This document shows, in pieces, positions 1 to 64,000 of a stretch of DNA of 64,000 bases. Where the stretch lies: the NCBI GenBank assembly GCA_002633005.1, contig NMRA01000397.1, positions 333,176-397,175 of the forward strand, in the 5' to 3' direction. The notes under the pieces were generated by a model. The model made no database searches and was not told where the DNA came from. It worked only from the letters and a program-made list of their open reading frames with translations. The stretch's first letter is position 1. Each line of letters begins with the position of its first letter. The translations under genes were made by a program, and so were the position numbers. This stretch comes from Phoronis australis. Lineage: Eukaryota > Animalia > Phoronida.

Positions 1-2641
1 TGTCATGCCGCGAGACGTCACAAAAGTGTAATTCTGTCGGGCAATGAAAACAAAACGTAAAAATAGTATGATATTTTGCTGAAAGTCATTATAATCATAA
101 AACGATAGACCTACTTAAAATGTAGGCTCTTGCATCACAAAAGAGTGTTGACATTCATCAAATTTCTTATAGCCCTGAGAATGGGTTTAATAAATATAAT
201 TGTGAGCGGAAAGCTCTGGCTTTTTGTCAGTTCATCTTCTGCTAAAATTCCTTTGAGTTAAACCCGTGTTTTTCCTGAATGAAATAAACTTCATTCTAAC
301 TCCACTCTCAGAGTATGTAAATTTCCCAGTGCATTTTCGAAAATTTTCCAGAGTATTAACCTCGACGGCACATTTTCGGCCTTGTTTTACTTACGTGTCT
401 TCATCAATGCCGAAAATGTAAACACTAAAAAGTGAAAATACCTAAGAAAACGATTTATCATACCCAAAGATGACATTTTAGTTACATTTTAAGACCAGCT
501 GTTTTTGGAATTCCGTTGCATGTGAACCCCGTTTAGTAGCAAACTTTGCGTCGTGCCCTTATTTTGTCTGTAAAACAGACCACCCGAGACTCCCTTTCAG
601 ACTAGCACAAGCAATTCCAACGGTCATTGCAGTTTCTGTCTTACTTCGACGGACACAAATTATCTTTGTTTGACTTATATAGTTTCTAGACAGTAAGTCA
701 AATAGGGGGATTATATTTGTAAGCGAGAAGGACAAATATTGATCATGGTAGCATAGGAGACCGCACTTGTAGCTTCAGAGTGATTGCGAAACTGACTTCC
801 GAGAAAAATGAACATTTTTGCAAGTTACCGAGACGATAAAAATGAACTCTACTGATAGAAGATACGAGTTATTAACGCTGTATGTGGAGTCTGTAAGACT
901 TCAATGTAGAGGTAGTAAGCCAAGTTTCACTTCAATCATACAACACAGTTACTGCGATCGCAATGTTTTAAAACACGAATTTCTACGCTATACATCGTAT
1001 TTAGAAATTTTAGGAACATTTAAACAAAAACTAATCGCAGGAAGTGGAAGGCGCGTACAAAAATACGTGACGTTATTTTATTCAATCAGTTTTGCTGTCA
1101 AATACTTCGTGCGACCAGAAAAAAATTCATTCTGCAACAAAACGCTTGCAAAACTGCTGTTGTACATCCTTACAAGAGTTATCACCTTTATTTAAGCATA
1201 TCCTACTCAACTTGGTTAGTGGAGAATGACTATCTACCCATAATGATTAAGTAGTTCCAGAAACCTGTCATTCGCACAAATCTGCATCAAGGTAAATAAA
1301 GGTCACTTTGTATGATAAGATAAACTTTCCATAATTCGCAAACACATTTTGAATTACAGAGTTTTCAAACGATTGATATCTTTCGAAGGCTTAATGACAC
1401 TAGTGCCTGCATTCTTTATGAGTTAGAATAAATTTATCATTCCATGAGTGCACGCCTGTGCCATTGTGAACGTGCCGTCAGCATCCATGCAAGAGAACCA
1501 GGGAGACGCCCCATATTCCAGTTAACACAAAGATTTTTTGATCATTAAATACTGATTGCTTTTACGACCGAAAACTCATTGGTTGCGACGGACTTATGAG
1601 AAGTTATTAACTTTTACCATAGCTATAAAAAGCAAAATCAGTTGTGCGTTTGTGATCAGTCCAAAAGGGCGCAAGAATTGAATTGACTTGAGCTGTTAAA
1701 GGAAATGGACTCCAATAACGGCAAAGAACATGAGACCGATTTTCTGAAGTAACTAAAAATGCCCAATTCGTTTTTAGCCTGTTAACATGGGAGGAATGTA
1801 GCTTTAATTTAAAGTCCGCGTTATGATAACTTCCGAAATGGTTAGCAATTTCATCTGTAAGCTTACCTTAAAATGTGTCGCACTGAAATGTTACCTGTTA
1901 AAATGATACCAAACCTGGTGTTGGCCTATTTGCAGATCTCAAGGAGGAGTTCCCAGTCAACTCTCTAAATCAAACTCATGTCCCACAACCCTTGCCAAAC
2001 CTCAAATTCGGAACAAATTTTGAAAATTACTTGATACAAAATCAGCTAAACGGGCAAGTGTGGCCTAAAATTTAGGTATGTTACACATCCGTAGGATACC
2101 CACCAAGAACCATGATGTCCATTCTGCCAAGTAGTGAATCCTAATTTTACCACTCCAGTGAGACGCCAATGTTGCATGAGCAGGGTATAAAACGAGGATT
2201 GATTGAAAATATCAAACCACGGCTTAGTATACTTTTCAATCTAACTAAAGAACATTGTCTGCAATAGGTAAATGAAGAAACGAAGTGAACATGTAAATTT
2301 TGCCTTGTTCAACTGTCACTGTGTATAAGGGCCACTATCCACTTGTACAACAAGGGAACAAAATTTATTCAACTACTAAATTACGACAATGAAAAAAAAA
2401 TTTTTTTTGAAAAGTACAAACTGGGTGCATTGCTCATTTTTATGAAATTGTTGATGTCAGTGGTGATGGCGATGACAATTTTAATCATGTCAAAAGATGG
2501 TGACAATGGCTACGATAGTTTATTTATACGATTTTAAGTCGATGATATCAGTAATGAAGCTCATGTCTGTTTAATGTCTATTCTTTAGGTTAAGTTAACT
2601 GAGGCTATGTAGTAGCAACAGAAAGAAGGTCGATACAATTG

Positions 2642-3673
2642 ATGGATAAGACGGAACAGCCTGGAAAAAGTCTCGCCATAGAGGCTGATGGTGATGCATA
2701 TAAGGGCTTCCGACACCACAGAAGAGATTTACACCTTCAGCGCCAGTCAATCAATCGGGCCGCCTCGATTGCCATGGACACCATTTTACATAAACAATTA
2801 AAACTGGCAAAAAGATTTTCCGACTTGTACGGCAGCAGATTAGAGAAAAGTGAAACAACTGAAATGCAGCGAAAATTAGATTCGATCGATTCAGAATTAA
2901 AGACTAAGAACGTTGGACATATAAATACTCAGCACATGACACTTCCAGTGGCAATTCCTATAGTGAATATGCAGTCCACAAACAAAGATGGCAACGGAGA
3001 TAGCAACAAAGACGAAAACGATGACTACGATAAAGAGGACGGTGTTGCCTGTAACAGTTACATACCACGCATTGCGCATACTGCGAAAGACATTCTGAAA
3101 AGTAAAACCTCAAAATCGACCATTATCATCACGGGCTCAAGCAGTCATAAAACCCATCCGTTATTCAGGGAAATTATGGACACCACTCGTATACAGAACC
3201 AACTGGTTGCTGACAAATTGAAACATGACGAGTTGTTTCTAAAGAATCGTGTCAAGAGGTGGAGAGCAAATCTCGCGAAAGAAAGAGAAACGTTGGCGGA
3301 CAGATTTCGTCAGGTTTCTTTTACAGATTCTGCAGATGGTGGGAAACTTGTATTGAGGAATACTCGTCCAAAATCATGTGGAGCAATAAAAGTCAAACCG
3401 TGTTCGCATGTTGCTCTAAACACGACTATCAAACGAAGCCAGACGCCGACTCTGCGCATAACAGAAACTTGCAGTGTTGAAGATGTCTTGAGAATTGTGC
3501 AGCCTAAAACGACCACGAGAGAAAAATTCCCGGTTGTAAAATCGGCAAAACCACGCTCGGCTGTTAGGTGGCGAGATGAAAAAGGTGAAAAGTCGCTAGT
3601 CACCAGAACTTTATTGCAAAAACGCCGAGCAGCGTCGGCAATAAGTTATCGGCTTAGGAACAATGTTTGGTGA
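2642..3673 (+). CDS. Uncharacterised basic, largely disordered protein (~343 aa), single coding exon
   Basis: Uninterrupted ~1 kb ORF in AT-rich DNA. ATG at 2642 lies just after a splice-acceptor-like ttctttag ending at 2588. Coiled-coil-like N-half and K/R/S-rich C-half; no recognisable domain. Confidence 0.6.
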   Translation: MDKTEQPGKSLAIEADGDAYKGFRHHRRDLHLQRQSINRAASIAMDTILHKQLKLAKRFSDLYGSRLEKSETTEMQRKLDSIDSELKTKNVGHINTQHMTLPVAIPIVNMQSTNKDGNGDSNKDENDDYDKEDGVACNSYIPRIAHTAKDILKSKTSKSTIIITGSSSHKTHPLFREIMDTTRIQNQLVADKLKHDELFLKNRVKRWRANLAKERETLADRFRQVSFTDSADGGKLVLRNTRPKSCGAIKVKPCSHVALNTTIKRSQTPTLRITETCSVEDVLRIVQPKTTTREKFPVVKSAKPRSAVRWRDEKGEKSLVTRTLLQKRRAASAISYRLRNNVW

Positions 3674-3874
3674 GCACGTTACAGTAATCAGGAGATAAAC
3701 CTTGATGAAATAATATTATAGGCTTCCGTTTGTCGGTCCAATATCAAATTTGTTAATAGTATTTCATGTCTGGATTTTACGTCAACCTATTTTGCACTTC
3801 TACGACAGAATCCTTCTCAACTCTGTCGCAGCGTCACATTTGAAGCAAGGCCAATTCCACTTTACATACGTTAA

Positions 3875-5777
3875 AGGAGAATGCCACCCGATTTAATAAG
3901 TCTTTTCACTGTCTTAATCGGTCTATATCCTCATCACCTCGTGTACGGCGGTCGATCTTACCTCGCCGAGAGGTGTCGCGTTAACCTGTGAGGAAGGTGA
4001 GGAAACGACTTACGTCAGTGGTTCTTCGGCAGAGTGAGTGCCGCTATGGTGTGGCGTATCGTTCCCGCTTGTGCCAACTTATGAAGCTGCGAGGAAAGCG
4101 GGTATGTCGTTTTTTCGATTGCCTCGAGAGCCCATAATGATTCGGAAGTGGCTCGCGGTAGTGAAGAGTGAATACTACGCCATTAATACCAAGTATGAGG
4201 CCGTGAAACTTATCCGTGTCTGTCAGTGGTCTGCATTTCGTCGGATCGATTGTTGATCCGTTTTTGATTGTGGAGAATTGTAGTTGGCCATGAAAACTTA
4301 AACAATCACAATTAATTCAAGGCATGAGAACCTGTTTGATAACTGACTCGTTCGTTAGGCTTCTGTTTGGTCCTCCGGTTGTAGGATGTTTTCGCCACTT
4401 TCTTTTCTCAGTCCTAACCTCGTAAGCACACCTTTTTCAGATGAGGTGCTTCTCCAAGAACTCGTTTCACTTGCGGAATTTCGCGCCAGCAAACTCAAGC
4501 GCCAGTCGTTTCGTTATCGTGCAGTTAGCCTGGGCTCACTGACCCCATGACAAGTTCAAACGGTTTTTGGAACTATTCATATGTTCCGTTGTTTGTGCAC
4601 GTTCACGGAGCCTTTCTATTATTTCTTGATCAATGAATTCCTGTGAAACCTAACAATCGACCTGTAAAGTGTTTGTCGGATGAGCTCTCGTCTAAATCGG
4701 GACTGCGAGTTGCCACGTTGACATTTATATTGTGCGTTCTGTTTCAAAATGCCATTATTCTCACCCTAACTAATGGTTATATCAAAACTGAAACAAAGCC
4801 TGTCTCATTAGATACAGTTTGTAATGCCTTAGAGTGTTCGTGAGTGTAAATGTTTTGAGAAGCCAAACATATGGATAAATCACTGCGTTACCATCTTTAG
4901 ATGCAATAAGTCTGTGTTTGCTGACATAAAGCTGTTGTGAAACAACAACTCAGTTTTATATCCTATAGTCAGATGTTAGGGGAATCTTTATTTCGATATT
5001 CATATACGTTATTCGAATCATTGTTACTGTACAACTTTTGCGCTGACGATTCTGTGGAAGGGTAAACTAATTTAGCGGCCCCGACGAGCTAGTAAGTAGA
5101 TTTGCAGTTTTGTGGCTAATTCACCAAAATAATCAGCGTGCACATTTTTTCTTTGGCTCACTGGTATAGTCTTTCTGTGACTGAAGGTTTAGTTTCCAAC
5201 TTTGTCTGGTTTATGTTCGTGATGTCAGTCTTCAGTCCGTGCCTGATCGTGTTCCGAGCCACTGGCCGGGATAGCAAATGTTTTGTGTGTTTAGAAGTGA
5301 AAAAATCGCAAGTCTAAAATTACACGCAGCCATGTTTTCTCCTGTCTGTATTTCACGGAAGAATAGTTCGAATTTATCACCAAGCAGACCCCAAACTCCC
5401 GCGACCGATCTGCGGTAAATTGGCCTACCGAACTTAGTAGGCCACCGTAATTTCAAATACCTAAAATCCGTAACAGCAATATAAAATAACACCTTTGTTG
5501 AAAAACTCGATGTATTTGTAAGGGTTTTTGATGATTTTTAAATCATCAAAAACCCTTACAAATACATCGAGTTTTAAAAAACGATGAATTCTAGCGATAA
5601 GCTGACACCAATAAGCGTGCTGTGAACTGCTGAACAGACTGCATTCGAACCTCCGACGTCATTGGTTAATTTCAACACCTCCGTCTGCCATCAGGTGTCA
5701 GGTAAATGAGCTGTACTTGCTGTTACCGATTGGAAGTAATCAATCTAAATTGATACAAAATAGGTTGGCATTCTCCT
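3875..5777 (+). mobile_element. Non-autonomous Kolobok-like DNA transposon with THAP-domain remnant
   Basis: ttaa|aggagaatgccaccc at 3871-3889 and inverted ggttggcattctcct|tgaa at 5763-5781. ORF 4038-4256 resembles a THAP finger (WCG..SFFRLP..RKWL..RVC). TTAA target, AG..CT ends and THAP are Kolobok hallmarks. Confidence 0.6.
5502..5575. repeat. Perfect palindrome, 36-bp arms with 2-nt spacer
   Basis: aaaactcgatgtatttgtaagggtttttgatgattt-tt-aaatcatcaaaaacccttacaaatacatcgagtttt. Confidence 0.9.
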
Positions 5778-7104
5778 TGAACGCAAACAAGAAAACATTA
5801 CTTTGATGATATTGTACGATTGGTGAAACTAATCCTTTTTTGAAAACAAAGAGTGCTTATTAAATGTTGACTGACATTTGTGAAAAATCAGCTTCATTCT
5901 TTACCGAAGTGGAGCACACGTTGATTCATCGCAGCATTTCATGAATGTATACATTACGATGCCAAGCGTACTTTATTTTTCAGAGACTAATTAACAGACA
6001 TGAAGAAGTAGTACATGTTAACTTAACTCAAACCACTCGTATTTTACACTCATACCCAAAACTGCCGACACCACGAAGAAAAACAATTCAATGTAATCAG
6101 CACTCTCACTGACAGAAATTCTGCCCATAAACCACCGAGCCACAGAGGATCACATGCTTAACGTAAGGTGATATGAATTTCAAACCAATTGTATTTCAGC
6201 ACATTGAAATCAAAATTTTACACTGTCTTTTCTTCTGTTTAGCTGTCAGAAAGGTAAAAACTCAACCACTTGTCTCTATAAAAACTGTCATTAAAATTTT
6301 CTTTACAGTGGCAGGACGTTATTTCTGTTGCCTGAGCATTAACAAGTAAACAGTTTTAAAAATTCATTTGGTTAGCCAGCCATTCCAAAATTTAAGCGCT
6401 TCAATTCGATCTCAGATTATTTAGGGATTCCAACAGAATGTCAAGAATACTTCTGAGTACAGTTTGACACGATTTTTATTTCACATCAAAGCAGTTAGTA
6501 TAGGGGAAAACTGAAGCTTCAACTTTAAGTACCTCCAGACTACAATAAGTAATCGGAAACTTTCTAAAGTTAATTAACTAAACTCTAATGTTCAGACGCT
6601 CCAAGTGTCAAACTGTGAATGGTTAACTTGCAAAATTGCCCCCGCGAGACTGCAGAGTAACAATGAAACAATTAAAGTAATTGAACAACATTAAGATAAA
6701 GCAAATACCACTACCCCAAAATTATTTTCGCACTTTTTCAGTCCACTAAACTCGTCATTACCCAGAACTACCAGGTATCCAATGTTGCAGACGTCATTGT
6801 TGCGATATAGGCATTGATTTATTGTCATAAAATGTCCCAAACTACCTAATAACCTTTTAACTACATAATAATAAAGCAAAAATGGTTCCCGGTGATCAGT
6901 GCAGTGGGAACACCTGAGCTGCGTGCTCACGTTGTACCATACTGCCTACAACTTTACTTTTCATAAACCATCTAATTCGCGCTACTAACTACGTCTCTGT
7001 ATCATTCGGAAATATCAGAATTTGCTTAGTAACCTCTGACAAAAAGTATTCATTTTTGAAAGAATTGCAGGCGTCGTACTACTACGTCTGTTACAACAAG
7101 GTAA

Positions 7105-7751
7105 CTAATGTAAATTTCCGACGATAGCAGTCGCTATTATCTTCTTTGGGTCTCTCATCATGGTGTAGTGATCTCCGTCCACCTCAACTACTCGAACCGG
7201 CTTGGAACACAACCTTTGGGAACCGTAGTCACGTCCATGGGCTTGTATTTCAGCTAGGGTCTCGGCCAGTGGACCGTCAGTTAAGAGTTCTGTGGCGCGA
7301 ACAAATGTTACGTTGTCATTGTAAATTGCTGAAGGACTGTACGAAGCATAGTTTTTCAGAGTTCCTCGGAAAGTCGAAAGTCCGGTCTTCAAATCTTCTT
7401 CGTTTAATCCTTTCTCTTTCCACGTGTCTTCAAACCACTGTTCAAAATTGGAAAGTTGTTCTTCAGAAGACCCTTGGATTTTTTTATAAGTGTTGGTGAC
7501 AAATTCCGGGGTTCCATCGAGAAGAACTAACGTTTCCGGTGTGCGGTTGACTTGCTCAAGCTTGATCGCCATTTCAAAGGCTATGACGCAGCCAGACGAA
7601 TAACCAACCAGTGTGTAGGGTGTAGACAAATTGAAAAAAGACAACTTTTTCATTCTATTCACATAGATATCGGCAAGCTGAGATACAGACTCGAAGGGCG
7701 TGGTACCTTCCAAGAAACGGAAAGCGTAAACTGGGTGCCTCTTTAGATGAC
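7105..7751 (-). CDS. Terminal NRPS exon: C-terminal part of the thioesterase domain
   Basis: After acceptor tttttttcttag it reads (G)HLKRHPVYAF...LVGYSSGCVIAFEMA...LLDG...VDGDHYTM; Ser/Asp/His triad motifs of a type I TE. Confidence 0.9.
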
Positions 7752-10700
7752 CTAAGAAAAAAATTATGGGATGTAAGAAAATGCACGTTTCCTGCACTTT
7801 GAATCTCAAAATACCTGCAGTATAACTTACCCTTTATTTTCACTTGATCACTGCTTGACGAAACACAAGCGTTACTGTGTGTTATTTCATTAGCCTTTCT
7901 AACTATTTTGTTTTATCAAAACATCATCATTATCACCAGAATTTGTTTTCGCCAAATGAACCGTTTTGATTACCTATAAGGATGTACACTATTATTTTGT
8001 AGAATATTCTGAGAAAAAACTTTTTAAAGCCGCTTCAAATCCTGCCATATGTAGTGATTACGTATGTGCATTCAAACTATCGATAAACCTGAGAGTAAAG
8101 GGACAGCTAAGTGAACCTTCTTAAAGCCACAATTAAACATACTTACCAGCGACATAGGCGTACGAAGATGTCCCACCATCACTAGCGTGAACACAGATGA
8201 CTGGCATCTTGTCTTCTTCGCCATCATTGAGACACACCAGCATATCACCATCGTCGTTTTTCAACTGCGCGACTGCAGCAATATCTACTAGTGTTTCGAA
8301 CTGCAGTACGTCACCTAAATTGAATATCAGCCCTCTCTTTTCACCGAGAGAAACAAGACTGATAGCCTTGATCGATGTTCCTCCAAGGTCAAAGAAAGAG
8401 TGGTCAAGTTTAATGTCGTCAACTTTCATTCCAAGAAGTGTGGCCCACATGTCCCGAAGAATAACCTCTTTGTCTGTTAGTTCTTCTTTTATTTTACTAT
8501 ATTCTTGCCAAGCGGGCTTATTCAATTTTGACGGTAGATTAGAAGCAGTTTGCAATATATCATTCATTACCTTTTTGTCACAAGCCTTGATCTCGTCTAC
8601 CGGCAAAACTATTGTGGAAGTATTGTCACATTGGCACATGGTCTTAATTTTCTCCAGGATGAAGGAATTGATGTTTAGACGAGGCGAAACAAAGACACAT
8701 CTCATTTTTTCATTTTGAGCAATGAAACATTCATTCAGTTCGTCAATATCTCTCAGCTCCTCTGGACATGTATCACATTCTTTATCTGCCATGATTATCG
8801 TTTCACCGCTTCTATTTGTCTGTGCAACAACGCCAGAGAAAAATTCGTTTTCATCACTTTGATGAATAAACAACTTTCCAGGGACGCCAATCGGGCATTC
8901 ACGTCCACGGTGGTCTTTGATGCGGTACACGTGTTCAAAAGTATCTTTATAGGAAGAGTTAGTGTCGATCGATTGGACAATATCGATATTAATGACTGAC
9001 CTCATGTTGTCAGAATGTAGTATTTCGTCCAATGCGTTGTCTAAATGAGTCAGTAGTTGAAGCGCAAAATCGTCACTTATTAAATTGGCGTCGTACATAC
9101 ACTTGGCCATGAGATTTTCACCGTCGTCGGCGAATAGAACTCCCAGTGGGAATTGAACCCTCTCATACCCTTGGATGTCCGTCATTTCAATTTCGGGGTC
9201 TGCAACATTTTCAAGCGTGGGGTAGTTTTCATAAGTAACCAGGGTATCGAACAGATTTTGATCTCTTGGAAGTCCACTCCACTTGCGTATATCGGCTAGA
9301 TTACTGTGATCGTAAGCCATTATGGCGGCTTGACGGGCTTGAATATCCGTTAGCCAATCAATTAACGTTACACTTTCATCAGATGGTATGGGAATTCGAA
9401 GAGGTAACGTGTTCAACAGTAAACCAACCATATCTTCAATACCCTCTACTTCAGCGCCACGGGATGCCATCACAACAGCAAAAACCACATCAGTACCAAA
9501 AGTGCTGCAGTAGCGATCCAAAATTAATGCCCAAGCACCGTACATAACTGACGTCGTAGTCAAAAAGTTTCGTCGTGCAAATTGCTTCAAATCTCCAATT
9601 TGGAGAGAGAAAGTACGCATAACATCCCTGTCGTCTTGTTGGTTAGAATTTTTAACGATCTTTAAGTTCTTTAAGGACAGAAATCGTTTTGGTTGAAGAT
9701 TGTCTAAATAATCAGACCAGAAATTTTGCGAAACTGACATGTCATGATTCTTACAGAAATCCACAAAAAGCCGAAAGCTCGGAGCAGGTGAAAGTTCTTT
9801 CGAATGGTAAACGCATAAAACGTCTCTTAAAACAAGCGGTCCTGACCAGCCGTCGAAAAGAGCGTGGTGAAACGTCCAAATAAACCTATAAATTTCTCGG
9901 TCAATCTTCATCAGGGCAAAGCGCATGAGATCACCATTCATATTAAAACCCTTCGCCCTATCAGCTTCCACAAATAGCATTTCCTGTTCGTGTGGGTGCT
10001 CCCAAACCCCAACTTCCCACTCTGGGTTTGCATTTCGTCGAACAACTTGTCGCAACGAGTGGTTCTCGGCATCAATTACGAAACTTGTTCGTAAAGCAGA
10101 GTGATGGTCTATAACTTTGCCCCATGCAGACTTAAATCTTTCAATGTCTAGTCTCCCGGAAATATGTAAACAGTACTGCACCAAATAAGAAGATTTGTCT
10201 CGAAGGAGCGAAAAAATAAAACCCTCCTGAAGAGGCGTACAAGAATAAATATCTTCAACATCTTTGACTTTGATGCTTGCTGCTTTCAATGTGGCGTCGA
10301 TCAAGGCGAAGTTTGAAGCAAGAGATAAATTATCAGAGCTTATTTGAGTACTATCTAGCTTTAAGCATTTGACGATGTTCTCTGTTGCCGTTTTCCACCC
10401 GTCGGCCAGTAACTTAATGGTTTCTCGTCGATGAAGAGCCTTGCTAAACAGAAACAAACCTTGCAAGCAACCATTAGAAATGTCGCACTCGATGGCTAAA
10501 TTATGCGAAATTCTTTCATCCTTGCACTGGTTGTTATAGTTGTAATCGCCATCCGCACATACTTCCCACAAGCTATTCTTGCTAGAGAACTGCGTAGCAC
10601 TGCCATGGTAATTAAAAACAACATCGCATTGTTGATTGAATCTTGGATCAGAGTCCTTCTTAAGAAACTTCATGACGCCATAAGGCATGCCTTTTTGAGG

Positions 10701-13700
10701 AATGTTTCTGAGGCGACGTTTTATTCCTTCTAGTTGCTTCAATGTATCGTGAGTTCTGCCATCAACCACCAAAGTAACGGGATACATCACAGTGAACCAA
10801 CCGACAGTTCGAGAAAAATCTAGTTTGTCAGTCCATGATTCTCTCCCGTGCCATTCCATTTCAACGGACAACGAAGATTCTCCCATGCACTCGTTGTATG
10901 CTGTAATGAGAGCAGTCAAAAGGACGTCACTTACCGATGTATGTTCGCTACTATGCGTTCCCTTGAGGCTGAGTAGCTGATTTGTTGTACTCTCGTCGAA
11001 GCAAATTTTTTCTAAAGTGCGAGTTTGACACGTAACTTGATCCCTATTATAATCCAAGAAATCAACCTTTAGAGGACTGCTCTTTTCTAATGCCGGCCAG
11101 TCCCTGGTTGAAACGGACAGAGCGTAGTCTGACTTTAAAAACTCCGACCATTCCTTAAAAGACGTTGTCTTTTGAGGAAGGACACCTCCACGGCACAATG
11201 TCTCCAAATCCTCCAGAATAATTTGCCACGAAACAAGATCCACAGCCATGTGATGTATGGTAATGAATATGTACTGGCAATTGCCTTCTATATCGAACAA
11301 TCCGACAGCCATAAGTGGGCCTGACTTCAGGTCGAGTGAGTTTTGAAGTTTAGTGATTTCCACAGCCACTTGATCTTCAAGTACGTCCTTGTGGATTAAC
11401 TTTGGAATCGGGGTTTTCGAGACGGGCTGGATTTCCTGGATCACTTTTCCATCATCACAAACAGTGAAAGAAGCTCGTAGAATATCATGATGGAGAACAA
11501 GAGATTTGATAGCATTTTGGAGGATATCTGGCTCAATCATAAGCAAAGGACGCAATAACAACGACTGATTAAAACAGTCACGATTACGCAACTTCAAGTG
11601 AAAAAACCATTCCTGCACAGGAGTGAGAGGCACGTTTCCAGATATTTCAATATTTTTGACCGTATTTGTTGGCATGTTAGAATGAACAAATTTTGCAACA
11701 GTTGCAAGTTGGGTCAAGTTTCTCGTCTGGAAGACATGTTGAACCGTGAAGCGCAAATTACGCTTTCTTCCAAGAGAAAATACTTTCATTGCTGAAATGG
11801 AATCTCCACCTAAGTAAAAGAAGGAGTCACTAGACTTAATTTTCGATGGATCTATTTGGAGGACTTCACTCCATATTTCAATCAGCAGTTCCTCCTTCTT
11901 GGTCAGTACTTCATGTTGAGTCAAATTTGGCGCCGGCAAACTTTTGTAGTCAATCTTCTCTGCCGTTGACATGGGGAATTCCGAGAGGGGAACAATCACG
12001 GACGGAACCATATATTTCGGAAGCTTATTTTCAAGTTTCTTTTTCAAATGAAATACACCAGCACCACCAATATCTGGTGTAACATAGCCTACAAGTACGC
12101 CATTATTCACTACTGCTGCAGCGTTCTTAATGCCGTCTTGCATTCTCATAGCGTGGTCAACTTCGTCTAGTTCTACACGGAATGCTCTTAGTTTTACCTG
12201 CCTATCTTTACGACCAAAGACTATGATTTCACCATCTGGAGTCCAACTTCCCCAGTCGCCTGTATTGTACAACCGCCCTTCACCAAAAGGATTTTTAATA
12301 AATTTTTGGTAAGTTAGATCTGGTCGTTTAAGGTAGCCTCTAGCAACACCATGTCCACCAAGAAACATAGTACCTTTTACCCCGATTGGAACCGGTTTTA
12401 AGTTGTCGTCTAGAATATGTACTTGGCAGTTAATGACTGGTTTTCCAACTGTCACTCTGGATTTTGTATTTGTTAAGCCTATAGTGCAAATAATTGTGAT
12501 TTCCGATGGACCATATTCGTTGTACAATTCTGCATGATTTTTCCATTTAGCTGCAACGGATTCCGAGAGTATTTCCCCGGCCACAGATATCTTTTTTAAA
12601 TTTGAGAAGTCGTCTGGGTCCAGTGAAGCTAAAACAGATGGTGTCATCATTGCAAAGTCCACCTTTTTTAAAGTGTTCACATAATTTAGTTCTCTCTGCA
12701 CAAGTGTCGCCCCGGTTGTTAATGCCATGAATACCTCTTGATACGCAGCGTCAAACATTATGTTGAAGAAATGAGTAATCCTCATTCCACGTCTGATGTC
12801 ATGCGCTTTGCAAGTTTGTGGAATTAAACATTCGCAACCCCAGTGATTCACCATCACTCCTTTCGGCTTTCCAGTCGTTCCCGACGTGTAGACAATCCAT
12901 GCCAGATGTTCACTTTCTGCAATGTTCTTCAAGTTCTGATACTCAGACTGGTCAAATTGATCGTCAGAAAACCTTGCAGTATACTTTTCTACGTCAAGCA
13001 CAATGATTTCACCGTTGAAATTTTTCAAAATGCCAGTTGCTTGGATTTTTGCAGTAGTTACTACAATTTTACATTCAGCATCATCAAGCATAAAGTGAAT
13101 GCGATCTTGAGGAAGTGTCGCTTCTATGCAAACAAATGCGGCTCCAGACTTCAAAATACCAATTTTGGAGGCTATAAATTCTAAATTACGTTCACCAATT
13201 AGACCAACTGCTGAGTCTGGAACTGCACCAAGCACTTTAAGTTTCCGTGCTAAGCTATTACTTGCCGCGTTTAGTCTCCTGTAGGTAATTTGCCTTTCCA
13301 TTTCTTCTACAGCGATTAAATCTGGCGTCAGCTCTACTTGTTGCTCAAACTGCTGATGTATGCGTAATTTAGAATAGTCTCCAGTTTTGTTGAATGTCAT
13401 AATGAGCTCCGTTTGAGAGGGAGGAAGAAGATCAAGTTGGCACATGGGAGTTTCCATGTTTGTGGTAAGTAATTCAAACAAGTACACTAGGTGTTGACTC
13501 ATTCTTTCAATTGTGGTACGACTGAATATGTCTGTGTTGAAAACGAAGTGTCCACTCAATTTTCCACTACTTTGCCGCAAAAATTCTAGATTCAAGTCGA
13601 ATTTTGCTGTAAACTGTTCGAAGACTTGTGCTTCCATGGAAAGACCATCAGCAAATTGTCTGCTTGGAAGATCTTCTTGTAGAACAGTAGCAGCTTGAAT

Positions 13701-16700
13701 AATAGGGTGGTATGAAGTGTCTCTTGGAACATTTAACGATTCTAAAATCTTTTGAAAAGGAACATCTTGATTCTCCAATACCCCTAGCATCAAATCTTTT
13801 ACTTTCGTTAACATCGAGTGGAACGAAGCTTTCCTTTCAAACTGCACTCGGAGAGGGAGTGTGTTCACAAAATAGCCTACTATATTTTCTGTGCCAGCAT
13901 TATGCCTACCAGAGAAGAATGCTCCGATAACAACATCATCAGACTGTGAATAAATGCGCATCAACAATGAGAACATGGTGGCTAAAGCGGAAAATAGGGT
14001 TCCACCGCATTCTAAAGCACACGCCACCAACTTTTGAGTGACACGATCTGGTATGTCTATGAAAACAGTCGCACCTTGATAGCTAGGAATTGCAGGCCGC
14101 GGGCGATCAAGTGGCAAATCCAGCACGTTGCTGACGTTTTGAAGTTGTTGCTTCCAAAAGCCAAGTTGTCTCTCCATTTCTTTGCAATCCAACATTTTCC
14201 TCTCCCAGTTGCTGTAGTCAATATAGTTTAACTTCTGCGGAGACAGTTTGAGCTGAGTGTTATTCAAGCGTGAGGAATAACATTCGCTTAACTGGTCAAC
14301 AATTATTTTCACAGAAGCTCCATCTGTTACAGAGTGGTGCATAAACATACCCAACTGGTGGTCCGAATCAGACAGCTTCACAAGAGCAAACCGCAAAAGA
14401 GGACAAGAATATAAATTAAATGGTAATGAAGCTTTTAGATACAAATACTCTTTTGCTTTGCGTTTACTTTCGTGTTGTCCGATGAAGTCTTGGAAATCAA
14501 ACTCAAGCGAGCAATCATTTGCTGGCTTAACTATTTGAAAGAATTCGTTATCCTCAGATCTTTTAAAGTATGTGCGAAAAGCTTGGTTCATAGTTGATAC
14601 ATCATTCAAAGATTCCTTCAATATGTCGACGTGCAAGGCGCCATGGAAGTTTAGGATGACCACTACATTGTATACAGGACTATGAGGTATTAGTTCATAC
14701 AGTAAACACATTTGGTCTTGCCTGTATGATGCTTTAGCTGTTATTACGCTGTTGTCATCGAACGGACACGTTTTGGGAATAAATGTGTGTACCTTTGAAC
14801 GAACTTGCGGAACCAGTATTCTATGGCACATTTCTGCTGAAAGTTCTGCAGGTGTAGATAAGCTCATTATATCTGCCATGCTTACTTCCACGCCGGAGGT
14901 TTCTGCTAGTAAGGATTTTAAGCTGATGGCTAGAAGTGAGTGCCCTCCGAGGTCAAAAAAGTCATCTTCCATGTTGAATCCTGGATCCACAACTTTCCTG
15001 AAAGCATCGAGTACGATGGATTCTAGGTAATTCGAAGGTTGTTTTCCTTTATAATGTGTAGTTTTAGGCTTAAACTTTGGTAGGGCTCTTTGATCAATTT
15101 TCCTATTGGCTGTCAAAGGAAACCGTTCCAGACAGAACACAGTAGTAGGCACCATAAAGCTAGGTAATTGCCTCTTTAAGCGAGATATTACATCGGATGA
15201 TGTGATGTTCGTACTTGTGAGAACGTATGCCACAATGTACTGACCATCTTGAACTGTTACGTGAACCTGGTTAATACCTGGTTGTTGCTCAATAGCAGTT
15301 CTGACCTCATCGAGCTCCACACGTTTACCTCTTAGTTTTATTTGATCATCCATTCTGCCAAGCACTTCGATTTCTCCATTTTCCAGCCACCTGGCTAGGT
15401 CACCGGTTTTGTACATTCGTCCAGCACCAAACGGGTTTTCAATGAAGGCCTTTTCTGTTAAATCTGGTCTATTGTGATATCCTTTACCAACATTAACACC
15501 GGCTATGAACAGTTCTGCGGTTACGTTTACAGGAACTGGGTGGAGATTTGAATCTAGAATAAAACTCTTTGTATTTGGTAACGGCTTTCCAACTGTCACT
15601 CTTTTGTNCAAAAAAGTCATCTTCCATGTTGAATCCTGGATCCACAACTTTCCGGAAAGCATCGAGTACGATGGATTCTAGGTAATTCGAAGGTTGTTTT
15701 CCTTTGTAATGTGTAGTTTTAGGCTCAAACTTTGGTAGGGCTCTTTGATCAATTTTCCTATTGGCTGTCAAAGGAAACCGTTCCAGACAGAACACAGTAG
15801 TAGGCACCATAAAGCTAGGCAATTGCCTCTTTAAGCGAGATATTACATCGGATGATGTGATGTTCGTATTCGTGAGAACGTATGCCACAATGTACTGACC
15901 ATCTTGAACTGTTACGTGAACCTGATTAATACCTGGTTGTTGCTCAATAGCAGTTCTGACCTCATCGAGCTCCACACGTTTACCTCTTAGTTTTATTTGA
16001 TCATCCATTCTGCCAAGCACTTCGATTTCCCCATTTTCCAGCCACCTGGCTAGGTCACCGGTTTTGTACATTCGTCCAGCACCAAACGGGTTTTCAATGA
16101 AGGCCTTTTCTGTTAAATCTGGTCTATTGTGATATCCTTTACCAACATTAACACCGGCTATGAACAGTTCTGCGGTTACGTTTACAGGAACTGGGCGGAG
16201 ATTTGAATCTAGAATAAAACTCTTTGTATTTGGTAACGGCTTTCCAACTGTCACTCTTTTGTTTGGCAGTAACCTGCCCGTGTGCGATATTACACTGCAT
16301 TCTGTTGGACCATATCCATTTAAAAGGATTCTGTCTTTACCCCATGCCTTCACCATTGCTTGGGAACAAGCTTCCCCTGCCGCTAGGACAACTTTGAGGT
16401 TAGAGTAATCGTTAGGATTGAGAATATTCAAAGTCGACGGTGTGTTACCAACAGCATCTACTTGTTTCATTGTTGTTGTAAAATCACCAGACGGGAAGAC
16501 AAGGCATCCACCATGACATAGGGTGGTGAAAACTTCACCTACAGTTCCATCGAACCCAACAGCAAAATACTGCATCACTTTTGTCTCCGGCGTTATGTTG
16601 AAAATTCCCCCAGGTTTATACATTATGAAATTGATGAGCCCACGATGTTCAACCATGGCACCTTTTGGAAGGCCTGTTGTACCCGAAGTGTAAATCATAT

Positions 16701-19700
16701 AAGCAAGATCACCAGATTCATTCACAATATCTGGATTGGGTCTGCCTTGCTTCACGTGAGCAATCAAATCTGCACTCCTTAAACTTACATACTTGATGTC
16801 GTTGGGCAAAGTTTGCGTATTAAAAGAAGATGCGTTGATGGCAAAACGACAACTACAGTCTTCTAGTAAAAATGCAATACGATCAGGTGGCTGAGAGGCA
16901 TCAATTGACACAAATGCCCCCCCTGCTTTCCAGATGCCTAACATTCCAGCAGCTAAAGTCATCTCGCGGTCTAATATCAGTGCCACCTTTTCTTCGCGCT
17001 TGAGCCCAAGGTTTCGCAGTTGATATGCAATGCTATTTGCAGCTGCATTTAGTTCGTTATACGTAATAGACGCATTTTCTTTCACCAATGCCAGTTGACC
17101 TGCATTTGACAAAGAGCTTACAGTATTTTCGAACAAGTGGTGAACGCCTTTGATATGCCCTAACCGTTTTTGATATTCATCAGAAGGGTTAAACTTTTCC
17201 AGGGTAAGGTGTTCTTGGGGGCTAACTATGTCAAATTCGCTAAGCAGCGTCTCTTTTGAGGAAGACGCAATCCATGCCATGGCTCTCTCAAAATGACGGA
17301 GTGCATTTTTTAGCCCAGTTCCGTCAATAATGCTTGTATCAAAGATGGCTTTGATTTTAATAACATTTCCATTATTAAGGATATCTAGTGTAAGTGGATA
17401 TTCTGTAAATTCGTGATCATAGACATCACTAACTCGAAATTGCGAAGATGTCAGCGCAGATGTCTTTTCTCTGTTAATTGTGTTATATGACATTACTGTT
17501 TCAAAAAGTTTGTGATCCGCGCTTAGCCCACACCATTTCATAATATCAGTCATAAACGATTTTTCGTGAGCAAGAATTGTAGTTAGCTTCTCCTGTATGT
17601 ATTTCAGCCATTCAAAAACGTGGTGATCATGAATCTTCACCCTCATCGGTAATGTGTTTATAGTAACACCCATAAGTCTGTTTACGTCTTCAATATGAGA
17701 TGTTCCTCGACCAGAAACAACGAATCCAAAAAGAACATCGTTCGGATCACATGAGTATTTGTTAACCACAATAGCCCAAGACGCGCACAGAATCGACACT
17801 ACGGAAATATCATGGCCTTCGGCATATTCGTGCAGCTGGTGCATTGTTGCATTTGTTATTGTGAAGTGAATCACTGCGTTACCCTTTCTTGGACTTTCTG
17901 GAGGCAAAAAGCGAAGATTGCCGAGTTGGGGCAATTTATGCATTTCTTCAGTCCAGAAACCTTCGGCCTTATAGCTACGCTGCTTGAAGTCAACCACTTC
18001 TTCAACATATTCTCTAAATTGTGGGGACTTGAGCAACACACCATCGTTGTAAGCTAGCAAGACTTCTTGAAGAACATTGAAGCATGTTAGGCCATCTACA
18101 ATACTATGGTGTGAGGTCATAATTAAACGATGCTTACTTTTTGAATGCTTAAAAAGCGCAAATCTTAACATTGGCTCCGAGAAATCAAACCCGGAATGGC
18201 GATCATAATGAAGGAACTGACTTTCTTTTTCAACTTGCTGCGCACCTGTGAGATCTGATAAATCCTCCACTATCCACTGGGGTTCGAATGTCTTGCGCAC
18301 AATTTGCATGCATCCGTTTAATCTGTCAATGATAAAGCGCGTTCGAAGAATATCATGTCGTAAAATTACTTTCGATATACTACGTTGGAGTTTGTCGTCG
18401 TCAAGATATCCGTCGATTGTACAGGACCGTTGTATCAGGTAAGCAGAAGAATCTTGTAGAAGACTAAACAGAAACCCTTCTTGCACAGGGGTACATGGGT
18501 ACATGTCAGAAACATGCTCAGCTTGGAGGTCTATCTGAGCAAGACGTGTTGACAACACGTCATCAAGGTGATTTTGTGACAGCTTCAACAATGGAAAATC
18601 AGACGGCGTATATCCAAAAACGTCTCCTTTTGTACAATGCAGCACCAGATTTGATAAGTTTGCTTTCCATCTAGCTATCCACGACTCAATAGTACTTTGC
18701 CTGTGGATATCTGTAGAGAAGAACATCTTCATGCGCAGTTTCTCATCCTTTAGAAAGCATTCCACAACAATTTTGTGCGTTAGGTTTTCATTTATATCGA
18801 ACTCATCTTCTCCGCAAGGATAATCGTCAGCAATGTCCCAAAAGGCGCTTTTTGTCTGAATCTGATCAAATCGACCGTAATAGTTAAACAAGACATCAGA
18901 CTTTGGGACTATGGGCTCTTGTGAAGTCTTTATGAGCTTCAAAAGCCAAAATGGCATTCCACGTTTCGGAATGCTTCTTATGTTTTCTTTGGTGTACTTC
19001 AACGTTCTTTCCATTGTTATTTCTGTCGAAGACCCTCTGCAAACTTCCAATTGTAGAGGGAACATTGTCATAAACCAACCAACAGTACGAGAAATGTCAA
19101 TGGAGTCATCCCATGGCTCACGTCCGTGAGCTTCAACGTCAACTTGCAGCTGTTTCTTTCCCATTGTTTCGTTATATGCTAAAATCAGAGATGCTAACAG
19201 AAAATCGGTCGTGTTTGTTCTAAAGGCATCGTTGGCCGCTGAAATCAAATCCGTTGTAATTTTTTCACCCATTTCTTCAACGACAACTCGCCTAGACCTT
19301 GCTGTCGGAGAAATAATATCTGCAAAATCTGTAATCAGTGGAATCGTTTCTTTAGGACTGGGCCAAACGTTGTCTGAAAGTTTTTGGTTTTGGGCGTATT
19401 CTCGTAAAATCAATGACCAATTTTGAAAAGACATGCTTACACTCTCTGTGTCTTGTCCATTGTACAATCGCTCCAAGTCTTCCAAGATAATTCGCCATGA
19501 AACGAGATCAACGACTAAATGGTGGACAGTGATGAAAATCCTTTGCGTGGCACCGATACTAAAAAGGCCGACAGCAAGGAGAGGTCCAGTCAATATGTTA
19601 AGGGAGTATTTCAAAATACTAATCTCTGTGTCAAGCACGTCGCTAGAATCGAGATTTTTGGCAACAAAGGAGGTACAGTGAGACTCGTTTATCCTTTGCG

Positions 19701-22443
19701 TCCATGAACCGTCTTCATTTTCAGAATATGTGCATCGCAACATTTCGTGATTGGAAATTAACTGAGATAATGCCTTCCTAAGTTGCTGTTCATCAACTAT
19801 TGTCTTTGGTTTAAGAAGAAAAGACTGGTTCCAGAAATTTGGAGTCTTAAATCTCTGCTCGAAAAACCAAATTTGCGCGGGAGTGAGTTGAACAAAAGGA
19901 GATGCGGCCAATCTTTCTTTGTCTTTGATTCGATTGCAGAAGCGAAGAGGCTTGGCAGTCATTGCGAGCTGCCCTAGAGAAGGATGTCCCAACACTTGCT
20001 GAACAGAGAGGAGCAGATTTTTTTTCCGAGCGGCAGAAACAACAGTCATGGCAGAAATAGAATCACCACCGACTTCAAAAAAAGATGAGTCGGGAGAAAT
20101 TTTCTCAACTGGTACTTTAAACATTTCACTCCATATATTAGCTAGGACTAATTCTCTTGGTGTGAAGTGAGTGTGTGTTGAGGATAATTCTTTTGAAGTT
20201 TGAATATTTAGATTTTGTTTTTCTAATGTACTTCGTGAATCAATTGTAGGAAGCGACTTGCGGTCAACTTTTCCGTTTGCTGTAACTGGAAATGAATCCA
20301 TCACAATGATAAATGCTGGAATCATGTACGATGGCAAAACAGTGCCAATTTGTGCTTGCAAATCAGAGACATCTAGTTGTGCATTTTGCTCGTGAATGAC
20401 ATATGCAACGAGTTTTTCCTGAACTTTCAAGACTAACGCGTCCAAAACGCCTTCCTGGCTCACTAGCGTTGATTCAATTTCCGATAACTCAACGCGGAAA
20501 CCACGGATCTTAACTTGATTGTCAATGCGCCCACAGAATTCTATGTAACCTTCAGGATGAAATCTTCCAAGATCACCAGTCTTGTATATTCTTTCTCCTT
20601 TGATGAAGGGACTTGGCAAGAAACGAAACTTAGTTACCTGGGGATTGTTCACGTAACCCATGGCAACGCCCATTCCACCAATATACAATTCACCTATAAC
20701 CTGCATCGGTACAGGATTCAAAAACTCATCCAAGACATAATACTTCTGATTGGTAAGCGGCATACCATAAGGTATGCTTGTCCAAAGTGGGTTGATATCT
20801 TTTATTGGGTAATAAATCGACCAGATGGAACCTTCTGTAGCACCACCCTGACTCATTACTTGAATTCCAGGAACCATGGTTCTCAGTTGCGAGGGAAGAG
20901 CCAGTGGGATTCTGTCACCACTCAGGATGACAAGACGTAGAGTTGAAGGCAGCATGTCTCCTTCAGAGTAAAGGTATTCCATGAGGAGACTAAGAACAGC
21001 TGGTGCTGAGTCCCACATCGTCACATTATGGTTCTTCATTGTGGTAACCCAGCAAGCAGGATCTGGGATGCCGCGTACTTCGGGAACTGGAATGACAACC
21101 GTGCCACCTGTAGCAAGCATGCCAAAGATGTCGTACACAGAAAGGTCAAAACTGAGTGAAGCAACCAAGAGGATTTTGTCCCTGGCCGTCACAGAATACC
21201 TCTCGTTTATGTCCAGTATTGTGTTTACTGCATTTCTATGACTAGTCATGACGCCTTTTGGTCGACCAGTTGAGCCAGACGTATAGATTATATAAGCAAG
21301 GTCATCAGGTTTCACTTCAGGTGTGTCGTAGTCAAACGCGTCACCTCTCTCGGACAGTACATCATCCAAACACAATACACTATTGCAATATTTCTTCAAA
21401 ATGACAACCATGGAGGTCTTTGCCAGAATGAGAGATGCTTCTGAGTTTTCAATCATGTAGCTCAATCTTTCCTCTGGATAGCTCGGGTCGAGTGGAAGGT
21501 ATGCAAACCCAGCTTTCATGATAGCATACAGACCAATCACCATTTCTAATGATGCGTCGACGCTTACTCCAATCACGCGACTCGAGTAGTCATTTCCCAT
21601 GACAGACAATATTTTCTTGGACAACATAGTTGATCTGTATTCTAACTCTTTGTATGTCAAACTCTGGTCAGCGCATGCTACTGCAACAGAATTAGGATCG
21701 TGGCGGGCTTTCTCTTCAAAAAGCTCGTGCATCAAACATTCACTTCTTTTATAGTTCTCGGTGGTGTTGTTGAACTGAAGGAGTGTTTGCTGTTCACTGC
21801 ATGTGAGCATGGGGACACTCAGAAAGTTTGGATTGCTGTTCTGAAGATCAGGGATTTGCAACAACAGCAGAAGAAAGTGGTCTCGGAACTGCTCTAGCAA
21901 ATCATCGCGGCATCGGTGGTCATACCGAAGTGTGCATGCGCAGTCACAAGGAGATCCAAGAGCCATGGCAAGTGTTATGGCGTATTTTGAAAGAATGTTG
22001 ATCTTATTGATTTCTCGTGGCAAGTTGAACGCCACGAACGCATTACGGCTGTTACGACTGTACTTTGCATGAGCTATAGGGGACTTGTCCAGTTCCAATC
22101 TCAAAGATTTGAGAAGATCCGGTAATTGACCGTTGACCCCACAAGGCAAGAAGACAGGAGAATACCCTTCGACTTCGCTGGCATCTCTTCCATTGTCGAT
22201 AGCTTCTGGGTCATGTGTGTCAGCCTCAGCAAATGCTAATTCAATTGATGGCGATTTCTCTGCACCCTCGTAGCGGATAAGCACAGCGTAGACTAAACAC
22301 AACAAAGCGTCTATCGTACTATAGCCTAGAGGCGAAGCAATGTTTGCTAGAATTGTACAAACTTCTCTTCCGACGTTGAAGGATAACTTTTTGTGGTATT
22401 CTTCTTCAACATCTTTCGGCCTGTTGTTTCCTTCTTTTGACAT
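7105..22443 (-). CDS. Multimodular non-ribosomal peptide synthetase, C*-A-T-E-C-A-T-C-A-T-E-C-A*-T-TE (~4762 aa after removing the duplicated overlap and the intron)
   Basis: Three A-domain P-loops (YIIYTSGSTGRPKG, YMIYTSGTTGLPKG, WIVYTSGTTGKPKG). Four carrier motifs (GGDS, GGHS, GGDS, GGTS). Two E domains (HHLVVDLVSW/EAHGRE/RTVGWF and HHMAVDLVSW/EWHGRE/RTVGWF). Three C domains (HHSIVDG, HHSVTDG, HHALFDGWS). TE with GYSSG and GDH. join(22443-15609, 14953-8147, 7751-7105) = 14289 nt, in frame. ATG 22443 follows an acceptor tttcag, so an upstream exon is likely. Confidence 0.93.
7752..8146 (-). other. Spliceosomal phase-1 intron (395 bp) within the NRPS TE domain
   Basis: Donor GCTG|GTAAGT at 8146 and acceptor ttttttcttAG|GT at 7752. 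Splicing gives in-frame ..SSYAYVA-G-HLKRHPVY.., uniting the two halves of the TE. Confidence 0.9.
14954..16262. repeat. 654-bp direct duplication either side of a single N (unmerged contig overlap or two haplotypes)
   Basis: 14954-15607 and 15609-16262 are near-identical (about nine substitutions seen) and abut the N at 15608. Collapsing them restores one ORF. Confidence 0.9.
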
Positions 22444-23324
22444 ACCTGAAATGACAGTAATATTCCAAGCAACAACAAACAATGGTCTTGCAACAATGTA
22501 CTCGTGTAGGACGTGCATGCAAACATATGTGAACAAAAAGAAAATGACAGTTTATTATATCGAATCAATATACGATTACTTGGTGAAATGGACTTTCTCC
22601 TCGTATGTTGCCGTGTCGTGAAGTTATATAAACTTTTTGTATACTCGCAATAGGTCGTTTTTTCGTCCTATCGACATGAAATCCACGTTAAAATCTCGAG
22701 GTCAATTTTTGGGGGGACAAAATCGGTCCAAGAGACGGCGCTGTGACGGTCATTTTTAAAGAAATCAACTTACCAAGGTTTAGCTCTGTGGTTCTAATCC
22801 ACAAGTCTGTATTTACACAAATATACATTTTTACTCATCAAAATTATATATTTTCTAAAATTATAAGGCGCGTAGAATTTGATGCTTGACCTGATACCAA
22901 TCTTGAAATAACTGAGTTATATGACCATGTATTTTTAGTAAAATTTAGCTAGAACGAAAGGAGCATTCATAGCAAAAACAACTGGTCGAATTTTGTTTAA
23001 TACAAATGCTCTCAAATACAATGTTACGATTTTGTAAATCATCTTTTCGTTTTCGTTTTCGTTTCATAGATCTTTTCGTTTTTTCATAGAAATCTCGAAA
23101 AAACAATTGTTGTTAATCTCTCATTTAAATGTGGAAAAGTTTAAAAATAGTTCTCTTAAGAACAAGTTAAAACTTGTTTTAATTTGTTAATAATCTCTTA
23201 TGCTAAAGTGGAACAGTTTAAAGATAGCTCTTAACTGCGTTTTGGAGAACAGATTCATGTTAAATGTTATGTAGGACATGTCAATAAAAACAATGCCGAG
23301 CTTAAACTGGCTTGTATGTTTCGG

Positions 23325-23462
23325 CAATGACGTCATTGGATGATTTCAATACTTCCGTCTGCCGTCAGGTGTCAGGTATTGCAACCGAACGTGCCGTTAT
23401 CGAGTAGAACTACTCGATCTAAATTGATACAAAATGGGTTGTTTTTTGGGTGGCATTCTCCT
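23325..23462 (+). mobile_element. Second copy of the Kolobok-like right end
   Basis: gacgtcattgg..ccgtctgcc.tcaggtgtcaggta..atctaaattgatacaaaat..gggtggcattctcct|ttaa matches ~5655-5777, and its last 15 bp are the perfect inverse of 3875-3889. Confidence 0.7.
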
Positions 23463-26400
23463 TTAAGAACGTCTTAGAGTATTTATTAAGCGTATAAATT
23501 AATTGTTACAACATTCATTTATATTCAATGGCGTAATCCTAACAACAACAGCGCAAACCAATCGGTTACAGGTATTATCGTTATATTTAGTTTTCCTACC
23601 ATTTCATCGTGCAATAAGATCTCCTTTATTTCCGCAAGAGGCTGTCGTGAACATTTCTGTGTAAAAATACAAGCTTGTGCAACGGTGTTGCCGACAAATC
23701 CCGTCTTCGTCCTCTTTCATGGAATTTTAAGGCACAAGAAATATCTTTTGCAAGGGTATGGACAAAAGATTAACTTCTTTTCTTTACTGTGGTCGTTCAC
23801 CACTGCACGCCGTATTTGGATGACCAATCGGCGAAATCTTCACGAACACTAAACGTCGTGGCTACTTTTGAGTGGCTGATACTTGGAACTTCACTTTTAA
23901 AGTTATGTAGGACATTATCGACAAGTTGTGTATTTAGCCAACTGTCTACATTACTTTACCCCCATGCTTCAATGTATAATGTCGTAAGGTGAGAATTTTC
24001 GAAACAAAGATCTGGACCAGTGTTTGGATGGCGTAATAGGGCATTTATCTCCGTCCCCAGCCTTTGGTTGAGGGCGCCCCCCGTTTTTGCTCCTGCCTCA
24101 TCTTCAGCAGATCTATCTTATGTTGATCAATTCCCTGACCTCCTCGTATTTCTCGTAATTTATATTACATTTGCTGCCCAAATTTTTTCTTGATTTACTC
24201 TATATTTTGCTTATATGTATTTCTCCATTACACTGCTCATATTTTTTTGTTCTCAATATTTTAAACAAAGACACTTCACAAGTTTGAAATTGACAAAATA
24301 ATATCAGCATGGTAGTCGACGTCTCGCGTACTTCGTCGGCGCACACATGCCCCGTGGGTGTCGCCTCGACCCAAATAATGGTGGCGGAGAAAGTGAATAG
24401 TCTTTTTAACGTCTATGTATTTAGCTCATCGCTTGCGACAGTCGTATAATTCTAACGAAGAACACTTTATATTAACCTTAAACCCTTCACACCATGGTCA
24501 TAAATGGTTGAATTCGGTTTCCAATAAGTTTAATACTATAGTTTAAATATTTCCTCTTCAATTTGTGTTCTTTTAATCAAAAAATAAACGCAAAAATTAA
24601 AATTCATTTGTGTCGTCATCAGAGCAAGTCCGGTCTCGACCATAGTGCTGATGTACACCAGCCGCGAGCCGGAGTGGTCTCGAAAACTAATTTTGGTTGA
24701 GTAATATGGAACGTTGTTTGTGCGGAAGATGTAGTAATAGCAAACAGACAGGCAATATTTCAGCTTTTTCGATTTCGAAATACCCCTGGCACAGGTTCAT
24801 GCGTCAGACACGGGTATAGCAGTACACAAGGTTTTGTTGGGAATGCATGCTGTCCACATACATCAATGCCCAATAGTAGAAAATGGAATGTAGGTGCCAG
24901 GCAAATAGTTTGAGGTCACGACCCCAGCCGGTTCAGATCGAGGCAGGAGTCGCACACAGAACCGATATCATCGCCAAATCATAACGATACAAAGCTTTCG
25001 TAAATCTGGATCAGACAAGACAGAAACGAAAGTCATTTACCAGAATTAAAGTGTAGTTTGCACCAATATTCGAAGAAATGACATCGGCGACTGATATTCG
25101 CGACTGGGCTCTGACAGTCACGATAAAAACTTCGCTTAGACAGTTCGAGACATGTATAACTCGACACTAAAGTGATTAGAAAACTAAAGTAATGGCCACT
25201 CTGAAATCAAGAATGTCCGCAGACTAAGTAGTGTCCGACTCGACTTTACTCGACGAAAACGCTGGTGCAGGAGGGTCGAGTTTTTACGGCCTGAAACACG
25301 CAAAGTATGCCGATGTAGCGAGGTCTATCTCATTATTTGTTTCACTTATAACCCGAGTGTCGTGTCCACCCAAATCTCTATACCAGTTTTCATATTAATC
25401 GTCAAGTTCGCTCTCTAAGTCTTCTTAACTTACGAAATCCATGCGCGCACCCAGCCTAAAATATAGGGGGTTCGAATTTTTCGGTATGCGGACCTTTTAC
25501 TGAAAAAATAACGAGGACTAAAATAAAAAAAACGGAGCCACTAGGTTCGAGCCCCCCGAGCCCACCATGGGTGCAACCATGAAATCACTACTATTCGCCG
25601 TTACATATATACTGTCAACTGAGGAACGTGTTCCACTGATACCATCACGTTGCGAGAAAACAAAAAATCGTGAATATTTCTTTGAAATTCAAAATTCCCC
25701 AATTATTTCTTAAAACAAGGGAATGTTTAGTTATGTTTTATGTAATGAAATTTTTAAATACCGTCTACTACCTCAAAAAGTGCAAAAATCCATTGCAGGA
25801 ACGTTTTAAGTTGCGGCTCGCTATTTCACTCAAATGACTATCATTCCATTAACAAGAAATTGCATTAGGCGATGTTGTTGGTAAATAATCGTGTTAGAAC
25901 AGTTTTAACGCTCTGTGATGGCTGAGTATGGATGAATAATATTCTTACAAGTGAGATATAACTATATTACATGAACAGTTTCCGAACATACGCCCCCCCC
26001 CACCAGTCAGGAAACACGTCAGGGCATATATTCGGTTTCATTTGACGTTTTTAAAGGTCGTTTTCCTAGCAACTGCCCATGGACAATTTTTTTTTCAAAA
26101 TTCCTGGTACTGACTGCCAAACTCCCGTGAGTTGAAGTATCGTAAATTAAGAACGCGTACGCAGACCACGGCTGAATTGAGTGTTGGAGCATTAAGAACG
26201 TGTATGCAGACCCCAGCTGAACTGACTGTTGGAACATGACACGGTTGCACACGTTGAAATTTTTATCCGCCTTGCATTTACGTAAATTAGTTCATTAAAT
26301 AACTAAAGACGACGCTATCATAACATACATTTCTATTAATGAAAATGCTCAAAACATCAACCATATTAATATAAAGATTAGTACGGAACGTCAGCGCAGT

Positions 26401-29400
26401 GAGTTCTCCATCATCGATAATGCAAACAATTTAGGGAGAATAATAGTGCGTGAAATATAATGATTACTAATGATCAGTGGAAACGGGGAGAAAATTGAGT
26501 GCACACAGTCATGTGACATTTATTTCAAAATTTCCCCACGTTTCGAGCGATGCGCTTTTTGTCAAGGGTGTGCTACAGACTGCTGAGTACAAGTAGAAGT
26601 TTTTACTAGTTTTACTATTTTATACTTTTATTGGTCGGTAACTGCACGGCATTCCAATATCTATTTGATATTGACATTTATTTCGATAATGATTTTCAGC
26701 ACTTCGATAAAGTTGACTATGAAACTCGAACAACGAGACTTTGATGTTTTGCAAATTCCCTAATGATTTGTAGTTGTCTAATGTATATTCGTTATAGTAA
26801 CAAGCGCCTTTTTCATTATCATCAGCAGCATATGTATTTTCTCAAATGACCTGGAATGTGTTATAACACGACTAGTTAATAACACCGAGTATGTAATTTT
26901 TGATATTACATGGGCAACTCACAAAGTAGTGCAAGGTAGGCATCCATGCGTCTTACATTTTATCGTCTACAAAACACTAAAACAACCAAACGTTCGCCAA
27001 ACAAGCAATACCGGAATTCCAAGAAAACGACGAGGTTATTATGATTGACAAATCGGGTGTGGAAACTTTACGTACCCCCAGTTGGAAGGACATGCAAACA
27101 ACTTTTTAAACAGACCCTTCTTCGGCGGCGAATTCCATCCTCGTTCATTCAAACGGAGACGAGTTCTAACTCAAGAAACGCGGCGAGACTGTCTAGCTGA
27201 GCTTCTCAAGGTCAATTTAGTGCACACGCGCGAGGAAGCCTCGAGATTTTGACGAAATTTCCAAGAGGTTTTGCCCGTGTCATAAACCTGAGACTCGTGT
27301 AGGATTCTCAATGTAATAACAATCAGTATTTAGATAAAACTGGGCTTACTTGACACTTCAGAATGAAAAAACAATTTTAATTGTTTATATTTAATTTGTT
27401 AAAACAAATCAAATATAAACATAACTACGTCTATGCTCGTATGCTAACTGAACAAATTTGGCAAATTTTTCTAGGAAAATATTCAAATCATTTTAATCAT
27501 TTTACTGTGGGTTCATATGAAACGTTAGGTACTTGGATAGTTATATTAGAAATACCATGAAGTGCACTGCAAAAGGTGAGCAGATTTTTAAATCTAAAAG
27601 AAATAATTTCTCACTGCAGTTTGGTCTTAGCCTGAGAAATAAATTTCATGAAATACGGATAAGTTGTACAAGAGATAAACAAGTTTAATACAATATGTAC
27701 AATATGCTCCGTACACTATAACTAACCTGAGCGCAAACGAAGACTCGTTTAAAACTGCAAACTGCACTTACCGAAGTGTTCACGTAATGTGAATTAGATG
27801 TTAAGAGTTCTGTTGCATAGGAAATCTTTGAAAGACAACAGCGAAATACAAAGGAAATTTGATTCTGAAAACCGGAATTTCTGGTTCCACAGTTTGATCC
27901 TGATCGATCTCAACGGCTCAGAATCACTTCCTTATAATGATCACCTAACCTCGGCTTGTATTTATTGCGTGCCGCCATACCCTCACCTTCTATGATGTGG
28001 GCCGCATCTCAAGTCTTTTTATCACGTGACCGTATCTCGGGGGGCTTCATTTTTCTTATTTGGCTAGTATTTGAATTGCATATTTTTTGTAAAAACAGAT
28101 TTTTATTTACCAAAAGGTGTCGCTGTGTGCTGCCTCACAATTTGACAAGGTTTAAAAAGGCCATATTCATTAACATACTGAAAAATGCTGTAATCAATTA
28201 TATCTATCTGAAACAAATAATTCAAAATATAAAAAATAATCCTAGTCTTGCTCAAATGAAATTAAGGCTTTCACTTTCATAAAATCAATTTGATAACATC
28301 TTTCTCACCGCGTACATGCATCGTTTTCAAATTCGCACTTTTGGGGTTGACCAACTCCACTAAAGTATGTTTTCTTCAGTCGATGATGGTTTCGATGTTC
28401 TCGATGCAAAATGGAAATGAAACCCTATCACGACAATCAAAGTAAATGCCTCATTCGACTTCCATGTTTTTTAACCATTTAGACATTGCGAAATGCAAAT
28501 TTTGAGTGTGTGCGTGAGGGCGGGCGCGTGTGTGTTGAACATCCTACTCATTGCTACACTCTTTCGTTATTAGTACGGCAATAAAGCCGCCTTCTGTCAC
28601 AAAACAGTTTTTGATTTAGATCAATAACTGTTCTGAAATTGGTATCAGATGTTTTCTCAGTCGACACAGGTTTCTCATCTTCCTTTGGAAAGAAGAGGCA
28701 GGCCAATTTTGCTTGAGACTAGGCTCTACAAAATGACTTGTNCACGTCCTGGCGCTTTATTCTCCGACTGAGAAATAACTTAGTTATTTACAAGACCAAA
28801 AATAAAATCTCTCTGAGAAAGAAACAAGCTGAAAATTTAAAGAGGTTAGTCGTCAAAATTGACACAGGTTTATTGCCTCTTCGGTAGTATCACTCGTTTT
28901 ATTTGATCATATGCAACTCAGTAGCGCATCGTTGAGGTGTAATCAGTTTACTATTATACCCTTCGCACTAGGAAACAACTTGACAATTTGCCTATGCGTC
29001 TTCTGCAGCAGGTACCACCATAGTCATCATCATTTTCTTCAACTCAAAATTGCCGGTGCCGCTCTCTAACGCCTTCTTATTATTTATTCTTCCTCTTAAC
29101 GCTTACACACTTCTTCTCTAATTTGATTCTCTTATCAGACGAAGCAGGTGCGAAGACGTATGAATATCTTTTAACGACAGATAAGGTAGAACCGAAACAT
29201 AACATTTAAGGTTTAAAAAATACATCTGATTACCTTATCAGGTAAAGCAGCTGCTTTGTCACAGTGACCTCTTTAAGGACAATCATTCTGGGGTTTACTC
29301 CCGAATAACGTATGTTGAGGACTATTTAATTGGATGTGATAGAGTTCCTGAACTTATTAGCTTAGTACAGAATTATAAAACTATAAAATCCGATGTTTTT

Positions 29401-29619
29401 GTGATTATACTACAAATAGCCAATACTAACCGTTGTCTGCCAGACATTCGCTTTGATAAAACCCAGTGATTTTATCTGATAAAAGTCTCTAAAGACTGTT
29501 TCAGTAGATAAAGTTTGTAATACCTTTGGAGTTTTCGTGAGTGCAAAGGTTTTGAGAAAAAAAAAACAATGATTAAGTCATACTGCGTTACCGGCTTCAG
29601 AAGCAATTAAAATAATTGA

Positions 29620-29654
<35 letters not shown>

Positions 29655-29689
29655 ACTCAATGTGACATATAAATTGACTTCTTCGGATA

Positions 29690-32150
29690 TGACTGAACGG
29701 TTAAAATCCGTTATGGGAAAACTAATCAGTAAGGACCAGACAGGTTTCGCTTTTGGAAGAAATATGAACGAAAATATCTGCGTGCTATATGATTTAATGT
29801 TTTTGCCAAGGCAGGTAACAAATCATTATTGCTTTCACTGATTGATTTTGAGAAAGCATTTGATTAATTGTCGTGGAATTTTATTAAAAAACTTTATCTT
29901 TTCTTAATTTTGGTTGGTAGATCGGAAGGTGGGTAAAATCTTTTATAGTAATATTATGTCGTGTATTGTCGTAAATTGTCATCCATCTTCCTGGTTCAAT
30001 ATTTCGCGTAGCTGCAGACAAGGTGACCCTCTGTCTCCCTACATTTTTGTTATGTACTTAGTCACACAATAACAGAATGTTTGTAGGTTGTTATTGTTTA
30101 TGAGTTCAGTAGTTTAATTGGTATTATGTCATGCGATTCCTAGTATAGGAAGTGTGTCATAGGTAATACATCATATGTTGTTATGTATTTGTGTGTGTAT
30201 ATATATATATAGTTGTGATATGTAGAATAAATTAGTTCAGTGTTCAATTCAATTCTGTTCGTTTCACTGCGTAGTTCATGGAGTGTCTACTTTATATGAC
30301 AAAGTAAGATACACAACAATTTTCATATTATGCGCGGAGATTTTGGCGTATTTAATCAAGAATAATAAAATATTGCTGGTGTAGTTGCAGGAAATAAGGA
30401 ATATTTGATTTCGCAATTTTCTGATGACATATCAATTATGTTGGATGGGTCGAATTTGTCATTGACTAGCATGTTGAATTTACTACATTTGTTTGCTGGT
30501 GTCTCCGGTCTCCAAGTCAATATGGATAAAACACAAGCCATGATTTTGAAGTAAAACTCGTAGCGATGACGTGAAAGTCTGTCTTGGACAAAAAAAGATC
30601 ATTTAGATTTTTGGGGGTGGATATTGACACTAAATTGGATAATATGACGCATAAGAACTTCACTGCACGAATAAATTCTTTATTAAAAAATTGGTGTCGA
30701 CGAAATTTAACGCCGTTTGGTACAGTAATTGTAATCCAAAACTTTAGCTATTTTTAAACTTAATTTTTGTTGTCAAGTTACCAAATCCACCAGTAATAGT
30801 CTTGGATGAATTGAATACGACATTTTTAGATTTGTATGACAGGCTCGTAATGATAAAATTAAACGAACCACGGCCTGTTTAGGACTTGATCAATGGGACT
30901 TCAAATGGTTAATATACATACTTTCAGCAAAGCTTTAAAACTCGCCATGACCCGTAGATATCTTGAAAGCCCTGCGTCTAAAAGTGGTTTATTACTGTAC
31001 ACACTCTACCCGTTCTTAAAAAAAATTTCTTTTTGGAAATAACTTTATTAAGTCGAAGTTAATTTCTACTGGCGCGACGTATTTGGAATTATTGCATCTT
31101 ACTACAAGACAATAATTGTTGGGAGCAAAGAGGATTTTTTAATCAACCTTTGTTGTTCAATTATAGTAACTTGGCAATCGGAGGTACAAGTGTTTTTTAT
31201 AAGTCTTGGTTTGTAAAAGGCTTCAGATTTATCACAGATATGTATACCTTTGATGGCGATATCATTAGTTTAAACCATATGATAAGTGGATTCGATGCAA
31301 AAAACCAACTTTGTAGAATATAATGGTGTTGTTTCTGTTCTAAGAAGGTTTAAAGAAGTCTATTTCAAAGTAAATTTAAAAGTGTCAATGTCTATTCTCC
31401 TTGCATGCCTTTACAGTATTTACTAGCTTACGGAAAGATTTGAAGAGTTGTAGACAGATTTGTTCAGTCTTTAACGACGTTAAGAAACCTTCTAAGTCAG
31501 AATCTAAATTGGAAGTATAGTTAGGAGGTAGTTTAGATTGGAAGAAAATATACGCATTGCCTTATGAAATTACAAAGGATCCCAACATTAGATGGTTCCA
31601 ATTAAGAATATTACACAAGATTATTGAAACAAATACTTTTTAGTCAAGATCTGTGTTCTTGATTCTGATGTATGTTTCTTTTGTAATAAAGCTCCAGAGA
31701 CGCTGTCACACCTTTTTTGGGAAAGTCGACCTGTACAAGATTTTTAGAAGGAATTCAGAAAACTACTTCAAAAGTGTCTCATTCAGCTTCCCAACTGTCT
31801 TTCTTACAAACGTGTTATTCTTGGACTTTATGAGACGTGTGATTTTCTATTTAACATTTTGTTTTTACTAGCCAAACAGTACATTTACAAGGAGAGATGA
31901 CACAAAAATATACCTAACTTTCACAACTTTATTACATATACGTATGAGTACTATAATCCTGAAAAATTAATTGCGTATTGTATATGACAGCTTCTATGCG
32001 AAATGGGAAAATTTTATTGTTCACGTTAACTTCATATGTAGCAATTGTTTACTGTACATGGAATGCGAGAATGAGGTGTGCATTCGTGAATGAATGAATG
32101 TACTTATTTGTTTGTTTGTTTTTGTACTTGTTTATCAATGATAAAATATA
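29690..32150 (+). mobile_element. Degenerate 5'-truncated L1/Tx1-clade LINE (RT and zf-RVT)
   Basis: Broken frames read ISKDQTGF, DFEKAFD, CRQGDPLSPYIF, ILCAEILA, ISQFSDD, IRWFQLRILHKII and CFFCNKAPETLSHLFW, with many stops and frameshifts. Confidence 0.8.
30053..30325. mobile_element. ~270-bp insertion in the LINE RT, possibly a solo LTR
   Basis: Interrupts PLSPYIF/LCAE. Begins TG, ends CA, contains AATAAA, and is flanked by tgtta/tatta (imperfect 5-bp duplication). Confidence 0.35.
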
Positions 32151-32449
32151 CCTGAAAAAAACTTTCTATGAAAAATATTTTGATTGGTGTTGATATTTTG
32201 CATTGAAATGGATAATAATCAGAATATTGCAGGCTCTACCGGGTAGGTCAATAAGGATACCAGTGCCGAGTTTGTTTACGCAACTGGTAACTCGACTCAG
32301 GGTGATGACACCAAATACATCCTTAATTCTTAAATTTTGAGGATTGACGAAAGTCACAAGATACGGAGAATTATTTGTGTGTTTGCTATCAAATACACTT
32401 CGTTTACAACGCGTTGAGTTATAGCAGCATGTTGTTTATTCAATATACT

Positions 32450-34711
32450 TACTTTGTGATGAGTAAAATGATATATCTGCTGTTCACAATTGCATCATTA
32501 ATGCACTCGACTATTGGAAGTCCCAACAGGAAATCACGGTGGTGTATGCACAGTTGTAATCCGAACCCTTCATCGCCCTCTACAGCCCTGCGTATTCGTT
32601 CCACCCAAGCAACGTCCTCGCTTCTGTGACAAAGAAAGTCGTCGTATGTGTACTGTACAGATGGTAGACGGTGATATTTTCGTCTCCTGACGAGAATGAG
32701 CCAAAAACGAATGGTCCATCGCCTGCGGTATGCTACTCCTATACAAACTGTCAAAATGGCTATTGCAGACATGATGGATAAAGACAACAAAGTTGGGGTG
32801 CATTTGTCTTGCAAAGTATTAAAACGAAATTCTAAAAGTCGTACTGCAGATTTCCGAGAGCAATAAAGAGTGCGGCTGTCCAGTGTCATCGTGGTCTGTA
32901 AGCCGGTGTAAAAACACAAGAATTTCACATCTGCTACAGTAGTACGGGTTGTCAGCCAGCAGAACTGTTATGTTTCCTCTGTACAACGACTTAAGAAATC
33001 AGTCGCTTAGATACTGTATTCTGTTTGATGTCATGTCTGCTACTTCTAAAGCAGTCAGGTTGTCGAAATGAACGAAACCGTCCGTCAGAAAATTTCTTGA
33101 GAGATCCAAAATCGCCATAGTTCCGTGTTTTAATGCAGGTAAAGAAACAAGGCGGTTATTTCGCAAGATGACTTTACTGAGATTCTTCAGATAGATGAAA
33201 GTGTTGACGTGAAGTCCATAAATTCCGTTATCGGATAGGTCGATCGTATTTACATTTGTCATGTTTTGGAAAAGAGCGCCGTATTCATCTGAAGCAAGTT
33301 TATCTGCTAACTAATTGCCAGAAAGAATTATTGTTTTTAGACTTGTCATGTTTTTTAGGATTCCAGGCGGGATATCCCTTAACTCCTTGAATCCCAGGTT
33401 TAAAATTTCCACATGATTAGCCTACCTCCGACTATCTGGCGGGTAACTGGGAACACCGTAAATCTATTCCACGACACGTCAAGGATTTTAAGCTTGTTTT
33501 TCATAACAAGAATACTTGTCACGAAGCTCTGTCAGAAAAAAGACCCCTTGCAATATAATTCCTCGAGATTTCGAGGAAGTGCAAATTTAAAGTCCATGAG
33601 CGCTTGTACACTTTTACCTATCGAACGCTTTTGTTTAGTGAAATACCTACTTTATCGAGTGTTCCTTGCACCGCTAATGTCAAGCACTGCTAAATATCGC
33701 AGTCGTATCAAATCTAGATACATATCTTTGTAACGCCAAAAGTGCGCTGTCATGTAATGAAAGAAAAAAGGGTTTCTCCTTAGAGACAGATATCGCAACT
33801 TTGGCAAGTACTTATGAAAGTTCCACGCAAAATCGGATATATAATCGTTCAAGGAAAGGTTCTCGATTGGCAAATGAGAAAGCATTTTAAGACTGTCTAG
33901 AGTGAAATTAAAACGGCGATGTACATTGTTTAAGCTTTCAAGCAACAGTCTTTTTAGTGAGGACCTGATTTAAGATACGAGTGGCAATATTGTCTTTAAA
34001 CTTGTCGACCGGTGATCCCTGATTTCGACCTCCTCAAGTGATGGCAGATTGTCAAACGCACTGTTGTGTATGGTAGTAAAAGAGCAATTTTCTAGGCTCA
34101 CGGACTTGATCGAAATGTTCTTTAAAGACAGGAAAATACTTTTTTTCAAAGTTCGACGGATGTCCATGTTTGAACTTTATTTCTCTAAGCCCGGTCAACT
34201 TTCCTATTTCTATCCCAAATACAGCGTTGTTGACCAAGGAAACAGTGAGAACTTCGATATTACCAAGGGCTTTGGATGTTCTATTTGGATACCAGCGATC
34301 ATCTTTTTCCTTTCCACTAATTTTTCAAATTCTTTAGGTTGACAAGCTCAGCCATGGTTTCCCCATTCATTACATCCTGTTGTCGGAGACTTTAAGTACT
34401 TCCAAGTTCTGAAGTCCAGTGAAGACTCTTTTTTCGATACGTCGAATGCGATTTTTCGAGAGATCTAAAACACGCAAGTTCGTCAAATTTTTTAATACCG
34501 ATGACGGGATAACTATTATGAGGTTCGCACTCAAATTCAGACGTGTGTAGCGATTGATAATATCTTTTGGGATAGATCGGAGACTTGAGTGTGAGCAGTC
34601 GAGAAGCAAACTTGTTTCTTTACATCCTTTCGGTAAAGATAGCGAATATTTCCTTTCGTGGCTGAGCACAATGAAGAAGATAATGAATGGAAGGAAGCGT
34701 CCCATGGACAT
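32450..34711 (-). pseudogene. Toll-like receptor pseudogene (signal peptide, LRRNT, LRRs, LRRCT, TM, N-terminal half of TIR)
   Basis: Signal peptide MGRFLPFIIFFIVL; LDCSHSSLRSIP; many LxxLxLxxN repeats; NPYYCSRC; TM followed by YRRRWTIRFW; TIR YDDFLCH..LCIHHRDFLLG..INDAIVNSR. At least five stops or frameshifts. Ends at a donor-like AA|GTAAGT near 32452; the remaining TIR exon was not found. Confidence 0.85.
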
Positions 34712-35827
34712 CTTGCTTTTCACGGTAAGTGAAGCTGATCAGACGAAATACAATGAACTATAGTTTGATACAAGCCAGTCAGTCAAATAGCGGCATTTGG
34801 CAACAACATTTATCTAAAAGCCTCATGCAGAGTCACATCTTAGACCAAATTCAAACAGAAATTGTACAGCATTGCGGTGCAGTATTTGATCACAGGAACA
34901 ATCGCTAAACTACAATTTTGAATGCTCGTTTCTTGACAAATTCCAAAAACGGTTCCATCGGGTAACTTACGTTACTCTATACTAAAGCGCCAATAAACCC
35001 ACCTTCCACTCTCAAAAAATTGTGATTTACACCACTTACGTTATAAGATTGGTCTCAAATTGTTCTTTAGCCACATCGGACGGAGTTATGGGCTTGACCT
35101 AGCAGCAAGTCACTGCTCAAAACGAGGCTCTATAAGTTGGCTTGTCACCACATCATTTTATTCGCCCGAGCATGTACTCTAGTCCGTCAGTTCTTCGCAA
35201 ACCCAGTGACCATTGAGTAAGGAGCAAGTTGAGACCAAATGTGCAGCGGTCTGGTCTGGTCAAAAGTTCGCTTATTGGACCGAGAGCGGGCTGATAGCCT
35301 CTTTAATGTACGAAAACAATGTTTTTGGTTCGGCGGCAATGCTCTAAGTTATACATGTATCGGGCGATGCTCGGCGATAAAGCCGATTGACTTCCATTGC
35401 GATGGCTTAGAATGTTCAGGCGATTTTTATCGGGTCCGAGGAGTAGGTTCCAACTGTGAACCTAAATCTAAGCCGCAATTGGTTCTGATGCTTAACTTGA
35501 GTTTCAGAGCAAAAAGGATTACATCGGACGATAATCATATGGCGTTTAAAATCGGCTACAAATGCTCCACCGGGACAGTTTAAACAGTATTTTTGACGGA
35601 CAAGTGTCTGAAAAGCTATTAAGCAGGTGACGGTAAGCAAACTTCCTTGAAATGATGTTCCATGGTCTCAGCTAAGATTATAAATTAGTGCAAACCAAAG
35701 ATATTAGCAAAGCTTAATTTTTGCATTAGACCGAATTACACAGTGACATTCGAATCTCGCTGTATTTACTCGCAATGCCGCAAAAATCGTTCGTATGATT
35801 TATATTTTTTCAGGTGCATTACATCCA

Positions 35828-36000
35828 ATGCCAACGAAGTATTACAGCGGTGCTGTGGGTTCTAACTCCAACTGGACAAGGCAGGATAATTTGACAAATA
35901 TCAGTGGATGCGTGATGTGAGGTGCTTCGTCTTCTCTATCAAAGACAAGAAAATGTAGAGGAAGTGGATAAAGCAAGTTTGTCAGGTTAATTTCTTGAAA
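35828..36000 (+). pseudogene. THAP zinc-finger remnant, probably transposon-derived
   Basis: MPTKYYSGAVGSN..VRCFVFSIKDKKM*RKWIKQVCQVNF resembles the THAP pattern with the cysteines decayed. Confidence 0.4.
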
Positions 36001-37580
36001 ATACCGTTTCAATTTTGGTGCTTAATGCGCGTGGAATAGGGAATAATTCTACGGCCACACAACTCAAGTCAAAATGTGCTGACATTTCAAACCATGGACA
36101 ATGAAAACAACAGGCTTCCTTACCTCTGGGAGAAAGGAAACTTCTATTGTGAAATCCGGGACGGCCCTACTAGACACCTATTACCCCGATGATGGGAGGG
36201 CGCATGCCCCCACTGACCTATGCTATTAACCTCGACAGTACAAAACATCAACTCAACAAAACGTTCGTCGTAATGCCTGGTTTAATGCTTCAGCCATGAG
36301 TGCTACGAAGTCTTGACTTATGAAGTAATCATGAGTTATTGAATCAGTCAACTGGTGAGACAGTTGCTGAAAGTGACTCAAGAGTTAATAACAAGTCAAG
36401 GCTTCAGTTTGCAGCACTGACTAACAGCATTGGAACATTACAGCATACATTACTCTGGATGTTTTGTTTGAGTGGGCTTGTACGCTGATGTCCTGTGATT
36501 GAGAAATGTGAGAAAAAAATTTTTTGCAATAAAAGCCCTACTGTGGGTTGCTGAGACTATTTTAGCTCGGAAACTCGTAAACGTTGTTATAAAAAATTAT
36601 ATGCATGCCGCTAACTTAAGGCTGCTTTTGTCGAATATCACGCTTTAATGCGTCTTGCATTGAAAAGCAAATTTCATACCTTAATAGTTTAAAATTACCG
36701 CTAGGTCACATTTCTTCAGGTTTCCTTGATATAGGTTACTGTGCAGTCACATGTTTTACAAATCCTAAATGTGAAGTTCCGCTGCAATGTAAAAGTGTAT
36801 CTAGCACCCATATGAGAATTCAGGATGCGTCCCTTGAATTTAGCATGTAAATATAGAATTTTCAAATTGTTGACTTGGACACCCCATTTTTAAAAAAATC
36901 CTTGATTCGAACCTCACTTTTTTAAAAGATCATGGATCCCTCCCTAAGACCTGTTGTAACAAGTGCGATTTTTTTCATACTATTTTGTAACTCACAGAGA
37001 TCGCCGAACGTCAATTCCATAAACGTCATTTTTGGCGTAAAACCAGCCATGGGCCACTTGTTTAGTGCACGCTGTTGTCAAAACGAAGATTTGTGGCACT
37101 TTCGCGGAATGCTAAGGCTTAATTTGGCAACGGAGTTCTAAGCAAATGCCAGACGCTGTTTGGCATCTTTCTGGTTGATTTAGAATTTCGAGCCAAAGTT
37201 TATGGAGATCTTCGTTGAAAATTGTAATTTTAGAGAAAGCTGAATAACGTAATTGCAGAGGTTCAATCCCTATTTGCATACTCATGATAGACAAAGTATA
37301 ATCTAACTGCACTAGAGGTGAGACTGTAAGTAGTCAATTACTGCTAGGTTGTGTTGTCGTTGTTGTTTTTCAGTCTGGGTAATTTTGGGAACTATGTTGT
37401 AATTCATTTCAAAAGTGAAGAATACAGGTTTAGAACACTAGTTTTCGCATTGCAATTCTTACCTTTCAAATCACTGCTTTTTCAAATCACATATCACCGC
37501 CTATGACAAAAAATGCTTCCCAGAACTAGAAGTCTTGTTGAACATCATTAGTAGGAGGTTGACGTTTTGTGATAAAAAAT

Positions 37581-38131
37581 TGTAGTAGTAGTAGTAGTAG
37601 TGGTAGTGGTAGTGGTAGTGGTAGTGGTACTGGTAGGGGTAGTGGTAGTGGTAGTGGTAGGGGTAGCAGCAGCGGCAGCGGCAGCGACAGCGGTAGTGGC
37701 AGTAGTAGTAGTGATAGTGGGATAGTGGTTAGGTAGTAATTGGTAGTAGTGTTAGTGGTAGTAACAGTAGTAGCAGTAGTAGCAGAACCAGTAGAAATAT
37801 TAGTAACGGTAGCTGCATAGCAGCGTATCTGCGTAGTAGCGTATCTGCGTAACAGCGTGGCTGCGTAGCAGCGTGACTGCGTACCAGCGTAGCTGCGTAG
37901 TAGCGTATCTGCGTAGTAGCGTAGCTGCATGGTATTGTAGCTGCGTGAAAGGGTATCTGTGCGGTAGTGTAGCTTCGTAGTAGTGTAGCTGCGTAGTAGT
38001 GTAGCTGCGTAGTAGCGTAGCTGCATGGTATTGTAGCTGCGTGAAAGGGTATCTGCGTGGTAGTGTAGCTGCGTAGTAGTGTATCTGCATGGTAGCGTAG
38101 CTGCGTAGTAGTGTATCTGCATAGTAGTGTA
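37581..38131. repeat. Microsatellite (GTA/GTAGTG)n followed by ~16-bp GCGTAGTAGTGTAGCT minisatellite
   Basis: Directly visible tandem units, with a higher-order duplication (gtgaaagggtatctg twice). Confidence 0.9.
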
Positions 38132-38134
38132 TGT

Positions 38135-40120
38135 GATAAATTAAAGACTTTTTCAATCAGCTTGTACTTAAATGATACATTAGGGAGATCGTTCATATTC
38201 ATGATGGCTCAACCAATTGCCAATCAAATTCTATTGGTCACTTGGATTTGACTCAAAATGCACCGCAGTGACCCGAAACGGGTCAAGGAGTGTTTCCGTC
38301 AAGTTCCTTCTTCTTCTACATGTTTTTAGACTCTCCGAATTTTGAAAACAAGCAGGCACCAGTGATCTGCAATAGAAATTTACTTGGAATTTAAATGGTA
38401 TCAAGGGAACCAAATTTCCGGGTCAAAGGTCATTAAGTGCAAAAGTGAATTTTGAGCTAGACCTTACATAATTACGTATATAGTTTTAATACAGTAATTC
38501 AGTCACAAACTTTGGGGTCATTAGGTGCAGTTTTCGTTGATTTTTTTTACTTTTCACTCATGCTCTTTCCTAGTTACCAATGACATCTCTCTCTCTTTCA
38601 CACAAAGGATGCAACTTCTATCCAATGCAACGCTCCTATACTTCACTATGCACGTGGATACACCACACGCAGAGTTGTAAGTGCGCATACGCAATTGCAT
38701 TCTAGTCCTTATTCTTAGTCTTCTTATTCTTCCTTCCTTTTCAAATTGTTATTAGTCTTACATCGATTTATTGGCAACAATCATATTCATTGTGATTGAT
38801 ACCACGATGAAGGGATTTTTATTAATTATATTTTGACCAAAAATGCACCCGAATGACCCGAAATGGATCATGGAGTGCATTCCATCAAAATACTTCTTCT
38901 TCTACGAGTTTTTAGATAGGCTCTTCAAAGTTTGTCAACAAGTACACCCTTAACAACTGCATCGGAAATTTACTAGGAATTCCAATCGGATCAAGGGAAC
39001 TGAGTTTCCGGGTAAAAGGTCATTAAGTGCAAAAGTGATTTTAGAGCTACACCTGTAATCATCACGAATGTGATTACCATTGATAAAGGAAGTTCAGTCA
39101 CAAACTTTGGGGTCACTAGGTGCAACTTTGGAGTCATTAAGTGCAGTTTTCTGTTTAATTTGAGACTTTCAATCAGCTTGTACATATTTAATTAATTAAA
39201 GAGAACAATGAAATTCAAGGTGGTTCAACCAATTGCCGATTAAATTCAATTGATCACATGGATTTGAGTCAAAATGCACCAGATTGACCCGAAATGTGTC
39301 AAGGAGTGCATTCCATCAAATTGCTTTTTCTTGGACAAGGTAGACTCTCCGAATTTTGATAACAATCAGGCAGTAGAGAAATGCATCTGAAATTTACGTG
39401 GAATTTAAATCGGATAAAGAGAACCGAGTTTCCGGGTCAAAAGTCGTTAAGTGCAAAACCGACTTTTGAGGTAGAACTTACATAATCACGTATATACATT
39501 TCATTCGTAAAGGAAATTCAGTCACAAACTTTGGGGTCATTAGGAGCAAGTGTGGAGTCATTTCGTGCAATTTTCCGTTGATATTCTTACTTTTCACTCT
39601 TGCTCTTTCATAGTTAACAGGGACATCGCTCTCTTTCACACAAAGGTTGCATCTTTTATGCAATGTAATGCGCCTATTCTCCACAATGCATGTACATACA
39701 CCACACGCAGAGTGGTAAGTGCGCATACGCAATTGTGTTCTAGTTACTCTGCGCGTGCAAGCGCAGAGTTTTACTGTTCTACGTATTTTATCTTCTTATT
39801 ACTCTGTGCGTTCAAGCGCAAATTTTAGTGTTCTACGTATTTTATCTTCTTATTTTTCTTTTTCTTCTTATTCTTCCTTCCTTTTCAGATTGTTATTACC
39901 CTTACATCGATTCAGTTACAACAATCATATTCACTGGGAGTGACTCAAAACGCACCGGAATGACCTGAAACGGGTCACGGAATGCATTCCATCAAAACGC
40001 TTCTTCTTCTGCAGGTTTTTAGATAGGAGGGTCAGTCACAAAGTTTTCGGTCATTAGGTGCAAACTTTAGGGTCGTTATGCAAATTCTGGGGTCATTAAG
40101 TACAATTTTCTAATGACCTA
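38135..40120. repeat. Tandemly duplicated, diverged copies of an interspersed repeat (possibly non-autonomous Helentron-like)
   Basis: Recurring blocks cagtcacaaactttggggtcattagg (~38500, 39095, 39520, 40033), ttccgggtcaaaggtcattaagtgcaaaa and caccacacgcagagt..gtgcgcatacgcaattg. Hairpin ctctgcgcgtgcaagcgcagag near 39748 is followed by (ttc/tta)-rich tails. Confidence 0.6.
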
Positions 40121-41659
40121 GCTTTTCCCACTTCATTATTTCATTGTACACCAGAGACCACTCTCTCTTTCCCACCAGTACCTAGGTAATGGAATACGCC
40201 TAGTAATCACAAGTACCCTAATTTTCCCTCGACGGCACCCCCATACAAAACTCATTCCTCAGTCAAACCTCATTATATTTGTGAATTCGCAGACGCAGTG
40301 AGTAGTAATAGTTATGAAGGTCTCTCTTAATCACTCGCCTACGTGGTGATTTTTCACTACAACGCCTGGTTTGTAACGCTTGTTCGCTTGGCTGGTAGCG
40401 GTTCTATTCCACAAGTCCTGGGCCAACTGAACCATGTTCAAATTGATTTGGTTACAGCAAACTTTGCTTACAACAAATGCTTTAGAAGGGTCCCTTCTGG
40501 GTTTATGAATGTTAACGAAGTTTGACTGTGCAAGTTTTAAGTTTTAAGAATGTTGCATCTTTTAAATATCCACTTTTCAGTTTGACTGCACTATGTAACT
40601 ATGACAATTCTTCTCTTTGCTTATAAATATTTTAAAATTGCGCTCTCACAACGTTGTATTACTTGTTAAAGAAGCAATTGTGCCTTGGACATGTACAATA
40701 ATATTTTGATTAGCATAATATTTTGAACGTCTGCATCCCTCTCATCTAGCTAGCAGTTTTTCAGCCTCATTTTTTGTGTTTCACTTCTTCCTGCAGTCTA
40801 CCGCTACATGTAGTTTTTCTCATTAAGCTATGGATCCTACATTAGATTCTAAGTAGGTAGTCGCACAAGGTATTGTTCTTCTGTTACAAAATAAATTTAG
40901 ATGGCGGTAGCAGTGTAGTACTAATCGTAAGAAACTAAGCAGTAACAACAGTCTTACTTAATACTACACACTTCTTATTTGTAATGTTGACCTGTTTCTG
41001 CCTTTGTTTTCTTTTTCTTTGTAATGTCCCCATCTCAAATCAATGGAACATAACACATTCTGACTTAAAGTGACAACAGCACGAACAGCTCACGACTGTA
41101 CACTTTATATTAAAAGCCAGGCATTTATTAGGCCAGGTAAACAAAAACGTGTGTAAATAATTTCCCATTGTTTTTAGCTGTGATGGGCCATTTATCTGGT
41201 GACTTATGATTTGTAAAATAAATCACCTAATTAAACATTCTTGTGCTGGCCAGTCACACAACATTGCGAATAAGAGATTCAAGGCATTTGCCTGACTTGT
41301 ACTTCATAACAGTTGCTTTTTAGATGCTGTGATCAAATACTCAGTACATATGACAATCTGTTTTCATTTAAAATAATTCCGACATGTGATCAAATTTTTA
41401 TAGCACCACACATAATCACTGTTTGACGTGAATTGATTGCAATATGTTTTGTCTTTCAGGTTGTCTTTAGGTGATTCACATTCCTGAAGTTGAAGCATTG
41501 CAGTTACAAGACTAAGACTAATAGCCGGGATAGAGACATACAGTGACTGTCACAACTGTCTGGGAAACTAACACCCAGACCAGTTAAGGGAGATTGCATC
41601 TCCACTGGAGCGAAGCAAGTGTCAAGGCACCAGCAACTGTGTGCACTTGTGCTTCGTTT

Positions 41660-42030
41660 GGCAGACGACGCGGGATTTTGGCCCCCACACCACCAAAATA
41701 GTTACCATTTGACAGACGACGTGGGATCTTGGCCCCCACACCATTTTGGTCGACACGTGGGATCTTGGCCCCCACACCATTTTGGCCGACACGTGGGATC
41801 TTGGCCCCACACCATTTTGGCCAATACGTGAGATCTTGGCCCCCACACCATTTTTGCCGACACGTGGGATCCTGGCCCCTACACCATTTTGGCCGGCGAC
41901 GTGGGATATTGGCCCCCACACCAGAACTATTACCAGAAACCTAATCTGTGACATATTGTTAACCCTACGAGCAGCATTTGGGCACCTGCAAGAGTTCGGC
42001 TAATTACGCAAGATCTTGGCCCCCGCACCA
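41660..42030. repeat. 36-bp GC-rich tandem repeat (~6-8 units) upstream of the Helentron ORF
   Basis: Unit gtgggatcttggcccccacaccattttggccgacac, head-to-tail with no unique spacers. Confidence 0.9.
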
Positions 42031-42557
42031 GTTTAATACCGGATTATCTGACGAGAGAATATTTGTATAGTTTACAAGCATATTCCATTACGAATTGAAG
42101 TTCACGAGCAAGCTGCACAGTCTAATTACAACAGCAATCCCCATGCAGTACAGCAATTTCCTGTAACAGTGCTTTACAAAAATAAATCCTGTTGACAAAG
42201 TCTTGTTCCTTCTGCTGTTAACAGAAGTGTTACATTTACATTCTGTAGCCCAAGTAGTGAATTGCAAGTTACGCACGTATTCAACAACTGTAGTATAGCA
42301 AGCCTGACACATTGTGGTGGAAAAAAATACAGTAACACTTCCCGGCTTTGCAAGATAAAGTATTCTGCTACTGTGGTATTGAAAAGGTCATAAATTGACT
42401 GTGATAGTATAAACTTGGTAACATCTTCCCTGGTCTTAGATGTAACGCACAATTATTCAACAGTTGTAGTGTTGGAAACCTGTTGTTCCTTGCATTGAAA
42501 AGACATAGCAATGCTTCACCAGCCTTGCTATTTGTGAGAGAACCTAAATAATAGAAA

Positions 42558-45500
42558 ATGCCAAGGAAAAGGAAACAATCTCGTTATGCGAAAGCTAAGT
42601 GGGAAAGCAAAAGGGTACGTTTACTACTGCTGATGAAATTCAAAACGACACCTTGGGCGAAAACAGTAACGGAAATAGCAATGCTGTTGGTTCAATTAAT
42701 AGTGTTTGTGCCTCTTATAATCAAAGTCGCAGTAAATACTCAATAACATCCAGAGGTTTTCAGTGTACATGTAATGCATTGGTGTTTCTTGCCCAACTTG
42801 GGCAGTGTAATGAGTGTAATACGGTTTGTGCAAGTGACCTAGATCCTACTCGATGCTGGTGACCAGTTGTATAACACCGTAAAACATGGTTTGTTCACTT
42901 GCAATGCCTTTTTAAACCCTAACTTGTTATTTACTGATCTGCCGCACGTGTTTTACGTCGATACGAATACTTAAAGATTGATCAAAGAACCATGCGTCCA
43001 TGGGCCGTTGAAATACAATGATGACTAGGCAATTGAACAATTACCAGATGTTGCTACAGCCTTGCAGTGCCTGCTGTTTGATACTAAACAGGTATTACTT
43101 ATGACTGGTGGCTATTGTATTGCTGTGTTTTGAAACGGTAGTGGAACATTTGGTTTCTTTGATTCACACTCCAGAACTAGAGATGGTTTATTAAGGGCAA
43201 ACGGTACAGCTGTACTTGTTTTGCTACCCACATTGGATTCTTTGATAACTAGATTGCATTTGCTTTGTGTGAGTTTACACCTGTCTCCGTCGACACAGTA
43301 TGAAATAATGCCTTTACAAATTATCAAGATTTCTTATCAAAGCTTCCAAATTGCTGAACAAGGAACTCTCTTCAGAACTACTGATATGAGTACTAAGTAC
43401 CAAACTAAAGGTACATAGTTGTCACATGCAAGGAAACTACAACGGCAAAGGTTAAAATATCAACAAGACCAACAGTATCGATTATGAAAAAACAGAACTC
43501 TTTAGAGGCTTATGCCAGGAAAACTGTTTGTGAACGGAAAAAACAAGCTTTGAAAAACCGATCTGCTTGTGATGACAAGTTTAAAGAAAGGAAAAGGAAG
43601 CAGTAACTGTCAAGTATACTTGTGATGAAAAGTTTAAAGAGAAACAAAAAGCGGGCAACAACTGTTAGATATGCAGGCGATGAAAAGTTTAAGGAAAAGA
43701 AAAAGAGAGCAATGACTGTTAGATATGCATGTGATCAAAAGTTTACGGAAAGGCAGAAGTGAGCGGTAACTGTGAGGTATGCATCTGATGAAAATTTTAA
43801 GGAAAAGCAGAAGAGATCAACAACTGTTAGACATGCATCTGATGAAAAGTTTAAGGAAAAGAAGAAGAGAGCAGTCACTGTTAGATATGCAAGTGATCAA
43901 AAGTTTAAGGAAAAGGAGAAGAGAGCAATCACTGTTAGATATGCGTCTGATGAAAAGTTTAAGGAAAAGAAAAAGAGAGCAGTAACTGTTAGATATGCTT
44001 GTGATGAAGAGTTCAAAGAAAAACAGAAGAGATCATTTAATGTTCGGTATGCTATGCCAGTGACATGCTGTTTAGAGAAAAATGAGATTTTGTACAGAAA
44101 TACAGAAGTAACCAACATTTCAGACAGTTGCATCTTAAACATTGTTCTAGAAGAATAATTAGAAAGTACAGGGACATGGATTCGTTTAGATCATCCGTGA
44201 GACGCAGAAGTCGCTTTCAGCACAAGAAGCAAAAACATGATCTCCGAATGGAGGTAGCTATACAAAACTTCAGGGCAAATATTAAGGGTGGACCACCATT
44301 TGCATGTACGGTTTGCCATAGAGCACTGTTTCAAAACCAGGTAAAGGAATGTCACGGCAATACGTATCACAACTCAGTTAGACACTTATGTACAGACAAA
44401 TACGTGCATGCTTGCAATCAAGACTGTTTACAGCCATGTCTTCAAGTACAGTTAAGTAGACAAAAAGAATGGATACGTCCTACTTGTCATGCAACCATGA
44501 AGAGGAGACAAATGCCTTCACTGTTTGTGAAAAACAAACTTGAGTTAGATAGCATTCCACCAAACCTGAGTGAGTTAAATGTACTTGAAAGGCATGTGAT
44601 TGAAAAGTTTATTCGGTTGCAAAAATTGTGAATTTACAAAAAGGCGGCCAGAAGTAAGTACGTGGTCCTGTAATATGTGTTCCGTCTCAAGTTGCAAAAC
44701 TTGCATAACGTTTGCCTATACTTCGTAATGAGTCACAGTTTATTAAAGTGAAGTTAAAGCGTATGTTGTGCTTCAAGAACTATCTCCTGTATCAGACTGT
44801 AAATCCATCTAAGGTAATCGCTGCATTAAAGACTCTGACAGAATGTCATCCCCAGTATGAGGATGTAGATATTACGAACATTGCAAGTACAAGTGGTGAA
44901 CATAGCTTTGACAGTGATTTAACAGGTAACAATAACAAGGATAACCAGAATGATTTGGCTGACTTGAATAATTCAACCTCCCTTCAGGAACCAGTTGTAG
45001 AAAACGTACAGCACACTGAATGTCAGGAAAAGGTGAATGAACAGTGTGGTGGAGGTTTAACATCAGATACTTGCTTGCAACCTGTTGACATTGGTCAAGA
45101 AATTATGTCATATGAAGATGGTGTGTTTTGCATTGCTCCGGCACAAGGAAATAGACCAGTCAGCTGTTTCAAAGTACCTAAGATTGAGGCAATGGCATTT
45201 CCAGTGCAATTCCCAGACGGAAGAAATACATTTGATGAATCAGACAGACCAGTAAAGTTGTCACCCTCTAGATACTTTAATGCACGTTTGTTCAGCATGG
45301 ATGGACGGTTTGCTTCTGATACGAACTACATATTCTTTGCCCAGTTTACAACAGAACTGCATAGAGCAAACAGTTCTATCTCAATCCAGTTACGTAAAAG
45401 TAAACCAAATACTGCTGGTGGTCAGGAAATCAACAGTTCCATACTGAGAAACAGGGACACTGTTAGGGAAATTATAAATAACAGTGAATGTGTTCGATTT

Positions 45501-48500
45501 ATGCAACCATTGAGAGGAACGCCTGCTTACTGTGGAAGAACATTGCGGGATTTATTCAGTATGTTGCGACAATTGGGTATACCAACCTTTTTGTGACACT
45601 GAGTGCTAATGAGATGAATTGGCGTCAAATGATTGATGTTATAATGGCTCAAAGAGGAGAGGGTGTGAACTTTGAGGACTTAGACTGGGCACAGAAATGG
45701 AACGTCTTGAACAGTAATCCAGTAACTGTCATGCGAATGTTTGAGCAACGCATGAATGCTGTTGTAAGAGACTTCATCATGTCACCAGCTCACCCAATTG
45801 GTAAAGTTATTGATCATTTCTACAGAATTGAATACCAAGCCAGAGGCTCAGCCCATTGTCATTGCCTGTTCTGGGTTGAAAATGCTCCTGTGTTAGACAA
45901 GGATTCAGACGAGAAAGTTTGCCAATTTATTGACAAGTACATTTCATGCCAACTTCCAAGTGAATACGAAGACGGTGAATTGTACGAACATGTGTCAAGA
46001 GTACAGATGCACAGTAAAAACCATTCAAAATCATGTCGAAAAGGAAATAAAAAGTGTAGATTTGGATTTCCAAAACCACCCGTGAAGTGTACCCAGATAA
46101 TACGACCTCCCACTTTTACTGAGGATGATGCTACTTCTAAACACAAAGAAGTTAAAGAAACAAAGGAAAAGTTGAAAGTTGTATCAGAATTTGACAGTGT
46201 GACACAATTGCTGGATCAGGCAAACTTGACATACGAACAATACCTTGCAGCTATGGCAACAGTTGCAAATTCACCTACTGTAACCATGAAACAGTAGACC
46301 TGCAGATGCGTGGGTGAATGGTTATAATAAGCACTTGTTGACAGCCTGGGATGGGAATATAGATATTCAGTTCATTGTCTCGGCATACAGCTGTGTATTT
46401 TATATCGTCACCTGCATTTCCAAAGCAGAACGAGAAATGAGTTACTTTCTTAAATCTATTGTTGAGGAAGCTAGGGAAAGCAATGTGAGTGACAAGAGTA
46501 GCATGAAAATGGTAATGCAAGAGTATTGCAAAAAAGAAGTCAGTGTGCAGGAGGCAGTTGCTAGAACATGTAGTATGAAACTCATGTCATCTACACGTGA
46601 CGTTGTGTTTATCCCAACGGATGACAATAGTATTCGCTTAAGTTTACATCGATATATCCTGGCAACAAAAAGTGACGAAAGCACTGATGTATGTCTGAAG
46701 AATCTTGTTGACAAATACAAAGCTAGACCTAGGAACGATGAATTCAATAACATGTGCATGGCTTAATTTGCATCGGAATATCGTGTAATTTATTGTGTCC
46801 ATATATCACGTAGCAAAACAGCAACTCAGTTGCAGAGCAATCTTGGTTTTATTCAAAAGAGAACAAGAGGGAAGCCAGCAGTGATACGTTATGCTAAGTT
46901 TTCGCAGTTGAGAGACCCTGAACGGTATTATGGAACACTTCTGAAAGTTTATGTTCCTTACAAATCTGACAAGCAGTTCAAAACTCACCGGTACAAAACG
47001 TACGAAGACTTCTACATGTGCGCGTCTCTTAAACTAAGTGGCTTTACTTTACTGATGCTTATATCAGAAATCGTGCAAAAGAACAGATTACGCTTTGAAA
47101 AATACCAAGAAGTCATCGACTCAGCAATCCACATGTATGAGACGGTTCGTCCTCCTACAGATACATGGGCAGAACTGGCATCAAATGTTGAAAACGAACG
47201 TTCAGACTGTGAACTGGAATGTTTTGAATGTGACACAGATGAATTTCATGAAGTTCCAGACTTTACAAGTAACCAACAAAGTACAGAGGTTCCTCTCATA
47301 CAACCACCACCTGTTCGCACTGTTGATATGTACGAGAAGTTCAAGTCTATGAATAGAGAGCAAGCTTGTGTTTTTTACTGTGTAAGGCACTGGTGTAAAG
47401 AACGTGTAGAAAATGAAAATTGTGAACCTTGCTACCTGTTTGTTACTGGAGGTGCTGGCACAGGCAATCTCATGTCATAGACTGCATTTATGCAGAAGCT
47501 ATAAAAATCTTGTCTGAGATGCCACGTACTAGAACACAGACTGATATCTCTAAGCCATTTGCGTTACTAACATCTTTCACTGGAGTTGCAGCAATGAATA
47601 TTTCTGGTAGGATATTACACAGTGTTTTCAAGTTGCCCAGAAGTTTAAAGCCACCTTACCAGTCTCTTGGTTCTGAACTTGATGAAATGAGGTGTTACAT
47701 GTCTAACGTACAACTCCTAATTATTGACGAAATATCAATGGTTTCGAAAGAAACGTTGGCTTACGTGGACTTTAGATTACAGCGTATCAAAAGAGTGCAC
47801 AAGCCATTTGGAAAGATTTCTGTACTTGTTGTAGGTGACTTTTATCAGTTACCTCCTGTACGGAAATCTAAATCACTGTGCGTGCAAGAGAACTGGTGAT
47901 CTATGGGAGAACTTTAAACTTGCTGAACTGATTCAAGAAATGAGGCAGAAAGAGGACACCCACTTTGCTCATAGGTTGAACAGGTTGAAATTCAAAGCTA
48001 AAACTGAAAGCCTTCTTGACAGTGACAAAGCAATGTTAGAGTCTGTAACAAAGCAGTTGGAAGAATGTCCAGATGATGTAATCCATATTTTTCCAACAAA
48101 TAAGAAGTGTTTAGAACACATCACAAACATGTTACTTAAAAAATTCCAAATTCTTTTAATACAGTTGAAGCAAATTATTACAGACGGGATTCTAAATCGT
48201 GTCAGATGAAAAACCAGGCTTTACCAGAGTCTGATGAAAGCAATGTATTAACAGATATTATACTGATTGCAGCTGGAGCTTGCATCATGTTGACCAGAAA
48301 CATCGATGTACAAGATGGTCTTGTGAATGGTGCATTTGGAACAGTAAAAAGCTTTGTAACTGTGAATCGTGCTGAGCAGCAAGTTATTGATATGATCGGT
48401 TTGATCTTAAATAACGACAAAGCAGGATTGAAGTACCGTAACAAAGTGCCAGGTGCCCCTGATAATGTCACGTTTGTGAACAGAATGGAAAAATTGATCA

Positions 48501-49460
48501 GCAAAAACCATATTGTGAGAAGGCAATTCCATCTAAAGCTTGCGTACGCATGTACGGTACATAAAGTGCAAGGTATGACTTTAAAGGATGCAGTTGTATC
48601 ATTGGGGAATTTTTTTGCACCAGGTCAAGCATACGTGGCTTTTAGCAGAAGTACTTCGTTGACTGGATTGCATATTGTTGATTTTACAGAAAATAAGATA
48701 CATTGTGATACCGAGATTACATCGGCACTGGAATCTATGCAGAAACAGTCTTTTGAAACTTTCATGCCACTGACTCATACCAGTATATCAGGTATGAAAA
48801 TTGTTCACCATAACACTCAAGGTCTTGCCTGGCACATGGACGACTTGAAGTGCCACCATGAAATGCAACTTGCAGATGTCATATGTTTGACTGAGACCCA
48901 CGTCAAAACTACTGAGAGAACAGGACTGTTTCAGCTGACTGGTTATAACACTTATCATAAACTGCGTACTGCTTGCTACGAGTCCAACCAGATAGGTAGC
49001 ATGGCAGGTGGTGGTATTGCTGTATATGTCAGGAATACTTACAATGTAACAGAAACAAGAACGTTAACTGCAGTATATGATCTTGAGTACTTGATTGTTC
49101 AATTTCACTGCCCTCAGTCACTTGTAATAGTCACTGTATATCGACCACCTGTGTTCTCTGTTCCAGAATTCCTGTGTAATACGAAAAACTCTTTTGATAC
49201 TGTAAGACATCTGACTCAGGGACCTGTTGTTGTTTGTGGCGCCTTGAACGAGGACCAACTAAACAGAGCCAACAGACCTATTCTGAACCTGTTTACAGAC
49301 TATGGATATGAGCAAGTAATCTGCGGACCAACAACAGACTCTGGAACCTTATTAGATGTATATGTTCATCTGTCTAAGTGACATTGTTAACAGGGCAGGT
49401 GTATTGCGAACATATCACAGCTACCATGACCCAGTTTATTGCACCTTGAAATTGTAATTA
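42558..49460 (+). mobile_element. Helentron (Helitron2-type) RepHel pseudogene: cysteine protease, zinc finger, HUH Rep, Pif1 helicase and AP endonuclease
   Basis: SYNQS..GFQCTCNAL and FGFFDSHSR (protease); CTVCHRALF; RIEYQARGSAHCHCLFW (HUH); [47 protein letters not shown] (Pif1); HHNTQGL, CLTETH, VYRPP, SYHDPVYC (EEP). Many frameshifts. Confidence 0.92.
43540..44050 (+). repeat. 54-bp (18-aa) coding tandem repeat within the Helentron ORF
   Basis: TVRYASDEKFKEKKKRAV-type unit repeated ~9 times; period 54 bp (43772, 43826, ...). Confidence 0.85.
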
Positions 49461-49989
49461 ACTTAATTAAATTGTGAAACCAAACATGTATTATGTATGT
49501 CTACCAAAACCATAATTTTTCACATGTACTTAGAACTTAGAACAAGACTGTGTTTTTACCTGTTGCCTTATCAAGTTTACTCAACCTGTTTAACTGCCAG
49601 TATGTACTTTGATAACAAGTTATTTTTGGAAAATCTCTGTTTTGTAGTATTAATAATCTTGCATTTATAAATCATCACTGTGTTTCATAAATTCCAAAAC
49701 ACAGTTTCTTTGATAATTTGCAATCCTACACATAGAACACAGGCTTTAAATGCGAATCTGTTCCCTCTGTCTAAATGAAATTTGTATTAGATAAATTTAG
49801 TTTTTCTAATGTATTCAAAATGGTTAAATTGTAACATGTGGCTTGGATACATGTTTAACTCCCTCTCGTTAAAAGTTATGTCTGCTCAACCATGTTGTTT
49901 CTTTTTTGACCCGACCTGATCACTAATGTGCTGTTGATTATACTACTTCTGTGGTTCACGATCCAGTCAGTGACTTAGCTAAGTTTGCA

Positions 49990-52900
49990 GAGCAAATTAA
50001 TCTACCTGAGTCTACTATCTTTGACGGTGATCCGTTAAAATAGTCACTAATTGATAATAGGCCCATTCCAAAAACAGAGAGAATTTATTATTTGGGAAAA
50101 TATTTGTCTGGTCCTGCAAAAAAGGCGGTCGACAGTTATTTATTTTTGCCACCCCACCTAGCCTATGCAGAGGTAAGAACCTCTTAGAAGAACGCTACGG
50201 CGACCTCTTTGTAATTGCAAACGCTTCTAGGGATAAACTAGACTCCTGGAATAAAATTTCAGCGCGCGACGGCCATGCTCTCCTCGAGTTTTCTGATTTT
50301 TTGAAACAATGCGAGTCAGCCATGCATGCTGTAGGCAATCTAGATATATGAAATGATTGTCGTGAGAACAGAACACTGCTCATGAAACCATCAGACCACC
50401 TTGTGGCCCGTTGGGGCAGAATTGTTGATGACTGGCGTGAAAGCGGTAGAAGCTTTCCACCTTTTTCCGAGTTTCAAAGATTTATTGCCAAAGAGGCAAA
50501 TACAGCTTGTCACCCGTTTGCATCATTGCAATCTGTTAAATCTTCGAGTTCTCAATCAGATAACAGATTTTCGAAGGGTTTGAGACAACAGAGTGCCAGT
50601 TCATTTAAAACGAACGCACAAAGACTGCCTTAAGTCAATTCTGCAAAATGCTTTTTCTGTGATCAAGCTCACATTTTGGGCGAGTGCCCCAAGTTTCAGG
50701 CTCAGACGCTAGAAAAGCGTAAAGCATAGGTAAAAGACACACAGCTTTGCTTCGGATGTTTGCGCAAGGGCCACCGTTCAAAACAGTGTAGAGCCCGACT
50801 GACTTGTAAGACTTGTCAAAAATCTCATCCAACATCCCTTCATGGTGACGTCAAACAGTCTAAAGCTGCAGACGATTGTAAAACTTTCGATGGCAATGCT
50901 CTTTGCGATATTGTCCATCTTATTGGCGCTAAAAACGTTAGTGCAAGTTCTTTGATTCTTCCTGTTTGGGTTTCGCAGAGTAATGTTACTGATAAGGAGG
51001 TGCTTGTTTATGCGCTATTAGCCACCCAATCAGATACTTGTTTCGTTTCTCATGATACCTGTAATGCGCTTGATGTACAGGGTACTCAATCTAGATTGTG
51101 ATTGTCTACCATGACTGCAAATAACTTGAAAATTAATACCAAACGTATTAATGGACTTGTCGTAAGTGGGTTTAACCATTCTCAGAAAATCACCTTGCTC
51201 ACTTGTTTTTCAAGGGAATTAATTCCTGCAAACAGGTCTCATATTCCGAGCCCCGAAATGGCTAAAAAGGGGCCACACTTGTGTGTCATTGCCACCTCGT
51301 GATTGCGACATTGGACTATTGATCGGATACAATTACCCAAATGCGTTAATGCCCAAAAGGTTTATTGCCTCCCCTAACGATGGTGGTCCGTATGGCCAAG
51401 AGACCTCTCTGGGATGGGAATTGTTGGTTTAGTTAACTCTAAACAAGTAGATGACTCAGAAATTGACTGTGACCCGATTGGCACAAGCCATCAAATTCTT
51501 TCTTGTGTTGCTCCCGTTTGTTCTTTCCTGAGCACAGGCGATTCTCACAAACCGATTGACATCAGTAATAGTGTTAAAATTTGTGTTAAGACGAGCGTAA
51601 AGGAAATACCTACGGATGATATTATTAAAACGCTTGAGCTAGATTTTTGCGAGAGGTCTACCATTGATTCAGTCTCTCAAGAGGACTTGAGATTTTTGAA
51701 TATCTTAGAACATGGTGTTCACCAGAGGTCAGATGGACACTACGAAATGCCACTGCCATTTAGGGTCACTGAACCTTCACTTCGTGATAACAGACAATTG
51801 GCACTCCGACGTCTGAAATCATTGGAAAGACATCTAAAGCCTGATTCCAAGTATAAGCAACAGTACGTTGATTTCATGAATAACCTTTTTGATAAGGGAT
51901 TTGCAGAAAAGGTTCCGATTACTGAGCTTGAGCTGGAAAACGGTTCCGTTAACTACATACCCCATCATGGCGTTTTTCATGCCAAGAAGCCTAATAAATT
52001 GAGAGTAGTTTTTGATTGCAGCGCCAAGTTTCGAGAAATATCTCTCAATGATCATTTATTACCTGGACCTAATCTTACAGATACCTTAATTGGTGTTCTC
52101 TTTCGCTTTAGACAAGACAGGGTAGCCCTTATATGCGATATTGTAGCAATGTTTCATCAGTTCCACGTAGACGAGAAACATAGAAACTTCCTTAGGTTTT
52201 TGTGGGGGGAGGATGGTAATATAGATTTTAAACCCTCTGAGTATCGTATGACAGTGCATCTGTTCGGGGCCATCTCTTCTCCAGGATGTGCGAATTTTGG
52301 GCTCAAACTTAATGCCTCCAAATATGAAGAACAGCTTCTTATTTAATTTGAACTTTTCTTATCTAGTAAAAATTTGCTTTTCAAGGCCAAAAATGGAGAC
52401 ACCCACATAAATATATGTGTTTCTACCTAAAATATGATTATAGGTGGGTACACCTGTCAGTAAATGTTGATCAGCGAAGTCTCTCTTTGTAACTGGGCAC
52501 ACCAAATTCGGGATGGGTCTGTCTATAAACTGGACCCGCCGTGACGGGTCCAGTTATGTCTTTATAGACAGACCCATCACTGTGGGTCTATCTATATAAA
52601 TATAACTGGACCCGCCGTGACGGGTCCAGTTATATTTATATAGNNNNNNNNNNNNNNNNNNNNNNNNNNNNNNNNNNNNNNNNNNNNNNNNNNNNNNNNN
52701 NNNNNNNNNNNNNNNNNNNNNNNNNNNNNNNNNNNNNNNNNNNNNNNNNNNNNNNNNNNNNNNNNNNNNNNNNNNNNNNNNNNNNNNNNNNNNNNNNNNN
52801 NNNNNNNNNNNNNNNNNNNNNNNNNNNNNNNNNNNNNNNNNNNNNNNNNNNNNNNNNNNNNNNNNNNNNNNNNNNNNNNNNNNNNNNNNNNNNNNNNNNN

Positions 52901-54118
52901 NNNNNNNNNNNNNNNNNNNNNNNNNNNNNNNNNNNNNNNNNNNNNNNNNNNNNNNNNNNNNNNNNNNNNNNNNNNNNNNNNNNNNNNNNNNNNNNNNNNN
53001 NNNNNNNNNNNNNNNNNNNNNNNNNNNNNNNNNNNNNNNNNNNNNNNNNNNNNNNNNNNNNNNNNNNNNNNNNNNNNNNNNNNNNNNNNNNNNNNNNNNN
53101 NNNNNNNNNNNNNNNNNNNNNNNNNNNNNNNNNNNNNNNNNNNNNNNNNNNNNNNNNNNNNNNNNNNNNNNNNNNNNNNNNNNNNNNNNNNNNNNNNNNN
53201 NNNNNNNNNNNNNNNNNNNNNNNNNNNNNNNNNNNNNNNNNNNNNNNNNCGGGTCCAGTTATATTTATATAGACAGACCCATCACTGCGGGTCACGCTAT
53301 TTAAATATAACCGGACCCGTCACGGTGGGTACAGTTATATTTATATAGACAGACCCATCACTGCGGGTCACGCTATATAAATATAACCGGACCCGTCACG
53401 TCGGGTCCAGTTATTAGATAGACCCATCCCGAATTTGGTGTACCCAGTTACAAAGAGAGACTTCGCTGATCAACATTTACTGACAGGTGTACCCACCTAT
53501 AATCATATTTTAGGTAGAAACACATATATTTGTGTGGGTGTCTCCATTTTTGGCCTTGAAAAACAAATTTTTACTAGATAAGAAAAGTTCAAATTAAATA
53601 AGAAGCTGTTGAATGTGAATTTGGTCACGACGCCGCTAAATTTGTTCACAGAAATTTTTATGTGGACGACGGACTTGTATCAGTGCCGACTGACAAGGAA
53701 GCGGTTACTTTGATTGAAAACACCAAGGCACTATGCGCTAAAGGTGGATTAAGATTGCACAAGTTTATGTCCAACTCTAAAACAGTGATGGAGTCACTTG
53801 ATCCTAATGATCACTCACGTCAGCTAAATGATGTGAATCTCTTGTACGATAATCTTCCACTGGAAAGAGCACTCGGCGTGCATTGGTGTGTTAAATCGGA
53901 CACTTGACAATTTAGAATTACTCTGCAGACGAGGTATTTTAGCCACGGTACCTTCTGTGCTTGACCCATTAGGTTTACTTGCTCCTGTCGTTTTACGAGG
54001 GAAGCAAATCTTGCAACAACTCTGTAGTCATCATGTAGACTGGGATTGTTCCCTTCCAGATGGTTTGAGGGCCCAGTGGGAACTATGGAGAAATAGTCTT
54101 CAAGAGTTAGAGTTTGAA
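49990..54118 (+). mobile_element. BEL/Pao LTR retrotransposon gag-pol pseudogene, truncated at the start of RNase H
   Basis: NLPESTIFDGDPL; zinc knuckle CFGCLRKGHRSKQC; protease YALLATQSDT; RT YIPHHGVFHAKKPNKLRVVFDCSA, HLFGAISSPGCANF, NFYVDDGL; RRGILATVPSVLDPLG. No LTRs seen. Confidence 0.9.
52330..53610. mobile_element. Foldback-type element with >200-bp terminal inverted repeats and internal ~76-bp palindromic tandem units, inserted in the BEL RT (contains an N gap)
   Basis: aacagcttcttatttaatttgaacttttc...ccaaattcgggatgggtct is mirrored at ~53415-53610. The RT frame stops at ASKYE and resumes at CEFGHDAAKF. A third end copy lies at 54575-54650. Confidence 0.85.
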
Positions 54119-54570
54119 ATTTTTTTTTAATATTTATTACGAAATCTTCAAAATACAATGAATATACATAACCAGAAAGAGGCATTAGATCTGGGTAAAA
54201 AATACAAAGAAGTCTATATACAATGATTATATACGAATACATAAATAAAAAAAATCTGATGTTAAGAATACAATGATATATGACAACGAATGAAAATAAT
54301 TCATTTTCATACAGATGTATAAAATTCTATCCACTCACACTAAGAGATTTAATGTTATAAAGAAATTCTGATACTATTTCAAATAAAACCTTATTTTCGT
54401 TTGAGTTCAAGTTTAAGTTCTTGACATCCATATAGAAAGAAATTAATTTTGTTGTACAATTGCGGAATTTCAGAGTATTTTTTATAAACATTGGTGTATT
54501 GTTCGAGTGCCTGGAAGAGCTGTACCCTCTCCTCCTTGCATACCTCACAAGCAAAGAAAACATGAGGATA
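54119..54570 (-). mobile_element. 3' end of a LINE (CR1/L2-like C-terminus) with poly(A) tail, truncating the BEL element
   Basis: A poly-T run at 54120-54128 on + coincides with the abrupt end of the BEL ORF. Minus-strand peptide NLNSNENKVLFEIVSEFL resembles a LINE ORF2 C-terminus. Confidence 0.4.
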
Positions 54571-55794
54571 TGNTGGGTGTCTCCATTTTTGGCCTTGAAA
54601 AGCAAATTTTTACTAGATAAGAAAAGTTCAAATTAAATAAGAAGCTGTTGAGAACGTAATATCAGATTATTGCCCTCACGACAGCAATGCAAACAGTGTG
54701 CTTCTAGTGGTGTTGTTTTAATATCATGAAATTAGTCATTAGATAGTGCAAAATACGCCGAATCCATTAGTTATTGGAAATGTGATGTCATCTTTACAAC
54801 AAAAACGTGTATGACAAATTTCCTGAAAGAACATCAAAGAGCTCTAAAGGTATAATAGAGATAAAGGGAGAAAATAAGTTTGCAACTAGAACGCACATTG
54901 GTATTCAGAGTCAACCAAACTCCTGGGCAACCATTGTCACATATATAGGAAAACATGCACCTGCTAAAGTTCACAACCATCTTGGCAACTTGCAAAGGTC
55001 AAGGTTTAAAAATAAAAAAATCACCAACGGGCTACACCACAGCTGTCAGACCCAAGAGAAAATCAACGTCTGCCATGGTCTTCCCATCGGAAACACAACT
55101 AACTACAACTCGAGAGCACTTTGACAGTTAAAGAGGCTGATACCGAAATAATAAGAATGACCACTAGGTGGTGCAGAATACATCGAATACATCAAAAATT
55201 GGAAAGGCGTAGTTTGTTGTTTTCTTAAAAGAAGCATATTTTGACAAATTTCACAAAAATCCATCTTCGAACTCCTAAGATACGGATGAAAACGTAAAAA
55301 ATAAAAGTGTCAATAGGGGTAAACAGTTGTCGTCATGTGTAACCATCTCCATAGGAAAATGTTTGCCAATTTGACAAAGATCCTCCAAAGAGTTATGGAG
55401 ATACAGCAGTGGACATAAAACATTGCTAAGTTTATAATAGATTTAGTAATTACCAATTAGTGACTGGTCCATAAAAATTCTTACTACATTTGACTCAAAG
55501 ATGTGCCCATGTGTTACTTGGAAATATTTGTTTAGTATGCTGTTATTATCTTAAAAGTTAAGATGTCTTCAAGTCCGCGATGCAAAACTTCGCAATTTTC
55601 ACAGTAATTAAATATGGCTGTGAAGTCAGAAAACAATAAGAGACATATTTAATTCATTCAAATTCATTAAATTCAATGCATTTTCTACCTAAACATTTGT
55701 TTTGTACTTTTTTTAGATGAACAAGGTACCAACATCTGACCATAGGAACACTTACAGTAGAGTCCATTAAATCAGTTTTGGCCACAATAACATC

Positions 55795-55955
55795 AAAAAC
55801 CGGACAATCGCCGCACAAATAAAAAAGTTCATGTTCAATTCAACGTTTCGTCTTTTCATATTTATGTAAATATGATCCTGATGATGTCTTATGAAAAGAC
55901 GAAACGTTGAATTGAACATGAACTTTTTTATTTGTGCGGCGATTGTCCGGTTTTT
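55795..55955. repeat. Perfect 66-bp inverted repeat with 29-bp spacer, probably an inverted Penelope pLTR fragment
   Basis: Arms 55795-55860 and 55890-55955 are exact reverse complements and overlap a hammerhead-like core. Confidence 0.85.
55872..55915 (+). ncRNA. Minimal hammerhead ribozyme-like motif (Penelope type), possibly degenerate
   Basis: CTGATGA-t-GTCTT-atga-AAGAC-GAAA-CGTT: core boxes, 5-bp stem II and palindromic ACGT stem III. Stem I pairing is weak. Confidence 0.55.
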
Positions 55956-55972
55956 CAACTTAGAGTCCACCT

Positions 55973-58586
55973 TAGTATATACGGAAATGGACGTCTGCTG
56001 TTGTCTGCAACTCCTGGGGACCTTACAATGGGCCCAATCATGAACTAGCCTAGATATTCGAGGTACCGGCCAAAACAGATTTAAAACGAAAAATAGTAAC
56101 CCATCGAACACCGAATGACCCATGGCAGACAAATTGCACTCTGGAATGGCTCCGGCACAGCCAAAGAGGGCCCCCAAAAATGAGCTAGCTCATACATCCG
56201 AGGTAGCACAAAAACAATCCCATGTGATTCAATACATGTCACTGATAACAAATGCCCATGTAAGATAAAATGCACTCTGCGTTGTGCACGCCAGAAACCC
56301 CCAAAAATGTGAACCACGGTATGACATTGGAAATTTGAGCTAGATTAGATATTCGAGGTACCAACCAAAACTGATGTAAAACGAACAATAGTACCGCAAT
56401 GAACACCGGATGACCCTTGACATACTTATTGCACTATGTAATGGGTCAGCCAGAAACCAGAAAAGGGAACCTCAAAAATGAGCTGGCTCTGCGTACAATC
56501 GAGGGGCCACATAAAACCAATTCCATGTGATTCAATTCATGTCACTGATTACTAAATGTCCCATGACAGGCAAAATTCGCTCTGGGTTGCGCCTACCAGA
56601 GACCCCCCCAAAAAAAAATGTCAACGATGCACTGTACAAATTGCACCCTGAAAAGAGTCCACCAGAAACTCAAAAGGGACGCCCAAAATGAGCTAGCTCA
56701 TATATTCGAAGTACCACAATAAACAATTCCGTGTGATTCAAATAGAAGTTACTTGTTACTAAATGCCCTGTGACAGACAAAAACTTATTCTGGGTTGTGC
56801 GCGCAAGCAGCAGAAATCTCAACCATGCGTGATATATTAATTAGACAATGATTATCCCGGATAAATCTTGGTAGAGCTTTGTAGATCAAGAATTTCGATA
56901 AACAAGGTGTGATCACGTGCTTAGTGTGCAGTTCATGGCGAATTCTTGTATTTCCGGAATACTTTTACGTGTACTGAACTCTCTACTTGCTTAAAATGAA
57001 TAATGAGTGCCAAATGGATGGTGTCGGAAAGTAAGCATTTTGGAAAATAACACTAAAACTTTGGGGTACCAGGAATTTTCAAAAAACCAACCCATTGAGT
57101 GATAGACTGCAGCTAGTATAGTATAGTATAATGAGCTATCAAAACTGACCCTAAATTTACGTTGAATTGAGGAACCTTGAAAATGATTCTCAAAAAGTCC
57201 TTTCATTACGTTGACAACTAAACAAATGCTTTTGAAGAAAAGCAAGAGACTGTTTTTAAAAATCGTTTTTAATCAAAATAATCTAGAAATAATCATCGCA
57301 ACGCTTTCAAATAGCCACACAATAATTACAATGACATCAGTGTCAGAAGCCCTGATCAATGCATTGCAATTTGAGTCAGCTAAGTGGAAGGTAAGAAGCT
57401 TGTCGACCTCTTCATATGAACCTTGAGAATCTGGTGGATGATCAGATGCCGTAGTACCACTGTAAGAAAGGCGAATACAGTTTGTCATCACGTCAGACAG
57501 CAAGTGTTTTCTCCCCAAGAAATGGTCCATATAGGTCTTTCTGCCATTCTTGTCAGAGGAAGGTTTCCAATTGCCCTTAAAATGTTCCTTTCTGCATACC
57601 AGGAGTTTTCCAACAAGACATTTTTGGGTGTTAAATTCATTTTACGTTGTTTTACGGAAAGAAGTTAATTTGTCCTAAATAAAAAGTTTAGGCCCTAAAA
57701 ACAGGTTTGCTTAAGTAACTTTCTTATTTTGTAGTATTTTCCTACACCTACTGTTATCTGTCATACTTGACTACACCTGTGAACTAAAATTTAAAAAAAT
57801 AGAAGTTTACCTTGTAAAAGAACCCAATCCAGCACTTCGTGTTACTGACAGCATACTGTGTATTTTTCAATTGGCAGGCAGAATGCCCCAGTTTTTGATT
57901 TTTTCACCATGCCGACACACCATCTAAATGTCTCGCTTTTTGATGTACGGCTGAATTAAGATAATATCACATACAATTGTAATTTCCCTTGCAACATACA
58001 GGTAGCTATATTTTCCCGCTCGACTAAAATGGAAAAAACAAGAACTTTTCTATACTTCGTTATGCTACAGCAGCTGCGGTCTTAATCATCACGCAATGTG
58101 TTGTTTTAGTTTGATAGTTCCTAGTATCCAAGGCAGTCAGTGTGACGCAATTATTAATGTTAAGCAAGGAGAGAGTTCACGTTTAGCTACATGTAGTACC
58201 TCGAATATTTAATCTAGCTCAAATTTTCAATGGCATGCAGCGGTTGAAATTTTGGGGGATTCTGGCGGGCACAACCCAGAGTGTGTTTTGACTGTCATGG
58301 GGCCTTTAGTGATCAGTGACATGTATTAAATCACATGGAATTGTTTTTTGTGGTACCTTGAATGTATGAGCTAGCTCATTTTTGGGGGGTCCTTTTTGGT
58401 TTCTGCTGGACCCATTCCAGAATGCAATGTGTCTGTCATGGGTCATTCGGAGTTTGGCAGGGCGGTACTATTGTTCTGGTACCTCGAATATCTAGAGTAG
58501 CTCATTTTTTGACCCCCTGGTAAGGTCCCCAGGGGCTGCACCCAGAGTGCACTGACAACGGCAGACGTCCATTTCCGTTTATACTG
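55973..58586 (-). mobile_element. Non-autonomous Academ-like DNA transposon with TIRs, subterminal repeats and an XPG/PIN-like transposase remnant
   Basis: tagtatatacggaaatggacgtctgc ... gcagacgtccatttccgtttatactg. Inverted ~200-300-bp subterminal units (gatattcgaggtacc, aaaatgagctagctca). Internal SYEEVDKLLTFH..IRASDTDVIVII matches the HEEAD..DTDV pattern. No clear TSD. Confidence 0.6.
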
Positions 58587-58885
58587 TCAGGTGGGCTGAC
58601 TGCTCCTGTATTCAAATGTTGGTACCTCATCTACAGTGAATGCTGCATGTAAGTGCTCCGGGCTACAGGTCCTCCGGCAATATTGTTCTTGATGTTGCTA
58701 GTGGTATGGTCAGTGTGGTCGATAGCGTCAACGGCAATGTTGCGGCGTCGTGATTGTTTTGGTCTAATTGGGGTCAATGCATATGTCATAATACCTCAGT
58801 TTCTGCTTCAGTCTAATTCATCAAGTGTCGCTCTGGCAAAACGATTTCCCTGCACTTCGTGATGGGAGAAAATGCGCTGCCTTAC

Positions 58886-59177
58886 CTGGAGTGTTTTTCA
58901 GCGCGTTTAATAAATAGGAACCATCCTTTTCCAAGGCTTCCAATAATGCATCATAAGCAGGTTGTCCTCGTTTCTGTATAATAGCTAGTAGATCAGTATT
59001 GATTTCCTCTGGACGTTTTATGCCCTTCGTTATGTCCCAACGAAAACCGATGTATTCGTAATTTGTCAATATCTTGCTGGGGCTGATATTCAAGTAAGTG
59101 AGGACAACTTCCGGAATCATATCATTCTGCAAGTCCACATAATTATACTGCAGCCTCCATTTCCACTCATTGGACAT
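58886..59177 (-). CDS. CARD (death-fold) domain exon
   Basis: Acceptor tttctcttttcag before ATG 59177 and phase-1 donor CCAG|GTAAG at 58885. LQYNYVDLQNDM..VLTYL..IL..LLAIIQKRGQPAYDALLEAL fits the CARD pattern. Confidence 0.7.
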
Positions 59178-59859
59178 GTTTTGCCTGAAAAGAGAAACAA
59201 ACTATTATTAATCTTTTTGCGTTTTTCAAAAACGGCATTGTATATGCCAATTTGGGAAATTTTGTGATCAGTAAAGTCCAGGGTCACAATTAATACCCTG
59301 ATAAAGGGACACCAAACCAAAATAGATGTACATATATTATATTCATATTGCAACTGAAAACACACACACAAGCGCACACACGAACACACACACACGCACA
59401 CTCACACCTACACACAAATGGGTAGTAAAAGGCAAAAGAAGATAAGAACCATTTTGATGTCGTGATTGACAGTAAATTCCACCTAGATTCTTTTCCATTT
59501 TATTCCAGTTGAAAGTCTTTCGTCATAATGCGTCTTAACGGCTGCAAGCTCATCACAAGCTTTTGATGGCATTAAAATGTCTCATTATGTAGAATGACCA
59601 AACATGTTGACCTAATGTTCGCTTGCAGTGCACTAACCAACATGAATCTATACAACTTGATCAGTGCTATTACAATTCATTAGTTCCAGTGAGTCGTGAA
59701 AGTTTTGCAAATCATTACTCTATGCCTTTAATTACGCCACAATTAATTACTTTACGCTGTTACCTTACGCCACAAATAACTACTTAACGTCGCAAAAATT
59801 ACTTTACTCCGCAAATATATAATTTACGCCTCTAAGAAGAATTAACCTAGGCACGTAAA

Positions 59860-61300
59860 GTACTTTTCACGGACTTTGCAGTTAGTTCTACTAAAAGGGC
59901 TTGTAATGCACTGGATAAGGTCAATTAGTGCAAAGGTCACCTACAATTGAAAAGGTTATTTCTCTTATATTTTTCAAGGAATTCTCTTCAATTCCAGCAC
60001 ATTGGTGTAAACCTACATGCCAGTGAAATACCCTACTTTACTAAGCAATAGGGCCACCCAATCAGAGAAAATAGGTGAAAGGTCATTGAGTGCAAACTAA
60101 AATTTTGATCTAGACACTTCAAATTCACAAGTCTGATTGGCACAGGTAATTTAATTTGAAATCCAAAGTTTCAGGTCATTTAGTGCAAACATGGGTCATT
60201 AGGTACATTTTTCTTCAGAAAATTTGTCCTTTTCATTCACCAAGTATTCTGATGTGTCAACCGTTAGACAACTCTGATTCTCAGCAATAAATATACTTTT
60301 CACGGACTTTTGAGTTAATTCTATTAAAAGGGCTTGTAATGCACAGGATAGGGTCAATTAGTGCAAAGGTCACCTACAAGTGAAAAGGTTATTTCTCCTA
60401 AATTTTTAAAGGAATTCTCAATTCCAGCACATTGGTGTAAACTTACATGCCAGTGAAATACCCTACTTTACTAAGCAATAGGGCCACCCAATCAGAGAAA
60501 ATAAGTCAAAGGTCATTGAGTGCAAACTAAAATTTTGAGCTAGACACTTCAAATTCACAAGTCTGATTGGTACGTCTAATTCAATTCGAAATACAGTTTC
60601 AGGTCATTTAGGTGCATTTTTCTTCTGAAAATTTGTCCTTTTCATTCACCAAGAATTCTGATGTGTCATTCTTTGATTCTCAGCATTAAACACATTTTTC
60701 ATAGGCTTTGCAATAATTCTCCTCAAGACGCTTATAATGCACCGGATAGGGTCAGTTAGTGCAAAGGTCAACTAACGTTCAAAATGTTATATCCCCCCAT
60801 TTTTCAAGGAATTCTTTTCAAGTTCAGCACACTGGTGTAAGTCACCATGCCAATCGAACACCCTATTTTACTACACAATATGCCTAACCAATTAGAAAAA
60901 TAGGGCGAAGGTCATTGGGTGCAAACTAAAATTTTGAGCTAGAGACTTCAAAATTACATAATCTGTTTAGCAAATGCGATTGAGTTTGAATTCTAAATTA
61001 TCAGGTCCTTTGGTGCACTCATGGGGTCATTAGGTGCATTTTTCTTCGCAAAGTTTGACCAATTCATTCATGTTTTATTCTAAAGTGCTTAAAGTAAATA
61101 TTCTTTGCATTAACCACACTTTTAATCGAGTTTGCAATTATTCCCTCATCGGTGCTCCTAATGCACTGAAAGAGGTCAATTAGTGGAAAGGTCATTGAAA
61201 TATTATCATGTAATTTCTCCTACAACTTTAAAGAATTCCTTTTCATTTTGGTAAACGGGTTGCTGTCAGTAACTTCTCATAACAATTCCTTTAATACACA
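59860..61300. repeat. ~400-435-bp tandem repeat, about 3.5 progressively diverging copies
   Basis: Units start near 59861, 60294, 60691 and 61113, sharing aggtcaattagtgcaaaggtca and aaggtcattgagtgcaaactaaaattttgagctaga. Motifs are related to the 38-40 kb repeat. Confidence 0.8.
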
Positions 61301-61642
61301 CGCGCAGAATACATTATTGTCACGCCGTGACAACAATCTTTCTAGTTCTTCTTATTCTTCTTCCGCCCAACTTTGAAGCTTAATAACTTCAAATTGGGTG
61401 CAGGTACGGTCTTTAAATTCAGCATATGACTTTTGGCAGTATATAAATTTTGATCTGTTATATAATCATATTCCATTTTGCACCGGAAGAGGTCGTTTGG
61501 TGCAAAGGTCATATAATTTTCAAAATGCTACTCCTTCAGTTTTAAAGCTCTTTTTCAAAATTACACATTTGCTTACCTGTTACAAAGAAGGGGCGACAAG
61601 ACGTCAGACTGCATAGAAGCCTGACAACTATTGAGGCAGATA

Positions 61643-62784
61643 GTGGAGAGTGGGGTAAAACGGCACCCTTAGCTTTTAAGATCCATTACCCAAAAAGTAT
61701 ACAATGTATGTACAATGAATTAATCATGTTCGAAGACCTTACCTTGTTGTTTACAAAAAACATAATTAGTATAATTAAAATTTCACGGTCTTTGCCCAAG
61801 ACAGATTTGACTTTTTAAGGGGTGCTGGGCTGTTTTACCCTAACTTGCGGTTAAGACGGTCACTGCAGTTGGGTAAAACGGTACTGCTACTACTAACACA
61901 GATAAAATGTAATCATCGATTTATACAACAAAATTTCATAACAAGTCTTTTTCTTCTTTATACATTATACAATATGCGTTCTTAGCTTTTAAAAATTTCA
62001 CATGACGGAACTGGCAGTTTACATTTAATGTAGTAACTAACAATAAATTTTCCACCACGAGCAGTCGCTAGAGGCAGAGGTCACAGACGTAATATTCTTC
62101 TTCGCTATAATCTATCCCAGCACATTAGTAATGGGCCCATTCTGGTCTTTAAATCTACGCTTCAGAGTAGTTCTCGGTACTCCAAAGTGCCTTGCAGCAG
62201 TTTTACAGCCCATCTCTCTCCTTCTCATCGCGGCTATTGCCTTCTCCATGTCCTCCCTTTCCCACGCATTTCTTTAAGACGTTCTTATATATTTCCGCGA
62301 CATTATCTACAAAACAAAACATTAAAAATTATTTCTGCTATCTATTAAATATGTATGGGGTAAAACAGTCACCCTGTCCGTCTTATCCCACTGCCCAGCT
62401 GTCCGTCTTACCCGTTAATGATATCACCACAATCAAGCATGCACCGAGAAAACTAGTTAAGGTCATTTTAAGTTTTGTTGTCATTTTCTCATTCACAAGG
62501 CATTACTGTTAAGCTTAATCACACAATCAAGTTTATTTCGTACATTACATTTTCTAAATATGTTACGAAAGGGTGGTACTCACCTAACTTCGAGGGGCAT
62601 CAAATATTTCTTCCGACAACTTATGTCGTCTGCAGTTCTGCTAGATTCGCGTCAATATGTGGTTACGACCCTTATCAGTCGAGCAATAAAACGGCGTATT
62701 GGCCACCTGGCGCCAGCCTTGTTAAGCTAGAAAACTGAAGAAGTGGCCGTCTTACTCGTTGGGTCGTTTTACCCCACTCTCCCC
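61643..62784 (-). mobile_element. Internally deleted pogo-like (Tc1/mariner superfamily) transposon
   Basis: TIRs ta|gtggagagtggggtaaaacg ... cgttttaccccactctcccc. Minus-strand HTH_psq (WEREDMEKAIAAMRRREMGCKTAARHFGVPRTTLKRR) is joined directly to a PHD tail (WAHY*CAG..YVCDLC); the DDE domain is missing. Confidence 0.75.
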
Positions 62785-62859
62785 AAACATCACTGTAAGT
62801 ACACACATCGACATTTCAAGACTTCCAGGAAAGGCTGGATGGCAACTGGGGAAGACCAG

Positions 62860-64000
62860 TGACGCTGGAGACAGATGACTCCCAGGAATTAAAGACTGGA
62901 TTGGGGCAGGCAGGGCCAGCACCCCAGCCTGCAGTTCAGGTTATAGGAGCACCCATTCCCACGCTACGTCAAACCAAAATGATGCATGCCCTCAGTCTCC
63001 CGAGAGGTGGGAGAATGAGAGACTCACATCGGCGGATAACACGGAACCGACTTTGCAACGACCAAGGACTTTGAAACAGTTGACACTGACAAGAGGTGTT
63101 GTGCAAGGAGTAGTATGCAATTGTGGAAAGGTGTGCAAGAACATCCGTGGCTTACGTTTCCACCGATCAAGATCGTGGTGTGGTTATCAGGAAAATCAAG
63201 AGCAACGCGCAGAGGATCCCTCTGGTGAGACGTTAGAGGTACCCAGACAGGATGAACCCCACAGGGCTGGGAGTCTCCAAGCCGATGAGCCTTTAGATAA
63301 CGACCCTGTTTTCCTGGGATAGGAAAGGTCAGGGCAAGGCAGACCTCCACCATGCCCAAGAAGGAAGGGAGTGAAATGGCCAAATATGACAGAAGAAGCA
63401 GCATAGAAGGCTTTTGATGGGGATGTGCACAACATCATGAAGACAACTTTGATGGGCAGCGAAGAGAAGGTTGAGAGTCTCACCACAATCATTTACAACG
63501 TGGCTTTAGAGCGGCTTAGTGCACAGGAAGAGCGTACGAGAGCACCACGGCAGGAAGTTCCGAGAGGCAACAGACGGGAACGGCGCATTCAGGAAATACG
63601 AACTGAACTAAGAACACTTTTATGAAGGCTTTCCGCAAAGCCCAGGAGCACGAGAAGGTCGTGCTGCAGTGGCTTAGAGATGACTTACGGTATGAGCTCG
63701 GGCGCCTGCGGAATGCAGAGAGGTTACGTCGAGCCAAGAAGGAAAGAGCTAAGCGAAGGTCTCAGTTTGTCAAGGACCCCTTCAGATTTACAAAGACCTT
63801 ACTGGGGAAGAGAGATCAGGCGAGTTGCAGTCAAGCAAAGGGGCGATAAAGCAACATCTCCAGCTCATGGAGACGACAGACGAGATGTGCCCCTCGGAGT
63901 GTATTTGAGAGTGGAGGCTGTGAATAGGCCAGAGAGTGAATTAGACATGGAAGAACCTACGTGGAAGGAACTGCTGCAGGTGGTTAAGAAAGCTCGATCG
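62860..64000 (+). mobile_element. 5' part of a Hero/R2-like (RLE-type) non-LTR retrotransposon, decayed, running off the window
   Basis: N-terminal zinc finger CNCGKVCKNIRGLRFH; RRERRIQEIRTELR; FVKDPFRFTKTLLG; EPTWKELLQVVKKARS (pre-RT region). Stops and frameshifts present. Confidence 0.7.

What the first reader, a model, noticed from the sequence alone, without database searches (positions are those of the whole stretch)
7105..22443. Intact, intron-containing animal NRPS with two epimerisation domains: a candidate undescribed D-amino-acid peptide pathway
Seen: ~14.3 kb of open frame with all catalytic motifs for C*-A-T-E-C-A-T-C-A-T-E-C-A*-T-TE, with no stops, while most neighbouring sequences (transposons, TLR) are riddled with lesions. 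Known: multimodular NRPSs are typical of bacteria and fungi. Animal examples are few (nematode nemamide PKS/NRPS, springtail ACV synthetase, bdelloid rotifer NRPSs, single-module Ebony), and I do not recall this domain order among them. Inference: the animal itself, not a symbiont, makes a short peptide of D-L-D configuration under purifying selection, possibly for chemical or antimicrobial defence.
Basis: partly seen in the sequence, partly recalled or inferred. Interest (0 to 1): 0.95.

Follow-up and report, generated by a model that had tools for sequence, protein, structure and literature searches.

The report
Animal peptide synthetase with fungal kinship
An animal genome (likely a horseshoe worm's) carries an intact, spliced and transcribed gene for a 4,762-residue nonribosomal peptide synthetase whose closest relatives found are in early-diverging fungi, and which is predicted to build a short peptide of alternating D- and L-amino acids, likely a defence compound made by the animal itself.

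Summary
Confirmed and extended. The minus-strand gene encodes a 4,762-aa NRPS: C*-A-T-E-C-A-T-C-A-T-E-C-A*-T-TE. The mid-gene break is an assembly artefact, a 654-bp overlap at one N that contigs of two runs skip. RNA shows two GT-AG introns (395 nt in the TE, 5.3 kb in the 5' leader) and mainly sense reads along the gene. Alleles give pN/pS of about 0.17. Both E domains and the DCL-LCL-DCL condensation order predict D-L-D stereochemistry. A1 is cysteine-type; A2 and A3 have unmatched codes; module 4 has lost its A core. New here: every A, C and E domain groups with early-diverging-fungal NRPSs, above all Basidiobolus ORX93211, roughly module for module, not with bacteria. The TE matches animal fatty acid synthase TE best (inconclusive). 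No tailoring genes were found nearby. Multimodular animal NRPSs, and an E-domain one (springtail ACV synthetase), are known. This locus is likely among seven phoronid regions listed, without description, in a 2023 survey. Product, function and direction of transfer are untested. New variant of a known kind; interest 0.72.

The parts
27772..27921 (-). Non-coding leader exon (5' end approximate), donor GTAAGT at 27771
   Evidence: 149-nt loose end of an 11,779-nt X4 contig at 22446 maps to 27773-27802 with 2 mismatches, 0 of 100 shuffles match
22446..27771 (-). Intron 1 (5,326 nt, GTAAGT...TTTCAG), carrying a dispersed repeat at about 23330-23460
   Evidence: the repeat has RNA depth up to about 310 with loose ends of low agreement and a copy at 5655-5767
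21829..22443 (-). C*: non-catalytic C-lobe remnant at the N-terminus (aa 1-205), no HHxxxDG
   Evidence: no Pfam hit; 16.7 bits to the C-terminal part of a C profile, shuffles at most -1.2
20251..21720 (-). A1, cysteine-clade adenylation domain, code DLYDISQIWK
   Evidence: best single-stretch PDB hits 8xjz and BmdB; 7 of 10 to the Cys code DLYNLSLIWK
19954..20166 (-). T1 (GGDS, Ser795)
18574..19911 (-). E1 epimerisation domain (HHLVVD, EAHGRE, RTVGWF)
   Evidence: E profile 334 bits against 35 (DCL) and 80 (LCL)
17209..18510 (-). C2, DCL type (HHSIVDG)
   Evidence: DCL 276, LCL 173 bits
15724..17151 (-). A2, code DGGGLAGVIK (glycine-rich, predicted large pocket)
   Evidence: at most 5 of 10 matches among 476 A domains
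14954..16262 (.). Assembly overlap: two 654-bp copies around the N at 15608; not biological
14814..15681 (-). T2 (GGHS, Ser2284); the span includes the artefactual duplicate
13401..14723 (-). C3, LCL type (HHSVTDG)
   Evidence: LCL 378, DCL 201 bits
11937..13355 (-). A3, code DAQMSAEIIK (polar pocket, Glu at 322)
   Evidence: 4 of 10 to the His code DSALIAEVWK
11691..11888 (-). T3 (GGDS, Ser3330)
10314..11651 (-). E2 epimerisation domain (HHMAVD, EWHGRE, RTVGWF)
   Evidence: E 342 bits against 45 and 75
8994..10271 (-). C4, DCL type, intact HHALFDG
   Evidence: DCL 343, LCL 159 bits
8484..8981 (-). A*: decayed C-terminal remnant of an A domain, no adenylation core
   Evidence: weak: 1.2 bits to an A profile, 3 of 300 shuffles reach its score against A3, Atlas AMP-binding-like 0.91
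8274..8459 (-). T4 (GGTS, Ser4472)
   Evidence: Pfam; best PDB hit is the fungal TqaA T domain; GGTS in 2 of 1,456 sampled T motifs
7105..8231 (-). Thioesterase (GYSSG Ser4599, LLDG Asp, GDH His4742), split by intron 2
7752..8146 (-). Intron 2 (395 nt, GTAAGT...TTCTTAG)
   Evidence: spliced in 4, 2 and 3 reads of X6, X7, X8 and in contigs of X5 and X4; unspliced in DNA run X1
5957..7104 (-). 3' UTR with AATAAA at 5977-5972
   Evidence: X5 contig 5957-7524

Best explanation
This is an intact, spliced and transcribed gene, likely the animal's own, for a four-module peptide synthetase that groups with early-diverging-fungal enzymes and is predicted to make a short peptide of alternating D and L residues that likely starts with D-cysteine and likely serves in defence. 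Predicted steps: A1 loads cysteine (or a close polar analogue) on T1 and E1 inverts it. DCL-type C2 joins it to a bulky, probably aromatic L-residue from A2/T2. LCL-type C3 adds a polar or basic residue (His-like at best) from A3/T3, and E2 inverts it. DCL-type C4 then most likely adds a fourth, L residue on T4, loaded by re-use of an upstream A domain because A* has lost its core (about 45%; alternatives: hand-over of the tripeptide to T4 about 30%, loading by another protein about 15%). The FAS-like TE would release a linear acid. C* cannot acylate, so the N-terminus would be free. Shown: gene structure, transcription, splicing, constraint, motifs, domain classes and tree positions. Inferred: substrates, T4 loading, release mode, activation by the host PPTase, and function.
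For: Splicing of both introns and mainly sense RNA: X6 covers 28 of 30 bins and X7 24 of 30; X8 covers 12 of 30; an 11,779-nt spliced contig in X4. Heterozygous bubbles in DNA run X1. 25 synonymous to 15 non-synonymous changes in 40 allele rows, pN/pS 0.17, p 4e-8. Class profiles E, DCL, LCL, E, DCL, with 89 of 90 held-out domains classed correctly. Basidiobolus ORX93211 is the best of about 420 stored NRPS-type proteins for both frames (1336 against 1032 bits; 1285 against 1141). A1 pairs with its first A at 98/97, alternatives rejected at p-AU 0.016 and 0.028. A2 and A3 sit in a 12-row clade with only Zoopagomycota, 99 under LG+G4 and LG+C20. E domains separate from bacteria at 100/100 (p-AU 2e-4 for placing them with the best bacterial hit). 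C3 pairs with the fungal LCL at 97/93 (p-AU 0.012); the DCL clade is 100/99. Precedent for an A domain serving two T domains: mannopeptimycin (PMC8949500).
Against: No product, assay or tissue data. A2 and A3 codes match nothing well, and A1 differs from the Cys code at 3 of 10 places. The GGTS motif of T4 is rare. Expression is low in three RNA runs (depth about 0-5 in the fifth of each run that was read). No listed contig bridges the gene to the TLR: an N at 28742 lies between. TE affinity is weak: a bacterial control TE also scores 46-48 bits on FAS and the Atlas lists bacterial clusters first. Eukaryotic branches are long, so attraction is possible. No animal FAS or animal NRPS sequence was in any tree. 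The allele rows are the 40 usable of those the tool displayed, all from the 3' half.
Confidence: 0.6

Rival explanations
1. Same host gene, but the product is a D-L-D tripeptide: C4 and T4 only hand the chain to the TE, or are skipped.
For: A* has no adenylation core and looks relaxed (5 non-synonymous to 3 synonymous rows, against 10 to 22 elsewhere). T4 has the rare GGTS motif. No partner enzyme was found in the window.
Against: C4 keeps HHALFDG, scores highest of the two DCL domains, is 37% identical to a fungal DCL and shows 5 synonymous to 2 non-synonymous rows.
Confidence: 0.25
2. The enzyme is one part of a larger pathway. T4 is loaded by another synthetase elsewhere in the genome (as SyrB1 loads SyrE), the TE cyclises the chain, and the product may be a signal rather than a weapon.
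For: Trans-loading precedents (PMC8949500). Seven NRPS regions are listed for a phoronid. Nemamide genes are scattered over the genome (PMC8363725). That D/L alternation favours small rings is recalled, not tested.
Against: The TE has FAS-type features (LLDG in 3 of 85, DY-x4-C in 0 of 85 sampled NRPS TE ends), and FAS TEs hydrolyse (established knowledge). No partner could be searched because no genome is held.
Confidence: 0.15
3. The gene belongs to a co-sequenced fungus or other eukaryotic symbiont and was mis-scaffolded into the animal assembly.
For: The closest relatives are fungal. Single-N joins flank the region. No listed contig links it to an animal protein-coding gene.
Against: Only 34-38% identity to the fungal protein. 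The 5.3-kb leader intron holds a repeat that is abundant and dispersed in this organism's RNA. GC 0.42 against 0.39 for the window. Near-identical alleles occur in six samples of three studies (one may be the assembly's own source). DNA depth is an even 38-56 with heterozygous bubbles. No relative in JGI metagenomes.
Confidence: 0.06
4. The fungal grouping is an artefact or reflects separate transfers: the animal took the gene from an unsampled bacterial lineage.
For: A1 nests inside bacterial Cys-type domains, and its best BLAST hit is Parabeggiatoa. Eukaryotic branches are long. Sampling rests on about 420 proteins.
Against: Four different domain classes each give the same fungal neighbours, in roughly collinear order, including the single LCL domain and the first Cys-type A followed by T-E. 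The mixture model keeps the A groupings.
Confidence: 0.2

Closest known systems
Basidiobolus meristosporus NRPS ORX93211.1 (P0190; Zoopagomycota)
   Same: Best match for both frames, 34-38% over more than 2,000 aa. Starts with a Cys-type A (DLYNFSLIWK), T, E and DCL, and has one LCL followed by A-T-E-DCL.
   Different: Five A domains and three E domains (D-D-L-D-L), intact last A, no TE in the record. The animal gene lacks one A-T-E-C unit, has a decayed last A and ends in a TE. The link to basidiosin cyclopentapeptides is an unconfirmed hypothesis, and the description in PMC7466969 (tetramodular, N-methylation, TE) does not fit this record's domains.
ACV synthetase of springtails and Plectus
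   Same: Animal multimodular NRPS with three A domains, an E domain, a TE and a Cys residue (PMC10531068).
   Different: One E acting on the last residue (LLD-ACV), with Cys second. Here there are two E domains, a Cys-type A first, and a fourth C-T unit. No IPNS-like gene was found in the window.
C. elegans NRPS-1 (nemamide)
   Same: Animal multimodular NRPS with D residues in its product; one A/C pair used twice; unclustered partner genes (PMC8363725).
   Different: Has a PKS partner; the source of its D-Asn is unidentified and no epimerising domain was recognised. Here canonical E domains are present.
Bdelloid rotifer NRPS/PKS
   Same: Horizontally acquired, expressed animal NRPSs linked to defence (PMC11258130, title and passages).
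   Different: Different phylum and large expansions. The word epimer- has no hit in that paper's main text. Relationship to this gene not tested.
Mollusc FmtATR (bur-ox)
   Same: Animal-encoded NRPS of a marine lophotrochozoan (PMC11869996).
   Different: Single module Fmt-A-T-R, clustered with tailoring genes; no C, E or TE.
Animal fatty acid synthase thioesterase
   Same: Top PDB matches of the last exon, 48 bits over both halves, against at most 29 for PKS and NRPS TEs.
   Different: Only about 30% identity, and a bacterial control TE reaches similar bits.

Membership tests
Multimodular NRPS | A domains with A3, A5, A7, A8 and A10 core motifs | tested here: met
   3 of 3 full A domains; TIGR01733 above cut-off
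Multimodular NRPS | T domains with the phosphopantetheine serine | tested here: met
   4 of 4; T4 has the rare GGTS variant
Multimodular NRPS | C domains with HHxxxDG | tested here: met
   C2, C3, C4; C* lacks it
Multimodular NRPS | Peptide-forming activity | not testable with these tools
   needs an enzyme assay
Strictly linear (type A) NRPS | Every module has a complete C-A-T | tested here: not met
   module 4 has no A core
Epimerisation domains | HHxxxD, ExHGRE and RTVGWF motifs; T-E-DCL context | tested here: met
ACV synthetase | Three modules for Aad-Cys-Val with one terminal E, plus IPNS | tested here: not met
   two E domains, Cys-type A first, no IPNS hit in the window
Nemamide NRPS-1 | ACP start, PKS partner, no recognised epimerising domain | tested here: not met
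   canonical E domains, C-lobe start
Single-module animal NRPS (Ebony, Sm-NRPS, FmtATR) | One A-T without canonical C domains | tested here: not met
E-rich NRPS lineage of early-diverging fungi (ORX93211 type) | A, E, DCL and LCL domains group with those of Basidiobolus and Dimargaritales, apart from bacteria | tested here: met
   sampling limited to about 420 proteins
E-rich NRPS lineage of early-diverging fungi (ORX93211 type) | Animal domains nested inside the fungal ones (direction of transfer) | tested here: inconclusive
   fungal monophyly not rejected: p-AU 0.37 for E, 0.45 for DCL
Animal FAS-type thioesterase | Closer to FAS TE than to NRPS TE | tested here: inconclusive
   for; against; no tree possible
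Host nuclear gene | Spliceosomal introns, sense transcription, poly(A) signal, diploid alleles, purifying selection | tested here: met
Host nuclear gene | Physical link to an animal protein-coding gene by long reads | not testable with these tools
   no long reads listed; N at 28742

The most novel reading that the evidence does not exclude
A multimodular, epimerase-rich NRPS passed from an early-diverging fungus (Basidiobolus lineage) to a marine invertebrate. There it lost one module and the last A core, gained introns, and was capped with a thioesterase taken from the host's own fatty-acid-synthase family. It now makes an animal-encoded D/L-alternating peptide such as D-Cys-L-aromatic-D-His(-X), possibly a protease-resistant metal-binding defence peptide.
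Probability: 0.3. Interest if true: 0.9.

Novelty: new variant of a known kind. Interest (0 to 1): 0.72.

Why it matters
Few animal NRPS pathways are characterised, and the 2023 survey calls the phoronid ones a riddle. This gene is a single, nearly intron-free, expressed open frame with clear stereochemical logic, so the question of whether an animal builds its own D-amino-acid peptides with E domains can be tested by expression and LC-MS. Its module-by-module kinship with early-diverging fungi offers a third origin besides bacterial transfer and FAS-derived invention: either eukaryote-to-eukaryote transfer or an old opisthokont NRPS lost almost everywhere. A host-derived TE would show how a foreign assembly line is domesticated.

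Tried and rejected
The mid-gene break as an intron or frameshift: rejected, it is an overlap artefact. A bacterial contaminant: rejected by splicing, the long leader intron and heterozygosity. A retrocopy explaining the spliced contigs of X4, which is labelled 'DNA?': unlikely, since both introns are missing there and DNA run X1 is unspliced; X4 is treated as probably RNA, which is my inference. Single-sequence AlphaFold models of A*-T4 and of the TE had pLDDT 34 and 33, so they were discarded and no fold search was run. The representative search was dominated by multi-domain sums (best 150 of 236,668) and cannot exclude closer relatives. Homologue searches covered lengths 3,988-5,000 for residues 1-760 and 1,369-4,358 for the C4-A*-T4 region, scored only 2,362 and 7,999 candidates, and listed no animal NRPS among the best 120 each; this is weak evidence of absence. 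The metagenome scan found no relative. The genome scan with the TE gave one cyanobacterial locus at 34% over 76 residues. The run search listed no indexed holder on record as RNA. A shared N-terminal C-lobe with Basidiobolus was not detected by BLAST. The TLR fragment search did not identify the taxon. No tailoring enzyme among 138 further frames of 62 aa or more, only RT and Pao hits; genes with short exons could be missed. The careful mixture-model A tree did not finish, so the quick tree is reported. Two weak rows were dropped from the C/E tree. No earlier findings of the scan were returned. Luo et al. 2020 is not held.
Full report
OBSERVATION. The window holds two long stop-free frames on the minus strand, 15493-22551 and 8133-15677, and a 242-codon frame at 7105-7833. 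Pfam finds AMP-binding, condensation, PP-binding and thioesterase domains in them. The two long frames meet at a single N (15608) flanked by a 654-bp direct duplication with 9 mismatches. Contigs of run X1 and run X4 both skip 655 bases there, so this is a scaffolding overlap of two alleles and not part of the gene.

GENE STRUCTURE AND EXPRESSION. The intron 7752-8146 (GTAAGT...TTCTTAG) is spliced in 4, 2 and 3 reads of RNA runs X6, X7 and X8 (about a fifth of each run was read) and in a contig of X5. It is unspliced in DNA run X1. An 11,779-nt contig of X4 spans 10162-22446 and continues with 149 letters that map to 27773 onwards, next to a GTAAGT donor. That defines a leader exon and a 5,326-nt first intron ending two bases before the ATG. 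X4 is labelled 'DNA?' by the tool; I infer it is RNA because both introns are missing. An X5 contig ends at 5957, 15 bases after AATAAA. First mates lie mainly on the plus strand over the coding region, which in most stranded libraries means minus-strand RNA. Depth is low, about 0-5. X6 covers 28 of 30 bins and X7 24 of 30; X8 covers 12 of 30, mostly the 3' part.

HOST OR CONTAMINANT. Intron 1 carries a repeat that is abundant and dispersed in this organism's RNA. X1 depth is an even 38-56 over the gene with heterozygous bubbles. GC is 0.42 against 0.39 for the window. Near-identical alleles occur in six laid samples from three studies; the best DNA holder may be the assembly's own source. Of the 40 allele rows shown (158 more were not shown), 37 lie in the coding sequence. 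With 3 rows they give 25 synonymous to 15 non-synonymous changes, pN/pS 0.17, p 4e-8; the overlap adds 6 to 3. All these rows come from the 3' half. The rest of the window holds a broken TLR, a Helitron and retroelement remnants. Against: no listed contig crosses the N at 28742 to the TLR. I put host origin at about 0.93.

ANATOMY. All three full A domains keep the A3, A5, A7, A8 and A10 motifs, four T domains keep the serine, and the TE has GYSSG, LLDG and GDH. Profiles built from 70 homologous domains each class the five C-family domains as E, DCL, LCL, E, DCL; 89 of 90 held-out domains were classed correctly. This predicts D at residues 1 and 3. The first 205 aa match only the C-terminal lobe of a C domain. 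The 165 aa before T4 are a weak remnant of an A-domain C-terminus and show 5 non-synonymous to 3 synonymous rows against 10 to 22 elsewhere (small numbers, no test). Specificity codes are DLYDISQIWK, DGGGLAGVIK and DAQMSAEIIK. A1 lies in the cysteine clade and matches DLYNLSLIWK, a Cys code (PMC12283262), at 7 of 10. A2 and A3 match no sampled code above 5 and 6 of 10. Four glycines suggest a large pocket in A2. Gln, Ser and Glu suggest a polar or basic residue in A3, with 4 of 10 to a His code. These last two are weak inferences.

RELATIVES. The best-scoring hits in both homologue searches were mostly bacterial, at up to 47% and up to 34% identity, with no animal among the best 120 of each. 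The top hit of the representative search, P0190, is Basidiobolus meristosporus ORX93211. It is the best match for both frames among about 420 stored proteins (1336 against 1032 bits; 1285 against 1141). Within that protein the best hits are roughly collinear: A1 to its first A (48%), E1 and C2 to its first E and C, A2 to its third A, C3 to its only LCL, A3 to its fourth A; for A1 and C3 a bacterial domain scores slightly higher by BLAST. In trees, A1 pairs with the fungal first A at 98/97 inside bacterial Cys-type domains, and two alternatives are rejected (p-AU 0.016, 0.028). A2 and A3 sit in a 12-row clade whose other members are all Zoopagomycota (99 under LG+G4 and LG+C20). The E domains fall with Basidiobolus, Dimargaritales, a chytrid and one ascomycete, apart from bacteria at 100/100. 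C3 pairs with the fungal LCL at 97/93, and C2 and C4 join a fungal DCL clade at 100/99. Whether the animal is nested in or sister to the fungi is unresolved (p-AU 0.37, 0.45). Caveats: long branches, reference sets picked by BLAST rank from a limited sample, alternatives named after seeing quick trees, and no other animal NRPS available.

THE THIOESTERASE. Its ten best PDB matches are fatty acid synthase chains (40-48 bits, both halves aligned); PKS and NRPS TEs score at most 29. The best NRPS with a single TE stretch pair among 389 stored proteins scores 36; one with tandem TEs sums to 48. FAS-like motifs are rare among 85 sampled NRPS TE ends (LLDG 3, DY-x4-C 0; the set holds near-duplicates). 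However, a bacterial control TE ranks NRPS TEs first but also scores 46-48 on FAS, and the Atlas lists bacterial clusters first. The only coding intron lies in this domain. I give host capture of the TE about 0.6.

MECHANISM. Most likely A1-T1-E1 gives D-Cys, C2 adds a bulky L residue, C3 adds a polar residue that E2 inverts, and C4 adds a fourth L residue on T4 loaded by an upstream A domain, as in mannopeptimycin (PMC8949500). The TE would release a linear acid with a free N-terminus. Rivals for the last step are hand-over or skipping (tripeptide) and loading in trans as for SyrE. No tailoring gene was found in the window. Activation by the host PPTase is assumed from the springtail case (PMC10531068). 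A defensive role is inferred by analogy with rotifer NRPSs and the antifungal Basidiobolus D/L cyclopentapeptides; signalling, as with nemamide, is not excluded. A free N-terminus with His at position 3 would form a copper/nickel-binding motif (recalled; speculative).

WHAT IS KNOWN. Suring et al. 2023 (PMC10531068; parts 1-3 of 5, passages, and rows of Tables S1 and S4 seen) report 199 likely-animal NRPS clusters of 772 and seven phoronid regions judged unlikely contamination. I saw no architecture, product or origin given for those; figures and the rest of the supplement were not seen and may hold more. One region is 54,404 bp long, equal to the span of this gene's two long frames from a TTG at 22536 to 8133 (14,404 bp) plus 20 kb on each side (flank size recalled). 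So the locus has likely been listed already and the animal is likely a phoronid; this rests on a length match, not on sequence. Animal ACV synthetase has one E domain. Nemamide has D-Asn without a recognised epimerase (PMC8363725, passages). FmtATR is single-module (PMC11869996, part 1 of 5 and passages). For rotifers (PMC11258130), Basidiobolus (PMC7466969, PMC10964425, PMC11376311, PMC10478498), A-domain codes (PMC11355689, PMC12283262 with one supplement search), non-linear NRPS (PMC8949500) and PMC12833800 I saw passages only. Searches for phoronid plus NRPS (3 papers), Phoronis/NRPS/Basidiobolus (30 of 4,450 listed, none with Phoronis), and animal NRPS with epimerisation or transfer showed no description of this architecture or of a link between an animal NRPS and early-diverging fungi. 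Subscription journals are largely not held.

VERDICT. A real, expressed, constrained animal NRPS with two canonical E domains. It is a new variant of a known kind. The gene is probably already listed in a survey, but its D-L-D logic, its module-wise kinship with Basidiobolus-type fungal enzymes and its FAS-like TE appear undescribed in what I could search. Interest 0.72.

Noticed in passing
window 32170-34740 (-): Toll-like receptor gene with signal peptide, LRRs and TIR, broken into at least 5 pieces in 2 frames; likely a pseudogene.
   Followed up: partly
window 44086-49381 (+): Fragmented Helitron with Rep, PIF1 and an endonuclease domain (Helentron-like, label recalled).
   Followed up: partly
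window 2603-3673 (+): Intact 356-aa frame with no Pfam hit, facing the NRPS tail to tail; function unknown.
   Followed up: partly
window 5578-5767 and 23325-23467: A dispersed repeat, abundant in RNA on both strands, with copies on both sides of the coding sequence (113 nt, 81% alike). Possibly a short mobile element.
   Followed up: partly
window 52330-54651: Inverted and direct repeats around the N gaps, with a Pao retrotransposon remnant; probably further scaffolding artefacts.
   Followed up: partly
window 37761-38167, 41704-41895, 43575-44106, 59861-61090: Tandem arrays with periods of 16, about 36, 54 and about 400-430 nt.
   Followed up: no
window 51378-52346 (+) and 58824-59201 (-): A 322-aa frame and a 126-aa frame (possible death-fold exon by eye) with no Pfam hit.
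   Followed up: partly
P0190 (ORX93211.1): Its domain order predicts D-D-L-D-L with a Cys-type first residue, which does not match the description given for the gene model it is equated with in PMC7466969.
   Followed up: partly
window 18116-22099: A few opposite-strand first mates in X6 and X7 over the 5' part of the coding sequence; low depth, unexplained.
   Followed up: no

Follow-up and report, generated by a model that had tools for sequence, protein, structure and literature searches.

The window, the 64-kb stretch of DNA analysed here, carries on its minus strand a giant NRPS gene whose thioesterase (TE) is interrupted by an apparent intron. The locus raises the question of whether this intron is removed in RNA, whether the gene belongs to an animal genome and from where its parts were drawn.

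An intron within the thioesterase

The GT-AG intron (7752–8146, minus strand) is 395 nt long, lies in phase 1 and falls in the TE interior past the first strand. As a sequence-only reading of this DNA had claimed, the large open reading frame stops shortly after that strand (it ends at 8133, five codons past ...SSYAYVA), GTAAGT runs from 8146 and a T-rich tract leads to an AG whose last base is 7752; the join gives one frame via GYSSG (7605) and GDH (His codon at 7170) to the stop at 7105. Among the alternative GT/AG pairs nearby, 52 of 154 also yield an open TE, so that sequence alone is insufficient to pick the pair and RNA reads are the real test.

The 395-nt skip from 8146 to 7752 was seen in nine of the 421 raw reads of runs X2, X3 and X4 placed on 6300–14900, the region examined (4/192, 2/117 and 3/112, respectively, from the 18–19% of each run that was read), and in one of six contigs of run X1, which comes from a separate study. 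It was the sole joint listed on 6300–14900 (7749→8145, a skip of 395 bounded by CT..AC with the cut shifted by +2), and the first mate lay on the plus strand in all nine spliced reads, which identifies minus-strand RNA. The intron has a GC content of 0.33 versus 0.42–0.45 in the exons, and the only matches resembling the branch-point consensus lie at −142, −168 and −385 from the acceptor. The 395-nt element is a genuine major (GT-AG) spliceosomal intron that is removed in RNA.

Splicing rather than retention had been predicted, and spliced RNA was found in X2–X4; X4, one of the three raw-read runs, holds unspliced or retaining RNA as well, since depth in the mostly intronic bin 7735–8021 was 2.1 in this run (four reads at 7831) versus 0.2 in X2 and 0.1 in X3. 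With the intron retained the frame stops at 8133 and a TE-less protein results, whereas a TE-bearing protein needs splicing. Read depth over the gene is mostly 1–5, i.e. expression is low. No informative repeats were found at the intron ends, and the intron has no second copy in the 64-kb window. The intron alone is ordinary; its importance lies in the gene that it certifies.

Gene structure and a likely assembly artefact

The intron joins the last coding exon (7105–7751) to a large exon (8147–22445), both on the minus strand. A single exon of ~13.6 kb had been claimed; as given, the assembly shows two frames (22551–15493 and 15677–8133) broken at an N at 15608, and the claimed length emerges (13,644 nt) when a duplicate overlap is reduced to a single copy. 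The two 654-bp copies flank this single N (14954–16262), are 98.6% alike and differ at nine positions, six silent and three replacing. They are likely to be two haplotype contig ends left unmerged, i.e. an assembly artefact. With one copy removed the CDS measures 14,289 nt and encodes 4,762 aa. The TE intron is the one RNA-confirmed coding intron in these 14.3 kb, the reads on 6300–14900 covering the 8147–14900 part of the large exon.

A candidate 5′ intron (22446–22773, minus strand) is drawn from splice-site consensus: an AG ending at 22446 sits two bases ahead of the ATG at 22443, and one consensus donor is found nearby (22773). At the other end, AATAAA at 6823–6818 had been proposed as the poly(A) signal. 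Sense-strand reads extend through the 3′ UTR (6300–7104, minus strand) as far as bin 6300–6586, where depth in the three raw-read runs (2.6, 2.0 and 4.9) is similar to that of the coding part, so this hexamer is not the sole or main end; more poly(A)-type hexamers occur at 6480, 5977 and 4992. The 3′ UTR also contains a 31-nt element common to other abundant transcripts.

Among the differences listed between reads, 24 coding sites were classified as 13 silent and 11 replacing, after exclusion of 14 sites attributed to paralog reads and three noncoding sites. Absent selection, a silent to replacing ratio of about 1:3 is expected. The excess of silent changes, also present between the duplicate copies (six versus three), indicates purifying selection. 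Divergent reads with loose ends at 10769–10856 and 12183–12215, whose changes are mostly silent or conservative, suggest that one or more additional paralogs are expressed.

Domain architecture

By its sequence motifs the gene is a multimodular NRPS of ~4,760 aa with the order A-T-E-C-A-T-C-A-T-E-C-relicA-T-TE; all domains lie on the minus strand. A putative start ATG and an N-terminal region of ~230 aa (21742–22443) gave no Pfam match and, when compared with shuffled sequences, no significant match to the N-terminus of the Basidiobolus protein described below. A1 (20242–21741, pocket DLYDISQIW) was placed by domain search and tree in a cysteine-type clade and is followed by T1 (GGDS) and E1 (18592–20166), then by C2 (17197–18516), which stands after an E domain and is presumably of the D-donor type. 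A2 (15727–17151, pocket DGGGLAGVI) falls in the tree into a eukaryotic clade with a short spacer; T2 (GGHS) and C3, by its motifs and tree position a putative L-donor type (13392–15032), separate it from A3 (11928–13367, pocket DAQMSAEII) of the same clade. T3 (GGDS) with E3 (10353–11903) and C4 (9003–10262, HHxxxDG intact), again after an E domain, complete the third unit. The fourth A-domain site holds a 175-aa relic (8478–9002) with one A-domain motif left. It gave a 19-aa A-domain match (E 0.001 among two targets) that was not significant against shuffles, and no Pfam match. T4 (GGTS, 8262–8477) leads into the TE, of which the first part (8147–8204) closes the large exon and the core, FAS-like, fills the last one with Ser (GYSSG, 7605), Asp (7518) and His (7170). 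A1–A3, all four T serines, the five HHxxxD motifs (three C and two E) and the TE triad are intact.

The pocket residues of A1–A3 matched none of the references compared. That of A1 departs at three of nine sites from the code shown by its cysteine-type relatives P0066 and P0069, whose substrate we take to be cysteine.

Kinship of the NRPS body

Among 389 proteins, Basidiobolus meristosporus ORX93211.1 (P0248) was the best match for A1, A2, E1, E3, C2 and C4. Eight of the 12 matched domains (A1, E1, C2, A2, T2, C3, A3 and T3) are colinear with their best matches in this protein; for E3 and C4 the best match falls on the first rather than the colinear domain of ORX93211.1. Both proteins share the arrangement N-region-A(Cys-type)-T-E-C ... 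A-T-C-A-T-E-C with identities of 31–49% for the individual A, C and E domains; ORX93211.1 differs in carrying an additional A-T-E-C unit and a fifth A that is intact, and as modelled it stops inside T5 without a TE. As read here it contains five A and three E domains, at odds with the accessible part of PMC7466969, where it is hypothesized to be a cyclopentapeptide synthetase and where the gene equated with it is described as having four modules, N-methyltransferases and a TE.

In a tree of 147 domains A2 and A3 fell into a clade of 37 rows, the rest of which are from chytrids, Dimargaritales, Basidiobolus, Calcarisporiella and Aphanomyces. The A4–A5 spacer measures 77–81 aa in all 37 clade rows (78 aa in A2 and A3) and at least 85 in all 110 others. 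In a wider survey 941 of 1,188 A domains were measurable and 63, from 22 proteins, had spacers of 74–82 aa; 18 of these 22 proteins are from named fungi or an oomycete, and those domains of the remaining four that were tested lay outside the clade. With the deletion columns removed, A2 and A3 still grouped with 38 fungal or oomycete domains (40 rows, SH 99), and the clade reached SH 98–99 across three deletion-free trees of 80, 36 and 29 rows, subsets picked by score and name. The clade may be related to the fungal ChNPS11/ETP/ChNPS12 group (GliP/SirP/ChNPS12; PMC2823734), which it resembles. A3 stood outside the Basidiobolus group in three of the trees.

The C and E trees agreed with this. 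C2 and C4 fell into a fungal/oomycete clade (99), C3 was sister to the single ORX93211.1 domain of its type (93), and E1 and E3 belonged to a eukaryotic clade (89). A1 grouped with A1 of ORX93211.1 in the separate cysteine-type clade, apart from A2 and A3, so that both genes are the same mixture of parts. The NRPSs of chytrids, Dimargaritales, Calcarisporiella and Aphanomyces stellatus share both the short-spacer A and the post-E C clades with the window. Judged by these trees, which were built without any known animal NRPS, the kin of the A, C and E domains are NRPSs of early-diverging fungi and oomycetes, not those of bacteria.

Such a grouping could also arise by old vertical inheritance, the body predating the animal–fungus split and having been lost in most animals, with the TE and the intron as later host additions. 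A tree with the window outside the 38 fungal/oomycete domains is acceptable (p-AU 0.67, outscoring the quick free tree by 12.9 log units), the end branches (0.6–1.1) match in length the branches that separate fungal phyla, and the clade covers chytrids, Zoopagomycota and Calcarisporiella. The accessible text of one study argues that the NRPSs scattered among animals do not all have to stem from transfer (PMC10531068), and that of another dates some fungal NRPS subfamilies before or early in fungi (PMC2823734). Against this, no animal or unicellular holozoan protein was among the named matches, and the oomycete Aphanomyces is nested among chytrids (SH 98), which means that the short-spacer clade does move between eukaryotes. 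We consider vertical inheritance unlikely, though it is the best of the alternatives; what tips the preference towards fungal transfer is solely the lack of another animal or holozoan relative among the named matches.

Origin of the thioesterase

The TE finds its best solved matches elsewhere. Its sequence matches in the PDB were headed by animal FAS, which made up the top 10 of 22 at 40–48 bits versus at most 29 for the rest. A TE model built from an alignment of 30 NRPS proteins had a pLDDT of 85.5 (32.5 for a single-sequence fold). Foldseek with this model placed the human FAS TE among the top five, and VIA-align gave the human FAS TE a Z of 19.2 (rmsd 2.9, 201 aligned) versus 16.5 for the best PKS/NRPS TE. 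Animal FAS TEs (human 4z49 and 3tjm; pig 2vz8) share the GYS, DG-P and DY..C..GDH stretches with the window TE; the latter is 25–29% identical to them, has a shorter lid and is placed behind a peptidyl carrier. None of the 22 proteins inspected from the short-spacer clade gave a score with it: four carry a different hydrolase at their end (FSH1-like by eye; PF03959 is listed for P0146), and the others finish with E or C or are truncated. Many of these proteins are partial models and ORX93211.1 breaks off within its terminal T, which leaves room for a TE overlooked in annotation. A FAS-type origin of the TE is, in our judgement, rather probable.

The alternative is that a fungal-type body was from the beginning followed by an ancestral, bacterial-type NRPS TE, which was lost or replaced in fungi and into which the intron was later inserted. 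The bacterial-type NRPS TE of P0162 scores no lower against the window TE (50.8 bits) than human FAS on the same scale (48.2), the look-alikes found in the Atlas are bacterial thioesterases, and identity to either type is only ~26–32%. The match profile in the PDB is nevertheless unlike that of the P0162 control, whose best match was an NRPS TE at 86.5 bits with FAS aligned over only 49 residues, and the fold ranking favours FAS even though the model was made from an NRPS-TE alignment. An ancestral TE of bacterial type therefore seems improbable to us.

The sole RNA-confirmed intron sits in the one domain absent from the fungal relatives; if this TE is of FAS type, the intron may have, and in our view probably has, arrived with it. 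Mollusc FAS genes are described as intron-dense throughout in the accessible part of PMC10764717.

A proposed bacterial transfer and the host genome

One long exon with few introns had been read as the pattern of a horizontally acquired gene that later gained introns. The intron count does not show this, and in its bacterial version the proposal conflicts with the A, C and E trees. A direct transfer from bacteria followed by intron gain would fit the 13.6-kb exon without interruption, the cysteine-type clade of A1, otherwise made up of bacterial or unnamed rows, and the raw homologue lists, which are mostly bacterial at 24–40% identity. A 2,400-aa query gave matches at 28–35%, again mostly bacterial (proteins of up to 4,290 aa), and the C4-relicA-T4 stretch retrieved 150 giant NRPSs at 25–32% and no close orthologue among them. 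In bacterial genomes 35 of 63 stretches were matched, at best at 40%, and in two metagenome scans 0/60 and 1/83 (the one at 37%). A1, however, is 49% identical to A1 of ORX93211.1 versus 40% for its best bacterial-genome match, and ORX93211.1 has the same mix of A1-type and A2-type domains. Nesting of A2 and A3 among bacterial homologues was rejected: forcing them among the seven top-scoring non-clade domains (two of named bacteria and five of organisms not named, a group selected for its scores when earlier trees were already known) cost 92.7 log units (p-AU 0.0003), the spacer deletion is shared with the fungal clade, and the C and E trees are congruent. Direct bacterial transfer is thus very unlikely.

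A broken single-exon LRR-TM-TIR gene together with a Helitron carrying an endonuclease points to an invertebrate animal genome. The window holds both: the Toll-like receptor (TLR) remnant lies at 32.4–34.8 kb, and the Helitron includes an endonuclease domain; a search for TIR homologues matched none of 74 candidates. A repeat at 4795–4907 on the contig of the NRPS recurs at 29491–29607 on that of the TLR, and the gene was found in four RNA runs from two studies (2015 and 2026). The NRPS gene is likely to be resident in an invertebrate genome, and the spliced reads and this genomic context together bear out the earlier view of a eukaryote-resident gene with a spliceosomal intron. That the contig instead stems from a fungal or protist symbiont and was mis-scaffolded with animal DNA, as the fungal kinship, the single-N gaps between the two contigs and the choice of RNA runs by species label alone might suggest, is highly improbable given the repeat on both sides of the gap, a GC content of 0.39–0.44 like that of the rest of the window, the presence of the gene in four runs from 2015 and 2026 and the sharing of the 31-nt 3′ UTR element with other abundant transcripts.

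A probable composite gene and its predicted product

The reading that we favour, at roughly even confidence, is that the intron is spliced from a likely invertebrate NRPS transcript with a fungal-type body and a TE that is likely to be a recruit of host FAS type, probably acquired with its intron. The body would have reached the animal lineage long ago from a Basidiobolus-like fungus. Relative to ORX93211.1, one A-T-E-C unit and most of the last A would have been lost and the TE gained.

From this architecture, A1–A3 are predicted to load three residues, of which E1 and E3 would invert the first and the third, and C4 would pass the resulting D-L-D tripeptide to the fourth unit on T4. Modules lacking an A domain are known to be charged in trans or by A domains elsewhere in the protein; T4, with no functional A beside it, may likewise receive its residue from one of A1–A3 or in trans. 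The FAS-like TE would then free a short linear D-L-D(-X) peptide by hydrolysis. Such a peptide might serve in defence, a guess that follows the rotifer case in the accessible part of PMC11258130.

A bolder version, which we put forward tentatively and hold to be possible rather than likely, is a two-kingdom chimera: an intron-free fungal-type NRPS body for D-amino acids would have been taken up by an invertebrate, capped with a host FAS TE and its intron and expanded to an expressed family, the animal itself making D-amino-acid peptides related to the cyclic peptides of Basidiobolus. Luo et al. reportedly worked on basidiosins in 2020.

Relation to known animal NRPSs

ACV synthetases have three A-T modules and a single E that stands immediately before the TE. 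The window gene has two E domains, each followed by C, and a TE behind T4; in the ACV synthetase comparison the E-TE end was seen in sequence. An ACV synthetase was ruled out.

Animal NRPSs as such are known. A survey (PMC10531068) covers rotifers, nematodes, a springtail ACVS, lancelets, echinoderms, molluscs and a phoronid with seven clusters; these genes are likewise resident in animals, and the accessible text and table of the survey are silent on their architecture, on introns and E domains and on any kinship with fungi. The window gene may be one of its antiSMASH clusters. A literature search, a weak one in which subscription journals lay mostly outside, found no animal NRPS of chytrid or zoopagomycete type or with a FAS-type TE. 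What is unexpected here is the eukaryotic pedigree of the body and the likely host-derived release domain.

With kin among the enzymes of chytrids and zoopagomycetes, the gene renders the origin of animal NRPSs testable, as fungal transfer versus an enzyme older than animals, a question that the accessible part of PMC10531068 also raises. A FAS-derived release domain, if true, would mean that a foreign assembly line was fitted with host parts, and it cautions that a transferred gene may owe its introns to host domains that it took in, not to intron gain. An expressed and spliced animal NRPS with two epimerases, as this gene is likely to be, would allow an invertebrate itself to make D-amino-acid peptides of the kind usually credited to symbionts.

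RNA reads over the NRPS gene

Divergent RNA reads with loose ends align to the NRPS gene at window positions 10769-10856 and 12183-12215; in run X2, 19-20 of the 26 reads over 10776-10821 are of this kind. These reads indicate at least one additional expressed NRPS paralog under the same species label. Sense reads inside the intron, within the interval 7735-8021, were found in run X4 only, and may derive from a retained-intron transcript that lacks the TE. The 3' UTR carries a 31-nt element (6878-6908) that is common to many other transcripts and occurs on both strands.

Genomic surroundings

The NRPS gene is flanked by a 113-bp repeat in direct orientation (5655-5767 and 23329-23441, 81%). 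Its convergent neighbour on the plus strand is an open exon of 356 aa (2590-3673), preceded by an AG acceptor, for which no Pfam match was obtained. A single-exon Toll-like receptor remnant (32450-34800, minus strand; signal peptide, LRRs, TM and TIR) contains many stops and frameshifts. The degraded Helitron at 43500-49400 (plus strand; Rep, PIF1 helicase and endonuclease domain) is CpG-depleted (o/e 0.51). Further assembly gaps, adjoined by repeated sequence, lie at 28742, 54573 and 52644-53249.

Related NRPSs

ORX93211.1 (P0248), the Basidiobolus meristosporus protein closest to the NRPS body, contains five A and three E domains and no TE in our analysis, whereas PMC7466969 describes, under a link to this accession, a four-module, N-methylating NRPS. 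In the A-domain tree, the oomycete NRPS of Aphanomyces stellatus (P0253) is nested among chytrid NRPSs (SH 98). P0253 is likely to be the product of a fungus-to-oomycete transfer; a literature search on it found nothing.

What the first reader, a model, noticed from the sequence alone, without database searches (positions are those of the whole stretch)
8270..10255. Fourth module has C and T domains but only a vestige of an A domain
After C4 (HHALFDGWS, intact) only ~170 aa precede T4. They contain DHRGRECPIGVPGKLFI, a relic of the A6 motif (PxGxPGEL), with no P-loop or substrate pocket. T4 keeps its Ser (GGTS). Inference: T4 is loaded by another A domain (iteratively or in trans), or C4 condenses the D-ended tripeptide with a free amine, or C4-T4-TE serves transfer or cyclisation. 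This non-collinear end determines the product.
Basis: partly seen in the sequence, partly recalled or inferred. Interest (0 to 1): 0.7.

Follow-up and report, generated by a model that had tools for sequence, protein, structure and literature searches.

The report
Animal peptide synthetase, collapsed last module
This expressed, intron-containing gene, likely from an invertebrate, encodes a four-module peptide assembly line whose last module has lost the part that picks an amino acid, so another module likely loads it, a known trick in microbes seen here in an unstudied animal-type enzyme.

Summary
Confirmed. The finding is the end of one spliced, transcribed NRPS gene of about 4,760 aa: A-T-E-C-A-T-C-A-T-E-C-[A relic]-T-TE. 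It lies among animal-type genes, and an assembly duplication at N15608 splits it into two ORFs. About 177 aa separate C4 from T4, with no P-loop or substrate pocket. The A6 relic beats all shuffles. The rest looks like a decayed Asub, on weak evidence (negative in 34, 57). A spliced contig and RNA reads from another study carry the same short linker, so it is not misassembly. C4, the T4 serine and the TE triad are intact. C4 variants are mostly silent (11 of 17). C4 groups with C2 and T4 with T3/T1, which suggests internal duplication followed by loss of the A core. Most likely T4 is loaded by another A domain, probably A3, giving a D-L-D-L tetrapeptide (inferred). A-less modules are known (SyrE, mannopeptimycin NRPS, SidC, Sib1). 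Three of 240 retrieved proteins carry the same A6-to-Asub relic. No orthologue was found. Verdict: new variant of a known kind.

The parts
27772..27921 (-). First exon (5' untranslated; may start further upstream)
   Evidence: Contig record 9 of run X3, bases 1-153, lies here and continues at 22442; GT donor at 27771
22446..27771 (-). Intron 1 (about 5.3 kb, GT..AG, repeat-rich)
21750..22443 (-). Start ATG (22443) and about 230 aa N-terminal region, likely a decayed C-domain C-lobe
   Evidence: No Pfam hit; custom C-lobe HMM E 0.003, best of 500 shuffles
18646..21813 (-). Module 1: A1 (21813-20197), T1 (GGDS 20070), E1 (HHLVVD 19524)
14823..18465 (-). Module 2: C2 (DCL clade, HHSIVDG 18111), A2, T2 (GGHS 14948); contains the assembly duplication
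14955..16260 (.). Assembly artefact: the same 651 bp written twice around N15608 (9 differences), splitting one gene into two ORFs
   Evidence: one 11,779-nt contig lays its bases 6341-6986 on both copies
10371..14714 (-). Module 3: C3 (LCL clade, HHSVTDG 14339), A3 (13415-11907), T3 (GGDS 11810), E3 (HHMAVD 11255)
9015..10259 (-). C4, DCL-clade condensation domain with intact HHALFDG (9869-9849)
   Evidence: Pfam E 7.5e-59; nearest solved structures McyB, PvdL, BacC, TycB, SrfA-C; tree
8487..9011 (-). Collapsed A4, about 177 aa: remains of the C-A linker, A6 relic (8921-8865), then putative decayed A7/A8/Asub; A1-A5 (P-loop, pocket) absent
   Evidence: A6. Remainder weak; not significant
8260..8486 (-). 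T4 carrier domain, GGTS serine codon 8375-8373
   Evidence: Pfam E 1.8e-12; model pLDDT 76-92 over the domain, matches PCP structures at about 1 A rmsd
7752..8146 (-). Intron 2 (395 nt, GT..AG) inside the TE
   Evidence: Joint seen in 4 of 4 runs laid; frame stays open
7105..7751 (-). TE exon with GYSSG (7605), LLDG (7524), GDHY (7176) and stop; the TE begins at about 8220-8147 in the previous exon
   Evidence: Pfam thioesterase E 6.6e-18

Best explanation
The last module of this spliced, transcribed four-module NRPS has intact C, T and TE motifs but only a relic of its A domain, and T4 is likely loaded with an amino acid by another A domain, most likely A3 of the same enzyme. Shown: architecture, loss of the A core, intact motifs, splicing, transcription. 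Inferred history: module 4 arose by internal duplication of an A-T-E-C unit and then lost the catalytic core of A, keeping the A6-to-Asub tail as a spacer. Inferred chemistry: A1-T1-E1 gives D-X1, module 2 adds L-X2, module 3 adds and epimerises X3, C4 joins this D-ended tripeptide to an L-aminoacyl-T4, and the TE releases or cyclises a D-L-D-L tetrapeptide. If A3 is the loader, residues 3 and 4 are the D and L forms of one amino acid. Split of the 0.6: about 0.42 an A domain of the same protein, about 0.18 a separate A or A-T protein.
For: C4 has HHxxxDG and sits in the clade of C domains that follow E domains. It is sister to C2 (support 0.886), with a shorter branch than C2 (0.79 vs 1.24). 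The T4 serine and the TE Ser/Asp/His motifs are present. 11 of 17 listed C4 differences between individuals are silent, against 22-28% expected (p 2e-4 to 2e-3). Stranded RNA reads of two 2026 runs cover the linker with no joint, indel or loose end, and a spliced contig runs gap-free from 9952 through T4 into the TE. E1/E3 are sisters (0.999). T4 groups with T3 and T1 (0.915) and scores best against T3 among 341 carriers. Precedents: SidC A3 loads T4 and T5 of A-less downstream modules (PMC10192304, section read). In the mannopeptimycin NRPS one A serves two T domains, and SyrE ends in C-T-TE loaded from SyrB1 (PMC8949500, passages and section). No further A domain lies in the window.
Against: No biochemistry and no known product. 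No orthologue was found, so long-term conservation is untested. The genome is not held, so a trans-acting A elsewhere cannot be excluded or found. Expression is low: 166 and 103 reads, and run X8 has almost no reads on modules 1-2. The silent-site excess rests on a listed subset of differences (40 of 91 rows shown) and also appears in modules 1-2 (22 of 38), so it is gene-wide. Sister groupings of long branches may be attraction artefacts. Beyond A6 the Asub reading fails HMM, PSSM and hhalign tests.
Confidence: 0.6

Rival explanations
1. C4-T4-TE adds no fourth amino acid: C4 joins the D-ended tripeptide to a free amine, or the unit only hands the tripeptide to the TE for release, cyclisation or dimerisation.
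For: No A core in module 4. GGTS is rare in complete modules (1 of 194 rows) and also occurs in TE-adjacent carriers of the A-less proteins P0152, P0042 and P0188. Fungal terminal CT domains (TqaA) are among the solved relatives.
Against: C4 is far closer to DCL domains (E 1e-63 to 1e-45) than to TqaA CT (E 1e-15). Amine-releasing C domains are normally terminal and need no downstream T-TE (recalled, not from a call), yet both are intact here.
Confidence: 0.22
2. Module 4 is a decaying leftover: it is skipped, or the enzyme no longer makes a product.
For: The relic is far diverged, with no hit among 1.84 billion representatives. Expression is low. Folding gave no confident model of the linker (pLDDT under 50).
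Against: No stop or frameshift in about 14 kb of coding sequence, and no indel in the reads over 6700-15600. C4 has the shorter branch of the two DCL domains. Silent changes dominate in C4 and TE (15 of 23). A relic this diverged beside an intact C4 and T4 implies an old loss with the flanking domains kept.
Confidence: 0.14
3. The missing A core is an assembly error or one haplotype's recent deletion.
For: The same gene does carry an assembly error at N15608. Read depth over the linker is only about 1-7, so a rare full-length allele would be missed.
Against: Contig X3 record 3 spans 8145-9952 with 0 gaps, and reads of a separate study show the same junction. The retained tail is heavily diverged from A1-A3, which a recent deletion would not produce.
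Confidence: 0.04

Closest known systems
Fungal SidC ferricrocin synthetase (PMC10192304, abstract and one section read) and S. pombe Sib1 with a degenerate A domain (PMC2644324, passages)
   Same: Eukaryotic multimodular NRPS whose late modules lack a working A. SidC A3 was shown to load the downstream T4 and T5; Sib1's first A is proposed to stand in for the degenerate one.
   Different: Those end in T-C units without E or TE and make siderophores. Sib1's dA is described as missing motifs, not as an A6-to-Asub fragment. Here there are two E domains and a TE.
Syringomycin SyrE C-T-TE end with SyrB1/SyrC (PMC8949500, section 4.1 read)
   Same: Terminal A-less module followed by a TE; the last residue is supplied from outside the module.
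   Different: It needs a stand-alone A-T and a shuttle protein in the cluster; none is in this window and the genome could not be searched. Whether SyrE keeps an A relic was not checked.
Mannopeptimycin NRPS C-A-T-E-C-A-T-C-T-E (PMC8949500, passage)
   Same: One A domain feeds two successive carriers, giving D and L forms of one residue, as predicted here for A3.
   Different: Bacterial; the order of E differs and the passage shows no TE and no A relic.
C. elegans NRPS-1, nemamides (PMC8363725, results, discussion and passages; figures not seen)
   Same: Animal NRPS with fewer named A domains (A2, A3) than residues added (four), ending in PCP-TE, and making D-residues.
   Different: Mutant numbering (C3 H1486, C4 S1934, A3 G2337, TE S2803) implies that its A-less module is internal, not terminal (my inference). 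It has no identified E domains and is primed by a polyketide.
ACV synthetase of springtails and Plectus (PMC10531068, one part and passages)
   Same: Animal NRPS with three A domains, E and TE.
   Different: ACVS ends A-T-E-TE with one E (order recalled). This gene has a second E in module 1, an extra C-relic-T unit, and different pocket residues.
Uncharacterised proteins P0152, P0042, P0207
   Same: C domain, then a jump from the C-A linker to just before A6, keeping A6-A7-(Asub), then T; P0152 and P0042 end in T(GGTS)-TE. P0152 aligns over 96% of C4-T4 at 25% identity.
   Different: Bacterial-type (one is named as such by its source). Their C domains fall elsewhere in the tree and their relics do not match this one specifically (z 0.1-0.9), so they are likely independent losses.

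Membership tests
Functional NRPS adenylation domain (module 4) | A3 P-loop, A4 Asp pocket, A5 YGPTE | tested here: not met
   Absent from the linker
A-domain-derived relic | A6 motif at the expected place, above chance | tested here: met
   E 2e-4, best of 2,000 shuffles; hhalign 39.9 vs max 20.0 of 60
A-domain-derived relic | A7-A10 / Asub homology after A6 | tested here: inconclusive
   For: ESM Atlas 22 of 30 hits in clusters carrying AMP-binding_C, score 0.93 but only about 90 of 256 shared features; z=3.0 vs own A3 tail, 8 of 1,000 shuffles, uncorrected. Against: PSSM 14 of 200 shuffles; hhalign 41 of 60; model pLDDT under 50
DCL condensation domain (C4) | HHxxxDG, follows an E domain, falls in the DCL clade | tested here: met
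Fungal terminal CT cyclising domain | Last domain of the protein; closest to TqaA-type CT | tested here: not met
   Followed by T-TE; TqaA E 1e-15 vs DCL 1e-63
Peptidyl carrier protein (T4) | Four-helix fold with GGxS serine | tested here: met
Type I thioesterase | GxSxG serine with Asp and His, in frame after splicing | tested here: met
   (motifs only; activity not tested)
Non-linear (type C) NRPS with inter-module loading (SidC / mannopeptimycin type) | More carriers than working A domains | tested here: met
   4 T, 3 A
Non-linear (type C) NRPS with inter-module loading (SidC / mannopeptimycin type) | An A of another module aminoacylates the A-less carrier | not testable with these tools
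   Needs in vitro loading
Split module with trans A-T (SyrE/SyrB1 type) | Stand-alone A-T and shuttle protein encoded separately | tested here: inconclusive
   None in the 64-kb window; genome not held
ACV synthetase | Three modules ending in E-TE, single E | tested here: not met
   Two E domains and a C-relic-T unit between E3 and TE
Host-encoded animal NRPS (not contamination) | Spliceosomal introns, transcription, animal-type neighbours | tested here: met
   Two GT..AG introns and stranded RNA; LRR/TIR and Helitron neighbours. 'Animal' is an inference from these; the taxon was not determined.

The most novel reading that the evidence does not exclude
The A6-to-Asub relic is not debris but a recurrent, independently evolved module type: deleting the catalytic core of A while keeping its C-terminal part leaves an adaptor that positions T for loading by a foreign A domain. 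This animal uses it to make a D,L-alternating, probably cyclic, tetrapeptide of its own.
Probability: 0.2. Interest if true: 0.7.

Novelty: new variant of a known kind. Interest (0 to 1): 0.42.

Why it matters
Few animal NRPSs have a known product, and this one is spliced, transcribed, apparently under purifying selection and has two epimerase domains, so it predicts an animal-made peptide with D-residues. How T4 is loaded sets the length and sequence of that product. The same deletion boundaries in three unrelated bacterial-type modules hint that the A tail has a structural job, which would matter for NRPS engineering. The A-less module as such is not new.

Tried and rejected
Orthologue searches gave nothing: linker region among proteins of 4,401-5,000 aa, 0 of 55 candidates; 243-aa linker against 1.84 billion representatives, 0 hits at E<=0.001; C4-T4 at near and longer lengths gave only distant hits of about 35% identity or less, those with names being microbial (120 of 2,757 and 120 of 204 hits listed); metagenome contigs gave 1 locus at 29%. 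The genome is not held. No RNA holder was listed by index; raw reads were laid instead. Folding the linker failed alone (pLDDT 36) and with a 4-row alignment (linker under 50); the fold search matched only T4. A 53-row global alignment put the linker against the A N-terminus and was not used. Gene neighbourhoods of the bacterial-type relic modules were not obtained: 0 of 74 stretches confirmed, and the 40 of 1,633 plasmid rows shown were all multi-piece matches of 3.6 kb or more, as for complete modules. Pocket residues read by motif (A1 DLYDISQIWK with position 278 corrected by hand, A2 DGGGLAGVIK, A3 DAQMSAEIIK) differ from each other; A1 resembles a cysteine-type code from memory, and no substrate is assigned. 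My recollection that nemamide NRPS-1 ends in C-T-TE was rejected on reading. Earlier findings: none. Searches for an A6-to-Asub relic in print (listings only) showed none, but the library lacks most subscription papers.

Full report
The gene. Two long minus-strand ORFs (22536-15493 and 15662-8133) and a short one (7809-7105) carry NRPS domains. They are one gene. The 651 bp on either side of the N at 15608 are the same sequence with 9 differences, and one 11,779-nt contig of run X3 lays its bases 6341-6986 on both copies, so the transcript has it once. The same contig skips a 5.3-kb GT..AG intron before the start ATG at 22443. A 395-nt intron inside the TE is skipped in 4 of 4 runs laid, and the frame stays open. 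X3 is labelled 'DNA?' but its contigs are spliced, so it is likely RNA. The protein is about 4,760 aa: decayed C-lobe, A1-T1-E1, C2-A2-T2, C3-A3-T3-E3, C4-relic-T4, TE. LRR/TIR and Helitron neighbours and the introns point to an animal host; the taxon was not determined.

The observation. C4 (HHALFDG, 9869) ends near 9015 and T4 begins near 8486. The linker has no Pfam match at E<=10 and no P-loop. The 19 aa at 8921-8865 match an A-domain profile at its A6 position (E 2e-4), above all 2,000 shuffles. hhalign agrees (score 39.9, maximum 20.0 in 60 shuffles). The C-motif-to-T-motif distance is 491 aa, between the bare C-T rows (334-361 aa, 12 of 210 rows) and complete modules (839 aa in module 3).

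What the rest of the linker is. Aligned with the gene's own A tails, it reads collinearly through A7, A8 and Asub, with the A7 aspartate and the A8 GRxD lost (motif names recalled). The statistics are mixed. For: the post-A6 part scores z=3.0 against A3's tail (8 of 1,000 shuffles, uncorrected; mean z 0.76 over 142 bacterial tails). The ESM Atlas returns 22 of 30 hits in clusters carrying AMP-binding_C, at 0.93 but with few shared features (whole linker similar; one source of evidence). Against: a PSSM test (14 of 200 shuffles) and hhalign (41 of 60) find nothing, and AlphaFold gives no confident model. I read it as a likely decayed Asub, not a shown one.

Real and maintained. One spliced contig runs without gaps from 9952 through T4 into the TE. 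Stranded reads of two runs from a separate study cover the linker with no joint, indel or loose end, at a depth of only about 1-7. A third run of that study has almost no reads on modules 1-2. Of the differences listed (40 of 91 rows shown; I classed the 31 in coding sequence), 11 of 17 in C4 and 4 of 6 in the TE are silent, against 22-28% expected. Modules 1-2 give 22 of 38. None of X3's 14 differences in 8145-9952 falls in T4 or the relic, but shared haplotype could explain that.

Origin. In a 90-domain FastTree (90 of 462 domains), C4 is sister to C2 in the DCL clade (0.886), with the shorter branch, and E1 and E3 are sisters (0.999). T4 groups with the E-preceding carriers T3 and T1 (0.915), and A2 with A3 (0.951). 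T4's best match among 341 carriers is T3 (133 against 122 for the best outside carrier). This fits internal duplication followed by loss of the A core; long-branch attraction and composition bias were not excluded. Three of 240 retrieved proteins (P0152, P0042, P0207) show the same jump from the C-A linker to just before A6, on unrelated C domains. Their neighbourhoods could not be fetched.

Mechanism. A DCL domain, a carrier serine and a TE triad are what a working final elongation needs, so T4 most likely receives an amino acid from another A domain (0.6). A3, one module upstream, is the best candidate by analogy to SidC, where A3 loads T4 and T5 and the C domain aids loading (PMC10192304), and to the mannopeptimycin NRPS (PMC8949500). 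Trans supply as in SyrE/SyrB1 remains open: no other A domain lies in the window and the genome is not held. The predicted product is a D-L-D-L tetrapeptide; substrates are unassigned. Transfer or free-amine release (0.22), decay (0.14) and artefact (0.04) are the rivals. The C-Acore pair is described as a platform for the mobile Asub and T (PMC10510592, passages), which is why a kept A tail could act as a spacer; that is my inference.

Known and new. A-less and degenerate-A modules are established in bacteria and fungi (PMC8949500; PMC2644324; PMC7539972, passages). In nematode NRPS-1 two named A domains serve four residues (PMC8363725; figures not seen). Animal NRPS loci, including several in marine invertebrates, were catalogued as antiSMASH regions (PMC10531068, and supplement rows), so this locus may already be listed there. 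The parts I read give no domain-level account of such a gene. Searches for an A6-to-Asub relic and for animal multimodular NRPS showed no description, on listings only and in an open-access library. No orthologue was found.

Verdict: real, likely functional, a new variant of a known kind; interest 0.42.

Noticed in passing
window 14955-16260: A 651-bp haplotype duplication around N15608 splits the NRPS into two ORFs; an annotation pipeline would call two genes or a frameshift.
   Followed up: yes
window 7105-27921 (-): The whole gene: about 14.3 kb coding sequence almost all in one exon, two introns, two epimerase domains. A bacterial-style NRPS in an animal-type genome; donor not identified.
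   Followed up: partly
window 21750-22443 (-): About 230 aa before A1 look like a decayed C-domain C-lobe (custom HMM E 0.003).
   Followed up: partly
window 20197-21813 (-): A1 groups apart from A2 and A3, and its pocket residues resemble cysteine-type A domains (recalled code); possibly a separate origin.
   Followed up: partly
P0152, P0042, P0207: Bacterial-type proteins with C-[A6-to-Asub relic]-T modules; P0042 has two A-less modules in a row before a TE.
   Followed up: partly
window 32449-34738 (-): LRR and TIR exons of a Toll-like receptor-type gene.
   Followed up: no
window 43763-49381 (+): Fragmented Helitron with Rep, PIF1 helicase and endonuclease pieces.
   Followed up: no
window 50730-52346 (+): Looks like a Pao/BEL-type retrotransposon fragment (recalled motifs; no matching Pfam hit).
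   Followed up: no
window 2603-3673 (+): 356-aa open frame with no Pfam family, lying downstream of the NRPS on the opposite strand.
   Followed up: no
window 18687-19358: A cluster of many differences between the window and the X3 contig in E1: a more divergent allele block or an exchanged segment.
   Followed up: no
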